A stretch of 64,000 nucleotides of DNA. Source: Bacilli bacterium (lineage in GTDB: Bacteria; Bacillota_I; Bacilli_A; RFN20; CAG-826). Numbering within the stretch: position 1 is the first letter of the stretch; every line of letters begins with the position of its first letter. The translations under genes were made by a program, and so were the position numbers. Below the pieces are notes generated by a model. It saw nothing but the letters and a program-made list of their open reading frames with translations. It was not told where the DNA came from and made no database searches. The stretch lies in assembly GCA_035326105.1 (NCBI GenBank), contig DAOKYO010000001.1, positions 200,405 to 264,404 on the forward strand, read 5' to 3'. Below are positions 1 to 64,000 of this stretch, piece after piece.

Positions 1-164
1 TTACCGATGCCAGAATGGCAAAAGCCAAGGAACTATTGGCGAATCCGGGTAATAAAATGGCAACCATCGCCGATCAGATCGGCTATGAAGATCCCTTCTA
101 TTTTTCCCACTGTTTTAAAAAGCACTTTGGCTTATCGCCAATGGAATATCGTAAATCTTTATGA
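1..164 (+). CDS. 3' end of an AraC-type HTH response regulator (YesN-like), 5'-truncated by the window edge
   Basis: The frame starting at nt 3 translates as TDARMAKAKELLANPGNKMATIADQIGYEDPFYFSHCFKKHFGLSPMEYRKSL*, a typical AraC HTH_18 C-terminus. Its TGA stop overlaps the ATG of the downstream histidine kinase (ATGA). The 7..270 ORF in the track is in a different frame. Confidence 0.7.
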   Translation, partial: TDARMAKAKELLANPGNKMATIADQIGYEDPFYFSHCFKKHFGLSPMEYRKSL

Positions 165-1870
165 GAAAACCAATGCGGGCGAAAACCAAGCTTTTAGTCC
201 CGACTTCGGCGATGTTTTTAAGTTTGACTATTTTGATTGTTTTCTCCGCGTACGTGCTTTTTTCCAATAATGTCAGAAGTAATTCGCTGAAACAGTTGCA
301 CGCCACTTCTCAGCAAGTTCTAAATAACTATGAAACATATTTTGATTCGGTAATTGAAGTCAGCAACGCCCTTTTAGGTGAATATTCTAATGAAAATGAG
401 GACAACATATCTTCGGATATGCAGACTTATTTTGATTCAATTATGTCAATCAAACATGAAATTGAGGATATCTCCATCTACCGAAAAAGCGATGGCATTC
501 TACTGGCTTCGAGTAGTAATTATGTTGATTTATCCACGGACATTAAACTTGAGAATTGGTTTGTCGATGCGAAAGAAAACCCTTTAATTAATATTTTTTC
601 TCCTTCATCCGCATCCTCAACTAACACTTATCATTTTTTACTGTCCAAGGTTTTATTTTTTGAGAAAAATCGTGATTTTGACGGGGTTTTACGCGTTGAT
701 TTTGACTTTACAAAAATTGTTGAGTCCATTTCCTCCACCACATTGGGGGAAGGCGGAAGTTTTATTATTTATGACAAAAATTACAATGTCGTCTATTGTT
801 CCGATTCAACCTATCTCGAAACCGAACTACCTTTAATTAAACATTTGGTCCTCGGTAATAGCGTTGTCAGCGTTGATAAGCATTCGCTTTATCTATATTG
901 CTCTTCCATATCCAACACCTCATGGCGATTGGCCATTTTCATTAACAATGATGCCATTGCCAGTGCAATCTATTCCTTTTCGGTTTACATTATTGTTCTG
1001 ATGGTCTTTGTAATTGCCATTTTCTTTATTTTGATGGTTATTGTGACTAACAATATCACCGATCCGCTGCAGGAATTACAGAAGGAAATGGCGAAAATTG
1101 AATCTTTTAATTATGAAGGATATCTCCATCATAATTTCTCCAGTACTTACGAAATCTCGGAGTTGAATCGTTCCTTCAATCAAATGATGACAAGAATTAA
1201 AAAACTTAATACCTCCTTAATTACCGAAAAAGAAGAGCAAAGAAAGTCGGAATTAAAAGCTCTTCAAAATCAGATTAATCCCCATTTTCTTTATAACACT
1301 CTCGACAGCATTATTGCTCTTATTGAAAAAGGAGACGATGAGACCGCCCAATTGATGATCATCGCGCTTTCACGCTTTTTCCGGATATCAATTTCCAGTG
1401 GCAAGAACGTCATTCCCTTAAACAAAGAAATAGAGCATGTCCGTAACTACCTCTTAATTCAAAAAATGCGCTTTGGCAACTCATTCAAATATAAAATCAA
1501 TGTTGAAGAGGGGCTGGATGAGTATCCCGTAATCAAACTGATTCTTCAGCCAATTGTCGAAAACTCAATTGGCCACGGAATTAAGGAAGGCGAGGAAGGT
1601 TTCATCAATATCAACGTCCATTCCGAGGCGGATATGATCGTTTTTGAAATAAAAGATAATGGATATGGCATGACAAAAGCAAAAGTGGAGGAGTTGTCCA
1701 CTGCGATGCGTGACGCTTCCACATATAAAGGGGTTGGACTCAAAAATGTCTATCAGCGCATTCGCATCTACTATGGTTCTTCTGCCGATGTCATCATAAC
1801 CAGCGAAGAAGATATCGGTACGACGATAAGAATAATTATTCCGAAAGTGAGCATTAAAGATGAGGAATAA
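161..1870 (+). CDS. Sensor histidine kinase, YesM/LytS-like, with two TM helices flanking an extracytoplasmic domain
   Basis: H-box QINPHFLYNTLDSI (His_kinase PF06580 type). HATPase_c motifs (IKDNGYGM, GVGLKNV). A hydrophobic N-terminus and a second TM at about residue 285-310. The start overlaps the response-regulator stop by 4 nt. Confidence 0.85.
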   Translation: MRKPMRAKTKLLVPTSAMFLSLTILIVFSAYVLFSNNVRSNSLKQLHATSQQVLNNYETYFDSVIEVSNALLGEYSNENEDNISSDMQTYFDSIMSIKHEIEDISIYRKSDGILLASSSNYVDLSTDIKLENWFVDAKENPLINIFSPSSASSTNTYHFLLSKVLFFEKNRDFDGVLRVDFDFTKIVESISSTTLGEGGSFIIYDKNYNVVYCSDSTYLETELPLIKHLVLGNSVVSVDKHSLYLYCSSISNTSWRLAIFINNDAIASAIYSFSVYIIVLMVFVIAIFFILMVIVTNNITDPLQELQKEMAKIESFNYEGYLHHNFSSTYEISELNRSFNQMMTRIKKLNTSLITEKEEQRKSELKALQNQINPHFLYNTLDSIIALIEKGDDETAQLMIIALSRFFRISISSGKNVIPLNKEIEHVRNYLLIQKMRFGNSFKYKINVEEGLDEYPVIKLILQPIVENSIGHGIKEGEEGFININVHSEADMIVFEIKDNGYGMTKAKVEELSTAMRDASTYKGVGLKNVYQRIRIYYGSSADVIITSEEDIGTTIRIIIPKVSIKDEE

Positions 1871-2879
1871 ACAAATAACATTGTGGTTGTTGATAAGCAG
1901 TTTTTACCTCAGTGGCTGTAGCCGTCCTTCACGAACAGCGCAACTTTTTTCCTACGATGCGAATGACACCTTCATTTCATCTTTGTTTGCTAATATTGAA
2001 TCAAAATTAAATGGCTATATTGACTATAAGAGTTATGATGGGAAAAGGAAACAGACTATTCAAAACGATGACTTCATCAGTGCTATCGATGATAAATCAA
2101 CCAGTGTGGTAGTGATGAATACGGTCGATCGCTTCGCCTCTAGCGCTATAATCGAAAAAGGAGAGACGAAAAATGTTCCGATTATTTTTGTCAATCGTGA
2201 ACCCTTGATGGGCGATCTTCTGGCAACTGATTGGTCGCAAGAAAACTGCTTTTATGTCGGAGCGAACTCTTCATATGAAGGTATTCTCCAAGGTGATATA
2301 GCCAATGATATTTTTGATGGCCCCACCTCCTATTCCCAGTCCGTCTATGATAAAAATGGTGACGGTATTGTTCAAGTGGCCATCCTGAAAGGGGAGGAAG
2401 GACATCAAGATAGCGAGCAAAGAAGTGAAAATTGTATCGCCGAATTAAGGAATCTCGGTTACCAGGTTGATATTCTTCAGATATCATACTGTAATTGGGA
2501 AAGAGAAACCGCCAAAAAGATGATGGAAAGCATTTATACAAATGACATTGAGCTTCTTTTTGCCAACAACGATGATATGGCTTTAGGCGCGATCGATTAT
2601 CTAAAAACCATCACTGTCGCCAATTCAAGCCTTCCCTTCGAACGAGAATTTTTTCCGATTATCGGTGTCGATGGCACCACCCAAGCTATGGAAGCCATTC
2701 AAGACGGCACTCTTTCCGGCACGGTTTTAAATGATGGTGAAAAACAGGCCGAAGTGATTTTTGATATAATCAAAAACATTCTTGATGGTGTCGCTTTACC
2801 CGATTATGATGCCAACATTGAAATTACGAAAAATGCCTACCATATCCTAGGTGAAAAAATAACAAAAAACACACATTAA
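1860..2879 (+). CDS. Sensor-associated periplasmic sugar-binding lipoprotein (PBP1 / Peripla_BP_4 family)
   Basis: Lipobox LSGCS. NNDDMALGAIDYLK motif typical of galactose/ribose/xylose-binding proteins. It overlaps the kinase stop and has no cognate permease of its own, matching the XylFII-LytS-YesN type of three-component sensor architecture. Confidence 0.7.
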   Translation: MRNKQITLWLLISSFYLSGCSRPSRTAQLFSYDANDTFISSLFANIESKLNGYIDYKSYDGKRKQTIQNDDFISAIDDKSTSVVVMNTVDRFASSAIIEKGETKNVPIIFVNREPLMGDLLATDWSQENCFYVGANSSYEGILQGDIANDIFDGPTSYSQSVYDKNGDGIVQVAILKGEEGHQDSEQRSENCIAELRNLGYQVDILQISYCNWERETAKKMMESIYTNDIELLFANNDDMALGAIDYLKTITVANSSLPFEREFFPIIGVDGTTQAMEAIQDGTLSGTVLNDGEKQAEVIFDIIKNILDGVALPDYDANIEITKNAYHILGEKITKNTH

Positions 2880-3034
2880 GCGCTTACTTTTGAACTTTTT
2901 ATAGAGAATAATGCAAATTTTATGTAAAATCTTACATTTTTTTTGCTGGTCTAATAAGCGAAAATACATTTGGCAAAAAAAAGCATTAGTCATTTCGACA
3001 GAGCTTTAATTAAGCCATGGAATTAGGAGGAAAC

Positions 3035-4072
3035 ATGAAAAAGAAATTAATTCCTGTTGCATTAGGTCTATTAGGCTTTATCACTTCCTGCGCCCATACC
3101 AATGGGCTGACCGCTGATGTCTTCATCTATCAGTTCTCCGACACTTATATCGGTACTGTTAGAACCGCGCTTGAGACCAACCTCAAAGAAAAAGGGGTCA
3201 CACCCAAATTCTATGATGCCGGTGGTATCCAAGCTACTCAGACTCAGCAAATCGAGTCTGCTCTTTCAACCGGTAGCCAGATTCTTCTAGCCAACCTCGT
3301 TGAGCAAACCGCCACTGGGGATGCGGTTGCGGAAAAAGCCAAAGCCAAAGATGTCCCGGTCATCTTCTTCAACCGTGAAGTTCCAGACAGTTCCGTGAAT
3401 CCAGCCACTTATCCGGACAACGCCTTCGTTGGTACTGATCCTGATCAAGCCGGCTACATGCAAGGTGAAATTCTTGCCGGTGCCTTGATTAAAGATGGTG
3501 CACTTAACCCATTATGGGATAAGAATGGTGATGGAAAAATTAACTATGTTATGCTAAGAGCGGATGAGTCCAATGCCGAAGCAAACGGCCGGACAAGATA
3601 CTCCGTTCAAGAAGCCAATCGTCTTCTGGCCGAAGCCGGACTTGATCCTCTTGTTCACTTAGGCGAAGATTACAATGCCGGATGGAGTAAAGACAACGCA
3701 AAACAGGCGATGGATAACTTCATTTCTACTTATGGTCTAACCGGTGCCAATGCGATTGAATGTGTTATCGCAAACAATGATGATATGGCTTTAGGAGCAG
3801 TCGCTTCCTTACAAACCCAGGATTATAATAAGGGTGGGGAGAATGCCTTGCTCGTCGTCGGTGTTGATGCTACCGCCGCTGCTCAAGCCGCTATTGATGC
3901 GGGTGAGATGTACGGCACCGTTAAGCAGGATGCCCAAGCCATGGCTCAATGTATCGCCGAGTTAACCGCCAACAAGTTAGCTGGTAAAGACTTCTTAGAT
4001 GGAACCAGTTATGCTTGGGACAGCGCGACGGTTCATAAGATTCGTATTCCTTACGGTAGTTATACCAAGTAA
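3035..4072 (+). CDS. Sugar ABC transporter substrate-binding lipoprotein (MglB/galactose-glucose-binding type)
   Basis: Lipobox ITSCAH. ANNDDMALGAVASLQ motif. AGGAGG lies 4 nt before the ATG at 3035; the track ORF begins at 3017 but has no RBS there. Confidence 0.8.
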   Translation: MKKKLIPVALGLLGFITSCAHTNGLTADVFIYQFSDTYIGTVRTALETNLKEKGVTPKFYDAGGIQATQTQQIESALSTGSQILLANLVEQTATGDAVAEKAKAKDVPVIFFNREVPDSSVNPATYPDNAFVGTDPDQAGYMQGEILAGALIKDGALNPLWDKNGDGKINYVMLRADESNAEANGRTRYSVQEANRLLAEAGLDPLVHLGEDYNAGWSKDNAKQAMDNFISTYGLTGANAIECVIANNDDMALGAVASLQTQDYNKGGENALLVVGVDATAAAQAAIDAGEMYGTVKQDAQAMAQCIAELTANKLAGKDFLDGTSYAWDSATVHKIRIPYGSYTK

Positions 4073-4087
4073 ATAGTCTTCTTGTTT

Positions 4088-4125
4088 AGGGGTGGTGTGC
4101 TCCTTTCCACCACCCCTAATTTCTA
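4088..4125 (+). terminator. Intrinsic terminator/attenuator between the binding-protein gene and the ATPase gene
   Basis: Perfect 10-bp stem AGGGGTGGTG / CACCACCCCT with a 10-nt loop, followed by AATTTCTATT. A partial terminator after the binding-protein gene is common in sugar ABC operons. Confidence 0.5.
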
Positions 4126-4147
4126 TTATCAAGTTAGGAATTAAGCT

Positions 4148-5674
4148 ATGGCAAAAACAAATGTAGATAACAAAATCAACGAATATCTCCTAGAGATGGA
4201 GAATATCTCAAAATCTTTTCCCGGAGTAAAGGCCTTAGATCACGCTCAACTGAGAGTGCGACCGGGAACGGTACATTCCTTAATGGGCGAAAACGGGGCC
4301 GGAAAATCAACACTGATGAAGTGTCTTTTTGGTTTATATAAGCGCGATGAAGGCGATATTATTTTTCAAGGCCGTTCCGTCGAGTACCACTCGACAAAAG
4401 AAGCACTTGAAGACGGCATCGCTATGGTTCAACAAGAATTGAATCAAGCTCAAAAAATGACGGTAATGGATAATCTTTGGCTTGGCCGCTATCCCGTGAG
4501 TTTTGGTTTCGCCATCGATGAGACAAAAATGTATCGCGATACGCAAAGCGTCTTTCAAAAACTTGATATTCATATTGATCCTAAAGCCATTATTTCCACT
4601 CTCTCGGTGGCAACCAGGCAGATGGTAGAAATTGCAAAAGCGGTGTCTTACGATGCCAAGATTGTGGTTTTCGATGAACCGACATCTTCACTGTCTGATG
4701 CCGAAGTGGAGCAACTATTCAGAATTATCAAGATGCTGAAAAAGAAGGGCTGCGGAATTATCTATATTTCCCATAAAATGGATGAAATTCTTCGTATATC
4801 CGATGAAGTCACAATTATGCGTGACGGCAAATGGGTTGAAACCAAATCGGCAAAGGATTGCACACTTAATTCGATAATCAAAGCGATGGTTGGTCGTGAT
4901 TTAAATAATCGTTTTCCGCCTAAAACCAACAAGCCGGGAAAAGATTATTTAGAAGTCAAAAATCTTTCCTCTTTATACGGGAATAACGCCATTAAAAATG
5001 TCTCCTTTAATATTCGTAAAGGGGAAATCTTCGGTCTTGCCGGACTCGTTGGAGCCGGACGCAGCGAATTGTTGGAAACCATTTTTGGGGTCCGGACAAA
5101 AAGTGAAGGGCAGATTTTCAAAGACGGGATGTTGGTTAAAAATGACACGGCTGAACATGCTATTAAAAATGGATTCGCCCTTCTTACCGAAGAACGGCGG
5201 ACAACCGGCATATTCGGTGTGCTGAGCATTAAGGATAATACCGTTATTGCCTCGCTGAACAACTATAATTCAATGTTGGGCCTTGACGGCAATAAGATGA
5301 GCAAAGATACCAACTGGGCAATTGAAGCGATGAACGTAAAGACACCATCACAAAAAACGCAAATTAAATCTTTATCCGGCGGCAATCAGCAAAAAGTAAT
5401 TATTGGTCGCTGGGTATTGACCGATCCCGATGTGCTATTGCTCGATGAACCGACTCGAGGCATTGATGTCGGCGCAAAATATGAAATCTATCAACTAATT
5501 ATAAATATGGCGAAACAGGGCAAGACCATTATCGTTTGTTCAAGCGAAATGCCGGAACTTCTTGGTATATGTGATCGAATTGCCGTGATGAGCAATCATC
5601 GTTTAGCCGGTATCTTAGATCAAAAAGAGGCCAATCAAGAAAAATTAATGAACTTGGCTCTTAAATACATGTAG
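4148..5674 (+). CDS. Sugar ABC transporter ATP-binding protein with tandem ABC domains (MglA/RbsA type)
   Basis: Walker [10 protein letters not shown]. Two ABC signature regions (second one LSGGNQQKV). 508 aa with a duplicated nucleotide-binding domain architecture. Confidence 0.9.
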
Positions 5675-5685
5675 GGAGAAACAGC

Positions 5686-7563
5686 ATGGAAGAGATATTG
5701 AATCAAGAAGTCGCAACCGAAATTGAAATTGAAAATAGTCTTTTTGCCGAACGCAATGCTTTAAAAGCTGAAAAGCGCGAAATAAAAGGCCGCCTTTACG
5801 ATTTGCAATTTGAGGACTTGGATCCGGATGCTTTAAAACTGGCCAAAGATCAAGTGATGAAGGACTACGAAAAAAAAGAAAATGATTATTATGCCCATGT
5901 TGCCGAAGTGAAAGAAGATTTGCTTAATAAAAAGAAAGCCATCACTGAACTAAAATCTTTTTATCGTCAAAAAATTGAAAATATTAGAAAAAATGAGCAT
6001 GCTCTTCCCATAGACGAGGTAAAGAAGGCTCGAATTATCGCTAAAGAACAACTTGCAAGCGCAAAAAATGATTATCTCACTCAATTGACGGCTTACAAAA
6101 ACAGCATTTTTCAAATCAAAACTGAAGCTAAAAGAAAAGATAAAGTTTTACGAGCCCAGTATCAAAAACTAAAAAGCGCAGCGATGAAAAGGAGCGATAA
6201 AGAGGATGCCCTCGATAATTTAAAAGGCCAGATTTATAGCAATACCGGAACTGCCGAATTGGATATTCTCGATTTAAAAAACAAAATCGCCAAACTGAAA
6301 AAGGGCTATTCTCAGCAAGTTAAAGTTATTGAAAATAATCTTCATTTAAAGACCAATCATGTGGGAACTCTTATCAAAAACGCAAAAACAGAAGAAAAAG
6401 AGAAGATTCGGGCCTTGAAAGAACAAGAGAACATTCTCAATGACAACTACTCTCCGGTTGCGCCTTTTCAATACCAAGTCGGCAGAAAATTTGTCCAGTT
6501 CGGAAACAATTTTGTGCGCAATCAAAAAATAGCATTTACAACGAAAGCTGGTCTTTCTAACTGGTTTATTAAAAGCGCCGTTTATTTGATTATTTTATTG
6601 ATGGTCATTATTACCGCCGCCGTCAAACCAGCTTGGTTCTCCTTCGATACTTTGATTACGATTGTGAAGCATACTTCCTCCCTGCTGCCTCTCGCCCTCG
6701 GCGTTGCCGGTACAATTGTCTTGACCGGAACCGATTTGTCGCTCGGCAGAATATGGGGCTTAACAGCTTTGATATCCGGTATTCTGCTCGGGTATGGCAG
6801 TACTAACGGTGTCATTCTCGAATGGACACAAAACATGCCCTGGATTTGGATTATTGTCGTCCTGATTATCGTCATGGGTGTCGGCGGTTTTGCCGGTGGC
6901 ATTAACGGTTTCTTTGTAGCCAAGTTCTCCATTCACCCTTTTATTGTTACCTTGGCGACTCAACTGATTATATATGGCGCCATACTTCTTCTCGGATCAA
7001 GCCTGAATAATCTATCCGTTATTTATAAGATGAATAACGCTACCGCCCAATCCTACTATAACTTTGTGAGTAGCGGTTTTTACCTTGGGGATGTGTTGGT
7101 AGAATGGTATAACATCATGGCCATCGTTTTGCTTGCCGCCATGTGGTTTATCTGGAATAAGACAAAATTCGGTAAGGCCATGTTTGCGGTTGGCTGCAAT
7201 CCCGAAGCGGCCAATGTCAGCGGTATCAACGTTTCGCGTACAATTCTTTTAACCTTCGTTCTCGCCGGCGCCTGCTATGGTGTCGGTGGTTTCCAATACA
7301 ACCCAATTAATGGTGGAGCTCAACTTTCGACCGGGACCGGCGGTGAGCTCGACCCGATTACCGCCGCTGTTATCGGAGGCGTATCCTTTACCGGTGGTAT
7401 CGGTAAAGTGTCCGGTGTTTTACTTGGTTCATTACTATTGAAAGTAATTGATAGTTGCTTACTTGCACTCGGCGTCTCTACCGCCTATATTAATATTGTT
7501 AAGGGCAGCATAATTTTGGTTGCCGTTGCCCTCGATATGAAAAAATACATCGTTAAAAAATAA
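5686..7563 (+). CDS. Sugar ABC permease (MglC/RbsC BPD_transp_2 family) fused to a ~290-aa N-terminal coiled-coil domain
   Basis: The C-terminal ~330 aa are a polytopic permease of the ribose/galactose type. The N-terminal 290 aa are K/E-rich and heptad-like, with no TM. A GGGAGA RBS precedes the ATG. Confidence 0.85.
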   Translation: MEEILNQEVATEIEIENSLFAERNALKAEKREIKGRLYDLQFEDLDPDALKLAKDQVMKDYEKKENDYYAHVAEVKEDLLNKKKAITELKSFYRQKIENIRKNEHALPIDEVKKARIIAKEQLASAKNDYLTQLTAYKNSIFQIKTEAKRKDKVLRAQYQKLKSAAMKRSDKEDALDNLKGQIYSNTGTAELDILDLKNKIAKLKKGYSQQVKVIENNLHLKTNHVGTLIKNAKTEEKEKIRALKEQENILNDNYSPVAPFQYQVGRKFVQFGNNFVRNQKIAFTTKAGLSNWFIKSAVYLIILLMVIITAAVKPAWFSFDTLITIVKHTSSLLPLALGVAGTIVLTGTDLSLGRIWGLTALISGILLGYGSTNGVILEWTQNMPWIWIIVVLIIVMGVGGFAGGINGFFVAKFSIHPFIVTLATQLIIYGAILLLGSSLNNLSVIYKMNNATAQSYYNFVSSGFYLGDVLVEWYNIMAIVLLAAMWFIWNKTKFGKAMFAVGCNPEAANVSGINVSRTILLTFVLAGACYGVGGFQYNPINGGAQLSTGTGGELDPITAAVIGGVSFTGGIGKVSGVLLGSLLLKVIDSCLLALGVSTAYINIVKGSIILVAVALDMKKYIVKK

Positions 7564-7778
7564 TGAATGAAGATGAAAAGATCCCTAATAATAAAAAAAA
7601 TATAGAACCAGCTCCAGAAAAGAGCTGGCTCTTCTTATCAAAAAATGCCGCCGGCAAAACAAAAAATATCTATATTTATCTGGTGGTTTTTATTGCCGTT
7701 GCCATTATTTTTGCCATCGTCATTTTAGGAGCACTTGGCTATTTGCCAGATATCGGTTCTTCATCAACATCGGTTTAA
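7563..7778 (+). CDS. Hypothetical small membrane protein (71 aa, one TM)
   Basis: The ORF overlaps the permease stop (TAATG). There is a single hydrophobic helix, YIYLVVFIAVAIIFAIVILGALG. No recognisable family. Confidence 0.35.
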   Translation: MNEDEKIPNNKKNIEPAPEKSWLFLSKNAAGKTKNIYIYLVVFIAVAIIFAIVILGALGYLPDIGSSSTSV

Positions 7779-7790
7779 AAGGAAAGCAAA

Positions 7791-8114
7791 ATGAATTATT
7801 ACTGGGCAATTATCATCATTGTTATTGAAAGTATGGCTACTTTATTTTTAGCTTCCCGTTATGCCGTAGATTTAAAGCACTCTTACGATCCCGATTATAA
7901 TCCGCCCTATCGCGTTAATCTGCCGGAGGTGTTATTTATCGGAGCCCTTTTTGGCAGTCTTGGACTGATACTGTCCTATATTTTCCTAAAACCAATCCGC
8001 AAAGAAGACTCACTAAATTCTCATCTCTTTTTGGGATTGAGTATCCTTTTCTTGGCACTGCATATTGGTATTTTGTACCTTTTGATCCGCAATAATGTTA
8101 TCGTCGGCATCTAA
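7791..8114 (+). CDS. Hypothetical small membrane protein (107 aa, ~3 TM)
   Basis: The ORF has a GGAAAG RBS-like sequence upstream. Its 3' end overlaps the convergent recombinase gene by ~100 nt, so one of the two may be shorter or spurious. Confidence 0.3.
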   Translation: MNYYWAIIIIVIESMATLFLASRYAVDLKHSYDPDYNPPYRVNLPEVLFIGALFGSLGLILSYIFLKPIRKEDSLNSHLFLGLSILFLALHIGILYLLIRNNVIVGI

Positions 8115-8693
8115 TGCAACATACTTCATAAACGTTCCCCGGGATATGTTGAGAATTTGAGCGGCTTCAGTGCACGTGATTGCCCTGTCGATATAGGCTG
8201 CGCGAATTTTTTGAAAACTGGCGGGTAATTTGATTCGCGGTCGTCCCATATGGACGCCTCTTTCTTTAGCTAGTTTAATTCCTTCAGCCTGTCGCTGTTT
8301 AATGTTTTTCCGTTCGGTTTCCGCGACAAAAGACAGAATTTGCAACACGATATCACTGATAAATTTACCCACCAAATTATTTGAATCATTCCTCGTGTCC
8401 AATAAAGGCATATCAATGACCAAAATATCCGCTTCAATCACTTTTGTTATATAATGCCATTCATCGATTATCATCGAGTAATCACGTCCTAAACGATCAA
8501 TTGATTTTATGATTACTAAGTCTTTCGAAACTAATTTCTTTTTCAATATCTGATATTGAATTCGTTCAAAATCCTTACCGCTTTGCTTGTCGATATATAT
8601 TTGATTGTCAGTAAGCCCCAGTTTATACATTTCATCCATCTGCCGGTCAATATTTTGGGTGATTGTCGATACTCGAACATAGCCATAAGTCAT
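8013..8693 (-). CDS. Small serine recombinase (resolvase/DNA-invertase family)
   Basis: N-terminus MTYGYVRVSTITQNIDRQ carries the catalytic Ser and the resolvase signature. There is a C-terminal HTH region. GGAGG lies 8 nt before the internal ATG at 8693; the track's extra 5 codons MEALP are the RBS itself. Confidence 0.8.
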   Translation of the reverse strand: MTYGYVRVSTITQNIDRQMDEMYKLGLTDNQIYIDKQSGKDFERIQYQILKKKLVSKDLVIIKSIDRLGRDYSMIIDEWHYITKVIEADILVIDMPLLDTRNDSNNLVGKFISDIVLQILSFVAETERKNIKQRQAEGIKLAKERGVHMGRPRIKLPASFQKIRAAYIDRAITCTEAAQILNISRGTFMKYVALDADDNIIADQKVQNTNMQCQEKDTQSQKEMRI

Positions 8694-8802
8694 AGGTAGT
8701 GCCTCCAATAAAAATTAAGCCTATTATATACCCTTAAATTATTAAAAAAGCGGCCTAAAACCGCTTATTATCTTATATTTTACGTAAAAATGGTACACCT
8801 TT

Positions 8803-8829
8803 TTGACACTTAAAATTTTATCATATAAT
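8803..8829 (+). promoter_or_regulatory. Candidate sigma-A promoter for the EAL gene
   Basis: TTGACA, a 15-nt spacer, then TATAAT (8803-8829). A 12-bp perfect palindrome TTTTACGTAAAA (8778-8789) sits just upstream. A 15-bp perfect palindrome TAGGTTA-A-TAACCTA (8939-8953) lies in the 5'UTR. Confidence 0.35.
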
Positions 8830-8975
8830 TCAATAAAATCATCAATTTTCATCGGTAATTAGCGAAGGTTAACTGAAATTTAGTGAATTTAGCAAAAAAT
8901 GCATAAATTTATCTCTTTTTTCATAATGTAAATAAGGTGTAGGTTAATAACCTATCTAAAAGGGAGTCTGTTACC

Positions 8976-10118
8976 GTGAACGAAACATACATAGTTTATT
9001 GCGAAGTCGTAAATAAGCGCATGCTTGAAAGTAATCTAGGCGAAAAAAAATATCTCCAATATTATCATCGGTTGATTCATGAACTTGGAAAATGTCGAAA
9101 ATACTGCACGGTGGTCGTTAAGGATAACTTAAATTTTTATCTTGTCGTTAATGATCTTCATAATGTCATAAATTGCGACCAATGTATCGATCAAATACTT
9201 TTCAAAATATCCAAGTCAAAACCCGAGGCCTTGCTGACTATTTATAAAGGTATTGCTCAGGGCAATGATAAAACCGCGATTAACAAGGCCATCCATGCCT
9301 TAGACACCGCTATTCAAAAACAGCGGCGCATTGCTTTGTCAAACACAGTTATCGAGAAGTATATCAGCGAAAAAGAAACTATCCGCAACGCCTTAATAAA
9401 GGCAATCTATGAGAATAATCTTTTACTTTTCTATCAACCTAAGGTGGACTTTACTTCGCGCAAAATCCAAGGTTTTGAGGCTCTTTTACGACTTAAAGCC
9501 GAAGATAATTCATACTTTTCGACCGAAAAAGTAATTCGCGTGGCTAAAGAATTTAATTTGATGCGGGCAGTGGATGAATTTCTTTTGAAAAAAGTTACTG
9601 ACGATTACTTATCGCTGGCCCAAAAATATGATCATCCCTCTATTTCCATCAATCTAACAATCAAGGAATTAGAACAGAATTATCATCTTGCCTTACTAAA
9701 ACGCTATGCGGAAGAAAAGCACTTTCCTTTGAACAAACTCTATGTTGAAATAACTCAGGACGAGGACATTGTCGATTTTTCTTTAATTAAATCCATCCTC
9801 GAAGAATTTAAGAAAAATAAAATAAAACTGTCAATTGATGACTTCGGCAGTCGCTACAATAATTTTTATCGATTGGAAAAAATCCGTTATGATGAAATTA
9901 AAATCGACAAATCATTAACTGACCGCTACATTGATTATCCAAATATTTTGGAGTACCTGCCAAAATTATTTATAAACCTCGGTTATGAAGTTGTAATTGA
10001 AGGATTAGAATCGAAAAGTCAACTTAATTATCTACCAAAAATGAAGCATCTCAGTATCCAAGGTTATTACTTCGGTAAACCGCTGAGTTTAGAGGAAATT
10101 CTTCAAGTTAGCCATTAG
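8976..10118 (+). CDS. EAL-domain c-di-GMP phosphodiesterase with an uncharacterised ~140-aa N-terminal domain
   Basis: GTG start preceded by AAAGGGAG. EAL motifs QGFEALLRL, SIDDFGSRYNNF and IKIDKSL are intact. The N-terminal domain has no TM and no recognisable fold. Confidence 0.85.
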   Translation: MNETYIVYCEVVNKRMLESNLGEKKYLQYYHRLIHELGKCRKYCTVVVKDNLNFYLVVNDLHNVINCDQCIDQILFKISKSKPEALLTIYKGIAQGNDKTAINKAIHALDTAIQKQRRIALSNTVIEKYISEKETIRNALIKAIYENNLLLFYQPKVDFTSRKIQGFEALLRLKAEDNSYFSTEKVIRVAKEFNLMRAVDEFLLKKVTDDYLSLAQKYDHPSISINLTIKELEQNYHLALLKRYAEEKHFPLNKLYVEITQDEDIVDFSLIKSILEEFKKNKIKLSIDDFGSRYNNFYRLEKIRYDEIKIDKSLTDRYIDYPNILEYLPKLFINLGYEVVIEGLESKSQLNYLPKMKHLSIQGYYFGKPLSLEEILQVSH

Positions 10119-10489
10119 AAGTTTATAGAAAGCCACTATGGTATGTTTGAAAACGTAAAAACAATCTCCGCTTAAATTGATCGTCGTTTAATTGTTCCAA
10201 TTGCTCCGAAAAGAATAGTCTCACCCTGTTTGGGAGGCAATTTTATACTTTTTTTATGGCTGTTTTTGCTTACCAAAAAGGTAATTTCTTCTATCTTCAC
10301 TATCAACCCCGCCAAAAGTGGTTTTTTGTAACGGGTTTCACGCTTACATTTTATCAGGCTTTTGCCTCCGAACTTGATAAAATTATGACAACCGACAAAA
10401 TTATGGGTATTGTATTATTCATAGAATAATAGTATTGTAGGAAACGAAAATAATTTGGTTATGCATTAACCCCTTTGCCCGCGCCTTCC

Positions 10490-10518
10490 TTGACAGTTGA
10501 TTATCGCAAGGCTATGCT
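10490..10518 (+). promoter_or_regulatory. Candidate promoter of the V-ATPase operon
   Basis: TTGACA (10490-10495), a 17-nt spacer, then TATGCT (10513-10518), about 75 nt upstream of the first ntp gene. Confidence 0.4.
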
Positions 10519-10594
10519 AGAGTAAACCGTGCACTTGCACAGTCATTTTTGTTTTTTGCCTAAAGTGATTTACCTTAGAGGAAGGGATGATAAT

Positions 10595-10906
10595 ATGGAT
10601 GATTTAGTCCGTAAAGTAATTGAACTCGATAAAGAAGGACAAGCCCAGATTTCCGCTCTTGAAAAAGAGAAGGATGAACTTTCAAATGTCCTTAAAACCA
10701 TGCGTAAAAATTTAGCTGATCGCTATGCGGCGGAAACCGAAAAAAAAGAAGCGGCTATCGAGAAAAAAATTAAGGATGATTTTTTACTACGTCAAAAAAA
10801 TATCGACATTGAATCTAAGGAAAAAGAAAAGAATATTCGCGACGCGTATAAGAAAAGCAATCAAGACTGGCTTCAGCAGTTGGTGACCTATTGTTTAGGT
10901 AAATGA
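10595..10906 (+). CDS. V-type ATPase peripheral-stalk subunit (G/H-like; E. hirae NtpF-type)
   Basis: 103-aa charged coiled-coil protein at the head of the ntp operon. RBS GAGGAAGGG lies 8 nt before the ATG at 10595; the track start at 10529 lacks an RBS. Confidence 0.65.
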   Translation: MDDLVRKVIELDKEGQAQISALEKEKDELSNVLKTMRKNLADRYAAETEKKEAAIEKKIKDDFLLRQKNIDIESKEKEKNIRDAYKKSNQDWLQQLVTYCLGK

Positions 10907-10917
10907 GATAAAACATC

Positions 10918-11949
10918 ATGTCATTTGTAGGTAATGCATTAATTGCTAAGATTAAAAATTTACATGCGACCGATTTAACCGCCCAAGATTATCAAGAATT
11001 GCTCCGTAGAGACACTATCCCGGATATAGGAACCTATTTGAAAAAGCATCCGGCTTATCAAGATATTCTTGCCAATGTTAGTGAGGTCACCCTTAACCGC
11101 AGTCGCCTTGAGGGACTGATTAGAAGACAAAAGTTTGATCGGACAATCAAACTTGTCAATTTCATCAGCCTTAAGGATAAGAGTTTTTATATGCTCAGCC
11201 TTATAAAAATGGAACACGAGGTTATATTGGCAGTAATTCGAAGTTATATATCACACGAAGATTACGATGTTGTCGATCAAATCCCTTATTACTTCGATAA
11301 ATACTCGAAAATTGATTTCGTTGCCCTAACCAAAACCGAAAATGTTGAAGAGATGATATCCGCTTTGGGCAATACCCGTTATGCGGCAATGCTAAAGCCG
11401 TATGCGGCAGTTAAAAACGACGATATCCGCTACTATGAGTTTGAGGCGTTATTCGAGAATGATTATTATAATTTTGCCTTCACTCAAACGACAAAGAATT
11501 ATCGCGGTAAATTGCGAAAAGAATTGTTGGATGCATTTAGAACTCGCATTGAGATGGAGAATATGATAAAAATCTATCGGCTGAAGAAATTCTACGGAGT
11601 GGCCGATAGCGATATCAAGGCTATTCTTATTCCGTCATCGCGAATTTCGGAAAGAAAACTTGATGAGATAATCGCCATTAAAAATCCTGACGATATCTTA
11701 AAGGTAATCATCGACTCAGGCGTTGGTCCTTACATGACAAATAAGAATCAGGTCAACTTGGAGTATTATCGCGATCATATGCGCCTGTTAATTGCCAATC
11801 GCTTTATGTACTTTTCCACTCAAGCCCCGGAAGTGTTTCTCGCCTATACGTTTTTAAACGATTTAGAAGTGCAAAATTTAACTTATATCATCGAGGGTAT
11901 TCGATACCAAATTGATGAAAGCGAAATTCGCACGATGCTGGTCTATTAA
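10918..11949 (+). CDS. ntpC: V-type ATPase subunit C (V0 d-subunit homologue)
   Basis: 343 aa. The size, operon position and overall sequence pattern fit the archaeal/bacterial V-ATPase C subunit. Confidence 0.8.
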   Translation: MSFVGNALIAKIKNLHATDLTAQDYQELLRRDTIPDIGTYLKKHPAYQDILANVSEVTLNRSRLEGLIRRQKFDRTIKLVNFISLKDKSFYMLSLIKMEHEVILAVIRSYISHEDYDVVDQIPYYFDKYSKIDFVALTKTENVEEMISALGNTRYAAMLKPYAAVKNDDIRYYEFEALFENDYYNFAFTQTTKNYRGKLRKELLDAFRTRIEMENMIKIYRLKKFYGVADSDIKAILIPSSRISERKLDEIIAIKNPDDILKVIIDSGVGPYMTNKNQVNLEYYRDHMRLLIANRFMYFSTQAPEVFLAYTFLNDLEVQNLTYIIEGIRYQIDESEIRTMLVY

Positions 11950-11961
11950 GGAGGTAAGCCC

Positions 11962-13890
11962 ATGATAAGTAAATTAAAACTAATCAGTCTGACGGTTAAA
12001 GAAGAAAACTTTGAAATTTTATTGAATAATTTCGTAACCTTTTCCGGCTTTCATCCAGTCGATCCCAATACGATTATCTCTTCCGTTCATGGCACTCGCT
12101 CCTTTGAAAGTAATAATCCTTGTGATCCACTGCTTGACGAAATAAAGGAAATTGAAAACAAAATCAATCTCAAGTTTGAATCCAAGAAAATATCTTGCTT
12201 TATTTCTTCTTTAGATGAAATTCATCAATATATCGAAGATGAGCATAAGAAAGTCAGCGACCGGTACAACGAAATCAAAGTGGTCGAAGACGAGATTAAG
12301 ACTTATGAACAAGCCCTGTTTCAAGTGCAAAAAGTCGAGGACATGAATATTGCCTTTGAAGATTTCTTTAATGCTAAATTTGTGTCAATTCGCTTTGGAA
12401 AACTTCCAAGCGATGTTGTTGAACGCTTGCGTTTTTATGAACAGAAACCTTTTATCTTCGTTCCATTTACAGAAGAAGGCGGATATGTTTGGTGCTTGTA
12501 TCTAACCACTCAAGAATACGAGCGGGAAATTGATAACATATTCTCCTCGATGTTTTTTGAAAGAGTCTACATTCCCGAATTCGTTCATGGCGCGCCTCAG
12601 ACGGCCCGAGTTACTCTCAGCAATAAAATTGATGAGGACAAAGCTAAACTCGAGTCCTTGAAAAATGAACTTATTGAATACGTTAAGAGTAATGAAAATA
12701 ACTTTGATAAAGTCAAAGGCGAACTTGAATTTCTCAGTGACATTTATAAAGCTAAGCAATACGCTGTCGGTCTAGGCGAACGGGTAAGTTTGACCGGCTA
12801 TATCGATAAGTCAAGCGTTAAAAAGTTGGAAGAGCATTTTGCCGGTGTCCCTTCCATTGAAATCCAGGTTCAAGACGCGGATGCGGACAAGCGTTTCCAA
12901 CCACCGACTAAGTTAAAGAACAATTGGTTTACAAGACCATTTCAGTTCTTTGTGGAAATGTACGGCGTCCCCTCTTATCATGACATTGATCCAACATTGA
13001 TGGTAAGTATAACTTACTCTCTGCTGTTCGGGATTATGTTTGGTGATTTTGGACAGGGGTTAGCCGTTGCCCTCATCGGCTTTATACTCTCAAAATTAAC
13101 CAAGAATTCCCTCGCGCCCATATTAACGCGGATTGGATTCTCCAGTGCCTTCTTTGGAATTGTATACGGAGAAACTTTCGGAAATGAAACTTTCCTTGAT
13201 CCTTTCTATGGATGGCTAAGCAAAATATTCAACACGGAGATTCACCCACTGCATCCGATGGATAACACGGTGACGATGAATCTATTGCTTGCCACGGTCG
13301 CCATTGGAGCGGCAATAATCCTGTCTTCCATTATAATCAACACGGTGACGAAGTTCCGCGTCAAGAAATATGCGGATGCGCTCTTCTCCTCAAATGGACT
13401 AAGCGGACTTCTGCTCTATGGATTTGTGCTTGCCGGCATCGTTATGCAGATGCTTCTTGGTATTAAAAATGTGTTTAATCCCGTAACTATTATCTTATTT
13501 ATTGTTATCCCGATTATTCTCATCTTCTTCAAAGAACCGATTGAGCGCAAACTAGCTCATCAAGCGATGTTTCCCGAAGGGGTCGGTGGATTTATCACCG
13601 AAGGTTTCTTTGAATTGTTTGAAGTTTTATTATCTTATGTTACTAACACCCTCTCCTTTCTTCGGGTTGGAGGTTTCGTCCTATCACACGCCGGGATGAT
13701 GCTCGTGGTTGCCACGTTGATGAATATGGCAAGCGGGGCTGGTAGTATTGTGGTTTCGGTTCTCGGCAATCTATTTGTTATGGGACTCGAAGGTCTTATT
13801 GTCGGTATTCAGGTTTTGCGGCTTGAATTTTACGAGATGTTCTCCCGTTACTTTGAAGGTGACGGAATACTATTTAATCCAATCTTTTAG
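11962..13890 (+). CDS. ntpI: V-type ATPase subunit I (a-subunit)
   Basis: 642 aa. The N-terminal ~350 aa are cytoplasmic. The C-terminal polytopic domain has the conserved Arg region LSFLRVGGFVLSHAG. Confidence 0.9.
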   Translation: MISKLKLISLTVKEENFEILLNNFVTFSGFHPVDPNTIISSVHGTRSFESNNPCDPLLDEIKEIENKINLKFESKKISCFISSLDEIHQYIEDEHKKVSDRYNEIKVVEDEIKTYEQALFQVQKVEDMNIAFEDFFNAKFVSIRFGKLPSDVVERLRFYEQKPFIFVPFTEEGGYVWCLYLTTQEYEREIDNIFSSMFFERVYIPEFVHGAPQTARVTLSNKIDEDKAKLESLKNELIEYVKSNENNFDKVKGELEFLSDIYKAKQYAVGLGERVSLTGYIDKSSVKKLEEHFAGVPSIEIQVQDADADKRFQPPTKLKNNWFTRPFQFFVEMYGVPSYHDIDPTLMVSITYSLLFGIMFGDFGQGLAVALIGFILSKLTKNSLAPILTRIGFSSAFFGIVYGETFGNETFLDPFYGWLSKIFNTEIHPLHPMDNTVTMNLLLATVAIGAAIILSSIIINTVTKFRVKKYADALFSSNGLSGLLLYGFVLAGIVMQMLLGIKNVFNPVTIILFIVIPIILIFFKEPIERKLAHQAMFPEGVGGFITEGFFELFEVLLSYVTNTLSFLRVGGFVLSHAGMMLVVATLMNMASGAGSIVVSVLGNLFVMGLEGLIVGIQVLRLEFYEMFSRYFEGDGILFNPIF

Positions 13891-13901
13891 GAGGTATTAA
13901 G

Positions 13902-14354
13902 ATGGAATGGATTGTTTTAGCGTTTATTATCGCTGGTATTGCTCTTATTTGTTTACCCCTTATCAAAGTTTTTAAAGGTAAGGTTGCCGCTGTTTCGGCT
14001 AAGAAGCGGGTCGTGCTTCATGTTGCCCTATTCTTTACTTTGCTTGTGATTACCGCCGTTTCGGCGCCGCACGTATTAGGCGCGACTGTCAGCCCCACCG
14101 ATGGTGCTGCTCTCGAACTATACAGTAAGGCTGCTGGCTTTGGCTATTTAGGCGCCGCTCTTTCCACGGGATTAAGCGCGTTGGGTGCCGGTATTGCCGT
14201 CGCCGCCGCCGCTCCAGCTGCTATTGGAGCGATTTCTGAGAATCCTAAAAACTTAGGTAAGTCATTAATCTTCGTTGCTCTTGGTGAAGGTGTTGCCATT
14301 TATGGTTTGCTTATCTCAATTTTAATTCTCAACAATATCCCAACTTTAGCGTAA
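13902..14354 (+). CDS. ntpK: V-type ATPase proteolipid subunit K
   Basis: 150-aa double-hairpin proteolipid with the conserved carboxylate in GEGVAIYGL. Confidence 0.9.
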   Translation: MEWIVLAFIIAGIALICLPLIKVFKGKVAAVSAKKRVVLHVALFFTLLVITAVSAPHVLGATVSPTDGAALELYSKAAGFGYLGAALSTGLSALGAGIAVAAAAPAAIGAISENPKNLGKSLIFVALGEGVAIYGLLISILILNNIPTLA

Positions 14355-14362
14355 GAAGGTTG

Positions 14363-14689
14363 ATGAAAGTGAAGTTCTACGTATTAAGTGATAATGACGA
14401 TACTTTAATCGGTATGCGTTTAGTAGGAATCAAGGGCGAAGTCATACATGAGCGACCGCTACTTTTGAAACGTCTCGGTGAAGTCATGCGCGACGATGAC
14501 ATCGGCATTGTTTTAATCACGACGAAGTTAATCGAAATGGCTCCTAATGTCATCAGTGAACTTAAGTTACGAGCAGGGCACACTTTACTAGTCGAAATTC
14601 CCGACCGCCACGGGCATAGCAAAATTGGCGAATCAATTGATGCTTATGTCAGTAAAGCGATTGGAGTAAGTTTGGAGGGTGGTAAATAA
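14363..14689 (+). CDS. ntpG: V-type ATPase subunit F
   Basis: ~108 aa with an ATP-synt_F-like sequence (KFYVLSDNDDTLIGMRLVGIKG). The ATG at 14363 or the GTG at 14369 are plausible starts. Confidence 0.8.
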   Translation: MKVKFYVLSDNDDTLIGMRLVGIKGEVIHERPLLLKRLGEVMRDDDIGIVLITTKLIEMAPNVISELKLRAGHTLLVEIPDRHGHSKIGESIDAYVSKAIGVSLEGGK

Positions 14690-15282
14690 TGGACGGCCAA
14701 AAAAAGGATAGTTTATATTTTTACTTTAAGAAAACTATCAATGCCGAGGTTGATAAAAGAGTTAAGGCCCTCGAAGAGGAGATTGCCTCTTTAAAACAAC
14801 AAGCTCAGGTATCGATTGAAAAAGAACTTAAAGAAGAGCAAGACAATATTATAAATATTAAAAAGAGTGATTTGGAACGTGAGTATCAGTTAAAACTTGC
14901 TTCCTATCAAAGAAAATTAGATCTCGAAGTAATGGATCATCGGCAAAAGTTACTTGAGGAAATTTTCAATCGTTTAATCAATGAAATAAATGTTTTCGTT
15001 GCCAGTAAGGATTACGAAAAATGGTTTAAGCAGAGTCTTAGTGGCTATAAGCTTGCTGATTACCGCAAGATTGCCATTGATAAGAATGACAAGGTAGCCG
15101 CTAAAATAATCAAGGACACAGATTTGGAACTCGTTTTGGAAGACAACTTAATCGGCGGTTTTATCATTTATTCAAAGGATGAAAAAACACTTTCCGACGA
15201 ATCTTTAAAGAATCGAATAAATGAATCTCATGCTTGGTTCTACGACAATGCCGCTTGGTTTAATGAAGGGGAGGAAAAGTAA
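14689..15282 (+). CDS. ntpE: V-type ATPase subunit E
   Basis: 197 aa. The N-terminal half is coiled-coil and the C-terminal half globular. ATGG overlap with the upstream stop. Confidence 0.8.
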   Translation: MDGQKKDSLYFYFKKTINAEVDKRVKALEEEIASLKQQAQVSIEKELKEEQDNIINIKKSDLEREYQLKLASYQRKLDLEVMDHRQKLLEEIFNRLINEINVFVASKDYEKWFKQSLSGYKLADYRKIAIDKNDKVAAKIIKDTDLELVLEDNLIGGFIIYSKDEKTLSDESLKNRINESHAWFYDNAAWFNEGEEK

Positions 15283-17031
15283 ATGAAAAACACAATTTAT
15301 TCAATTAATGGCCCCGTCATTAAGGTACGTAACACCAGTGACTTCTCCATGTTGGAAAAAGTTTACGTCGGCCCCCTTAAATTAATGGGCGAAGTAATCT
15401 CTATTTCCGATGTCGAAACTGTCATTCAGGTATATGAAAGCACTACTGGTTTAAAAAAAGGCGATGAAGTTGTCGGTACTCACAGTTTGGTTTCAGTTAA
15501 ACTGGGTCCCGGCATCATTAAAAATATTTTTGATGGCATCGAACGCCCCTTGAAGGAAATTGCCTCGGCTAAAGGAATTTTTATTGCCCCGGGCAGTGAT
15601 GTTAATCCACTCGATGAAACTCGGCTTTGGGATGTAAAAATTGTTGGAAAAAACGGATCCAAAGTTCAAGGCGGAGACATATTAGCTACCATTCAGGAAA
15701 CGGATTCAATCATTCATAAAATAATGGTTCCTCCGTTCGTCCAAGGAGAGATAACTAATATTGTAACCGATGGTCAATATCGGATTAATGATATTATTGC
15801 TACGATTAAAACTGATGATGGCAAGGATGAAAAAATTACCCTAGTTCAAGAATGGCCCATTAAAAAGCCACGGCCGATTAAAGAGCAACTTCCACTGGAC
15901 ACACCTTTAATTACCGGACAAAGAATTATCGACACCGTCTTCCCGCTTGCTAAAGGCGGAGCAGCGGCCGTTCCGGGCGGATTTGGTACCGGAAAAACCA
16001 TGATGCAGCACCAATTAGCCAAATGGTGCGATGCCGATTTAATCGTCTATGTCGGCTGCGGGGAGCGGGGAAATGAAATGACGCAGGTTTTGGAAGAATT
16101 CCAAGCCCTCATCGATCCCCACACTCATAAATCATTGATGGAACGGACTGTTTTAATTGCCAATACATCTAACATGCCGGTTGCCGCTCGTGAAGCTAGC
16201 ATTTATACCGGAGTGACCATTGCCGAGTATTATCGGGATATGGGCTATAACGTTGCCCTTATGGCCGATTCAACTTCTCGTTGGGCGGAAGCTTTAAGAG
16301 AGATTTCCGGTCGATTAGAGGAAATGCCGGCCGAAGAAGGTTTCCCGGCATATCTTCCATCCCGTATCGCTCAGTTTTATGAACGGGCGGGAAGTGTCGA
16401 AAACCTCAATAACACTAAAGGCTCGGTCACCATCATCGGTGCCGTATCCCCACAAGGAGCAGACTTTAGTGAGCCGGTTACACAAAACACCAAGCGCTTT
16501 GTACGCTGCTTTTGGGCACTCGATAAGAACTTAGCTTACCAACGGCACTATGCCGCGGTTAACTGGAATATCAGTTATAGTGAATATCTTAATGATCTAT
16601 CCCCCTGGTACAATCGCCATGTGAGTCCGCTTTTCTTAAAAGATCGGGCTCGTATTCGGACTTTGCTGGCTGAAGAGGAAAAACTAATGGAGATCGTCCG
16701 CTTAATTGGTGGCGATGTTTTGCCCGATGATCAAAAGTTGGTTATTGAAATTGGACGCGTCATCCGTGTCGGTTTTCTTCAACAAAATGCTTTTCACCCC
16801 GAAGATACCTATGTACCGCTTAAGAAACAACTCTTAATGATGGATGTTATTCTTTTCTTGTATGATTCTGCCACCAAATTTATCAACGGCAGTCACGCTT
16901 TAAGTCTACTTTTGAAGACTGGCATTTTCGATGAAGTAATTAAGATGAAATACGATATTAAAAATAATGAATTGAAGCATTTTGATGATTTGAAAGAAAA
17001 AATCACCAAAACTATCGAATCCATTAAGTAA
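15283..17031 (+). CDS. ntpA: V-type ATPase catalytic subunit A
   Basis: Walker A PGGFGTGKT. Motifs GERGNEM and PAEEGFPAYLPSRIAQFYERAG. Confidence 0.95.
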   Translation: MKNTIYSINGPVIKVRNTSDFSMLEKVYVGPLKLMGEVISISDVETVIQVYESTTGLKKGDEVVGTHSLVSVKLGPGIIKNIFDGIERPLKEIASAKGIFIAPGSDVNPLDETRLWDVKIVGKNGSKVQGGDILATIQETDSIIHKIMVPPFVQGEITNIVTDGQYRINDIIATIKTDDGKDEKITLVQEWPIKKPRPIKEQLPLDTPLITGQRIIDTVFPLAKGGAAAVPGGFGTGKTMMQHQLAKWCDADLIVYVGCGERGNEMTQVLEEFQALIDPHTHKSLMERTVLIANTSNMPVAAREASIYTGVTIAEYYRDMGYNVALMADSTSRWAEALREISGRLEEMPAEEGFPAYLPSRIAQFYERAGSVENLNNTKGSVTIIGAVSPQGADFSEPVTQNTKRFVRCFWALDKNLAYQRHYAAVNWNISYSEYLNDLSPWYNRHVSPLFLKDRARIRTLLAEEEKLMEIVRLIGGDVLPDDQKLVIEIGRVIRVGFLQQNAFHPEDTYVPLKKQLLMMDVILFLYDSATKFINGSHALSLLLKTGIFDEVIKMKYDIKNNELKHFDDLKEKITKTIESIK

Positions 17032-17040
17032 GGAGAAAAC

Positions 17041-18489
17041 ATGGCATTACAATATATTGGTTTAACTGCAGTTAATGGCCCATTGGTTTTTCTTCAAGGT
17101 GTAAATGGCGTCGGCTATGATGAAGTCGTAGAATTGCGACTTGATAATGGCGAAGTCCGTAATGGACGTGTCATTGAAATCGATGGTGATAAAGTTGCCA
17201 TTCAAGTATTTGAAGGAACGCAGGGACTAGGATTAAAGGAAGCCAAAGTAAAGTTTTTAGGCCGTCCATTAGAGCTTCCACTATCTCAGGAAATTCTCGG
17301 ACGTATCTTTAATGGTGCTGGCGAACCGATTGACGGATTGGGACCGGTTTTCGCTAGTGTTCGCCGTGACGTCAATGGCGAGGCCCTCAACCCAGTATCT
17401 CGGGTTTATCCTCGAAACTATATTCAAACCGGCATCTCTTCAATTGATGTTCTTACGACACTTATCCGCGGACAAAAACTTCCGATATTTACCGGGACCG
17501 GCCTTCCTCATAATGAACTGGCCGTTCAAATTGTTCGCCAAGCCAAAATTGCTGACAAAAATAACGAGAAATTCTGTATTGTCTTTGCCGCGATGGGAGT
17601 TAAGCACGATGTTGCTCAATACTTTGAGCAAGCTTTTGAAGATGCTCATGTTATGGATCATGTAGTAATGTTTACCAATATTGCTAACGACCCGATCATC
17701 GAACGGATTCTTACTCCGCGCTGCGCGTTAACCGCAGCCGAATATCTTGCATTTGAAAAAGGATACAATGTCTTGGTTATCCTTACTGATATGACCGCCT
17801 ATTGTGAAGCCTTACGGGAGTTTTCTTCTTCTAAAGGCGAAATTCCCGGTCGGAAAGGATTCCCCGGTTACTTATACAGTGACCTCGCAAGCCTTTATGA
17901 ACGGGCAGGCATGGTCCATGGTCGGCCGGGTTCCGTCACTCAAATTCCGATTCTAACTATGCCCAATGACGACATTACGCACCCTGTTCCCGATTTGACT
18001 GGGTATATTACCGAAGGTCAAATTGTCTTGGATCGCGAATTATACCAAAAGGGCGTTTTTCCACCGGTTTCGATTTTACCTTCCCTTTCACGTTTAATGA
18101 AAGATGGCATCGGTGCCGAATATACCCGTGAAGATCACCAAGCTATGGCCAATCAACTTTTCGCCAGTTACGCCAAAGTGCAGGAAATTCGTTCATTAGC
18201 CGCGGTAATCGGCGAAGATGAATTAAATGAAACCGATCAAACCTATATGCTGTTCGGCAATCTTTTTGAACAATTTTTCTTAAATCAAAAAGATGAAAAC
18301 CGCGATATCAACTACTCGCTTGATTTAGGATGGGATCTAATTAGTATTCTTCCAACCAGCGAATTATCGCGTCTAGATGAAAAGTATATCACCCAATATT
18401 ATGATCCCAAACGGGCCAGCAAACGTTTCGGAATCACCGATTCTAACCTTGTAAGCAAAATTATTAATCAGGGACAGCAGGCCAAATAA
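17041..18489 (+). CDS. ntpB: V-type ATPase subunit B
   Basis: Motif [23 protein letters not shown]. No P-loop, as expected for the non-catalytic B subunit. Confidence 0.95.
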
Positions 18490-19109
18490 TGAACACCAAC
18501 GTAATTCCAACCAAAGGCAATTTGATGGCCCTCAAAAAATCGCAAAATTTAGCGATTGTTGGGCAGTCACTCATGGACCGGAAGAAGAACATTCTCGTCC
18601 GGGAAATGCTTTTACTATTGCCAAAAGTGGTGGAAATTCGTGATCAGATAAGTTCAACATACGCAAAAGCTTATATGGCTCTTCAAGAAGCCAACATTAC
18701 CCTCGGTATTGTGGAAGACATCGCCAAGGCTATCCCAATTGACGAAAATGTTCATATTACCTATCGTAATGTGATGGGGGTCGATATTCCAGTCGTAAGC
18801 CACGAAACTCAAAAATTTAAACTTTCTTATGGCCTAAGAGCCACCAACACAAAATTTGATTATGCTTACCAGATGTTTCAAAAAGCACGCGATTTAACTA
18901 TTACCCTCGCGGAAATCGACAACGCTGTTTATAAACTTGCCAATGCGATACGTCACAGTCAAAAGCGGGCCAATGCTTTAAAAAACGTCGTTATTCCGAA
19001 TCTTACTGCCAATATTAAATATATCGGCGAAGTTCTAGAAGAGCGCGATCGTGAGGAGTTTGTTCGGATGAAAGTTATTAAGGCGAACAAATTAAATGAT
19101 GGAGACTGA
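18489..19109 (+). CDS. ntpD: V-type ATPase subunit D (central stalk)
   Basis: 206-aa coiled-coil rotor subunit. Its start overlaps the ntpB stop (TAATG). Confidence 0.85.
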   Translation: MNTNVIPTKGNLMALKKSQNLAIVGQSLMDRKKNILVREMLLLLPKVVEIRDQISSTYAKAYMALQEANITLGIVEDIAKAIPIDENVHITYRNVMGVDIPVVSHETQKFKLSYGLRATNTKFDYAYQMFQKARDLTITLAEIDNAVYKLANAIRHSQKRANALKNVVIPNLTANIKYIGEVLEERDREEFVRMKVIKANKLNDGD

Positions 19110-19716
19110 AGTTCTCTCCAAAAAAAGAAAAATAGTTAAACGAATTGCCAACACCCTTTATGTTGGCATTTTATCTTTTGTTATTTTTATTTTTCTTCTT
19201 ACAACCGTGGTTCCAAACGGATTAATTAAAGTGTTTGGTGTCGGTTATTATCGGGTTACTTCTCCGTCAATGGAACCGACAATCCGTGTAAATGATTATG
19301 TCGTGGTAAAGAAGACCAAGCTTGAAAATCTAACCGAAGGCGAAATAATCGTCTTTGAAACTAATGCTCAATTAACGGGCATCCCGGTTACTGAGCGCGT
19401 GGTTGTCATTCATTACTTCGGATATGTCGATGATAACGGACACATTCTCACCTATAGTGAGGAAAAGAAAAATTACGAAGCTGATAATCCCGATAAATAT
19501 GACACTTGGGGGACCGAATCAACTCCTTATTACGTTACTGAAAAGGATCTAGTTGGTGTATATAGTAAATTAATACCCAGCGCCGATCTTATTGATGAAA
19601 TGAAAATTGTTGTGAGTTCTACTTACTTCTATTTAGCGATTGCCGGCATCGCGGGCGTCAGTGTGGGAATTTACTATCTTACAAAACATCATAGGAAAAA
19701 AGTTAATTCTAAATAA
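19096..19716 (+). CDS. Type I signal peptidase (S26 family) with a C-terminal TM anchor
   Basis: Box B motif TSPSMEPTI carrying the catalytic Ser. N-terminal and C-terminal TM segments. No KR(V/I)IG Lys box is visible (TERVVVIHYFG instead), which suggests an ER/SipW-type Ser-His enzyme. The gene overlaps the ntpD end by 14 nt. Confidence 0.65.
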   Translation: MMETEVLSKKRKIVKRIANTLYVGILSFVIFIFLLTTVVPNGLIKVFGVGYYRVTSPSMEPTIRVNDYVVVKKTKLENLTEGEIIVFETNAQLTGIPVTERVVVIHYFGYVDDNGHILTYSEEKKNYEADNPDKYDTWGTESTPYYVTEKDLVGVYSKLIPSADLIDEMKIVVSSTYFYLAIAGIAGVSVGIYYLTKHHRKKVNSK

Positions 19717-19719
19717 AAA

Positions 19720-19750
19720 TGCTCCGATTGACTCGGAGCATTTCTTTTTG
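19720..19750. terminator. Bidirectional intrinsic terminator after the ntp-sip operon
   Basis: 8-bp perfect stem TGCTCCGA / TCGGAGCA with a 5-nt loop. It is flanked by an A-run upstream and TTTCTTTTTG downstream. Confidence 0.7.
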
Positions 19751-19769
19751 CTCACTGGCAATTTTGACT

Positions 19770-20051
19770 TCAGGCCCGTTTTCTCGGTAATGTGAGGCCA
19801 ATCAAACTCACAAGGAAAACCAGCAAAGGTAATCCGAAAACATTGAGGATTGCCATTAAAAAGATTCCAAGCGATGACAAGATTGTCATGAATTGGCCAG
19901 AGCTGATTGCGGTTTGAACGGCGGCAAAGTCAATGGTAACTCCCATTGCTGATGATAAATCGCCGATAGCAAAACCTGCAAAGACAAGCGCGATTAACGA
20001 AATAACGAAGAAGAGTCCGCAAATGAGTTTTCTAAACATAAAAATCATCAC
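19770..20051 (-). CDS. Hypothetical small membrane protein (93 aa, ~3 TM)
   Basis: The ORF is preceded by GGGGGTG and an extended -10 TGTATAAT. No recognisable family. Confidence 0.4.
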   Translation of the reverse strand: MMIFMFRKLICGLFFVISLIALVFAGFAIGDLSSAMGVTIDFAAVQTAISSGQFMTILSSLGIFLMAILNVFGLPLLVFLVSLIGLTLPRKRA

Positions 20052-20156
20052 CCCCGATTTTTAATGATTTCATTATACAATATGTAAAAAAAAATACTAT
20101 ATTTGTTTTTTTTTGCAGGTTGCATATTTTATATTTAAATATTCATATTTAATTTT

Positions 20157-20993
20157 TTATAAATTGGCAAAAATTCTCATTGCTTTTTCGGCATCTTTTT
20201 CCATTGCTTGCTCCGCAGCCAAAGCCAAATCGTGAAAAAAAGTAATATCTTGTTTTGAGAGAAGGTCCTTAACAGCCATAGTCCCCGCTTTCGACATGTA
20301 ACTATAATAATTGATTTTGCGTAATCCGTATTTAATTCCTGTTCGGTAATCATCGCAAGAAACGCCACTTCCACCATGCATAACCAGCGGTAGTTTTGTC
20401 AACTCGGCAATTGTTTTTACCCGAGCTAAATCAAGAATTGGTTTGGATTTATAAATGCCATGTGCCGTTCCAAAACTTGGCGCCAAAGCATCAATGCCCG
20501 TATCCTTGCAGAAACTAACAGCTAATTCTGGTGAAGTATATACGGGTCCGCTTGCAGCCTGCTCTCCGTTTTCGCGCGAGGCTAAAGTCCCGATTTCGGC
20601 TTCGACTCCTGCCTTATATTTATGCGCCATACTGACGGCTTTAATCGTATTTGCTACATTGTCTTCATAGGAAAGGGCACTGCCGTCATACATCACTCCT
20701 GTAAAGCCGATGGCCAGCGCCCGAGCCATGTAATCGAGATGCTCACAATGATCTAAGTGCACACAAACAGGTACACTTGCTCTTTTGGCTACTTCTACCA
20801 TAACTGGGCCGATTACATCTAAGGGAGATACTCCCTCATGAAGTTCGGCATGGGATATAATGACGGGAACATTTAGTTTTTCCGCCGCCCTTATTACCGC
20901 ATTAATACATTCGAGATTCGGAGTATTGAATGCTCCAACGGCACAGTGTTTTTTTTCTGCTAATTTTAATATATCTATTAAATTAATAATCAT
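20157..20993 (-). CDS. Class II ketose-bisphosphate aldolase (FBA/tagatose-bisphosphate aldolase family)
   Basis: LPLVMHGGSGVS and an HxH metal-binding pattern. GAGGT lies 7 nt before the ATG at 20993. An extended -10 TGTATAAT (21025-21032, minus strand) lies inside the 3' end of the kinase gene. Confidence 0.85.
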   Translation of the reverse strand: MIINLIDILKLAEKKHCAVGAFNTPNLECINAVIRAAEKLNVPVIISHAELHEGVSPLDVIGPVMVEVAKRASVPVCVHLDHCEHLDYMARALAIGFTGVMYDGSALSYEDNVANTIKAVSMAHKYKAGVEAEIGTLASRENGEQAASGPVYTSPELAVSFCKDTGIDALAPSFGTAHGIYKSKPILDLARVKTIAELTKLPLVMHGGSGVSCDDYRTGIKYGLRKINYYSYMSKAGTMAVKDLLSKQDITFFHDLALAAEQAMEKDAEKAMRIFANL

Positions 20994-21003
20994 ATTCTTT
21001 ACC

Positions 21004-22494
21004 TCATACCAGGGGGCGTATTGCATTATACACGCCCTTATATCGTTGGTATATTTTCATATATTTTTTATGCATTTCTTCACGAGGATAAAAAGTATCG
21101 CCTTTTTTGACCAATAAATCAGCGGCCGCAAAAAGATCTTTATAAATTCCAATTGCCACCCCCGTCAACATCGCACTGCCAATGGTTCCGGCATCAATAT
21201 TTTTCTGAACAGTAATCGGTAAATTTAATACATCCGCCTTCATCTGCATCCAAAGTTTAGAACGAGATCCGCCCCCGGTCGCATTTAAGTGAGTAAATTT
21301 AATTCCCGCCGAAACCAGTAATTCGTAGTTCAAATACATTTCGTAGACCACTCCCTCCATACATGCTCGATATATGTCGGCAAGCGTATGACTCGTTGTC
21401 AGTCCGATAATCGCTCCTTTTGAGCCGGTATCCATATACGGAGTCGCCGCCCCAGCAAAATGGGGAAGAACCAATATTCCTGTCGGTTCATCACTTGGCA
21501 ATTGATCTTCTAGAAGTTTATTGACACTGATCTTCTTTATTTCTGCTTCTTGTTTTTCTTCTTTGGCCAACGTATCTATACACCATTGAAGTAGGGCGCC
21601 ACCCGTGTAGGAAAAGGCATAAGCAACATATTTCCCTTTTATCAGATATGGAACAACGGCAAATGATCCCTTACTTAAGTCTTGAATAGCGGGTAAAGAA
21701 TCAAAAATGGGAGTAAGACATTCGACCGTTCCGGCGCCATCTATAGCGATGCCGCTAGTAAATGCTCCTGTTCCGACAACTGCCGCTAGTTGATCATGAC
21801 TGATTGATATAATTTGGCATTGACGATTAAGTCCGGTTACTTCAGCAATCTCAGCCGTTATATTTCCCGCATTTGTACCACTGGCCACGGGACTGCTCAT
21901 CATCGAAATATCAATGCCGGCCACCGAAAATATTTCTTCACTCCAAGTTAAACTTTTTATATTAAAAGCCATTGTTCGGGTAGCTAGAGAATAATCAATC
22001 TGCGCTTTTCGGGTTAAACTAAAAACAACAAAATCTTCAATTAGAAAAACGTGTTTTGTTTGGTTATAAACATCCGGTCGATGCTTTTTTAGCCACATGA
22101 GTTTACTGATTGAATACATTTCATGCGGAAATAAACCGGTTATATTGATTACTTTATCGGTTGTTAGTTTCTCACATAGCTCTTGACACTCTTCCTTTCC
22201 CCTGGGATCGGTATAGAGCATTGATAAAGACAACGGATTCCCTTCTTCATCGGTTAAAACAAATGACTCGCCAAAACTTGTTACTCCGATACCGACAATA
22301 TCGTTATATTTTAGTGATAATTCTTTAATTACTGCATAAACGGCATTCATTATTGCCGATGCATCTACTTCATGTTTACTCACTGCCCGTAGAAAAGAGT
22401 AAGTTCTATATGCTTTATCAACCTGTTCTCCATGTGTGTCAAAAATAGTCAGCTTACAACCGGTCGTACCAATATCCAACCCACCAATCTTCAT
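21004..22494 (-). CDS. FGGY-family carbohydrate kinase
   Basis: N-terminus MKIGGLDIGTTGCK (FGGY_N); 496 aa. The first ATG is 1 nt after the upstream stop. Confidence 0.85.
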   Translation of the reverse strand: MKIGGLDIGTTGCKLTIFDTHGEQVDKAYRTYSFLRAVSKHEVDASAIMNAVYAVIKELSLKYNDIVGIGVTSFGESFVLTDEEGNPLSLSMLYTDPRGKEECQELCEKLTTDKVINITGLFPHEMYSISKLMWLKKHRPDVYNQTKHVFLIEDFVVFSLTRKAQIDYSLATRTMAFNIKSLTWSEEIFSVAGIDISMMSSPVASGTNAGNITAEIAEVTGLNRQCQIISISHDQLAAVVGTGAFTSGIAIDGAGTVECLTPIFDSLPAIQDLSKGSFAVVPYLIKGKYVAYAFSYTGGALLQWCIDTLAKEEKQEAEIKKISVNKLLEDQLPSDEPTGILVLPHFAGAATPYMDTGSKGAIIGLTTSHTLADIYRACMEGVVYEMYLNYELLVSAGIKFTHLNATGGGSRSKLWMQMKADVLNLPITVQKNIDAGTIGSAMLTGVAIGIYKDLFAAADLLVKKGDTFYPREEMHKKYMKIYQRYKGVYNAIRPLV

Positions 22495-22495
22495 A

Positions 22496-23899
22496 TTAAT
22501 CAATATCCACCCAGTCGTAGTGTAAGTATGTTGTAAAGGCTTCTTTTAGTATATTTTTAACATGTCCTTCCCCAATCGCCGTATGATGTTTAAATCCGCC
22601 TTTAGCCAAAGTTATCATTTTATCCTGAAGTTCGGGTATTTCGGCAACACCGGCACACCCGAAATATCCGTTTTCAATCAAATCATTTGTAAATTTTGCT
22701 TCTGAGGCATAAATGATGATCTTTCCGTCAACGGTCTGACAGTTAGAAATTGTAATGGGCATCTCTTTAATTCGTCCCTCATTACACCCCCAACCGGAAC
22801 CCGGGTCTACTTTATCAAACATCTTGTGATTAGTCACCGTTCCTTTACATGTCATTAGTCCTTGGGCAACAGGTCCACAATGAAATAAGATCACTTTATT
22901 TTCTTCATCTCCGTAATTGTTGTTCCAATCTAAAACCGTTGTTGGCCGTTCGGTTGCTAGATTCATAGCCCGCATACAAATTGCCGAACACATATCAATC
23001 TCGCATGAAGCCACGATTCCTCGGTCATTTAATTCCGATAAAATAGCACAGGGACAAATTCTTAGATGGCTTTCCATCTCATTCCAACACCTAACGGCGA
23101 TGGCATCCAAATGATACTCATCAATATACTCATCCAAAACAACCGCCAATTTACCGATATTCAACATATTCTTCGCCGGAACATGTGAGAAATCAGTGTA
23201 GTTTTTAAGGTGTTCAATTTTAAGTAAGACAGCGGAATCATCATCTTTTTTGGCCTCGATTTTATCAAAAACCTCACTCAAATCGAAACTTTCGACATTT
23301 ATTCCATGTTTTTGTAATGCCAGTTCATCAAACCTGACTGTTTTAAAAGCGGTCGTCCGTGCCCCAATACAGCCTAGATTAAATCTCTTCATACCATTAA
23401 CAACCCGACATATCGCCGCAAATTCATTTAAGTTATCTTGAAACTTTGGGCTCAAGGGATGAACTACGTGCGGTTTAAGAACAGTAAAAGGAACTTGATA
23501 CTGAGTAAAAACGTCTGTTACAGAAAACTTGCCGCAATAAGCATCCCGACGATGGGCAAAATCCATTTTCCCGATTTCGTCTGGGTAAGCTTGCATTAAA
23601 ATAGGTACTCCGGCATCTTGCAAAGCCGTAATTGCCCCATTTTCATCGGCAAAAATAGGCATCGAGAAAATCACTCCATCGTATTCACCGGCATGATTTT
23701 TTAACCATTTTGCATAGAGAAGCCCCTCGTTGCGTGTTTCGATACCCCCATAGCGCGTCAAATCGGCGTCCATTATTATATAGTCATAACCGGCCTTTGT
23801 TACTGCCTTGACCATATCTTCACGCGCCCCGTAAATTAGCTCCCCGGGCATAAATCCTCGATTGCAAAAAGCCAAGGCAAAAGTAATTTTTTTATTCAT
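22496..23899 (-). CDS. L-fucose/D-arabinose isomerase-family protein (short ~467-aa form)
   Basis: The size and sequence pattern fit FucI-like C-terminal domain proteins. GGAGG precedes the ATG at 23899. The gene overlaps the upstream gene by 8 nt. Confidence 0.55.
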   Translation of the reverse strand: MNKKITFALAFCNRGFMPGELIYGAREDMVKAVTKAGYDYIIMDADLTRYGGIETRNEGLLYAKWLKNHAGEYDGVIFSMPIFADENGAITALQDAGVPILMQAYPDEIGKMDFAHRRDAYCGKFSVTDVFTQYQVPFTVLKPHVVHPLSPKFQDNLNEFAAICRVVNGMKRFNLGCIGARTTAFKTVRFDELALQKHGINVESFDLSEVFDKIEAKKDDDSAVLLKIEHLKNYTDFSHVPAKNMLNIGKLAVVLDEYIDEYHLDAIAVRCWNEMESHLRICPCAILSELNDRGIVASCEIDMCSAICMRAMNLATERPTTVLDWNNNYGDEENKVILFHCGPVAQGLMTCKGTVTNHKMFDKVDPGSGWGCNEGRIKEMPITISNCQTVDGKIIIYASEAKFTNDLIENGYFGCAGVAEIPELQDKMITLAKGGFKHHTAIGEGHVKNILKEAFTTYLHYDWVDID

Positions 23900-24887
23900 C
23901 TTTCTTTTCCTCCATAAATTCAATTTTGATTCTATTAGTTATTTCGGCAAAAGCTTTTAAAACCGGTAATGTTCCGTTTTTTCGCTCTTCGTGACGGCCC
24001 ATTATGAAACAATTTGTCGGTTCTAAACCCAAAACATAGTCACCACTAGCCATGCTCTTCCACTGCGATAAAATTGGGAGCGTATCCCCACTCCAAGAAA
24101 TCTTCATTCCGATACCAAGGGAGGGATTTTGGATTTTCGCCCAAAATTCATCGGTCATTTTTTGGAAGAAAACCTGCTCTTTCTTGCCATCTACCGGCTT
24201 TTCGAAAGTATTGGCCAACATTAGACCCTCCTGAGCAAAATCAGTCCTGGGGATTGTTTTACGGGCAGAGGGTAAAAACAACCTGGTGTTTTCGCTTAGC
24301 AAAGGATAACCAAAATTACAATGATAGATCATCATAAGTTCTTCATCCCGAGGAGTAAGGTTACTGATTTGATCCTCCACTTCGATGGAAGCTCCCCAAA
24401 TGGACAATCGAATTACACGTTTTACCTGTAGCAAATGCCCAAATAAAGCCGTTTCTTTTATTTCACCTTGAACTATAATCTCTGCATTTCGAATATCTAC
24501 GCTTACGTGCTCGGCCGCTAAACCATGATAACGACCATGAAGAGGATGCCATTCTCCGTTGTCGCGATTTGCCGGCCCAGCTGAACGCAGTCCGCAGGTG
24601 TAAAGTAATCCGCCTGGAAACGTATTAACAAACTCATTTTCATAGGGCAAAATCTTACTTGGGCTGTCATATCCATTTTTACTTAACCAAGACATGTTGA
24701 TTCCTCGGTATCGACACTGACCAAGATCAAGTCCTGTGTCCAAAAGGATATCGACTTCTAATCCGCCCGCTGTTTTGACCTCTATTATTTCACAGCCTTT
24801 AGCCGTTCCTTCGCTTATAACTAAGCGCCGAGCGGTAACAAGTTGTGAAAGATTCCCGATGTAGCCTTCTTTAAGTAAGTCCTGCAC
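23892..24887 (-). CDS. Aldose-1-epimerase-like (mutarotase fold; DUF4432-like) protein
   Basis: GTG start with GAGGTG 5 nt upstream. 331 aa with His/Glu-containing motifs (HPLHGRYHG) reminiscent of the galactose-mutarotase superfamily. The assignment is tentative. Confidence 0.45.
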   Translation of the reverse strand: MQDLLKEGYIGNLSQLVTARRLVISEGTAKGCEIIEVKTAGGLEVDILLDTGLDLGQCRYRGINMSWLSKNGYDSPSKILPYENEFVNTFPGGLLYTCGLRSAGPANRDNGEWHPLHGRYHGLAAEHVSVDIRNAEIIVQGEIKETALFGHLLQVKRVIRLSIWGASIEVEDQISNLTPRDEELMMIYHCNFGYPLLSENTRLFLPSARKTIPRTDFAQEGLMLANTFEKPVDGKKEQVFFQKMTDEFWAKIQNPSLGIGMKISWSGDTLPILSQWKSMASGDYVLGLEPTNCFIMGRHEERKNGTLPVLKAFAEITNRIKIEFMEEKKDE

Positions 24888-25029
24888 GGTCTCACCTCGA
24901 TTTCATTTTGCTGGCTATATTCTATTAAATAAAATTCTCTAAATATATAGAGTTTTGTCTGAAACACTTTGATTTTGTTCGCCAAAATAGTAAAATTTTT
25001 AAGTAGCATCCATGATATGGAGGTAGTAT

Positions 25030-25914
25030 ATGATTTCTGCATTTGATCTGGATAAACTTTACGGATTATTAAAAGATTTTTATGAAATAAGTCATATTCG
25101 AATCACTGTTTTTGACGAAAATATGAATGAACTTGTTTCCTATCCAAATGAAGTAGCCTCTTATTGTAAAATCATTCGTGGCACGCAAAAAGGGTTTGAA
25201 GCTTGCGCCCAATGTGATATAAAGGCCTGCCTTGTGGCCGCTCAAAAGAAAGGTCCTTATATCTATCGATGCCATGCCGGTTTAACTGAGGCGGTTACTC
25301 CACTTTTCGTCGGAGATCTCTTGGTGGGATACTTATTGTTTGGACATGTGTTCTCCTACAATACGTACGATGAAGGATGGTCTTTGATTAAGAACTCCTG
25401 TTCGCGCCTTGCCATCGATGAAAATGAACTGAAAAAAGCGGTATATAAGGCCCCTATTATTGATGAAAATCATATTAATTCAGCCGCTCACATCTTACAT
25501 GCGGTTGCCTCTTATTTAATTATGGAACGCATGGCTACTCTCCAAGAGGATAAATTGGCGGTTAAGCTAGATAATCTATTATCCATGAATTACACGGAGA
25601 AAATCAGCGCTTCAAAACTTTGTCAATCTTTGTCTATTGGAAAGACACAACTCTATGCATTGTCCAATCAATTATACGGACATGGCATCGCCGAGCAAAT
25701 TCGTGAATTAAGAATGAATTTGGCCAAGGATCTTTTGGCTGAGGATGATGGCTTATCGCTTTTTGAGATTGCCTCTCAATGCGGTTATAGCGATTATAAT
25801 TATTTTATAACTGTTTTTACGCGTGAAAACGGGATTTCTCCCCGCGCTTATCAAAAAAAACTTCTTTCCGGGATCAACGATAACGGAATTACCGTTAGCG
25901 TTCCTTTGGATTAG
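25030..25914 (+). CDS. AraC-family transcriptional regulator with an N-terminal PocR-like Cys-containing sensor domain
   Basis: C-terminal HTH_18 YSDYNYFITVFTRENGISPRAYQKK. The N-terminal domain has a CxxC cluster (CAQCDIKAC). GGAGG lies 7 nt before the ATG. It is divergent from the sugar operon. Confidence 0.8.
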   Translation: MISAFDLDKLYGLLKDFYEISHIRITVFDENMNELVSYPNEVASYCKIIRGTQKGFEACAQCDIKACLVAAQKKGPYIYRCHAGLTEAVTPLFVGDLLVGYLLFGHVFSYNTYDEGWSLIKNSCSRLAIDENELKKAVYKAPIIDENHINSAAHILHAVASYLIMERMATLQEDKLAVKLDNLLSMNYTEKISASKLCQSLSIGKTQLYALSNQLYGHGIAEQIRELRMNLAKDLLAEDDGLSLFEIASQCGYSDYNYFITVFTRENGISPRAYQKKLLSGINDNGITVSVPLD

Positions 25915-25937
25915 GCACAATGTGCCGGCGTTTTTTC
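25914..25937 (+). terminator. Intrinsic terminator after the AraC gene
   Basis: GGCACA-A-TGTGCC hairpin followed by GGCG and then TTTTTT. Confidence 0.5.
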
Positions 25938-26105
25938 CATGGTAAATTTTTAAAATATAATCACTCGCATACTCAAAGTTTCGATAACAAATTCTAAAAA
26001 TTGGCGTATAGATGTTATTGTATTTTTTTGTATTTTTATGAATATGTGATAGAATATGCAAGTCTTTGCTATAATATCAATTAAAGAACGGAGTGAAATA
26101 TACTT

Positions 26106-26839
26106 ATGATTGAGTTAAAGAATGTGACCAAGGTCTATGGCAAAAACACCCTTGCCGTCGATGACTTAAGTCTGGACATTAAGGATGGGGAAATCTTTGG
26201 TTTCCTTGGGCCAATGGGGCCGGTAAATCCACAACCATTAAGATGATAACCGGAATTACTGCACCAAGCAAAGGCGAGATATATCTAAATAACAAATCGA
26301 TAAAACTTGATGCACTAGTTGCAAAGCGTGAATTTGGATTTGTTCCTGACAATCCTGATGTCTTGTTACGATTGAAAGGAATTGAGTACTTAAACTTTAT
26401 CGCCTCAATATATGACGTTGATAAATCAGTTCGAGATGAAAAGATTAAGTCCTTATCCGAAAAATTCGGAATGGCGGATGCTCTCGGCAGCCGTATCGAA
26501 GATTATAGCCATGGTATGCGGCAAAAAATAATCGTCATCGGTGTTCTTCTCCACGATCCGAACATTTGGATTCTTGATGAGCCATTAACCGGATTGGACC
26601 CTCAATCGGCTTTCACCTTAAAAGAAATGATGCGGGAACATGCCGACAAAGGAAAAACCGTCTTTTTCTCTACCCACGTTTTAGAAGTGGCTGAGAAAGT
26701 TTGTGATCGTATCGGAATAATTAATAAAGGTAAATTGTTATTTGTTGGCACAATTGAAGAATTAAAAGTCTATCTGCACGCTGATGAAAGTGAGAAATCA
26801 TTGGAAGATCTCTTCCTTGATCTAGTAAAACATGAGTAA
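26106..26839 (+). pseudogene. ABC-2-type transporter ATP-binding protein disrupted by a -1 frameshift inside Walker A
   Basis: The ATG at 26106 (GGAGTG RBS) opens a frame reading MIELKNVTKVYGKNTLAVDDLSLDIKDGEIFGFLGP, which then stops at ~26244. The +1 frame continues (N)GAGKSTTIKMITG and runs to 26839. The canonical CCA AAT GGG is present here as CCAATGGG, so one A is missing at 26213-26214. Confidence 0.7.
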
Positions 26840-28577
26840 GATTTGGGCACTTACGAAAGTCATGTTTAAAGCCGGTGGCGCTTTTGCGGGCACCGGAGGC
26901 ATGAGGCGCGCAAATGGCCGGGCGAAGAAAAACAGTCCTCTTTCTCTTGTTTTCGTTTTATTAATTCTTCTGATTGCCGCCGGAAGTTTAACCGCTTCCT
27001 ATTATAGTGAAATGATATTGGCTAAAAATGGAAATTATATGGACGACTTTGCAAAAGTAATTTCCCTTGTGGGTTTTATATGGACTTTTGCCTTTACCCT
27101 TAATTTTACCGTTTCCTTCTTCTTTCTTAGTACGGATAATGACACCTATCTTCCTTTGCCGATTCAGCCCAGTCATATATTCTTTGCTCGCTTATTTGCG
27201 ACACTGATCAGTGCCTACCTAGTACAGGTGGTTTTCTTACTTCCTGTCTTTATCGCCTACGATATGATAATGGGAGTCACCGTATTTGCCATTATTAATC
27301 AAATTCTACTATTTACCTTTAACCCATTAATTTCATTAGGACTCATCTTTGTTGTTTTCTTACTTATCGCTAAAGTTTTTAATATTCAAAAGCATCGCAA
27401 GATGGTCAGCGGTATTATGTTTGCAATGATGTTTATCCTCTTTATTGGCGCAGGAATGTCTACCTCTATTCTTGGAACGACCGATTTAATTGACCCGACG
27501 ACTAACCTGCCTACATCCGAAGGTTATCAGCAACTGGCCAGCAATATTGCTTTAATTGTAAAATCGACTGCCTTCTTAGATTGGTTTAGAAATCCTTTTG
27601 CTCTGGCTATGCAGGGTAATGGAATATCCAGCCTTGGTTATGCGGGAATTTATATTTTGATATCAATTGCCTTCCTGGGTATTTCGCTTCTTTTGGCCCA
27701 ATTATTTTATTCAAGCGTTATCGTTGGAAGTGATGATAAAGGTTCGAGACGCAAAAGTAAGGGTGTCGATGAAGAAATCAAACTAGAAAAGCCGGACAAA
27801 ACTCCTTTAAGAGCTCTTATAAGTAAGGAGCGCAGAACCTTGTGGCGGAGTGGAATCTACTTCTCGCAACTCATTCTTCCCATTTTTATTATGGTGTTCA
27901 TCACTCTTGCGACATTCGTAATCATAATCGTCAGTGATTCATCCACGTCCGGACAAAGCGTTAGTATTATCCAAACATTAAGACAGGTCGGCAGCAGTTT
28001 AACTACTATCGACAGTGGCGCTGTTGCTTTTTATGGGGCGGCAATCGCCGGTTTCTTCGGTTCAACCGTTCTGGTTTCTGCAACCGCAGTAAGTCGAGAA
28101 GGACCGAATGCTTATTTAATGAAAGTTATGCCCGTGTCCCCTCAGAAACAAATCTACTCAAAAATGTTTGAAGGTGTAATCCTTTCAAGCATTGTTCTTG
28201 GGCTGATAATATTGGCGGGAGTTTTCTTCTTAAACCTCAATTGGTTATATTCAATAATGCTTGCCGTCATCTGCTTTTTGAATGTGGTGATGATCAACTA
28301 TGCCATGGTTCTTATTGATTTAAGACGGCCGATGCTTCATTGGACGAACGAAATAATTGTTACCAAACAAAATTTAAACACCTTCTTAGGCATGCTGATT
28401 GGATGGGTGGCCGCTATTATATATATCGGTTTAGGAACGCTTGTTCTTCTCTATGCCGGAAAGTATAGTGCTTTATACTCCATTGCCATAATGGTGGCCG
28501 TTCCGGCTTTAGTAATCTATATTTTCGATCGTCAAGTTAAAAAGAAGGGTGATTTAATTTTAAGTCACATTGAATAA
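26832..28577 (+). CDS. Large polytopic ABC-2-type permease (581 aa, ~12 TM in two halves)
   Basis: ATGA overlap with the ATPase gene. Highly hydrophobic with two repeated 6-TM bundles separated by a charged loop (SDDKGSRRKSKGVDEE). Confidence 0.7.
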   Translation: MSKIWALTKVMFKAGGAFAGTGGMRRANGRAKKNSPLSLVFVLLILLIAAGSLTASYYSEMILAKNGNYMDDFAKVISLVGFIWTFAFTLNFTVSFFFLSTDNDTYLPLPIQPSHIFFARLFATLISAYLVQVVFLLPVFIAYDMIMGVTVFAIINQILLFTFNPLISLGLIFVVFLLIAKVFNIQKHRKMVSGIMFAMMFILFIGAGMSTSILGTTDLIDPTTNLPTSEGYQQLASNIALIVKSTAFLDWFRNPFALAMQGNGISSLGYAGIYILISIAFLGISLLLAQLFYSSVIVGSDDKGSRRKSKGVDEEIKLEKPDKTPLRALISKERRTLWRSGIYFSQLILPIFIMVFITLATFVIIIVSDSSTSGQSVSIIQTLRQVGSSLTTIDSGAVAFYGAAIAGFFGSTVLVSATAVSREGPNAYLMKVMPVSPQKQIYSKMFEGVILSSIVLGLIILAGVFFLNLNWLYSIMLAVICFLNVVMINYAMVLIDLRRPMLHWTNEIIVTKQNLNTFLGMLIGWVAAIIYIGLGTLVLLYAGKYSALYSIAIMVAVPALVIYIFDRQVKKKGDLILSHIE

Positions 28578-28581
28578 ACGG

Positions 28582-29064
28582 CTATTTATGATATGGTTCG
28601 TTATTATTTATTCTAAAAGACCGATAAAGCTGTTCTAAAACAAATACTCTCATTAGTTGATGAGGAAAAGTTAAGCGGGAAAAACTCACGCTGGAGTTTG
28701 CCCGCTTTTTTATTTCCGGCGATAGGCCTAAAGAACCGCCGATAATAAAGTTTATCGTCGATTTCCCGCGTTCAAAAGCCTCAGAAATATAAGTGGCAAA
28801 AGCAATAGAATCCATCTCTTTGCCAGCTAAATCAAAAGTAATAACATAATCGCCAGAACTAATATATTTCAATATTCTCATGCCCTCAACTTGCTTGACC
28901 TTTTCCTCTTCCAGTAAGGAGGCATTATTGGGAATCTTCTCGTCCGAAACTTCGATAATATTGACTTCGGCATATCCTTGAAGCCGCTTCATATACTCGG
29001 ATATTAAAAGAGTAACCGCTCGCTCTTTTATTTTTCCCACACAATATAAATTAATTTTCATCAT
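28582..29064 (-). CDS. rlmH: 23S rRNA (pseudouridine1915-N3)-methyltransferase RlmH (SPOUT)
   Basis: 159-160 aa. MKINLYCVGKIKE... matches the RlmH/YbeA family. It overlaps the upstream yycJ-like gene. Confidence 0.85.
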   Translation of the reverse strand: MMKINLYCVGKIKERAVTLLISEYMKRLQGYAEVNIIEVSDEKIPNNASLLEEEKVKQVEGMRILKYISSGDYVITFDLAGKEMDSIAFATYISEAFERGKSTINFIIGGSLGLSPEIKKRANSSVSFSRLTFPHQLMRVFVLEQLYRSFRINNNEPYHK

Positions 29065-29803
29065 CGCCCCCGGAGGTAATATCCCATTGAGCCGCCGCTT
29101 GAATGCGAATGCCCGTTATGTCAACCCTTTGCCGCCGGAAAATCTTTTCATAGGCACTGAGCGCTTCCTCGGGAGTGTTCGCTTCTTCGCTAAGATGAGC
29201 TAAAACAATTTCCTGCGTATGCGGACCTAATAACTCGCTTGCATACATGGCTGAATCTTCATTAGAAAGGTGTCCTTCATCACCCAAAATACGCTGAATA
29301 AGGTCGTATGGTCGATTGGTCTTTAATAACATACGGACATTGTGATTGCTTTCTAAAATATAAAAATTGGCATCTTTCATTAATGTCTGATTATGCTCAC
29401 TTATATATCCGGTATCAGTCATATATACGAGACGCTTTTCGCCATCATCAACAATGAATCCGGCGGAATCGCGAGCATCGTGGCTCGTCGGTAAAACCGT
29501 AACGGAAAAACCGGCAACATGGTAAGTGGCATAAAAATCGAGATGATTGACTGTATCGCGATTGACAGTCCCTTGGGTTGCGAAAATTTTTGAATCATCA
29601 AAGAATTTTAAAGGGCGGAGGTGATCTCCGTGGGAATGAGTATAAAATACCGCTTCAATTGCATTTTCACTGATCGGTGTCTTAGATAAGCGATTACGAA
29701 ACTCGCTTAAGGATAATCCCATATCAATTAAAATGGATCGACCATGCGAAACAACAACCGTCGAATTCCCCTTGGAACCGCTGGCTAAAATATAATATTT
29801 CAT
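29051..29803 (-). CDS. MBL-fold metallo-hydrolase, YycJ/WalJ-like
   Basis: HSHGDH motif (FYTHSHGDHLRP); 250 aa. Its position between dnaB and rlmH matches Bacillus yycJ. Confidence 0.8.
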   Translation of the reverse strand: MKYYILASGSKGNSTVVVSHGRSILIDMGLSLSEFRNRLSKTPISENAIEAVFYTHSHGDHLRPLKFFDDSKIFATQGTVNRDTVNHLDFYATYHVAGFSVTVLPTSHDARDSAGFIVDDGEKRLVYMTDTGYISEHNQTLMKDANFYILESNHNVRMLLKTNRPYDLIQRILGDEGHLSNEDSAMYASELLGPHTQEIVLAHLSEEANTPEEALSAYEKIFRRQRVDITGIRIQAAAQWDITSGGDDEN

Positions 29804-31317
29804 TACTCGTCGTACTGCTGTTGTCCAGCCCCCATATACTCTTGCTCAAAATTCTGGGTTGGAGTATCAAATCGGCCATAAGATTTAAAGAAAATTAATG
29901 GTACGACGCCTGTCTTTCCATTTCGATTTTTTCCAATTATAACTTCGACCATCGAGTAGTCACCATTTTCGGGACCATTTTTTTCCATATCTTCTTTTTG
30001 TTTGGCGCTTCGGCGCTCACTGTCTTCCCGACTCTCGCCGTACTTGGTGGCAGGCGTTCCTTTTTGGCCGGTTTTAGTATAGTAGTCATCCCGATATAAC
30101 ATTAATACCACATCGGCGTCTTGTTCAATTGAACCCGATTCACGTAAATCGCTGAGCATTGGACGCTTATTAGGACGTTTTTCAACTTCCCGTGATAGCT
30201 GAGATAAAACCACTACTGGTATCTTTAGTTCCCGTGCCAACTCCTTTAAAGTCCGCGATATCTCGCTCACTTCAAGTTGCCTACTTTCGACGCTGTCTTT
30301 ACCCGTGGTAATAAGTCCGATATAGTCGATAACAATTAAGGATAAATCCTCGTGAGCCGCTTTCAGTTTCTTGCTTTTGGCCACAATATCCAAAAGGCGA
30401 ATTCCCGGAGTGTCATCGATAAAAAGCGGAAGCGATGCGATCGTATTTATGGCCGCTCCTACTTTTGCCTGTTCGGTTGAAGCTAGATTATTGGTCTGAA
30501 TTTTACCTAGATCGACATTGCTCTTATTAGCAATCAAACGCAAAACCAACTGTTCAGCCGGCATTTCAATAGAAAATATCGCGGCCGTCTTATTATCACG
30601 TTCGGCTGCATTCATCGCCATGTTAATTGCCAATGCTGTTTTGCCGACGGAAGGACGGGCGGCAATAATAATCATATTACCCGGTTGAAAACCATGCGTA
30701 TATTCATTAAGGCGCGGATAGCCGGTTGTAACTCCGGTAAGATGGTTGTCGCCGCTGGCTTTCATTGTCGCCAACGTTTCCGAAATAATTTTTGTAATCT
30801 GCTTGGTGGAGCGAAAATCACTGATACGTCTTTTTTCGGCGACCCGAGCAATCCGATCGCTGCCGATAGCAACAAATTCGCTTATGTCTTCAATTTGCCG
30901 AGTAGAGTATTCGTCCAGCACATCCTCCATGGTCGATAAAAAGGCTCTTAAAACGGTATGATCTTGAAGAATTTTAATATAGTGTTCAAGATTAGTGTAA
31001 CCAAAAGAAGAATCAGCCAGTTCTTTGAGATAATCAATTCCACCAACTTTGTCAATCTCCTTCATATTTACTAATTCGTTATAAACTGTTTGAATATCTA
31101 CCGAAGATTTTTGATTATGAACATTGGTAATCGCCTCAAAAACAATTTGATTAGGCCGATTGCCCACATAAAAATCATCCATCGTTAAAGACCCAAGAGC
31201 CAGAGCAACGGCTTCGGGATATAAAAGCATTGAACCGAGAACGGACTTTTCCGCCATCTCGTTATTAGGCATTTTGACACTCATGGCTGAACTATTGTTC
31301 CTCACTGACATGGACAT
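29803..31317 (-). CDS. dnaB: Replicative DNA helicase DnaB (Bacillus DnaC)
   Basis: Walker A ARPSVGKTALAINMAMNAA and RecA-like C-terminal motifs. The true start is probably the ATG at ~31284 (MSVKMPNNEMAEKSVLGSMLL), preceded by GAGGAA; the track start overlaps rplI by 26 nt. Confidence 0.95.
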   Translation of the reverse strand: MSMSVRNNSSAMSVKMPNNEMAEKSVLGSMLLYPEAVALALGSLTMDDFYVGNRPNQIVFEAITNVHNQKSSVDIQTVYNELVNMKEIDKVGGIDYLKELADSSFGYTNLEHYIKILQDHTVLRAFLSTMEDVLDEYSTRQIEDISEFVAIGSDRIARVAEKRRISDFRSTKQITKIISETLATMKASGDNHLTGVTTGYPRLNEYTHGFQPGNMIIIAARPSVGKTALAINMAMNAAERDNKTAAIFSIEMPAEQLVLRLIANKSNVDLGKIQTNNLASTEQAKVGAAINTIASLPLFIDDTPGIRLLDIVAKSKKLKAAHEDLSLIVIDYIGLITTGKDSVESRQLEVSEISRTLKELARELKIPVVVLSQLSREVEKRPNKRPMLSDLRESGSIEQDADVVLMLYRDDYYTKTGQKGTPATKYGESREDSERRSAKQKEDMEKNGPENGDYSMVEVIIGKNRNGKTGVVPLIFFKSYGRFDTPTQNFEQEYMGAGQQQYDE

Positions 31318-31741
31318 TAACCACGCCGATTACGTCTTTATATAATTCAATTCTCAAACGGGTATAGCCGATGGCATTAACCGGATAATGATCTACAAAC
31401 TTTCTTTTATCGATAACGATATTATATTTTGATTTAAGTTCTGCTTCAATTTGCTTGGGAGAAATGGTTCCAAACATACGTCCGTCTTTACTGACTTTCG
31501 CCGTAAATTCGACCGTGATATCCTTAAGCTTTAAGGCAAGTTGCTCCGCCTTTTGCTTTTCCTCAGCCACCGCTTTCGCGCGATTTTCCTTTTGGCTATT
31601 TAATATTTCTATCGAACGATCGGTATAAAGGACCGCTAATTTCTTTGGCATCAAAAAGTTATTTGCATACCCATCGCTAACTTCGACAATTTGATCTTTC
31701 TTCCCGACATTGCGCACATCTTGCAGTAAAATAACTCGCAT
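31292..31741 (-). CDS. rplI: 50S ribosomal protein L9
   Basis: MRVILLQDVRNVGKKDQIVEVSDGYANNFLMPKKLA is classic L9. Confidence 0.95.
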   Translation of the reverse strand: MRVILLQDVRNVGKKDQIVEVSDGYANNFLMPKKLAVLYTDRSIEILNSQKENRAKAVAEEKQKAEQLALKLKDITVEFTAKVSKDGRMFGTISPKQIEAELKSKYNIVIDKRKFVDHYPVNAIGYTRLRIELYKDVIGVVNVHVSEEQ

Positions 31742-31754
31742 AATTTTTCCTCCG

Positions 31755-33833
31755 TTAATTTTCTTTTATTCGACTGTCATTTAAATACAGCGATAATACT
31801 TGGATTAACTGTTCTTCCGCTTTATCGACCGTAATATCATTTAGTGCAACTGCCGAGGCCGCCTGATGACCGCCGCCGCCCAGTTTTTCCAAGAGCAACT
31901 GGACATTAACTGATCCGTCGCTTCTGCCACTGATGCGAATTTCTTTTTCACCCGTCCGTCCGATAACAAAGGCCGCATCTACTCCTTTTATTTGAATACA
32001 CTGATTGGCAACTTTAGCAATGGTCGCCGCATCAATGATGTCTTTGGCATCGCCTTTGGCAACCACTACTCCGTAAAATGGAGTTTTAAGTGTCGCCATT
32101 ATTTTTGTAACGAGGGCATATTCTTCGTATTCATCCTTTAAAAAATCATCCGCTTTACCATTATCGGCCCCATAATCTTTCAGGATCATGCACGCTTCAA
32201 AAGTTCTCATTCCGGTCGTGTTATTGCGGAAGTAGTTCGTATCGAGGAAGATACCTGCAAGCATGAGCGTCGCATATTTCTCCGGAATATCGATGTAAGG
32301 AAAATTTCCATATTCGCATAATTCGGTTACAAGTTCACTGGTAGAAGACGAACTGGTTTCGATATACTGAAAAATAGGATCGGTAATAAAATCTTCCGCC
32401 CGGCGATGATGATCAATTACCGCGATCGAAGATATCTTGTCAAGAAGCGGTGGATACATGACATATGCCGGTCGGGAAACATCAGCAATAATAAGTAAGG
32501 TATTGGTCTTGATCAGGGAGTTAGACACCCGCTCACTGGCCAACTCTTGCGGACTGACAAATATATTCTCCATCTCATCTTTGCTAAAGGAGTTAAGTAG
32601 CGCTCTCTTGGTTTTCTTTTCGACATTCTTTGAATCATAGACAATTTTTGCCTCGATAAATTTCTTATTACTCACTTCCGCATCCTTGCGTTTAATGTAA
32701 TCGCAAAGGACTTTTAGCCCAAGTGAAGCCCCAATGGCATCTAAATCCGCCATTGCATGCCCCATAATAATAACGTTGGATGAGTTCTTAACAATCGCCG
32801 CCAGTGAGTCACTTGTCAGACGGACTTTAACTTTGTTGCGTTTTTCAGAAGCAACGGAAGCTCCGCCAAAATACTGATGCTCGCTGCCATACTTAGAAAC
32901 AACCACTTGGTCCCCACCCCGTGACATGGCTAGATCGATTGCATTAATTGCCATTTCATCCAATTTAGTAAAGTCGGGAAAATTATAGGCAAAGCCGGCT
33001 GATAGTGTTAATGTGCTATCCTGATCGCTTTCCATTTCTCGCACTTTATCAAGAATAGAGAATTTATCTTCTAAAACCTTTTTAAAAGATTTATAGTTGC
33101 CAATAAGCAGAAAGGCATCATCGCGATAGCGGCGAACAAGAAAATCAAACTTATGTCCATATTCAAAAATAGCCGATGTTGCCATCGCTGTAACTGGATT
33201 GTTGATTTCACGATTTACACTTAAGTCCGTATAATTATCAATCATCATTATACCCACTACCGGAGATTGGTTAAGATTGGTCTGAAAGAGGTATTCATTT
33301 TCGGAAATATCCTTAAAAATAAACAAATCCGCATCGGAAAGATACTTGACCGCATAGTTACGAGAATTAATTTCCACTTTTACAACCAAGTTTTCATCTC
33401 CATCTTCGTCTTCCGCGTTATCCACCAATTTTTCCAATGAATGCTGCCATTCTAAAATATTTTGATCAAGAATATTGATCTTCCGCGTCACGAATAGTTC
33501 ACTTGTCCAAATTACTTGAAAGTCTTTATCAACAACCACTAATCCAATCATTCCAAAGTCATAAGCTTCTTTAACATCACTGCCAATAATTTTAGCCGAG
33601 GTAAGTTCGCTCAAGGAATGCTTTCTCTGTACGACAAATAGACCAAATAAAATCATCAGCGCATCCAAAACAACAATGATTGTTCCCGCTAACAAAATCA
33701 TCGGCAAAGTTAAAACATTCTTAAGGTTGAACCAGTCGTATATATATCCTCCTCCGACAAGGATGACAAAAATGGCCTCAATTGCAAAAAGGCCAAGGAT
33801 GATATAACGTAAGCGACGAATAGTTTTTAGCAT
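31755..33833 (-). CDS. gdpP: Membrane-anchored c-di-AMP phosphodiesterase GdpP (2TM-PAS-GGDEF-like-DHH/DHHA1)
   Basis: Two N-terminal TM helices. DHH motif AVIDHHRR and DHHA1 GGGH motif LGGGGHQAASAV. The gdpP-rplI-dnaB order is conserved as in Bacillus. Confidence 0.9.
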   Translation of the reverse strand: MLKTIRRLRYIILGLFAIEAIFVILVGGGYIYDWFNLKNVLTLPMILLAGTIIVVLDALMILFGLFVVQRKHSLSELTSAKIIGSDVKEAYDFGMIGLVVVDKDFQVIWTSELFVTRKINILDQNILEWQHSLEKLVDNAEDEDGDENLVVKVEINSRNYAVKYLSDADLFIFKDISENEYLFQTNLNQSPVVGIMMIDNYTDLSVNREINNPVTAMATSAIFEYGHKFDFLVRRYRDDAFLLIGNYKSFKKVLEDKFSILDKVREMESDQDSTLTLSAGFAYNFPDFTKLDEMAINAIDLAMSRGGDQVVVSKYGSEHQYFGGASVASEKRNKVKVRLTSDSLAAIVKNSSNVIIMGHAMADLDAIGASLGLKVLCDYIKRKDAEVSNKKFIEAKIVYDSKNVEKKTKRALLNSFSKDEMENIFVSPQELASERVSNSLIKTNTLLIIADVSRPAYVMYPPLLDKISSIAVIDHHRRAEDFITDPIFQYIETSSSSTSELVTELCEYGNFPYIDIPEKYATLMLAGIFLDTNYFRNNTTGMRTFEACMILKDYGADNGKADDFLKDEYEEYALVTKIMATLKTPFYGVVVAKGDAKDIIDAATIAKVANQCIQIKGVDAAFVIGRTGEKEIRISGRSDGSVNVQLLLEKLGGGGHQAASAVALNDITVDKAEEQLIQVLSLYLNDSRIKEN

Positions 33834-33953
33834 CAGACTCTCACCTCTTGTTATTTATTATATTTTACTATAATTCTATGACTATTTGTAATTTTATTAA
33901 CTTCAATTAAATGCCGTTGGGTTTGCTTATTTGGTTGATAGAACTTCAAGCAA

Positions 33954-33980
33954 TAAAAAAAGGCCTTCACAGGAAGGCCT
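33954..33980 (-). terminator. Intrinsic terminator after rpsR
   Basis: 8-bp stem AGGCCTTC / GAAGGCCT with a 4-nt loop, followed on the minus strand by TTTTTTT. Confidence 0.65.
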
Positions 33981-33989
33981 TAATATAAA

Positions 33990-34217
33990 TCAATCGACAA
34001 AGTAAGGGAGAAGTCCCATGAAACGAGCATTCTTGATTGCCCGTGCTAATTGACGTTGATATTTAGCACTTGTACCAGTTACCCGACGAGGAGCAATTTT
34101 ACCATTAGGCGAAACAAACCGCTTAAGTAATTCCACATCTTTGTAATCAATCCATTTGATATTATTCTTGGTAAAGTAGCAGACCTTTTTCCGAGGTCTC
34201 ATTTTCTTAAAAGCCAT
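33990..34217 (-). CDS. rpsR: 30S ribosomal protein S18
   Basis: [43 protein letters not shown] is classic S18. Confidence 0.95.
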
Positions 34218-34236
34218 GATGTATTTATTTCCTTTC

Positions 34237-34656
34237 TTAGAATGGTAGATCGTTACCGACTAAATCGACAGAATCAAGATTTTGACTATTATCTTCTTCT
34301 GGCATATCGGCATCAGTAACATTTGGTTGTCCACTTCCTTTTGGTTCTAGGAACTGAACTGAATCGGCTACCACTTCAAAGACCTGAGCCTTGCCGCTGC
34401 CGTCACGTCGATCATAAGTCCGTTGCGTGAGACGACCATCGACACCAACCAGCGAGCCTTTGCGGGTATACTTAGCAACATTATCGGCCGTCAAGTTCCA
34501 AGCGATGCAGGGAATAAAACTGGCTGATTTCTCGCCGCCTTTGGTCGGACGATTGTCTACCGCTAATGTAAACGAAGCTACCGAAGCTCCATTTGGAGTT
34601 TTCCGTAACTCCGGATCGCGGGTAAGACGTCCAACTAATATAATCCGATTAATCAT
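34237..34656 (-). CDS. ssb: Single-stranded DNA-binding protein
   Basis: OB-fold N-terminus [23 protein letters not shown] and an acidic C-terminal tail ending DLPF. Confidence 0.95.
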
Positions 34657-34676
34657 ATAATATGCCTCCTAGTTAG

Positions 34677-34964
34677 TTATTCTTGATCAACAGTCACTAA
34701 ATAACGGACCACATTGGCGTTGAGCTTTGCTAAACGTTCAAATTCAGCAGTTGCACCGACCGATGCGGAAACTTTGAGCACTACGTAGTATCCTTTAAGT
34801 TGACCATCAATTTCATAAGCGAAGTCGCGTAGACCCCATTCATCTGTTTTGGTCACTTCCGCGCCATTGTCAGCAAGAATTTTTGCTAAATTGGCAATCT
34901 CAGCCTTGCGAGCTTCCTCATCAAGACCGGCGGATAGAATGTACATAATTTCGTACTTTTCCAT
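34677..34964 (-). CDS. rpsF: 30S ribosomal protein S6
   Basis: MEKYEIMYILSAGLDEE... matches the S6 family. It heads the rpsF-ssb-rpsR operon. Confidence 0.95.
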   Translation of the reverse strand: MEKYEIMYILSAGLDEEARKAEIANLAKILADNGAEVTKTDEWGLRDFAYEIDGQLKGYYVVLKVSASVGATAEFERLAKLNANVVRYLVTVDQE

Positions 34965-35054
34965 GTGTTTTACCTCCCTATGGACCTTCGGCTACCTACG
35001 GACGCGGTAGCAGAGCGGTAATGTATATATAAGTATGCCTTATATATCAGTGTG

Positions 35055-35083
35055 ATTATAATATGTGAGCGACGTTTTGTAAA
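35055..35083 (-). promoter_or_regulatory. Candidate sigma-A promoter of the rpsF operon
   Basis: On the minus strand: TTTACA (35083-35078), a 17-nt spacer, then TATAAT (35060-35055). This leaves a ~90-nt 5'UTR containing the hairpin GCTACC-N9-GGTAGC next to the RBS. Confidence 0.5.
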
Positions 35084-35088
35084 GAAAA

Positions 35089-35140
35089 GTCCAAAATAAA
35101 AGCCGTTATCCATACAATATATAAATTGCGTAATAACGGC
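35089..35140 (-). terminator. Candidate terminator after lysS
   Basis: Inverted repeat GCCGTTAT ... ATAACGGC with a large loop, followed on the minus strand by TTTTATTTTGG. Confidence 0.4.
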
Positions 35141-35155
35141 GATATTGTCTAAAAA

Positions 35156-36673
35156 TTAACGAGTTTTCATCGTTGGGAACAGGATTACTTCCCGAATATT
35201 GGTCATTCCGGTCAAAAGCATCACTAACCGATCAATACCGATGCCAATGCCACCGGTTGGAGGCATCCCATATTCAAGCGCTTCAAGGAAGTCATCATCA
35301 ATTTCGTTAGCTTCCTCGTCCCCCATCTCCCGCGCTTTAAGCTGTTCTTCAAATCTCTCTCGTTGATCAATCGGATCATTTAATTCGCTATATGCGTTAG
35401 CCAATTCCGAACCATTGATAAAAAGTTCAAACCGCAGGGTAAAGCGTGGATCGGGACTCTTTTTGGTCAAAGGACTGATTTCGATCGGATGTCCGTAGAC
35501 AAAAGTCGGTTGAATAAAGTCCTTTTCGCAGAATTCCTCAAAAAACGCATTAATAATATGTCCGACCGTAAAGTGTTTTTCAACTTCAACATGATGGTCA
35601 GCCGCTAATTTCTTAGCTGTTTCCAAGTCCATAGGCCGCCAAAAATCGATGCCGGTTTTTTCCTTGATGGCATCTACCATGTGCACCCGTCTAAACTCGG
35701 GCTCAACATCGATAATTTTACCATCGTATTCTAATTTCATCGTGCCGACCACTTCTTGAGCCAGTGTTCTGATCATTCCCTCGGCCAAGTCAAACATATC
35801 TTCCAAATCACCATAGGCAAGGTATGCTTCAACCGTAGTAAATTCCGGATTATGCCGGGTATCCATGCCTTCATTTCGGAATAAACGTCCGATTTCGTAA
35901 ACTTTTTCCATTCCCCCGACAATTAATCTTTTCAATGGAAGTTCAGTGGCAATCCTTAAATAAAAATCCCGGTCTAAAGCATTATGATGAGTGATAAATG
36001 GTCGGGCTGATGCTCCGCCAAGAATGGGATTAAGAACCGGCGTTTCAACTTCAACGTATCCTTGACCATCAAGATAGTTTTGAATACCACGAATAATCCG
36101 GGGACGAAGAAACGCCACTCTACGTGCCTCATCGTTGGTTATCAAGTCAACATATCTGCGCCGAAAACGTTCCTCAATATCTGTCAGTCCGTGAAATTTT
36201 TCCGGTAGGGGTCGAAGGGCCTTTGTGAGATGAGTATATTTCTCTACCCGAACGGTAATTTCGTCCGTTTGGGTTCTAAAAACCAGGCCTTCCACACCGA
36301 CAATATCGCCAAGATCGGCCGTTTTAAAAAGCGCATATGCTTCTTCGCCGACAACATCTCTTTGGATGAAGGCCTGCATTTTTCCTTCCCGGTCCTGCAG
36401 CGAGAAAAAAGAAGCTTTTCCCATTTTACGAATAAACATAATTCGTCCCGCAAATTTAACCATGTGCGGATTATTTTCCAATTCCTCGCGGGTCTTGCCC
36501 TCGGCATACTCGCGAATACTCTTCGCTGTATCAGTCCTTTGAAAACGTTCCCCGAAGGGAGCAACGCCGGCTTCAACTAGTTTGGCAAGTTTCCCCCGCC
36601 GAACTAATTCTTGTTCTGAATATTGTTTTTCCATCTCATTTTTTGGGGATAAATCCCCTTCTCCTTCTATCAT
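35156..36673 (-). CDS. lysS: Lysine--tRNA ligase (class II)
   Basis: [20 protein letters not shown] and class II motifs 2/3. The start is possibly the internal ATG at ~36634 ([10 protein letters not shown]). Confidence 0.95.
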
Positions 36674-36721
36674 TCTACTTTTGTAAAATCGCTAATATAT
36701 TACTATATTTAGGCAATTTTA

Positions 36722-37696
36722 TTAACTGCTTTCGCTAATTTGTTCTAAAATTGCTTCAATATCGCTAAAGCATACAATTGAATTTACAATCATTGCCTTG
36801 TAGGGCTTCATGCCCGGATACCCATTAAGAAACTTCGGCAGCAATCCCCTAAGTTGTCGGACTGCGATTAATTCGCCTTTCTCTTCTATCAGAAGACGAG
36901 AAAAAGTCCGCATGTATTCAAGTTGTGTTGTTAAAGAAACCGAAGCATCCACTTTTTTGCCTTCAACGACTTGATTAATTTGCCGAATCAGCCACGGATT
37001 TCCCAATGCCCCACGCGCAACCATAACTGCTGCTGCTTTGGTTATATTTAAAGCTTCTTCGGCCTTTTCATATGTGAAGATATCGCCGCTTATAACCAGT
37101 GGTACCTTCATCTGCAATTGAAGATCCTTCGCAATGTGATAATCAACCTCGCCCGAATAAAGCGCTGAACGCGTTCTTAAATGAAGGGCAATCATCTTTA
37201 CATTTGCCCGCTCCAACACTTTGATTGTCTCACGGAAATTTATTGATGTATCATCCCAGCCAAGGCGAATTTTAGCCGTTACCGGTTTGGATGATTTTTC
37301 GGTTATTGCCGTCATCGTTTCTTCAAGTTCATCCAGCCGCTTCAGCCACGCGCTTCCAGAACCGGCACGAGTCACTTTCGGAACCGGACATCCCAAATTA
37401 ATATCAAGAAAATCATATTCGGCTCCGCTTTGATTTAAAATATCGATTGCTTGAAGAAGCGTTTCCTTACTGCCGCCAAACAATTGAATAGCTAACGGTC
37501 GATCCCCTTTGCCCTTCTTCAGGTAGGAGAATGTCTCTTCATTGCCGTATATCAATCCGCAATCGCTAATCATTTCGGTATACGCTAAAGCAATTCCAAA
37601 AGGACGCATAAACTCACGATAAGCTGCGGTTGTAATTCCCGCCATCGGTCCAAGAACAACCCGCCCTTGAATTTCAGTGTCTCCAATTTTCCACAT
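36722..37696 (-). CDS. dusB: tRNA-dihydrouridine synthase (DusB-like)
   Basis: LGPMAGITTAAYREFMRPFG and a TIM-barrel Dus pattern. The dusB-lysS order matches Bacillus. Confidence 0.9.
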   Translation of the reverse strand: MWKIGDTEIQGRVVLGPMAGITTAAYREFMRPFGIALAYTEMISDCGLIYGNEETFSYLKKGKGDRPLAIQLFGGSKETLLQAIDILNQSGAEYDFLDINLGCPVPKVTRAGSGSAWLKRLDELEETMTAITEKSSKPVTAKIRLGWDDTSINFRETIKVLERANVKMIALHLRTRSALYSGEVDYHIAKDLQLQMKVPLVISGDIFTYEKAEEALNITKAAAVMVARGALGNPWLIRQINQVVEGKKVDASVSLTTQLEYMRTFSRLLIEEKGELIAVRQLRGLLPKFLNGYPGMKPYKAMIVNSIVCFSDIEAILEQISESS

Positions 37697-37715
37697 TTCA
37701 AAAAAGAAGGAGAAG

Positions 37716-39725
37716 TTACTCCTTCACTTCTCCTTTTTCATTATCGGTTGTCTTTTCTTCCGGCTTTTCCTCCGGCGGTAAATCGCCCTCACTTAAGCCC
37801 AAAGAATTGGGATTTGCTTCTTCGGCAGGAAGCACATGATTCTTCATTAGGTAATCGATTTGCTCCGCTGTTATCGTTTCGTTTGAAAGAAGTGTTTCCG
37901 CAATTAGCACGACGTCATCATGATGTTCCGTTAATATCTTGCGTGCTTTATCATGAGCGTCCTCAATAATCTTTCGAATAGCCTTATCAATTTCAACGGC
38001 CACTTCAGCCGAGAAATTTTTCTGCGAACTAGCATAATCACGGCCCAAGAAAACTGAGCCTGTGTCTTTTTCATATTGGATCGGTCCTAATGCCGACATT
38101 CCATATTCCGTTACCATTGAACGAGCAATTGTGGTTGCTACTTCAATATCATTGGCCGCGCCCGTCGAAACATCTTTAAAAAATAATTCCTCTGAAGTAC
38201 GGCCGCCTAAATAGCCGACGATTCGCGCTTCCAATTCGTTCTTTGTCATTAAGAAACGATCATCTTCCGGAGTCATCATTACATGTCCGCCCGTACGCCC
38301 GCGCGGAATAATTGTTATCTTCCGAACTTTATCCGAATAAGGTAGGAACAAACCGATAACTGCGTGTCCGGCCTCATGATATGCAACCACTTTACGCTCG
38401 TGTTCATTCATCCCTTTAGATGATTTAGCCGGTCCGGCAATCCGCCGATCAACCGCCTCATCAATATCCGCTAGGTATATCATATCTTCATCTTTACGAA
38501 TCGCCAGAATTGCAGCATCGTTCAAAATTGACTCGATATCCGCGCCGGAGAATCCCACTGTCCGCTGAGCTAAATTATTAAAATCAACATTGGGAGCAAT
38601 CTTCTTATTCCGGGCATGAACGCGGAAAATAGCGGCCCGTCCTTCACGGTCCGGTAAATCAACCGTAATTTTACGATCAAAACGCCCGGCCCGTAAAAGC
38701 GCCGGATCCAATACGTCTTCACGGTTCGTCGCCGCAATAACGATAATGCCTGAATTATCTTCAAATCCATCCATCTCAACTAATAATTGATTCAGGGTTT
38801 GTTCACGTTCATCGTTGCCACCGCCTAAACCGGCACCTCTTTGTCTGCCGACTGCATCCAACTCATCAATAAAGATTAAACATGGTGCGTTTTTCTTCGC
38901 TTGATGGAACATATCCCGTACACGGCCTGCGCCAACACCGACAAACATTTCGACAAAATCAGAGCCGGATATCGAGAAGAAAGGAACATGAGCTTCACCC
39001 GCAACTGCCTTGGCAAGCAAAGTTTTACCGGTTCCTGGAGGGCCGACCAAAAGTACGCCCTTAGGAATTTTAGCGCCAAACTTTGAATACTTTTTAGGTG
39101 TCTTTAAGTAATCAACCAATTCCATCATTTCGTTTTTTTCGGCATCACAGCCAGCGACATCAGCAAACTTAGTTTTTGAATCACTGACCATCCGGGCTCT
39201 TGATTTATTAAATTCAATTGCTTTGCTATTAGAATTGTTAACTGAACTCGACATTCTTGAAAATAAGAAGAATACTAAGACTACTGTCCCAACAAGAAGA
39301 ATAATGGTTGGTCCCCATGAATCCCACCAACTGGTTTTAAAAGCGTTGACAATTTGCCAACTAGACAAGGTTGTTTCATTTCTTAAAGCCTCAAGAACGA
39401 AATTATTATAGAAGGCATTATCAATAACTGCCGAAAAAGCTTGGTTATTTCCGTATACACCCTCAATATAAGTTACACTCGTCGTCGTGGTTGTTTTTAC
39501 TGAAGTAATATTGTTATCCGCAATAAAGGCTAAAATGTTACTCTGATCCTTTTGGGTTATCGTACTGTTGCTACCTTGAAAAACAATGTAGACAAAAAGA
39601 GCGATTACCACCGCCATGATAATATATGGCAATAGAAACGAGAGAACGCCTTTTCCTTTATTTTGGGGATTTTGCTGTTCGTTCATGTTAAACTCCTTTT
39701 TAGTGTTATTAATCAATAAGGCCAT
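37716..39725 (-). CDS. ftsH: ATP-dependent zinc metalloprotease FtsH
   Basis: Walker [22 protein letters not shown] region. Zinc motif HEAGHA. Two N-terminal TM helices. Confidence 0.95.
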
Positions 39726-39769
39726 TTACCTGACACTTAAAGAAAACTACCCCGATGGTAGATAATCCA

Positions 39770-39798
39770 ATTATACAAACTTCGCCCTTTATTCACAA
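39770..39798 (-). promoter_or_regulatory. Candidate ftsH promoter
   Basis: On the minus strand: TTGTGA, a 17-nt spacer, then TGTATAAT (extended -10). The 5'UTR contains a short hairpin CTACC-ATCGG-GGTAG followed by TTTTCTTT. Confidence 0.4.
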
Positions 39799-39989
39799 CG
39801 GCAACACACTATATTTTATGCCTTCATCGATATAAAAACGCACTTTTTTCACACAAAGTTAAAATATTCATATCTTTGTCATTGCCAAAACCATATATGG
39901 CAAAAAATAATAAGTATTGATTTTTTAGAAAAAATCATTAACTCATTTTTGTTCGTCGACCGCCAACTATTTGCCGTTGAAGTTGCCAT

Positions 39990-40030
39990 TACAAAAAAAC
40001 CGGTTTTAAAAAACTGACCGGTTTTTCAAC
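39990..40030. terminator. Bidirectional terminator between the S8 protease gene and the ftsH promoter
   Basis: AAAACCGGT ... ACCGGTTTT 9-bp stem, itself palindromic, with an A-run upstream and a T-run downstream on both strands. Confidence 0.55.
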
Positions 40031-40058
40031 AATTCATATCGTTTTTAGTTTAGTACAA

Positions 40059-43000
40059 CTAATGGTATCGGCGTTTTTTGCTATAAAGACCGACGACTAC
40101 AAATCCTACCGATATTAAAACCATCAAAAACATAATATTCGAGTTGGCTGGCGATTCAGTTATAATTTTTCCCGTCGATGAAGAATCATCGTATACAAAA
40201 TCATCGTAATTATAGGTACCGAGAATTATGTTGTATCGCGCTAGTAATTGCTCAAAAGCTGTTGATGATTTAATTAACGCTTTTGCTTCCAAAGTCATTG
40301 CTTGATACTCAACCTGTAAAGTATGCCAAGTTTCCGTTTGCACATTGGCGGCCGCACATTCCACACCCGTTAAATTCATAAAATAATCGGCATAAGCTGC
40401 GGCTTGTTCTTCGGGGGTAAACTGTAAAACCATTCCCGATTGGTAGGTGATAGTAATGTTTGCCTGAAGATTCTTATTTGACACATCCAAACGGAAGAAA
40501 CTTGATTCTGCTGGCGCATTCACTGTCGTAGAAGTGTTTTCCGACGAAGATGTTATCGATTGAGTAATACTTATGCCACTGGTGGAAGAAATGGCACTTG
40601 AAGCAAAACGAATGTCCTGATGAGAACTGGCCGATCCTCCATCCAAATAATTAAACTCAATGGTTTGAATATTACCTAAATCATTAGTGTTGTATATATA
40701 GCCGTCAGTATAAATAAAGAGATTACCTGCGCTCTGCCTTAAACCCTTGGCATTAAAAACCATGTCTTGGGCTTTTATTCCCGAATAAGTAGTTCCAGTT
40801 GTTGTCAAGGTTATGTCAAAAGCATCCGCGGTTAAAGCAATTTCGCCATTAGTCACTTCCCCTCCATTTGTTGAGCCGACATTAGTAACTGTGATTTCAA
40901 CTGTTTCCCTCTGCTCAAGATAACCGAACACTAATGTGCTTCTTCCTAGAATCGAAGTTCCGCCACTAGTAACGGTCAAATCATATCCATCCAAATATGT
41001 AATTTCTCCTTTGGAATTACGATATGTCGCGCTCAGGTGTCCCAAATCTAATGTTTCTTTAAAAGTGTAATTGACTTTAAAGTCATCTTTTTGGAGTGTC
41101 AATAGAGGCTCGTAAGTAATTGGAACATTGACGGTTAAAGTCAAACTATCCGTATAACTGCCATCAGCGGTGGTTACGGTAATAACGCTTGTTCCTTGCT
41201 TGTGAGCGCTAATTAAACCGCTAGAGGAAATAGTTGCCACTTCCTCATCACTGCTAGAAAAATCAACATTCTTATTTGTGGCATCGAGGGGTAAAACTTC
41301 ATAAATAACTTGCTGCGTCTCTCCCTCAACTAAACTAATACTCTCACTTTGAAAAGTCACTCCGGTAACTTCAATTGGTGCTTCAACTACTTCTTGATAT
41401 TCAATATCAATATCACAAATATAAATACTATTAGTTGTTGTTTTGACCTCAATTTGAATGTATCCATCATCAATGTCTTTAGGAATATATGCACTCGTGT
41501 CGCGTTTAGTTGTTCCACCAGTTGTCGTTACAGAATATGTTCCAACCAAAACACGATTACTTATCGCGCTAGCCGTAGTTCCATCCAACAAGTATACGCT
41601 TATGCTGCCTGCGCCCTTACTAGAGTTAGTGGCATATCCGATCGTCAACGATTGAATATTGTTAAAACTATGAGGTGAAATGGCGCTTGCGTCAGTAGTT
41701 CCGGTTGTTACCTGGACTCCTGAATTGCCGTAGCCATTACCATTCTTCACACTCTGCCAATTCTCTGGCATCGCTCCCCAATTTAAAGAGGAAAAAGAAT
41801 AGGTCTTGTTTACTTCATTATAATTGCTTACATTGACAGCAATTGAAGCGCTGGCTGTTCCAATTTTTGCGCTTACCGTTATCGTGGCACTGCCGACGGA
41901 AAGCCCGCTGATTACTCCGGTCTCACTTACCGATGCGATATTTGAATCACTGCTCGCAAATGAAAGATCACTTAAAAGCGCATTTTCAGGGCTCAGTGTC
42001 AGTGCCAAAGTGTGGCTGCTGTTTACTGCTATGTCGACATTATCTTCATCTATAACAATGCTATCAACGTTAAGATTCTCATCGGATCCCATGACCGTTA
42101 TGTCAATTTCATCTTCAAAACTACCGTCATCAGTCAGTACTCCAATTTGAGTTGTTCCCACACCCGCAGCAGTTACAATACCACTGTTTTCATCAACAAT
42201 AGCAACGCTTTCGTCATTTGAAATATATATAACATCTTTGTTGGTTGCATTTGATGGCAATACACTGGCCACAACTGTCGCGGATTCTCCTACCCTTAAA
42301 ACCAAATTCGACGGACTTAAAGTTACCCCCGTTACTGGGATATCATCAGTAACTAATAAATTGGTTAAATCCAATCTTCCATATCCATAGGTAGGGTCAT
42401 TACCAACTGCTCCCAAATCAAAAACGCTTTCTTTTAACCGGTTTTCAATTTGAGCTGGCGTTGCACCGGAATCTTTTCCTTTGTAAAGGGCAACCGCGCT
42501 AGCAACAATTGGTGAAGCGAAAGATGTTCCCTGAGTTTCAACGTAACTTGTTGATGATCCAATATCAGCAACATAAACCGAGCCTGGGGCGACTAAATCA
42601 ACATTGTTTGTTCCATAATTAGAGTAGGAAGCAATTGTTGTACTCGAATTTCGGCTTAAAGCACCCACACCAATAACATGATTGTTGCTGGCGGGATAAG
42701 AACTTTTATTTGTTTTTTCGTTTCCGGCGGCAGCAACCAATGTCACCCCTTTATTGTAAGCATAGTCAATCGATGCCTGAAAATATGTGTCTGCTCCTGA
42801 TATTCCTTCTTGACGATCACCAAAACCATCAGTAAATGTTTCAGCATAAGCTCCAATTGACATATTAATCACATCGGCGCCATTATCCGCAGCATAACGA
42901 ATTGCACGATCTATTTCGGTAAAGTAATAATTTGTTTTTAAAATCATCAAATTAACATTCGGGGATACCCCAGCCGTGCCAACACCATTTACCATCGCCC

Positions 43001-43463
43001 CAATTGTTCCTGCGACATTTGTGCCGTGCCCATTATCCAATGGGTCTTCAATTATAGAGCGGCCGTAGGTGGCAATTTTTTGAATCTTAATATTTGAATA
43101 GGTTGATCCCGTTTCTTCAATATATGCTGAGGTATCTAAGATGTTCGTATTGCTGCCATCAAAAAAATCAACATGCGAAGTGTTTAATCCTGAATCAATA
43201 ATTGCGACTGTAACCCCATCCCCGCGATAAGTATCATAGATTGTTCCGCGATTCAAATGGTTAAAATGGAACTGTTTAGAAAAAGACGGCTCCGAACTTA
43301 TCAAACGCGAGAAATCATCGGCAGAAACTTGCGATGTTGTCTCCACCGGTTTAACTTTAGCAGTTATAAATGGGTCCTTCTCCGGATTTCCCCAATTGCA
43401 AAAGGAAATGGCTATAGGAATCATAAGTATAGTAGCAAACTTCATCAATCCAATTTTTTTCAT
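40059..43463 (-). CDS. Cell-envelope-associated subtilisin-like serine protease (peptidase S8) with three Big_2 Ig-like domains and a C-terminal membrane/wall anchor
   Basis: Catalytic triad motifs AIIDSGLNTSHVDF (Asp), HGTNVAGTIGA (His) and GTSFASPIVAS (Ser). A signal/lipobox-like N-terminus from the ATG at 43463 (MKKIGLMKFATILMIPIAISFC). Three VTGVT...ATNK... Big_2 repeats. A C-terminal TM helix plus a KKRRYH basic tail. Confidence 0.85.
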   Translation of the reverse strand: MKKIGLMKFATILMIPIAISFCNWGNPEKDPFITAKVKPVETTSQVSADDFSRLISSEPSFSKQFHFNHLNRGTIYDTYRGDGVTVAIIDSGLNTSHVDFFDGSNTNILDTSAYIEETGSTYSNIKIQKIATYGRSIIEDPLDNGHGTNVAGTIGAMVNGVGTAGVSPNVNLMILKTNYYFTEIDRAIRYAADNGADVINMSIGAYAETFTDGFGDRQEGISGADTYFQASIDYAYNKGVTLVAAAGNEKTNKSSYPASNNHVIGVGALSRNSSTTIASYSNYGTNNVDLVAPGSVYVADIGSSTSYVETQGTSFASPIVASAVALYKGKDSGATPAQIENRLKESVFDLGAVGNDPTYGYGRLDLTNLLVTDDIPVTGVTLSPSNLVLRVGESATVVASVLPSNATNKDVIYISNDESVAIVDENSGIVTAAGVGTTQIGVLTDDGSFEDEIDITVMGSDENLNVDSIVIDEDNVDIAVNSSHTLALTLSPENALLSDLSFASSDSNIASVSETGVISGLSVGSATITVSAKIGTASASIAVNVSNYNEVNKTYSFSSLNWGAMPENWQSVKNGNGYGNSGVQVTTGTTDASAISPHSFNNIQSLTIGYATNSSKGAGSISVYLLDGTTASAISNRVLVGTYSVTTTGGTTKRDTSAYIPKDIDDGYIQIEVKTTTNSIYICDIDIEYQEVVEAPIEVTGVTFQSESISLVEGETQQVIYEVLPLDATNKNVDFSSSDEEVATISSSGLISAHKQGTSVITVTTADGSYTDSLTLTVNVPITYEPLLTLQKDDFKVNYTFKETLDLGHLSATYRNSKGEITYLDGYDLTVTSGGTSILGRSTLVFGYLEQRETVEITVTNVGSTNGGEVTNGEIALTADAFDITLTTTGTTYSGIKAQDMVFNAKGLRQSAGNLFIYTDGYIYNTNDLGNIQTIEFNYLDGGSASSHQDIRFASSAISSTSGISITQSITSSSENTSTTVNAPAESSFFRLDVSNKNLQANITITYQSGMVLQFTPEEQAAAYADYFMNLTGVECAAANVQTETWHTLQVEYQAMTLEAKALIKSSTAFEQLLARYNIILGTYNYDDFVYDDSSSTGKIITESPANSNIMFLMVLISVGFVVVGLYSKKRRYH

Positions 43464-43578
43464 ATAAAATCCCTGTTTTTTGAATTTTACCACGAAAGAA
43501 AACATTATTGCCACTTATTTCATTGCCAAAAAACAACCGATGAATACATTGTTTTATTATCCAGAAAAAAAGTCAAAT

Positions 43579-44811
43579 TTAGTTTAACAAAACATCCAAT
43601 GTCGAATTGGATTCCCCGCTATATTGAGAACGAAAACGAGGAATGAAGATTACTTTCCCCTTGCAATCAACAAATAGTGGCCATTGTAGACGAAGATGAT
43701 AAGGGACCTTCCAATCAATAAATAACCTTTTCACTGATTTACGCTTGTTTCCAATGTAATAAAAGTCGTTATTTCTTATCGATCTTATGGTTAGAGGATA
43801 GGAAGATAAGGGAAACTGAAGTCTCTTATCCAAACTATCAAAATTGACATTCAATTGAGGAAAATGGTACTCCCCCGGTTTTTCAATTGTATACGCGTAG
43901 GGTTTTAATTCACTGTCGCGGTATATAAGTACGTAATCATATTCTTTAGCGAGATAATAATCATTTAATAGACACCGACGAACATTAGGCTTTCTAGAAA
44001 CAATAAAATTTTCCAACTGACGCATTAGTTTAGATGAAAATTTCTTTTCTAATTTGTACTTTGCTAAGAGAAAATATAAAAAACCTGATTTTTGCTCTTC
44101 AGTTAATTTTAGCAATACTTTGATTGAATACTTATGCCCATCGATAAGCTGTCCGTCAGCAAACAGAAACTCTTGCTCCCTTTGCAGGTTAAGTTGATTA
44201 ATTGTGGCAATTAATTCTTTTTTCCCCTTGCTTGTCATCTTCGCCACTACCTTATGCCGTATATAGTTACGGGTGTAGCGCAGATCAAAATTGCTTTTAT
44301 CGATTGCAAAAGGAATTTTGTTTATTAAGTCATAATCAAGAAGTTGCTTTTTGGAAAAAGCAAGTAACGGCCGAATGACCCGGACTTTGTCAATGATTGT
44401 TTCGGCTCGAATTCCATAATAGGAAAGATATTTTTGACGCTTAGTTTGCATCAAATAAGTCTCCAGCAAATCGTCTTGATGATGGGCTGTTAAAACCGCA
44501 TATAACTCACTGTTTTGAATGATAAGCTGAGAAAAAAACTGATAGCGAACGCTTCGTGCTTGGGCTTCAAAATTACCGGTAAACGCCTCGCCGTCCACAT
44601 CCAATCGGTGAAATTTCAGTCCATGCGCTTCCGCGTAACGAAAAAGAGCCGCGCTTTCTTCATCCGCCTCTGGTTCTCGAACATGATAATTTACATGGGC
44701 AATCTCAAATCGATAGCCTCCTTTTAAAAGCAAACTCAAAAGAGCCATTGAATCTGGTCCATAGCTAGCGGCCAAAAGATATTTTTTACTCTTGTCCAGT
44801 TGAATTTCCAT
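43579..44811 (-). CDS. tilS: tRNA(Ile)-lysidine synthetase
   Basis: PP-loop variant SYGPDSMALL at the N-terminus. The size and its position downstream of mfd and upstream of ftsH match Bacillus synteny. Confidence 0.85.
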   Translation of the reverse strand: MEIQLDKSKKYLLAASYGPDSMALLSLLLKGGYRFEIAHVNYHVREPEADEESAALFRYAEAHGLKFHRLDVDGEAFTGNFEAQARSVRYQFFSQLIIQNSELYAVLTAHHQDDLLETYLMQTKRQKYLSYYGIRAETIIDKVRVIRPLLAFSKKQLLDYDLINKIPFAIDKSNFDLRYTRNYIRHKVVAKMTSKGKKELIATINQLNLQREQEFLFADGQLIDGHKYSIKVLLKLTEEQKSGFLYFLLAKYKLEKKFSSKLMRQLENFIVSRKPNVRRCLLNDYYLAKEYDYVLIYRDSELKPYAYTIEKPGEYHFPQLNVNFDSLDKRLQFPLSSYPLTIRSIRNNDFYYIGNKRKSVKRLFIDWKVPYHLRLQWPLFVDCKGKVIFIPRFRSQYSGESNSTLDVLLN

Positions 44812-45070
44812 CAGTTTCTATTACCTTGTCTTCCAAAATACGATATAAATCTCCGGCACTTTTTCTTGTCGGAGTATCGGCTGTATCGATAACTTCTATC
44901 GTCAACAAATGCCGGCCGAGACGAATGTGAATTATATCGCCGATTTTGATTTCACTGGCTGGCTTTGCCTTGTGCTCATTGACATCGGCCAAACCATGTT
45001 CCAGCACTTCCTTGGCGATGGTCCTCCGCTTGATAAGTCGGCTAACTTTTAAAAATTTATCCAATCGCAT
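44786..45070 (-). CDS. S4-domain RNA-binding protein (YabO/Hsp15-like)
   Basis: MRLDKFLKVSRLIKRRTIAKEVLEHG is a classic S4 domain. It follows mfd as yabO does in Bacillus. Confidence 0.7.
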   Translation of the reverse strand: MRLDKFLKVSRLIKRRTIAKEVLEHGLADVNEHKAKPASEIKIGDIIHIRLGRHLLTIEVIDTADTPTRKSAGDLYRILEDKVIETDGNSTGQE

Positions 45071-45071
45071 A

Positions 45072-48000
45072 TTATTCACTTTCCTTTGCCTGATATTCAA
45101 TATAAACATGCTTTACAATTTCAATCAATTTCTCATAGTTTGTAAGCCAATCACCATCTTTTAATAATTGAATCCGCAGTTCCCGGCTGGCATAACGGAA
45201 CCGCAAAACTTTCGATAGCGGAATAAGCGCCTGAAATAAAGCGGTCCCAATGCCATTTATTTGATTGTATTTATCCGATAATTTGATTGTCACTTGACTA
45301 CTGCCATCTACGATCTCACTAAACTCTTCCCCCTGCAGATCGATATCAAGCGCCCGTTTCCGCAAAAGCTTTTCAACCTCTTCCGGTAGGCGTCCGTATA
45401 TGTCACGGATTTCCGAACCTATTCTTGATAAATCTTCGCGCTTCTTTGCATTTTCAATATCTTGATATAATTCAATTTTATCGGAAGCATTTGCATAGTC
45501 CGCGGGTATATAGGCATCTATAGCAAGTGCTGGTGCCGGTTTAATCGGTATTTCTTCCACTATCCGACCGGTCTTTTTTTCTTCAATTGCTTGGTTGAGC
45601 AACTTGATATACATATCGATTCCGACCGTATCAATAAACCCGGCCTGTTCCGGTCCCAAAAGGTCACCCGCTCCACGTATCATCAGATCGCGTTGAGCAA
45701 TTTTATACCCACTGCCTAATTCCGTAAAATCCTCAATGGCTTTAAGCCGCTTGCGGGCAGCATCATTCATCTTCCGTTTACTATTATAAAGTAAATATGC
45801 GTAAGCAATGCGATTACCTCGGCCAACTCGTCCTTTTATTTGATAGAGTTGGGCTAAGCCGAAGTTCTCGGCATTTTCAACAATAATCATGTTGGCATTA
45901 GGAACGTCTATACCATTCTCAACAATTGATGTACAGACCAAAAGATTTATTTCACCATTATAGAAACGCATCATCGTATCTTCTATCGAATCCTTATCCA
46001 TTTTCCCGTGCACAACGCCGATTACGGCCTTGGGTATCATCCGCTGCAAGCGGTTGGCAACATTAAAAATGGTCGCCACTTGATTATGCAAATAAAAAAC
46101 TTGTCCGTAACGGGCTAATTCGCGTTCAATCAATTCCTTAACAACGTTTTCTTTATACTCCAAAACATAAGTTTGGATTGGCATCCGATTTTCCGGAGGA
46201 GTGTTGATTTCCGAAAGAGACCGAATTCCCACCAATGACATTTGTAAGGTTCGGGGAATCGGCGTTGCCGAAAGAGTGAGAATGTCGATATTATTCTTCA
46301 TTTCTTTGATTCGTTCCTTTTGCTCAACCCCAAATCGTTGCTCTTCATCAACAATTAAAAGTCCTAGCTTTTGAAACCGAATTTCTTTGCTGAGCAGACG
46401 ATGTGTGCCGATGACTAAATCAATTTCTCCGCGTTCTATTTGTTTGATATAGTCTTTTTGAATACTCTCGGGAATTAGCCGCGAAAAAATAGCGATTCTT
46501 ATACCAAATGATTGGTATCGAAGAAGCGCGTTTTCATAATGTTGACGCGCCAAAAGCGTAGTCGGACATAAAAAAGCCACCTGATAACCTGCATTGATTG
46601 CCTTAAACGCCGCCCGGAAAGCAATTTCAGTTTTTCCAAAGCCGACATCTCCGCACAGCAGGCGATCCATCGGTTTATCACTTTCCATATCCGTTTTAAT
46701 TTCCTGATAGCTCTTTTTTTGATCCGCGGTTAACTCGAAAGGAAATTCCTTTTCAAATGCCACATTCATTTCGTCATCGACAGGAAAAGAAATTCCTCTT
46801 GCTTGATAGCGAGAACTATATAAAGTAATCAGCTTATCGGCAATGTCATTCACCCGTTCGCGAATCCGCTTTTTAGTTTTTTCCCATTCACTGGAATTTA
46901 AATGATTTAATTTCGGGGCTACGCCTTCGCGCCCGGAAAATTTTCGCACCAGCCGAAATTGCGATAGCGGAACATAAAGTGCGTCCGTACCCGCATAGGC
47001 AATATGGAGAAAATCTTGATGGACACCATCCACTTCTAATGTCTTAATCTCAAGAAATTTTCCAATTCCGTTATATTCATGAACCACATAGTCGCCTGGA
47101 TTTAAATCTTCATAAGATCGAAGAATCGTCGCTTCCTTATAACGCGACATAAAGCGTGAATTATGCTTTTGAACGCCAAAAATCTCTTTGCTGGAGATAA
47201 ATACGATTCGCTCGTCGACAATTTCAAACCCGGCCTCTAAATTATATAAATTTATTCCCACTCCCTTTTCGGGAAGCGCCAACTCTGCCCCTAAGGAATA
47301 AGGAATTTTCTTTTCTTCAAGCGCAGATTTTAATAAATTAACTTGATTGGCACTCGCTAAAGTCAAAACCACCCGAAAATCGTTTCTAATATAACTTTCC
47401 ACCAATCCTAGGGCCAATTTTAAATTACCATATTGTCCTAGAAGCGGCCGAACATTAAAAATGATTTCATTTTCCTTTTCATGGTGTTCATGAAGGCTAA
47501 TCATTCCACTGCCTTTAGAATAAACGCCCGTCATTGATTGATATAATCCTAAATGCGATATAGTTCTGCCTTCTTTATGGAGTTCATCAAGAAAGTTTAA
47601 GGCTTCGGTGGCCAAAAGAATTTCCGAATCTTGATTTTGATCGCGATTACTCAAAACAATTGTCGCCTGAGGGCGATAATCGGGAAGTGAAAAATATTTA
47701 TCTTGAAGAAAAGCCATATATTTATACAAACTTGCCCGATAATCAAAATGTTGTAATCGATCAATATCTTCTTTAACGGCTTCTTTAAACTCCAGCATCG
47801 TCTGCGGTGTAAAGTGAGTCTTATCTTCATTCATTTGAAAAGTGATTTTTGCTTCTATTTGATTCCTTTCCTCCAAAGATAACAACAAATCACTTCCGGG
47901 AATCATAATCGCTTCATCAATCTCTTCATAACTTGTCTGCGTGGCTATATCAAAATAACGAATGCTTTCTACCTCGTCATCAAAAAACTCAATCCGAACT

Positions 48001-48557
48001 GGCGCCGGGGCATTGACTGAATAAATATCGAGAATGTCTCCCCGAATAGCGAATTGCAAACTTTGGTCAATTTTATTTACCCGTAAATAACCTGCTTCCA
48101 CGAGAGTGCTTTTAACATCTTCAAGGTTAAGATTCATGCCTTTTTTTATTGCTAAAATATGATTCTTAAACAGTTTGGGGTCCGGCAAATAACGAAGAAA
48201 AGCAGAAAGATTTGCCACAACAATATGCGGACTGACATCATCAAGTAATTTTTCCAAAACATATAATCGCTGCGAAAGCATCTCTTTGCTCGCCGCTAAA
48301 GACTCAGAACGGAGCATCTCATCGGCGGGGAAAAACAGGCAGCTGTCTTCACCGATAAAGGAAGAAATATAGTCATAGATGCTTTGGGCACTGTAAAGAT
48401 TTGGGGCTACCACAATATAGTCTTTGGGCTTTTTCTGAAAACTAACCGCGATTAAAAGGGCGGCTCCGATGGAATCATCAACCACCAAAGATCCGCTTTT
48501 TTTTAAAAAGCTTTCAACTGCTTTATTATTGGCTAAGTAAGGAAATAAATCTTCCAA
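45072..48557 (-). CDS. mfd: Transcription-repair coupling factor Mfd
   Basis: 1161 aa. Helicase motifs LLCGDVGFGKTEIA and DEEQRFGV. The domain order is UvrB-like N-terminus, RNAP-interaction domain, translocase. Confidence 0.95.
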   Translation of the reverse strand: MEDLFPYLANNKAVESFLKKSGSLVVDDSIGAALLIAVSFQKKPKDYIVVAPNLYSAQSIYDYISSFIGEDSCLFFPADEMLRSESLAASKEMLSQRLYVLEKLLDDVSPHIVVANLSAFLRYLPDPKLFKNHILAIKKGMNLNLEDVKSTLVEAGYLRVNKIDQSLQFAIRGDILDIYSVNAPAPVRIEFFDDEVESIRYFDIATQTSYEEIDEAIMIPGSDLLLSLEERNQIEAKITFQMNEDKTHFTPQTMLEFKEAVKEDIDRLQHFDYRASLYKYMAFLQDKYFSLPDYRPQATIVLSNRDQNQDSEILLATEALNFLDELHKEGRTISHLGLYQSMTGVYSKGSGMISLHEHHEKENEIIFNVRPLLGQYGNLKLALGLVESYIRNDFRVVLTLASANQVNLLKSALEEKKIPYSLGAELALPEKGVGINLYNLEAGFEIVDERIVFISSKEIFGVQKHNSRFMSRYKEATILRSYEDLNPGDYVVHEYNGIGKFLEIKTLEVDGVHQDFLHIAYAGTDALYVPLSQFRLVRKFSGREGVAPKLNHLNSSEWEKTKKRIRERVNDIADKLITLYSSRYQARGISFPVDDEMNVAFEKEFPFELTADQKKSYQEIKTDMESDKPMDRLLCGDVGFGKTEIAFRAAFKAINAGYQVAFLCPTTLLARQHYENALLRYQSFGIRIAIFSRLIPESIQKDYIKQIERGEIDLVIGTHRLLSKEIRFQKLGLLIVDEEQRFGVEQKERIKEMKNNIDILTLSATPIPRTLQMSLVGIRSLSEINTPPENRMPIQTYVLEYKENVVKELIERELARYGQVFYLHNQVATIFNVANRLQRMIPKAVIGVVHGKMDKDSIEDTMMRFYNGEINLLVCTSIVENGIDVPNANMIIVENAENFGLAQLYQIKGRVGRGNRIAYAYLLYNSKRKMNDAARKRLKAIEDFTELGSGYKIAQRDLMIRGAGDLLGPEQAGFIDTVGIDMYIKLLNQAIEEKKTGRIVEEIPIKPAPALAIDAYIPADYANASDKIELYQDIENAKKREDLSRIGSEIRDIYGRLPEEVEKLLRKRALDIDLQGEEFSEIVDGSSQVTIKLSDKYNQINGIGTALFQALIPLSKVLRFRYASRELRIQLLKDGDWLTNYEKLIEIVKHVYIEYQAKESE

Positions 48558-48568
48558 AATAACAACCT

Positions 48569-49123
48569 CTAGTTAAATTTGCTCATCGCGTGATGAAAAT
48601 CGTGTTCAATCGTCTCACGAATCGCAGCTGCAACATTATCAAGGGCCAATTGAATCTTGACGGTGTCCGCCGCATCCGGTCTTCCTAAAACATAGTTAAC
48701 CGCATCCTTCTGAGGCGGCTCTCCAATTCCAACGCGAATCCGATGAATGTCTTCCGTGTGCAGCAAGTCGATGATATTCTGTATTCCTTTTTGTCCGCCG
48801 CTCGAGCCACTATCCCGTAAACGAATTTTTCCGGGATTTAAGGCCATATCATCAAAAATAACGATTATATCCTCTAAAGGGATGCGAAAGTAATTGACAA
48901 TAAGAATAACCGCCTCGCCTGAGAGATTCATAAATGTTTGAGGCTTAAAAAGAATAACGTCTTCATTAAGAATTTTTCCTCTCCCATAAACTCCCTTAAA
49001 GTCTTCTTTATCGACATCTATCCGCCAAATATCCGCTAAAAGGTCAACGGCCATAAAGCCCATATTGTGCCTTGTCTTAGCGTATTTATTACCTGGATTT
49101 CCTAACCCAACAATCAATTTCAT
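48569..49123 (-). CDS. pth: Peptidyl-tRNA hydrolase
   Basis: MKLIVGLGNPGNKYAKTRHN. The ATG is preceded by a GTGAGG RBS. Confidence 0.95.
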   Translation of the reverse strand: MKLIVGLGNPGNKYAKTRHNMGFMAVDLLADIWRIDVDKEDFKGVYGRGKILNEDVILFKPQTFMNLSGEAVILIVNYFRIPLEDIIVIFDDMALNPGKIRLRDSGSSGGQKGIQNIIDLLHTEDIHRIRVGIGEPPQKDAVNYVLGRPDAADTVKIQLALDNVAAAIRETIEHDFHHAMSKFN

Positions 49124-49206
49124 CCTCACACCTCACATAACGGTGTAATTATAACATTTTTTTCTTCTAGAAAAATGCTTATACTAGAAAGACAGGAGAT
49201 TGTTTT

Positions 49207-50103
49207 ATGAAATCGTATCTGAAAAAAATCGTCCAAGGTTTATTGCTTGGATTTGCTCTTATTTCCGGCATGGGAGGCGGAACCGTCGCTGTTCTCATTG
49301 GCATTTATGATGAGCTTATTGCCTCGATTGCAAACTTTCCTAAAAATCCCAAGAAAGAGTTAAAGGTTCTCTGGCCATGGGCGGTCGGAATGATTATCGG
49401 AATCGGAGCTTTAATCGTTCCTTTAAAACTCTTGCTTGACCGCTTTCCAATTATTACGATCTCCTTTGTTGTCGGACTAACGCTCGGAGGTTTTCGCGAA
49501 TTAACTTCTATTACCAAGGGACATGCTAATCTTAAAAACATTTTTCTCGCTATCGCCGGAATTTTAATCGCGGCGTCCATCGGGGCGATCAGCTGGTATT
49601 CCAATGCTTCGGCTACATTTATTCCTCTTGATTTCCAGGAAATTATTTTGCTTTTTATTATTGGCTTTTTTGCCTCTGCGGCTTTGGTCGCTCCCGGTAT
49701 CAGCGGAACTCAGTTCCTATTAGCCATTGGCTATTTTTCCGGTTTACTGCAATCCGTGACGGATATATTTAAAGGGGTAAACACTTTGACAAACATCTTG
49801 GCCCTAGGAATTTTCGCCATAGGAATCATCATCGGTTTCTTTGTTATTTCCATCTTTATGAAGTGGTGTTTAGCCAAATTCCGCGTTCCTACTTACTACG
49901 CTATTCTCGGCTTTATTGTTGGATCAATCTTCGCCTGCTACTTTAACGGCGATGTCCGCTCCAGCTACTCCAATTTCGATTGGATTACTCTTGTTCTATC
50001 ACTGGTGGCCTTGACCAGCGGCTTTGCCATTTCCTTTTTTGCCCTTAAATATGCCAGTGATCATGATCCGGAAACCGGACTGGCCCCGGCGATAAAAGAG
50101 TGA
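49207..50103 (+). CDS. DUF368-family polytopic membrane protein (PopT-like candidate undecaprenyl-phosphate translocase)
   Basis: Two internal repeats carrying the DUF368 Gly-rich motifs (ISGMGGGTVAVL and APGISGTQFLL); ~8 TM. Confidence 0.65.
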   Translation: MKSYLKKIVQGLLLGFALISGMGGGTVAVLIGIYDELIASIANFPKNPKKELKVLWPWAVGMIIGIGALIVPLKLLLDRFPIITISFVVGLTLGGFRELTSITKGHANLKNIFLAIAGILIAASIGAISWYSNASATFIPLDFQEIILLFIIGFFASAALVAPGISGTQFLLAIGYFSGLLQSVTDIFKGVNTLTNILALGIFAIGIIIGFFVISIFMKWCLAKFRVPTYYAILGFIVGSIFACYFNGDVRSSYSNFDWITLVLSLVALTSGFAISFFALKYASDHDPETGLAPAIKE

Positions 50104-50113
50104 GGGTCATTCT

Positions 50114-50707
50114 ATGAATTGGGAACTTGAATTCATTAGATGGCTATGGGAACATGGTCATTTTTCGGCTATCATCGATAAAATCATGCTTTTTCTTACC
50201 ATTATTGGCGATGGCTGGTGGGCATTCATTTGGATGGGACCTTTGGTCGTCTTTTTCATTATTAAGCGTAAGTTCCGACCAATGGGAATTGCTTTAGCTG
50301 TCGGCCTTTTAATTTTTGGAATTGTGGGTAACAATCTGCTGATTAAAAATATAATTGCCCGTCCTCGGCCAATTTATTCTGACCCGCTCTTATTGGATTA
50401 TGCTCAAAATTTTTTCACCGGGAATTTACTTCCCTTCATTCCTAAACCCACTAGTTACTCATTTATGAGTGGTCATACGGTTAGCGTTTTTATCTTTGCA
50501 ACCACAATCAGTATTTTTCATCGTCGCTTAACCCCAATTTTAATTGTTTTTGCCACATTGGTCTCCTTTTCCCGCATCTACTTTGGTTTTCATTATCCAA
50601 CCGATGTAATAGCTGGCTTAATATATGGCGTTTTAGTCTCTTTCCTCGCGGTTACTATATCCAAAAAAATTACTCTTCGCCTTAAGGAGCCAAAAAATGC
50701 GCATTGA
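50114..50707 (+). CDS. PAP2-family phosphatase (BcrC/UppP-type candidate undecaprenyl-pyrophosphate phosphatase)
   Basis: PAP2 motifs KNIIARPRP (KxxxxxxRP), MSGHT (PSGH) and SRIYFGFHYPTD (SRxxxxxHxxxD). Confidence 0.8.
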   Translation: MNWELEFIRWLWEHGHFSAIIDKIMLFLTIIGDGWWAFIWMGPLVVFFIIKRKFRPMGIALAVGLLIFGIVGNNLLIKNIIARPRPIYSDPLLLDYAQNFFTGNLLPFIPKPTSYSFMSGHTVSVFIFATTISIFHRRLTPILIVFATLVSFSRIYFGFHYPTDVIAGLIYGVLVSFLAVTISKKITLRLKEPKNAH

Positions 50708-51398
50708 CCGCTACTTGGCTAATGCCGGAGTTGGTACCCGAAGAGAAGTTCATCGTTACATTATGGATAAACGAGTGATGGTAAACGGCAATATCATCAA
50801 ATCCATTTCACTGAATATAAACCCCGTTATCGATCGCGTATCCTTTGATAATGAACCGGTTATATATAAGGAATTTCGATACTTTCTGATTAACAAACCG
50901 CGTGGCTATATGTCTTCGACTATCGAAGAACGCTATCCCCCTGTTACCGGTTTAATTCCTCAATCGGATGTTTTTCGCCTTTTTCCGGTCGGACGCCTCG
51001 ATGTCGATACAACCGGAACCCTTCTGCTTACCAATAATGGCAAATTAGCCCATTCGCTTCTCAATCCCCGCTTTCACGTTGAAAAAATTTATGATGCTGT
51101 TGTTGATCGCCCCCTGTCCGCTGAACTAATCGACAGTTTTCAAAAAGGGCTAAACATCAACGATGAATATATAACTTCTCCTGCCCGACTGGAGATTGTT
51201 GATGATTATCATGCTCGCGTTTCCATTCACGAGGGAAAATATCATCAAATAAAAAGAATGTTTATCGCCTGCGGCTACAATGTTGTTTCCCTCAATCGAA
51301 CCCAGTTTGCCTTCCTTGATTGCACGGGTTTAAAAGAAGGTGAATATCGTGAATTAAATCCGGAAGAAGTAAATAAATTACTTCTTTTTCTGCGTTAG
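50697..51398 (+). CDS. rsuA: RsuA/RluB-family pseudouridine synthase (S4 + PseudoU_synth_2)
   Basis: S4 domain MRIDRYLANAGVGTRREV. Catalytic motif GRLDVDTTGTLLLTNNG. Confidence 0.85.
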   Translation: MRIDRYLANAGVGTRREVHRYIMDKRVMVNGNIIKSISLNINPVIDRVSFDNEPVIYKEFRYFLINKPRGYMSSTIEERYPPVTGLIPQSDVFRLFPVGRLDVDTTGTLLLTNNGKLAHSLLNPRFHVEKIYDAVVDRPLSAELIDSFQKGLNINDEYITSPARLEIVDDYHARVSIHEGKYHQIKRMFIACGYNVVSLNRTQFAFLDCTGLKEGEYRELNPEEVNKLLLFLR

Positions 51399-51451
51399 CA
51401 TTTTCCAGGTGGCAAAATTAGTCTATAATTCCATTACAGCAAGGAGAATTT

Positions 51452-52072
51452 ATGCCACGTAGTGCTTCGGAAAACGCCAAGATTCGCGATCAGCGCCGCC
51501 AGGACCTTTTAAATGTGTGCCTGGAACTTTTTTCACGTCAGGGCTTTGAAGCTGTTACCATTAATGACATTGTTCATCTTGCCGATTGCTCACATGGTCT
51601 TTTCTATCATTATTTCCGCGATAAGGATGATGCCTTTCTAGCCGTTATAAACATGACTTTAAACGATATGAAACAACTTTCCCCCTATCTTGAAAGAATG
51701 AAGGAAACTCCGCGGGATGGATTAAAGGATCTAACCAGTTACTTACTTGAAATCGTGTCTAAAGAGCGTAACCGTTCCTTCGTTCATGAACTGAACATCT
51801 ACGTGAGTCTACATTCGTTCAAAACCGATCGAAGAACACGCTTTTACAATCAACTGACGAAAATGGATATAAAATCTCCTTATGATATTATCAAGGAAAC
51901 ATTTGTTCGCGGCCAGGCTCTTCATGAATTGAAAGCGGATTTCAGTCCTGAAGATCTAGCGATGTTGTATCTAAATCTGATGACCGGTCTCATCAGCAAT
52001 CGTATTGCTCTTGGTCAAAAGCGATTTGCTTATCCTTCGGTCGAAGTTATCATGGCGATATTTGTTCAATAA
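51452..52072 (+). CDS. TetR-family transcriptional regulator
   Basis: N-terminal HTH RRQDLLNVCLELFSRQGFEAVTINDIVHLADCSHGLFYHYF. Confidence 0.85.
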   Translation: MPRSASENAKIRDQRRQDLLNVCLELFSRQGFEAVTINDIVHLADCSHGLFYHYFRDKDDAFLAVINMTLNDMKQLSPYLERMKETPRDGLKDLTSYLLEIVSKERNRSFVHELNIYVSLHSFKTDRRTRFYNQLTKMDIKSPYDIIKETFVRGQALHELKADFSPEDLAMLYLNLMTGLISNRIALGQKRFAYPSVEVIMAIFVQ

Positions 52073-52083
52073 AGGAGAAAATT

Positions 52084-53907
52084 ATGTTTAAAATTTTAAA
52101 GTATCTCGCTCCCATGTGGTGGCGGATTATCATTGTCATAGCCCTTGTCGCTGGGCAAGCTTATCTTCAGCTTTTGATTCCTGATTATATGCAGAGAATC
52201 AGCGAGCAGATGTACGCTTTCCAAGCAGGAAATATCACCCGTTCCGTTATGGTGGATAATATCTGGCATTACGGATTGACAATGATTATTATTACTTTTG
52301 GGTTTATGATCATTGCTGTTTTAGCGCCCTTTTTTAACACACGCGTAGCTACCGAATTCGGCGCCAATCTTCGTTCAAGCATATTTAAACATGTGCAAGA
52401 AGTGTCCTTGCACGAGTACCAAAAATTCGGAACAGCAAGCTTACTGACGAGAATTGTCAGCGATGTTAGAAATGTGCAGGATGTCGTGCAGATGGGAATC
52501 CGAATCATTATTCAATCACCGATGATTCTTATTATTGCCATCATTAAAGTTATTCCCTTGAATATAGGCTACCTATGGTTGATTGGGGCCGGAGTCCCGA
52601 TTATTCTTTTGGCAATTGGGATTATTTTTCATCTTGCTATACCTCTTTTCTCTGAGATTCAAGAGCGTCTTGAGCGAGTGACCCTTCTTTTAAGACAAGA
52701 TTTAACGGGTGTTCGAGTTGTCCGCGCCTTTAACCAGCAAGAACGGGAAAACAAATTTTTTGACAAAGCCAATCACGCGATGACGGATACCATTGCTAAG
52801 GTGGGTCGGACCATGAGTTTTCTAAGTCCGGTGGTGATGATTGTCATGAATGTTATGTTCGTAGCGGTTTTTCTTGTTAGTTTCTTTGTCATCGATAAAC
52901 AAGTCATATCCGAAACCACGATGAATGGATTTGCTTCCTCTATTTCCGTTTCTATGTATGTAAGTCAAATCATGATGAGCATGCTAATGTTAGCCGTTTT
53001 GTTCATTATGGTTCCGCGCGCAAGCGCCTCGGCAACCAGAATTAATTCGGTACTTGTAATTAAGAATTCCATTACTGACCCTGTTAATTCTAAGGACAGT
53101 GATCCGGATGTTAAAGGCCTGGTAGAATTTGAGCATGTTACCTTTCAGTTTCCCGATAGCCAAGAACCAACATTAACCGATGTTAATTTCACCGTTCCGG
53201 CGGGAACAACCACCGCTATTATCGGTTCGACCGGCAGCGGAAAATCATCCATTATTAATTTAATTCCCCGTTTCTATGACATCAGCAGCGGTTCGCTTAA
53301 AATTGATGGCGTTGATGTTCGAGAATATGGCATTGAAGTCCTGAGGAACAAAATCGGCTTTGTTCCTCAGCAAGCTCTTCTTTTCTCGGGAAGCATCCGG
53401 TCAAACATGCTTTTTGGAAACAGCGATGCTACAGATGAAGACATCTGGCGGGCTATAGAGGTCGCCCAAGCCGAGCATTTTGTAAAAGAAAAGCCGGAGG
53501 GCCTTGATAGTGAAGTCGCTCAGGGTGGTAAGAATTTCTCCGGTGGTCAAAAACAAAGATTAGCCATAGCGCGGGCATTAGTTAAAAAACCCGAAATTTA
53601 TATTTTTGACGATTCGTTTAGCGCCCTCGATTTTAAAACAGATATTCGCCTTCGTTCCGCGCTTAAAAATTATACCGAAAACAGTGCGGTTATTATTGTT
53701 GGTCAGCGCGTTTCATCAATTATGGATGCCGATCAGATTGTCGTCCTTGATGAGGGAAAAGTTGTCGGCATCGGAAAACATAATGCGCTGTTAAGAAAGT
53801 GTAAAGTGTATCAAGAAATTGTGGCTTCTCAGCTTGATCCCGATGAGGTTGAAAAGACAAAATCGATGACGCAAGATTTACTTGCTGCGGAAGGAGGTGA
53901 CCGTTAA
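52084..53907 (+). CDS. Heterodimeric ABC exporter subunit 1 (TMD-NBD fusion; Walker B with catalytic Glu replaced by Asp)
   Basis: Walker A GSTGSGKSS. Canonical signature FSGGQKQRLAIARAL. Walker B IYIFDDSFSALD (DD, not DE), the hallmark of the degenerate site in LmrCD/BmrCD-type exporters. Confidence 0.85.
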   Translation: MFKILKYLAPMWWRIIIVIALVAGQAYLQLLIPDYMQRISEQMYAFQAGNITRSVMVDNIWHYGLTMIIITFGFMIIAVLAPFFNTRVATEFGANLRSSIFKHVQEVSLHEYQKFGTASLLTRIVSDVRNVQDVVQMGIRIIIQSPMILIIAIIKVIPLNIGYLWLIGAGVPIILLAIGIIFHLAIPLFSEIQERLERVTLLLRQDLTGVRVVRAFNQQERENKFFDKANHAMTDTIAKVGRTMSFLSPVVMIVMNVMFVAVFLVSFFVIDKQVISETTMNGFASSISVSMYVSQIMMSMLMLAVLFIMVPRASASATRINSVLVIKNSITDPVNSKDSDPDVKGLVEFEHVTFQFPDSQEPTLTDVNFTVPAGTTTAIIGSTGSGKSSIINLIPRFYDISSGSLKIDGVDVREYGIEVLRNKIGFVPQQALLFSGSIRSNMLFGNSDATDEDIWRAIEVAQAEHFVKEKPEGLDSEVAQGGKNFSGGQKQRLAIARALVKKPEIYIFDDSFSALDFKTDIRLRSALKNYTENSAVIIVGQRVSSIMDADQIVVLDEGKVVGIGKHNALLRKCKVYQEIVASQLDPDEVEKTKSMTQDLLAAEGGDR

Positions 53908-55775
53908 TGCCACCACGGATGAATAACGGACCAAAACGGTCTTATGCCGGAGCTCCGACAAAAACCGGGCCCACATTAAAACGCTTGATTAAGTTTTTTA
54001 AGCCGGTCCTGCCCAAAGTGATAGTCGTCGTATTCCTTTTAATCATCTCTTCCGTTTTGACCGTAACTTCCCCTATTCTTTTACGTAACATAATGAATAA
54101 AGCTCAATTGACTACCGATAACCCCTACTTCATGATTACGAGTGAAATGATTATCGAAGTCAAATGGTCAGTTTTGCTTTTTGATTTTGGTATTATTCTT
54201 ATTCTCTATATCGTGTCCGCATTATTAAGTTGGATCACCAGTTGGATTATCGTCCGTATCAGTGCCGATTATACCTATTACATGCGAAAACTGGTTAAAG
54301 AGAAACTAGATCGTTTGCCTCTGTCATACTTTGATGGCCGAAGCGTTGGCGATATCTTATCCAACGGCACTAACGATGTCGATACGATATCCCGCTCTCT
54401 TCAGGATATAGTTACCCAAGTTGTTTCTGGTGTTTCTTTATTGGTCGCAAGCATCGCGGCAATGTTGATTGTAAGTTGGCAACTCACGCTTGTCGCTCTT
54501 TGCATCATCCCAATATCCCTCGCTCTTGCCGGCGGAATCGCGGTTATTTCACAACGGCAATTCATCAAATATCAAAACAAACTTGGCGTATTGGAAGGAA
54601 AGGCCGAAGAAAGCTTTACCGGCTATACGATTGTTAAATTATTCAATCGCGAAAAAGACGTCATCAATGATTTTGAAGACGTTAATCGTGAAATGCAAAA
54701 GACAGAATACAAAGCCCAATTCTTTAGTGCCGTCATTCACCCTTTGCTTCGTTTTGTAAATAATCTCGGATATGTGGCCGTAACTGTCGCCGGAGGTTTA
54801 ATCTCAGCTGTACAAATTGGGGATATTATCGCCTTCCTCATGTTCTTGAACATTTTCGGACAACCTTTACAGAATCTTGGCAGTATCGTCAACATATTCC
54901 AGGCCACCATCGCGGCCGCGGAAAGAATTTTTACCCTCTTGGATGCGAAAGAAATGGAGCCTGATGCTCTCGATGCCATAAGTGATAACAGCAAGGTAAA
55001 AGGTGAAGTTGTCTTTGAACATGTGGCCTTCAGTTACAGCAAGGATAAACCTCTGATTGAAGATATGAATCTTCATGTTCTTCCCGGCGATGCAATTGCC
55101 ATTGTCGGCCCAACGGGAGCGGGTAAAACCACAATCGTCAATCTAATTATGCGTTTCTACGAAATCAACAAAGGCAAGATAACGCTTGACGGCGTTGATA
55201 TTCGCAATTACTCGCGCGGGGCTTTGCGCACCAGCGTCGGTATGGTTCTGCAAGACACTTGGCTCTTTGCCGGATCAATTAAAAACAACATCCGTTATGG
55301 TCGGGGAGATGCGACTGATGAAGAGGTTGTGGCCGCGGCCAAAGCCGCCCATGCCGACCACTTTATTCGCACTTTACCCGAAGGATATGATTTCATTTTA
55401 AATGAAGACGGAACTAATATTTCTCAGGGACAAAGATAATTGATTACCATTGCGCGCGCAATGCTTGCTCGACCGAAGATTCTTATTCTTGACGAGGCTA
55501 CAAGTTCGGTCGATACGCGAACCGAGGCATTGGTTCAAAGTGCGATGAACCGGATCATGGAAGGACGCACCAGTTTCGTTATCGCCCACCGCCTATCAAC
55601 AATTAAAAACGCTAAAACCATTCTTGTAATGAAGAAAGGCCGCATTATCGAATCCGGATCTCATAACGAACTTCTCGCCGCCCATGGTTTTTACGCCGAT
55701 CTATATAACGCCCAGTTCCTTGGAACCAATCCTATGGAACAAGAGGAAGGCGCGAACGAAGAAGTCGAATCCTAA
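53907..55775 (+). pseudogene. Heterodimeric ABC exporter subunit 2, interrupted by an in-frame TAA stop in the signature motif
   Basis: Walker A GPTGAGKTT. The degenerate signature NISQGQR then hits TAA at 55437-55439, where CAA (Gln) is expected. The same frame continues with [25 protein letters not shown] (normal Walker B) to 55775. Confidence 0.7.
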
Positions 55776-55793
55776 TTTCCCTTTAATAAGCAA

Positions 55794-55874
55794 CAAAAAA
55801 AGTCTCAATCGTCTGATTACCTCAAGTTAGGTCTTGCCCTGCTTGATACATCTACGTTTGAGACTTATTTTTTT
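55794..55874. terminator. Bidirectional terminator between the ABC exporter operon and gyrA
   Basis: A7, then 9-bp stem AAGTCTCAA / TTGAGACTT with an unusually long (~49-nt) loop, then T7. The T-run abuts the gyrA stop. Confidence 0.45.
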
Positions 55875-58506
55875 ATTCTTCTACTTCTTCAACTTCCTCT
55901 TCATCACTCGGGTCAACAACCGCGAATGATGATAAAGCTTCATTGTCTTCAAGGCGAATAATTCTTACTCCCTGCGTATTTCTACCGGTACGTGCGACTT
56001 GCTCAAGCGAAATTCGAATAACAATTCCCGCAGCCGTAATAATGATTAAATCTTCGTTCCCATGAACGGCTCTGATACCTACAAGCTCGCCGTTTTTCTC
56101 CGTAGCATTAATGGTAATAACTCCCTTTGCGCCGCGCTTCGTCTCCCGATAGTCAACGAGAGGGGACATTTTCCCATATCCGCGACTGGTGACGGAGAGA
56201 ATATACTCTCCTTCAAGCGAAGTGGTAAATCCGACGAGCTTTCCTCCGTCGACATCCATTCCCTTTACCCCCATTGCGTTACGGCCGATAGAACGAACAT
56301 CGCTTTCCTTAAACCGGCAAAGTTTCCCTTTGCTGGACGCAAGAGCAATTTCCGCCTCTCCGTTCGTGTGCTTAACCGCGAGCAACTCATCGCCTTCAGC
56401 TAAACTTATGGCAATTTTACCGTTTTGGCGAATTGAAGCAAATTCCGAAATGGAAGTCCGCTTAATGGTGCCGTTTACCGTCGCAAAGAAGAGATGATCT
56501 CCTTCGCTGATATTGGTCGAGTCAATGCTAATGATCGAACGGACTTTTTCATCTTTTTCAAGTTGAAGTAAATTTTGAACCGGGATGCCTTTGGATGTCC
56601 GGCTAAATTCGGGTACCTGATATCCCCGCAACCGGTAAACTTTTCCTCGGTTTGTAAAGAAGAGCACATCCGAATGAGTAATGGTATGAATAATAATATC
56701 CACCACATCATCTTCCTGTGTCGCCATTCCCTTGATTCCCCGTCCGCCGCGGTGCTGAGTCCGGAAGGTATCCGGTGACAACCGCTTAATGTAGCCGTTC
56801 TTTGTTAAAGAGATAATAACATCCTCAACAGGTATGAGATCTTCATCGTCGATACTGGCAAGATCATTGCTGAGTTCAGTGCGGCGATCATCTCCGTATT
56901 TAGCTTTAATCTCTTCTAATTCACTGATTACTACCTCTTGAATATTATCGCGACTTTCAAGAATATGTTGGAACTTGGCGATGTTGGCTTCTAAACCATT
57001 GCGCTCATTTTCCAATTTTTGCTCTTCTAATCCCGTCAATCGCCGCAGAGTCAAAGAAAGAATTTCTTTTGTCTGTAATTCAGAAAAACCAAATTGACTC
57101 ATTAAAGCCGCTGTGGCTTCATCGGGTGAACTGCTGTCTTTAATAATCTTAACGATTTCATCTATATGATTAATGGCTTGCAGTAATCCTTGAACCAAGT
57201 GATGCCGAGCCATCGCTACTTGTAATTGGTGATTGGTTCTTCGCCCAATGATCTCAATTTGATAATTTAAATACTCTTTTAACACCTCGTTGATCGGCAG
57301 GACTTTAGGTGCATTGTTTACCAAGCAAAGCATGATGATGCCAAAACTTGTTTGTAATTGCGTATTCTTGAACAATTGATTCAAAATAACTTCGGGAATA
57401 ACATCCCGGCGTAATTCAATAACAACCCGAATGCCCTCTTTGTTACTCTCATCACGAATGTCGGTTATTCCTTCGATAACTTTGTCTTTGACAAGGTTGG
57501 CGATATTTTCAATCATCGTTGCCTTATTGACAATATATGGAATCTCCGTCACCACGATTCGGTGCTTGCCGTTATCTAATTCCTCAAAATGTGCTTTTGA
57601 ACGGATGACAACACTTCCTTGCCCGGTTTCATAAGCTTTCCGAATTCCTCCCTTGCCAAGAATAATGCCGCCGGTTGGAAAATCCGGCCCAAATAAATAA
57701 CTCGTCATTATCTCTAACGGCGAAAGTTCAGGATCGTGGGCAATGGCGATAACCGCATTTATTACTTCCCGTAAATTATGAGGAGGAATATTGGTGGCCA
57801 TACCAACGGCAATACCGCTGGAACCATTGACTAAAAGGTTGGGAAAACGCGAAGGAAGTACCTGCGGCTCCTTCTCCGTACCGTCATAGTTATCCATAAA
57901 ATCGACCGTATCTTGATCGATATCTTTTACCATCTCTAACGCGATCTTGCTCAAACGCGCTTCGGTATACCGCATAGCAGCGGCTTCATCACCATCTACA
58001 CTACCGAAGTTACCATGGCCATCCACCAACGGATAACGCATGGAAAAAGGTTGCGCGAGACGAACTAATGTCGAGTAAATAGCCGAATCACCATGGGGGT
58101 GATATTTTCCCATGACGTCTCCGACAATACGCGCTGACTTCTTATAGGGTTTATCCGGAGTCATTCCGACTTCATTCATGCCATAAATAATCCGGCGGTG
58201 AACCGGTTTAAACCCGTCACGGACGTCCGGCAAGGCCCGCGAGACAATAACCGACATTGAATAATCAAGGAAGGCGGAGCGGACTTCGTCACTCACTTCC
58301 ACATTGCTTATTCCTCCGACAATGCCGCTGCGAATCGCATTGCTGACCGCATCCCCAAGATGCTCTTCATTAACATTCTCGCTATCTTCTTTTTGGTCTT
58401 CGTCCTTATTTTCTTCGTCTATCATCTCTTCTTCATCTTGAACGGGCGTTTCCAAATTTTCTTCGTCTTCGTCCGTCAAAGGCTTCTTTTTGTTCTCTTC
58501 ATCCAT
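55873..58506 (-). CDS. gyrA: DNA gyrase subunit A, with a ~60-aa acidic N-terminal extension
   Basis: [28 protein letters not shown] starts at about residue 78. There is an acidic C-terminal tail. AAAGGAG lies 10 nt before the first ATG, so the D/E-rich extension is probably real. Confidence 0.95.
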
Positions 58507-58523
58507 TGTTATAGCGCTCCTTT

Positions 58524-61673
<3,150 letters not shown>

Positions 61674-61684
<11 letters not shown>

Positions 61685-61904
61685 CCGCTGTTATCACATA
61701 GCTTGAGGAATCAACTTTGACGCACATCCCCGGAAACAACTTCCGACCACGTCGCGCATCAATCACTCCATCAACAAAAACAGAATGCCCTTGAAGGTAA
61801 GTTTTTGCTTCTCCGCCGGTCGCAATCAGATTAACTTTTTTAAGCAGTTGACCGAGAGTAATATACTCGCCTTTAACCAAGACATTTTGCGTGTTGTCAG
61901 CCAT
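61674..61904 (-). CDS. yaaA: S4-like RNA-binding protein YaaA/RemB
   Basis: 76 aa with ITLGQLLKKVNLIATGGEAKTYL...RRGRKL. Conserved position between dnaN and recF. GAGG RBS. Confidence 0.8.
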
Positions 61905-61949
61905 ATTTTTTCCTCATTTCCCGACTTCTAATATTTTACCATTTTTCAA

Positions 61950-61976
61950 CAAAAAAGGGAATATGTAATATTCCCT
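61950..61976 (-). terminator. Intrinsic terminator after dnaN
   Basis: 9-bp stem AGGGAATAT / ATATTCCCT with a 3-nt loop, followed on the minus strand by TTTTTTG. Confidence 0.6.
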
Positions 61977-62009
61977 TGATAATCGACCTGTCAAAATCAA
62001 TTTTAAGGC

Positions 62010-63137
62010 TTAATATGTGCGAACCGGCGTGACAATTTGAATCTGTGAATCATCCTTATCGTTGCGAACGCTAAACGGCTTCATTTCGCCTAAAAAGCCC
62101 AGCATAACATCTTGACTCTTGCAAGCCCGAACGGCGCTGGCGACAAATGCGGCGTTAAATGATATTTCAAGTCTTTCACCGGTAAAGTGGAAAGTCTCCA
62201 ATTGCTCGGTTGCACTTCCGTTTTGGGCAGACTTGGTTGAAACTTGAACCCCGTCAGTTTCGCTCATTGTCAGTTTTACAACATTTTCGCGGTCGCTGCT
62301 GCTAAGCAACGCCACGCGATCCATGGCCTTAAGTAATTCTTCCGAATTAACTTCAAGAAAATAGTTATAACTTCTTGGAATAATATTTTTGGTAGAAGGA
62401 TATTCCCCGGCGATGAGTCGAGAATTTACGACCGTGCCATTAAAAGCGAATAAGATTTTTGTTTCTGAAATCGAAATAGTAACTTTTTCTTCATCCAAGC
62501 AAAGGCGGGAAATTTCTGAAATAACCTTAGCCGGGACATTGGCATTAAACTTAACTTCTTCATCAATTGTCGTTTCTTTGTGCGCAAGACGGGCACTGTC
62601 CGTAGCCACAACCACCAGTTTGTTGCCTTCGGTTGAAAAATTCACCGCGGTTAAAATCGGCCGCTGTTCCTTTTGTGAAGCCGCAAAAGCGGTTTGGTCG
62701 ACAATCTCGGCTAGTTTTTTACCTGCCAGGCTAAAAGTAACTCCAGTCGGATCTAAATCAATGTCCGGATATTCTTCCGGTTTAATTGAGTTCAAACGAA
62801 AGTTTGATCTTCCGTCATTTATTTCAACGATTGTTTCATCAATTACTTCTAAGGTGATTTCATTACCGTCAAGTCTTCTTGTTATTTCAAAAAGAATTTT
62901 AAAACTTACCAGTGTCGCTCCTGGTTGATAATTACGAATAATTTCGCTACTCCCAATCATGAACGGAACGACTGTTTTAATTGTAAGTTCGTTATCGGTA
63001 CCGATAAGTCCCAACCCTTCGTGGTTTAATTCCAATTTAACATTGCGCATGATGGGAATCGGATGCTTGTCATTAATCGATTTCGAGATTACATTAAGTC
63101 CTTTTAAAAGTTGCTCGCGATTAATCGTCAGTTTCAT
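62010..63137 (-). CDS. dnaN: DNA polymerase III beta sliding clamp
   Basis: 375 aa with a three-domain beta-clamp pattern. GGAGG RBS at 63146-63150. Directly downstream of dnaA. Confidence 0.95.
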   Translation of the reverse strand: MKLTINREQLLKGLNVISKSINDKHPIPIMRNVKLELNHEGLGLIGTDNELTIKTVVPFMIGSSEIIRNYQPGATLVSFKILFEITRRLDGNEITLEVIDETIVEINDGRSNFRLNSIKPEEYPDIDLDPTGVTFSLAGKKLAEIVDQTAFAASQKEQRPILTAVNFSTEGNKLVVVATDSARLAHKETTIDEEVKFNANVPAKVISEISRLCLDEEKVTISISETKILFAFNGTVVNSRLIAGEYPSTKNIIPRSYNYFLEVNSEELLKAMDRVALLSSSDRENVVKLTMSETDGVQVSTKSAQNGSATEQLETFHFTGERLEISFNAAFVASAVRACKSQDVMLGFLGEMKPFSVRNDKDDSQIQIVTPVRTY

Positions 63138-63157
63138 TTATGTATTCCTCCTAAAGA

Positions 63158-63196
63158 AATAACAATAATAATAAGGGGTGTGAATTATGTGGAAAA
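63158..63196 (-). promoter_or_regulatory. Core replication-origin element in the dnaA-dnaN spacer (DnaA boxes, GC cluster, DnaA-trios)
   Basis: Read in the dnaA to dnaN direction: TTTTCCACA and TAATTCACA (1 and 2 mismatches to TTATCCACA; 63196-63179). Then CCCC (63178-63175). Then TTA TTA TTA TTG TTA (63174-63160), whose complement reads 3'-AAT-5' repeats, the A-variant of the DnaA-trio (consensus 3'-GAT-5'). Then AT-rich sequence running into the dnaN RBS. Confidence 0.55.
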
Positions 63197-63276
63197 CTTA
63201 CATTTGTACCCGATATTCAATACTCTTATTCTACCATAATTAAGTGTTGATTGATACAGTCTTTATTATATAAAGA

Positions 63277-64000
63277 CTAGTTTTTTAGACGCTTTTTTAA
63301 TTCGTTAACAGCTAAAGAAAAATCGCTATTACTTTTCAACTGTTTTTCCACTTTTTCAATAGCGTTTATCACCGTCGAATGATCTTTACCCCCAAATGAT
63401 TGACCAATCTTTTGAAAAGGGACATCAAGCAAGCTTCTAATCAGGTACATTGATATATGTCTAGCCATAGCAATTTGGCTGGTCCGACTACGTCCGATAA
63501 GTTGGGCGGGAGTTAAGTTGTAGTAATCAGCTACCGTATTAATTACCTTAGTTTCGCTCAGTTTTGTTTTTGCATCGCTGACGTTAATAAGCGACTGGAC
63601 GGATTCTAAAGCGACATCCATGGTAATTTGACTGGTTTCTTTGATGTTAATAATGTAAAAAAGAAGGCGATTTAACGCTCCTTCTAATTCCCGAATGTTG
63701 GATGAAAATTTTTCGGCAAAAAAGCGTATAACTTCGGGATCAAAACGATTAAGATCCAAACCGTTTGCCTCAATTTTCTTTTTAAGAATCTCCTGTGACG
63801 TGCTTAAATCAGGTTGCGAGATATTGATTGCAAGCCCACTACCGAAACGAGATACAAGCCTTGATTCAAGACCTTTTAATTCACTTGGATGCCGATCACT
63901 TGTCAAAACAATCTGCTTATCGGAATTTACTAGTGCGTTAAAAATATGGAAAAACATTTCCTCAGTTTTTGTTTTATCGGCTAAGAACTGAATATCATCA
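63277..64000 (-). CDS. dnaA: Chromosomal replication initiator DnaA (C-terminal ~240 aa; continues beyond the window)
   Basis: Domain IV LIGRSRTSQIAMARHISMYLIRSLLDVPFQKIGQSFGGKDHSTVINAIEKVE. The frame stays open to the window edge (..DDIQFLADKTKTEEMFFHIFNAL). Confidence 0.9.
   Translation of the reverse strand, partial: DDIQFLADKTKTEEMFFHIFNALVNSDKQIVLTSDRHPSELKGLESRLVSRFGSGLAINISQPDLSTSQEILKKKIEANGLDLNRFDPEVIRFFAEKFSSNIRELEGALNRLLFYIINIKETSQITMDVALESVQSLINVSDAKTKLSETKVINTVADYYNLTPAQLIGRSRTSQIAMARHISMYLIRSLLDVPFQKIGQSFGGKDHSTVINAIEKVEKQLKSNSDFSLAVNELKKRLKN

Follow-up and report, generated by a model that had tools for sequence, protein, structure and literature searches.

Isomerase-kinase-aldolase logic is common to the fucose and rhamnose pathways and to sulfo-EMP. 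The short PF02952 isomerase family includes a characterised D-xylose isomerase, XylA-II (PMC2873477), and a characterised sulfoquinovose isomerase, SqvD/SftI (PMC9594981). Here we describe a cassette of one regulator and four enzymes that follows the same logic, found in a window of 64,000 nucleotides (the whole stretch of DNA analysed) from a Bacilli genome.

All five open reading frames were present as the first-pass annotation had described them. The divergent PocR/AraC-type regulator (25030-25914, plus strand; 294 aa) is separated by a 142-bp control region (24888-25029) from four translationally coupled genes on the minus strand. These encode, first in the operon, a DUF4432 protein of aldose-1-epimerase (mutarotase) fold with a GTG start (23892-24887), a PF02952 isomerase of AraA/FucI fold (22496-23899), an FGGY-family sugar kinase (21004-22494) and, last in the operon, a class II FBA/TBA-superfamily aldolase (20157-20993). 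The tight spacing claimed for them was confirmed: the isomerase gene, with its ATG at 23899 and GGAGG 9 nt upstream, overlaps by 8 nt the DUF4432 gene, which stops at 23892; the kinase ATG (22494) is set off by 1 nt from the stop of the isomerase (22496); and the kinase gene ends at 21004, leaving 10 nt to the ATG of the aldolase (20993), with GAGG upstream. Each of the three junctions carries a Shine-Dalgarno sequence. From these junctions, read on the sequence, the products are 331, 467, 496 and 278 aa long. A 94%-identical relative, L104, carries the same genes in synteny, with gene calls of identical lengths.

Pfam searches returned the families originally proposed, and the NCBIfam search placed none of the operon genes above an equivalog cut-off. 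The DUF4432 protein (DUF4432, 1.9e-81) matched no NCBIfam model. Its sole PDB relative is 3TY1, a 'hypothetical aldose 1-epimerase' from Klebsiella (4.3e-20), which shares the LHG, YHxNFGxP and GxEP motifs with it in alignment, and a literature search for its function found no paper. The isomerase, named 'hypothetical protein' at NCBI, matched Fucose_iso_C (PF02952) at only 1.1e-10, and the sole NCBIfam model that it matched was SftI, at 90 bits against a cut-off of 700. A PDB sequence search with this protein, profile search included, gave no match. Foldseek with its AF2 model (pLDDT 95) ranked L-arabinose isomerases at the top (TM 0.82-0.85), followed by FucI and D-arabinose isomerase (0.78). 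Its description as a short FucI-like form of about 470 aa therefore stands as to length and family, whereas in structure the protein is nearer to L-arabinose isomerase. Residues E300, D324, H340 and H438/H439 align with E306/H350/H450 of AraA and E337/D361 of FucI and are invariant or nearly so. The enzyme has kept the metal and catalytic residues of AraA/FucI and looks competent, which answers the earlier reservation that a FucI-like protein might lack them.

The kinase (FGGY_N, 1e-52; FGGY_C, 1.5e-32) scored best in NCBIfam against XylB, at 272 bits with a cut-off of 380, ahead of FucK (152 against 471), AraB (145 against 428) and RhaB (96 bits). XylB was also the best match of every kinase variant examined (220-284 bits, all below 380). 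The aldolase (F_bP_aldolase, 4.4e-81) passed the cbbA subfamily model alone in NCBIfam, below the equivalog cut-offs, and its nearest PDB relatives are E. coli YdjI (1.6e-45) and then the sulfofructose-1-phosphate aldolase SqiA (8Q58; 8e-44). The motifs HLDH, GTAHGxYK and HGGSG are conserved, with KINYY(T/S)YM in place of KINVNTE. Taking the residue roles of FBA from PMC10665668, we found that the Zn ligands are retained, as are the motifs for the 1-phosphate (GTAHGxYK with its FBA lysine, HGGSG, and Ser for Thr233), that Ala stands at the position of FBA Ser49, and that FHD and A..AM align to the DPRK and AREA arginines of FBA 7NCC. A conserved arginine, sought in the C-terminal 40 residues of 53 aldolases from related loci, was absent. 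The aldolase thus appears to be without residues binding a distal phosphate, as judged from alignment of a poorly conserved C-terminus rather than from superposition. It resembles a DHAP aldolase whose substrate is a monophosphate with a neutral tail, and YdjI, its nearest solved relative, acts on a ketose-1-monophosphate.

The isomerase has relatives at no fewer than 589 places in a one-genome-per-species collection, mostly in gut and rumen Clostridia, and the conserved cassette is shared by hundreds of bacterial species from gut and rumen. We ran the genome-neighbourhood comparison proposed earlier on 50 related loci in which the isomerase is flanked on either side by 4 kb or more. Within 5 kb of it, a kinase was present in 49/50, an aldolase in 41/50 (absent from 9), a DUF4432 protein in 33/50 and a PocR/AraC-type regulator in 32/50, an arrangement far beyond chance. 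The association extends to diverged members: F_bP_aldolase adjoins all three of the isomerases of L088, L090 and L091 (43-48% identity), with an FGGY kinase at two of them, and loci with distant paralogues (kinase at 35%, aldolase at 22-30% identity) still hold an FGGY kinase and a class II FBA-superfamily protein.

No transporter is conserved among the related loci. Nor is the module accompanied by any conserved reductase or dehydrogenase for aldehydes, which is unusual for a pathway that would release a reactive aldehyde. Accessory genes of some loci fit glycoside delivery and aldehyde disposal: the closest relative, L001, has a GH3 glycosidase, an aldo-keto reductase and a GPH symporter after the aldolase, and L047 and L075 have Zn-dependent alcohol dehydrogenase-family genes inside the operon. 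The substrate hints of the neighbouring glycosidases conflict. The best-scoring model for the GH3 neighbours is an alpha-L-arabinopyranosidase, far below its cut-off, and GH36, GH43, GH78-like, GH127-like and GH28-like proteins also occur.

The regulator matched Pfam PocR (5.6e-38, residues 5-165) and HTH_18 (5.9e-16). PocR was also its best NCBIfam match, at 94 bits against a cut-off of 500, and it is therefore not the equivalog of Salmonella PocR. A terminator scan found a terminator-like hairpin at 25914-25926, starting at the last base of its stop codon. The cysteine-rich PocR domain had been taken as a sign of an unusual effector. Its C46, C59, C81 and H82 are 98% conserved in 43 related regulators and the Pfam model is matched over its full length, which argues for an ordinary PocR domain instead.

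The control region contains a conserved 16-nt box, GCGAACAAAATCAAAG (24967-24982, minus strand; matched exactly in the window), which precedes the DUF4432 start codon by 80 nt and the regulator ATG by 48 nt. A 15-nt direct repeat lies there too, its copies at 24901-24915 and 24968-24982 spaced 67 nt apart and sharing 80% identity. Allowing at most 3 mismatches, the box consensus GCGAACAAA(A/T)TCAAAG has 51 matches in related loci totalling 1.13 Mb and 7-12 in shuffled sequence. About 30 of the 51 matches, from about 30 species, fall in the regulator-operon intergenic region, where they always point towards the operon, whichever gene comes first. The box, whose conservation goes along with that of the regulator, is a candidate binding site for the PocR/AraC protein, which might activate or repress from it. 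A promoter of the aldolase's own, proposed inside the kinase gene, was not supported. The motif TGTATAAT (21032-21025, minus strand) is present at the 3' end of that gene and is not established as part of the system. It consists of a TATAAT hexamer with TG directly abutting rather than the canonical TGnTATAAT, so that it was missed by a search for that pattern, and no -35 accompanies it. Promoter-like sites in the region are at chance level (23 against 18.3 +/- 3.8 in shuffled sequence).

These data allow us to propose, as the probable reading, a self-contained inducible catabolic cassette that converts a neutral aldose through a ketose-1-phosphate to DHAP. The DUF4432 protein would interconvert anomers or open the ring to give the open-chain sugar, which the metalloisomerase would convert to a 2-ketose. 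The kinase would then phosphorylate C1, the hydroxymethyl group beside the carbonyl, and the Zn aldolase would cut C3-C4 to yield DHAP and a short uncharged aldehyde, to be taken up by general reductases or dehydrogenases. The PocR/AraC protein may sense the sugar or a small downstream product and act at the box upstream of the operon. The evidence for this reading is wholly computational. Against phosphorylation at C1, the kinase is nearest by HMM score to the XylB type; XylB-type kinases phosphorylate the distal carbon, whereas FucK and RhaB are C1 kinases. Both characterised relatives of the isomerase act on D-gluco/xylo-configured aldoses (D-xylose for XylA-II, sulfoquinovose for SqvD) and every known PF01116 aldolase makes or cleaves 3S ketose phosphates. 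By analogy, the substrate is most likely an aldose with a 3S ketose, probably 3S,4R. The candidates rank roughly as D-xylose (through D-xylulose-1-phosphate to glycolaldehyde), then 6-deoxy-D-glucose or D-fucose (to D-lactaldehyde), then L-arabinose or a glucose/sorbose-series hexose.

The XylB-like scores of the kinases would also suit a pentose operon feeding the pentose-phosphate pathway, in which a xylose or L-arabinose isomerase works with a kinase making a 5-phosphate. The aldolase-like protein would then be accessory, and could be a sedoheptulose- or fructose-bisphosphate aldolase or a non-orthologous retro-aldol 4-epimerase replacing AraD. There is a model for such a partnership in C. 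acetobutylicum, where XylA-II, a short PF02952 isomerase with genetic and in vitro validation, works with an FGGY XylB (PMC2873477). The constancy of the isomerase-kinase pair, the loci without an aldolase, the L-arabinose isomerases at the top of the structural search, the GH3, GH43 and GH127-like neighbours (suggesting xylosides or arabinosides) and the want of a conserved aldehyde-handling gene all point the same way. However, the isomerase shares just 21% identity with C. felsineum P0370, a member of a clostridial clade that genomic context marks as XylA-II. The neighbours of that clade (DUF4867, a ROK-family regulator of XylR type, transaldolase and transketolase) are missing from our module, with which no transketolase, transaldolase or epimerase travels. 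The XylB scores themselves stop short of the cut-off, and an aldolase site keeping the 1-phosphate (DHAP) motifs but not the distal-phosphate residues suits neither an aldolase for bisphosphates nor an epimerase for 5-phosphates. At L075 the module has a canonical AraD beside it, together with two more FGGY kinases and another PF02952 isomerase of a different kind, which argues against redundancy for L-arabinose. On balance we consider a pentose-phosphate route unlikely.

The same aldolase pocket bears on whether the sugar is anionic. YdjI, the closest solved homologue, acts on an octuluronate-1-phosphate, and in a similar reaction D-glucuronate or D-galacturonate might pass through fructuronate or tagaturonate and its 1-phosphate to DHAP and tartronate semialdehyde. 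An isomerase family that accepts an anionic C6 substituent in its relatives (sulfoquinovose), and pectin-theme neighbours in several loci (GH28-like, GH78 or GH78-like, SGNH esterases, and in L058 and L068 RhaA) are consistent with this. Yet the distal pocket has no apparent conserved cationic residue, the module is accompanied by neither a tartronate-semialdehyde reductase nor a glycerate kinase nor a uronate transporter, and the neighbouring glycosidases are few and of mixed types, making a uronate somewhat less probable still than a pentose-phosphate route. A third, non-orthologous sulfo-EMP, taking sulfoquinovose through sulfofructose and its 1-phosphate to DHAP and sulfolactaldehyde, would explain why two of the four Pfam families (PF02952 and PF01116) are common to sulfo-EMP2, why SftI is the isomerase's only NCBIfam match and why SqiA comes second in the PDB, and gut and rumen are rich in sulfoquinovose. 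That SftI match is far below cut-off, though, and tblastn with E. coli YihQRSTUV and YihO/P over 80 loci and the window found no relatives of YihR, S, T, U or V. A generic GH31 protein occurs in only 3 loci; that of L070, the sole one aligned around the RxxW motif (the sulfonate-binding signature of YihQ), carries a deletion across it. Neither a sulfolactaldehyde reductase or dehydrogenase nor a sulfonate exporter is conserved, and DUF4432 stands where sulfo pathways usually have DUF4867. A rumen sulfoquinovose study described transketolase-type clusters, with the FGGY kinase and aldolase unmentioned. We regard a sulfoquinovose pathway as very improbable.

The neutral-aldose cassette remains our preferred reading, and the core of the first-pass annotation, an inducible isomerase-kinase-aldolase operon with fucose/rhamnose logic and an unusual mix of families, holds. 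The operon is not orthologous to FucIKA or AraBAD, and the suggestion of an uncharacterised pathway stands: this family mix corresponds to no characterised pathway in profile libraries, in the PDB or in the literature that could be searched. The mix is less singular than it had seemed in one respect that the annotation did not mention, as sulfo-EMP2, the closest known analogue and a precedent for the same chemistry, already joins a PF02952 isomerase (SqvD) with a PF01116 aldolase (SqiA). It differs from the present cassette in its kinase and mutarotase families and in its sulfo-specific genes, which the cassette lacks.

The module comprises genes for a DUF4432 protein (23892-24887, 331 aa), an isomerase (22496-23899, 467 aa), a kinase (21004-22494, 496 aa) and an aldolase (20157-20993, 278 aa), all on the minus strand, and is separated from a divergent regulator gene (25030-25914, plus strand) by a 142-bp control region (24888-25029). 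The end of the DUF4432 gene at 23892 and the isomerase ATG at 23899 overlap by 8 nt, with GGAGG 9 nt upstream; 1 nt separates the isomerase end (22496) from the kinase ATG (22494), and 10 nt, with GAGG upstream, separate the kinase end (21004) from the aldolase ATG (20993). Pfam searches matched the first protein to DUF4432 (PF14486, 1.9e-81), the isomerase to Fucose_iso_C only (1.1e-10), the kinase to FGGY_N and FGGY_C, the aldolase to F_bP_aldolase (PF01116, 4.4e-81) and the regulator to PocR and HTH_18. Gene calls of equal length were found in L104, a syntenic relative with 94% identity whose contig spans 1.48 Mb. Given that coordinates, junctions, lengths and families all agree with the first-pass annotation, its description of four minus-strand reading frames and one divergent plus-strand frame is correct.

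The same annotation had proposed that the aldolase is also transcribed from its own extended -10 promoter inside the kinase gene, and this we could not support. The motif TGTATAAT is present at 21032-21025 on the minus strand; its TG lies directly against the hexamer, so that it does not have the TGnTATAAT form, and no -35 accompanies the site. A search of the whole window for TGNTATAAT returned 7 sites against 3.5 expected, none of them at this position, and promoter-like matches in the region were no commoner than in shuffled sequence (23 versus 18.3 ± 3.8). Directly downstream of the aldolase there is a 93-aa hydrophobic reading frame (19770-20051, minus strand) with its own TATAAT; neither Pfam nor NCBIfam gives a match for it, and L104 has a 92-aa frame in the equivalent position.

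The regulator contains a match to the whole length of the PocR model. Its identity as a Salmonella-type PocR, a sensor of 1,2-propanediol, was rejected on a score of 94 bits against the cut-off of 500 for NCBIfam NF047788, the PocR and AraC HTH architecture being all that the two have in common. Residues C46, C59, C81 and H82 are 98% conserved among 43 related regulators, and the Cys-rich sensor that had been singled out as a special feature is a trait of the PocR domain rather than of this protein. Within the control region, a 16-nt box, GCGAACAAAATCAAAG, lies at 24967-24982 on the minus strand, with a weaker second copy 67 nt away. Its consensus, GCGAACAAA(A/T)TCAAAG, occurs in the regulator-operon spacer of about 30 species and is always directed towards the operon, whichever gene comes first. 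With up to 3 mismatches allowed, the consensus gave 51 matches in 1.13 Mb compared with 7-12 in shuffled sequence. The box is a good candidate for the operator, to which the regulator would be predicted to bind.

In the source MAG (a 'Bacilli bacterium') the isomerase bears the NCBI name 'hypothetical protein', and its only NCBIfam match was the sulfoquinovose isomerase SftI (NF048012), at 90 bits against a cut-off of 700. We found no FucI or AraA match in NCBIfam, no Arabinose_Isome match in Pfam and no sequence relative in the PDB, even with a 24-sequence profile. An AlphaFold (AF2) model built from the 24-sequence alignment had a mean pLDDT of 95, and a Foldseek search of the PDB with this model placed L-arabinose isomerases first (TM 0.82-0.85, 13-14% identity), followed by D-arabinose isomerase and L-fucose isomerase (TM about 0.78; 11-12% identity to FucI), with a probability of 1.0 to both AraA and FucI. 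In the profile alignments, with AraA and FucI residues numbered as in the literature, E300 stands opposite AraA E306 and FucI E337, D324 opposite FucI D361, H340 opposite AraA H350 and H438/H439 opposite AraA H449/H450; all are invariant or nearly so within the family. The hhalign probabilities against E. coli AraA and FucI were low (15-29%), and so this residue mapping leans on its agreement with the fold match. The fold and the Glu, Asp and His residues place the protein in the short PF02952 superfamily of metal-dependent, AraA/FucI-fold isomerases. The catalytic residues of FucI, on which the first-pass reading depended, are retained, and the protein looks like a competent metal-dependent aldose-ketose isomerase.

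Four further isomerase residues, C271, C284, C299 and C341, do not vary among 24 family members whose identity goes as low as 27%. C299 sits next to the putative metal ligand E300, and C341 next to H340; the four cysteines could form an extra metal site or a redox-sensitive site. We know of no such site described for AraA or FucI. In a library of representatives at 50% identity the cluster of the isomerase is isolated, its next full-length relatives being 49, 48, 44 and 43% identical, and the named relatives among these representatives are called only 'hypothetical' or 'L-fucose isomerase-like'.

The nearest solved relatives of the aldolase were E. coli YdjI (PDB 6OFU, 1.6e-45) and then the class II sulfofructose-1-phosphate aldolase SqiA (8Q58, 8e-44), with true fructose-bisphosphate aldolases (FBAs) behind. 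In NCBIfam it passed only the broad cbbA subfamily model and reached 55-62% of the cut-offs, or less, of the FBA, GatY and KbaY equivalog models. We aligned 53 aldolases from related loci with these solved relatives. The motifs HLDH, EAE, GTAHGxYK and HGGSG are kept across the 53, covering the Zn ligands, the catalytic Asp and the 1-phosphate site, and assign the protein to the class II DHAP-dependent FBA/TBA superfamily. GTAHGxYK keeps the Lys that FBAs use and SqiA lacks, and a family-specific KINYY(T/S)YM takes the place of KINVNTE. In FBAs the distal phosphate is bound by Ser49, Arg259 and Arg280' (H. pylori numbering; PMC10665668). The 53-sequence alignment contains no conserved counterpart of these residues and no conserved Arg in the C-terminal region; the Ser49 position is Ala, and DPRK and AREA of FBAs stand opposite FHD and A..AM. 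Identity as a bisphosphate-specific FBA or TBA was rejected on the low equivalog scores and on the missing distal-phosphate residues, the latter judged from the alignment only. Retention of the 1-phosphate motifs together with loss of the distal-phosphate residues points to a DHAP-forming aldolase whose substrate would be a ketose-1-monophosphate carrying an uncharged tail; for the C-terminal residues this argument draws on the alignment only.

The kinase scored closest to XylB in NCBIfam (272 bits, cut-off 380) and lower against FucK (TIGR02628; 152, cut-off 470.9), AraB (145, cut-off 428) and RhaB (96, cut-off 528). The DUF4432 protein had no NCBIfam match; its solved relative 3TY1 (4.3e-20) has His and Glu motifs in common with it, which assigns it to the aldose 1-epimerase (mutarotase) fold and makes catalysis of this kind a sequence-based prediction. 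A 26%-identical DUF4432-related protein, annotated 'aldose 1-epimerase family protein', is encoded on pTiC58-type Ti plasmids (locus L097, 6947-7954), downstream of an opine-type ABC importer and directly after genes for a glycerophosphodiesterase, an inositol-monophosphatase-family protein and a NUDIX hydrolase. This gene set resembles the agrocinopine (acc) operon, in which case the DUF4432 relative would come directly after a step in which a free sugar is released. Transfer of function from such plasmid homologues was rejected, their contexts being too heterogeneous (the Ti-plasmid acc operon and a Pseudomonas oxidoreductase cluster).

Relatives of the isomerase were found at no fewer than 589 places in a scan of one genome per species, and the family forms 5,698 clusters at 90% identity. 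The best 80 of these at least 589 relatives are 70-90% identical, and the carriers among the relatives listed are nearly all gut and rumen Clostridia (Lachnospiraceae, Oscillospiraceae, Blautia, Dorea, Faecalicatena contorta), with a few Bacilli/Mollicutes-type MAGs. We counted neighbours within 5 kb of the isomerase at those 50 loci that extend 4 kb or more from it in both directions. An FGGY kinase was present in 49 (32-66% identity to the window protein), a class II aldolase in 41 (22-78%), a DUF4432 protein in 33 and a PocR/AraC-type regulator in 32. Gene order varies, with the DUF4432 gene first or third and the aldolase first or last, and the DUF4432 proteins fall into two identity classes of about 55-70% and about 31-37%; the one lower-identity copy checked, in L081, is still Pfam DUF4432. 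When all reading frames of the 80 loci were clustered no other family recurred, the largest extra families being present in at most 5 loci, and this clustering revealed no conserved transporter, glycosidase, aldehyde reductase, transketolase, transaldolase or epimerase. The substrate could accordingly not be named from a conserved transporter or glycosidase. The glycosidases seen near individual modules are mixed (GH3, GH31, GH36, GH43, GH78-like, GH127-like and GH28-like), and RhaA adjoins the module in two loci.

The association of isomerase, kinase and aldolase extends beyond close relatives. At three loci drawn from the 43-49% identity group (L088, L090, L091), F_bP_aldolase lies alongside the isomerase in all three and an FGGY kinase in two. 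At L010, L014, L020 and L057 the isomerase is about 82% identical to that of the window, the adjacent kinase about 35% and the aldolase, a 331-aa divergent class II form, 22-30%, a pattern of either partner replacement or lateral movement of the isomerase. In such paralogue-replaced loci the isomerase is still partnered by an FGGY kinase of XylB-like type (220-284 bits) and by a class II protein of the FBA superfamily. We conclude that the trio constitutes an old functional unit.

The gene order of the window (DUF4432-isomerase-kinase-aldolase) and isomerase identities of 81-90% match rumen Clostridia (L001, L004, L007, L009, L019), unlike other Bacilli/Mollicutes-type MAGs (L049-L054, L068), which show 72-73% identity and the order isomerase-kinase-DUF4432-aldolase. 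This suggests that the module was acquired laterally, although its GC content of 0.40 is the same as that of its flanks. Next to the regulator, and preceded by an extended -10 (TGCTATAAT, 26067-26075), lies a DrrA-like ABC exporter ATPase gene (26106-26839, plus strand) with a 1-nt frameshift inside Walker A (..GFLGP / NGAGKST..) at about 26200-26215, which makes it either a pseudogene or the product of an assembly error; the counterpart in L104 (244 aa) is intact. Truncation of this gene by insertion of the module was rejected, the gene being complete apart from the frameshift and intact between the same flanks in L104. On the other side lie a serine resolvase (8013-8708, minus), an EAL-domain protein (8976-10118, plus), a V-type ATPase operon (10529-19109, plus) and a probable signal peptidase gene (19096-19716), the V-ATPase and signal-peptidase flank also being present in L104. 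The plus strand at 161-7563 encodes first a Cache/HAMP histidine kinase and an SBP-like sensor and then a monosaccharide ABC transporter resembling Mgl (MglB-like, MglA and MglC-like; MglA at 787 bits, cut-off 828). This transporter, 12.6 kb from the module, is the only sugar importer among the annotated reading frames of the window.

These data allow us to propose how the module may operate, and a ketose-1-phosphate pathway is the best-supported reading. The DUF4432 protein, with its mutarotase fold, would supply the reactive form of the sugar, the isomerase would convert the aldose to a 2-ketose, the FGGY kinase would phosphorylate the ketose at C1, and the aldolase would release DHAP and an aldehyde. 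Aldolases of the FBA/TBA superfamily give 3S products and those of the FucA/RhaD family 3R products. Given that the ketoses of L-fucose and L-rhamnose are 3R, these sugars are unlikely substrates. The two characterised relatives of the isomerase, XylA-II of C. acetobutylicum (on D-xylose) and SqvD of sulfo-EMP2 (on sulfoquinovose), both act on D-gluco/xylo-configured aldoses, and by analogy the substrate is likely to be an aldose giving a 3S, probably 3S,4R, ketose; candidates are D-xylose, 6-deoxy-D-glucose or D-fucose, L-arabinose, or a hexose of the glucose/sorbose series. L001, the nearest relative, has genes for a GH3 glycosidase, an aldo-keto reductase and a GPH symporter after the aldolase, and Zn-dependent alcohol dehydrogenase-family genes (L047, L075) or mannitol-1-P-dehydrogenase-like genes (L010, L047) lie inside some operons; such occasional extras agree loosely with a pathway to DHAP and an aldehyde. 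We tentatively suggest, while allowing that this may well prove wrong, that the module is a sugar route so far undescribed in nature: either a ketopentose-1-phosphate route from D-xylose or L-arabinose to DHAP and glycolaldehyde, or a route from a neutral D-configured 6-deoxyhexose (6-deoxy-D-glucose or D-fucose) to DHAP and D-lactaldehyde, with the DUF4432 protein as a dedicated anomerase or ring-opener and the PocR-domain AraC protein as the sensor. To our knowledge the ketopentose-1-phosphate route to DHAP and glycolaldehyde exists only as a synthetic design. The 6-deoxyhexose version, if true, would be the first bacterial pathway for a neutral D-configured 6-deoxyhexose, and the occurrence of relatives at so many places would make the module a metabolic trait that is widespread among gut and rumen Firmicutes and as yet unannotated.

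Abundant as the isomerase family is, none of the four enzymes is named by a curated model. Assignment of the substrate would give DUF4432 a function, add a third activity to the short FucI/AraA-like isomerases and allow better metabolic reconstructions for the Lachnospiraceae, Oscillospiraceae and small-genome Bacilli of human, ruminant and bird guts. The system is tractable, with five genes, no linked transporter needed, a candidate operator box kept across species and at least one cultured carrier, Faecalicatena contorta JCM 6483 (L030).

An alternative to the ketose-1-phosphate reading is that the operon supplies the pentose-phosphate pathway from a pentose, the aldolase being either an accessory enzyme or an AraD-like epimerase. 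This would accommodate the XylB-like kinase scores, the 9 loci without an aldolase and the lack of conserved aldehyde-handling genes. In C. acetobutylicum, XylA-II (CAC2610) is a D-xylose isomerase by knockout, complementation and assay, encoded in the operon xylB-CAC2611-xylA-II (PMC2873477, PMC3507653). Like the module, this cluster (CAC2610-CAC2612; Gu et al. 2010, PMC2873477) combines a short PF02952 isomerase (about 470-490 aa), an FGGY kinase and a small helper gene. We located the corresponding clade through a C. butyricum megaplasmid match, and its assignment, very probable, comes from genomic context rather than from the CAC2610 sequence; its members C. felsineum P0370 and C. beijerinckii P0295 are 84% and 87% identical to the C. 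butyricum query in the same search. At these loci (L099/L100) the C. beijerinckii isomerase is preceded, in this order, by an FGGY kinase, a ROK regulator, transaldolase, transketolase and DUF4867, and that of C. felsineum by transaldolase and DUF4867, in agreement with a published network analysis that placed most DUF4867 genes next to those of PF02952 and FGGY proteins (PMC11968277). The DUF4867 gene immediately precedes the putative XylA-II isomerase in both C. felsineum and C. beijerinckii (L099 5350-7473, L100 5162-7485), by analogy with which CAC2611 is probably a DUF4867 (SqvB/SftX-like) protein. The clade thus differs from the module in its DUF4867 helper, its ROK-family XylR-type regulator, its transaldolase and transketolase partners and its lack of an aldolase. 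The window isomerase is only 21% identical to P0370 (BLASTP 3e-20), its 50%-identity cluster is separate from the clade of CAC2610 and Cbei_2389, and its gene context is different, so that orthology to XylA-II, as represented by this context-assigned clade, was rejected. Transketolase, transaldolase and a ROK-type XylR are absent from the module, and the aldolase retains its 1-phosphate site. Moreover, in L075 (Candidatus Borkfalkia, 5325-17393) the module adjoins a different PF02952 isomerase (519 aa) and a canonical AraD with 62% identity to its E. coli counterpart; the module there carries the Zn-dependent alcohol dehydrogenase-family gene, and the surrounding sugar island also has an SGNH esterase and two further FGGY kinases. 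We regard the pentose-phosphate alternative as unlikely. Other short PF02952 clades are paired with transketolase genes, on plasmids of Rahnella, Chondrinema and Monoglobus (L093, L094, L096) and of Lactiplantibacillus (L095). The first three have a split transketolase, an FGGY kinase and a ribose-type ABC transporter, with DUF2291 in the first two, and represent a separate isomerase-kinase-transketolase pathway type; in Lactiplantibacillus only the transketolase gene is visible before the locus ends.

The likeness of the aldolase to YdjI raises the further alternative of an anionic uronate substrate. YdjI too lacks the DPRK and AREA arginine motifs of FBAs, and has KINIHTE where the aldolases of the module have KINYY(T/S)YM. 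Its substrate is a ketose-1-monophosphate, and its operon partners, a PfkB-type kinase and dehydrogenases, are unrelated to those of the module. A uronate is rather improbable, given that neither cationic pocket residues in the aldolase nor downstream genes for such a pathway were found. Least probable is sulfoglycolysis, even though it offers the closest known analogue. Sulfo-EMP2 (SqvB-SqvD-SqiK-SqiA, of the Bacillus urumqiensis type) follows the same four-step logic of a ring-opening or mutarotase helper, an isomerase, a ketose 1-kinase and a class II aldolase giving DHAP. It has the isomerase family PF02952 and the aldolase family PF01116 in common with the module, and the second rank of SqiA among the solved homologues of the aldolase suggests a likeness at the family level only. 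In contrast, sulfo-EMP2 is defined with a PfkA-type PF00365 kinase and a DUF4867 helper (PMC10665668, PMC9594981), where the module has an FGGY kinase and a DUF4432 protein of mutarotase fold. The score of the isomerase, far under the SftI cut-off, shows that it is not an SftI/SqvD equivalog, and the module has a PocR/AraC regulator and lacks a sulfoquinovosidase, a sulfolactaldehyde reductase or dehydrogenase and an exporter, none of which was found elsewhere in the window. When the E. coli yih genes were compared by tblastn with the 80 loci and the window, no relatives of YihR, S, T, U or V came up, and on this basis sulfoglycolysis was rejected; GH31 occurs in only 3 loci, and the copy in L070 is deleted over the stretch holding YihQ R301 and W304.

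The ketose-1-phosphate reading finds its reaction logic in the E. coli fucose (FucIKA, FucU) and rhamnose (RhaABD, RhaM) pathways, which likewise consist of a mutarotase, an isomerase, a C1-acting FGGY kinase and a class II aldolase giving DHAP and an aldehyde. The rhamnose activator is of AraC type, as in the module, and the module isomerase has the FucI fold and catalytic residues. However, it lacks the Fucose_iso_N1 and N2 domains of FucI (about 590 aa) and is not recognisable as FucI from its sequence; the aldolase belongs to the FBA/TBA superfamily rather than to PF00596, the family of FucA and RhaD, and the mutarotase family differs too. FucIKA was rejected on these grounds and on the low FucK score of the kinase, and tblastn with E. 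coli FucA gave no match in the window and, among the 80 loci, matched the AraD gene of L075 alone. AraA, the best structural match, is of similar size and its metal ligands align, but the isomerase matches no AraA model and has no AraD partner; AraBAD was rejected on this, on the AraB score and on the absence of AraD from the window and from 79 of the 80 loci. No protein of the module reached an equivalog cut-off in NCBIfam, and orthology to a characterised pathway was rejected across NCBIfam, Pfam and PDB sequence and profile searches. The main interpretation of the first-pass annotation, isomerase-kinase-aldolase logic in a non-canonical combination of families, therefore stands, the module not being orthologous to FucIKA or AraBAD by profile. 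Together these comparisons show a DUF4432- and FBA-aldolase-linked isomerase clade without a characterised member, and a combination of families for which we found no description in the searchable literature. The isomerase-kinase-aldolase pathway type is already known from fucose, rhamnose and sulfo-EMP metabolism, the chemistry is probably conventional, and the short PF02952 superfamily that serves it here is clearly functionally diverse.
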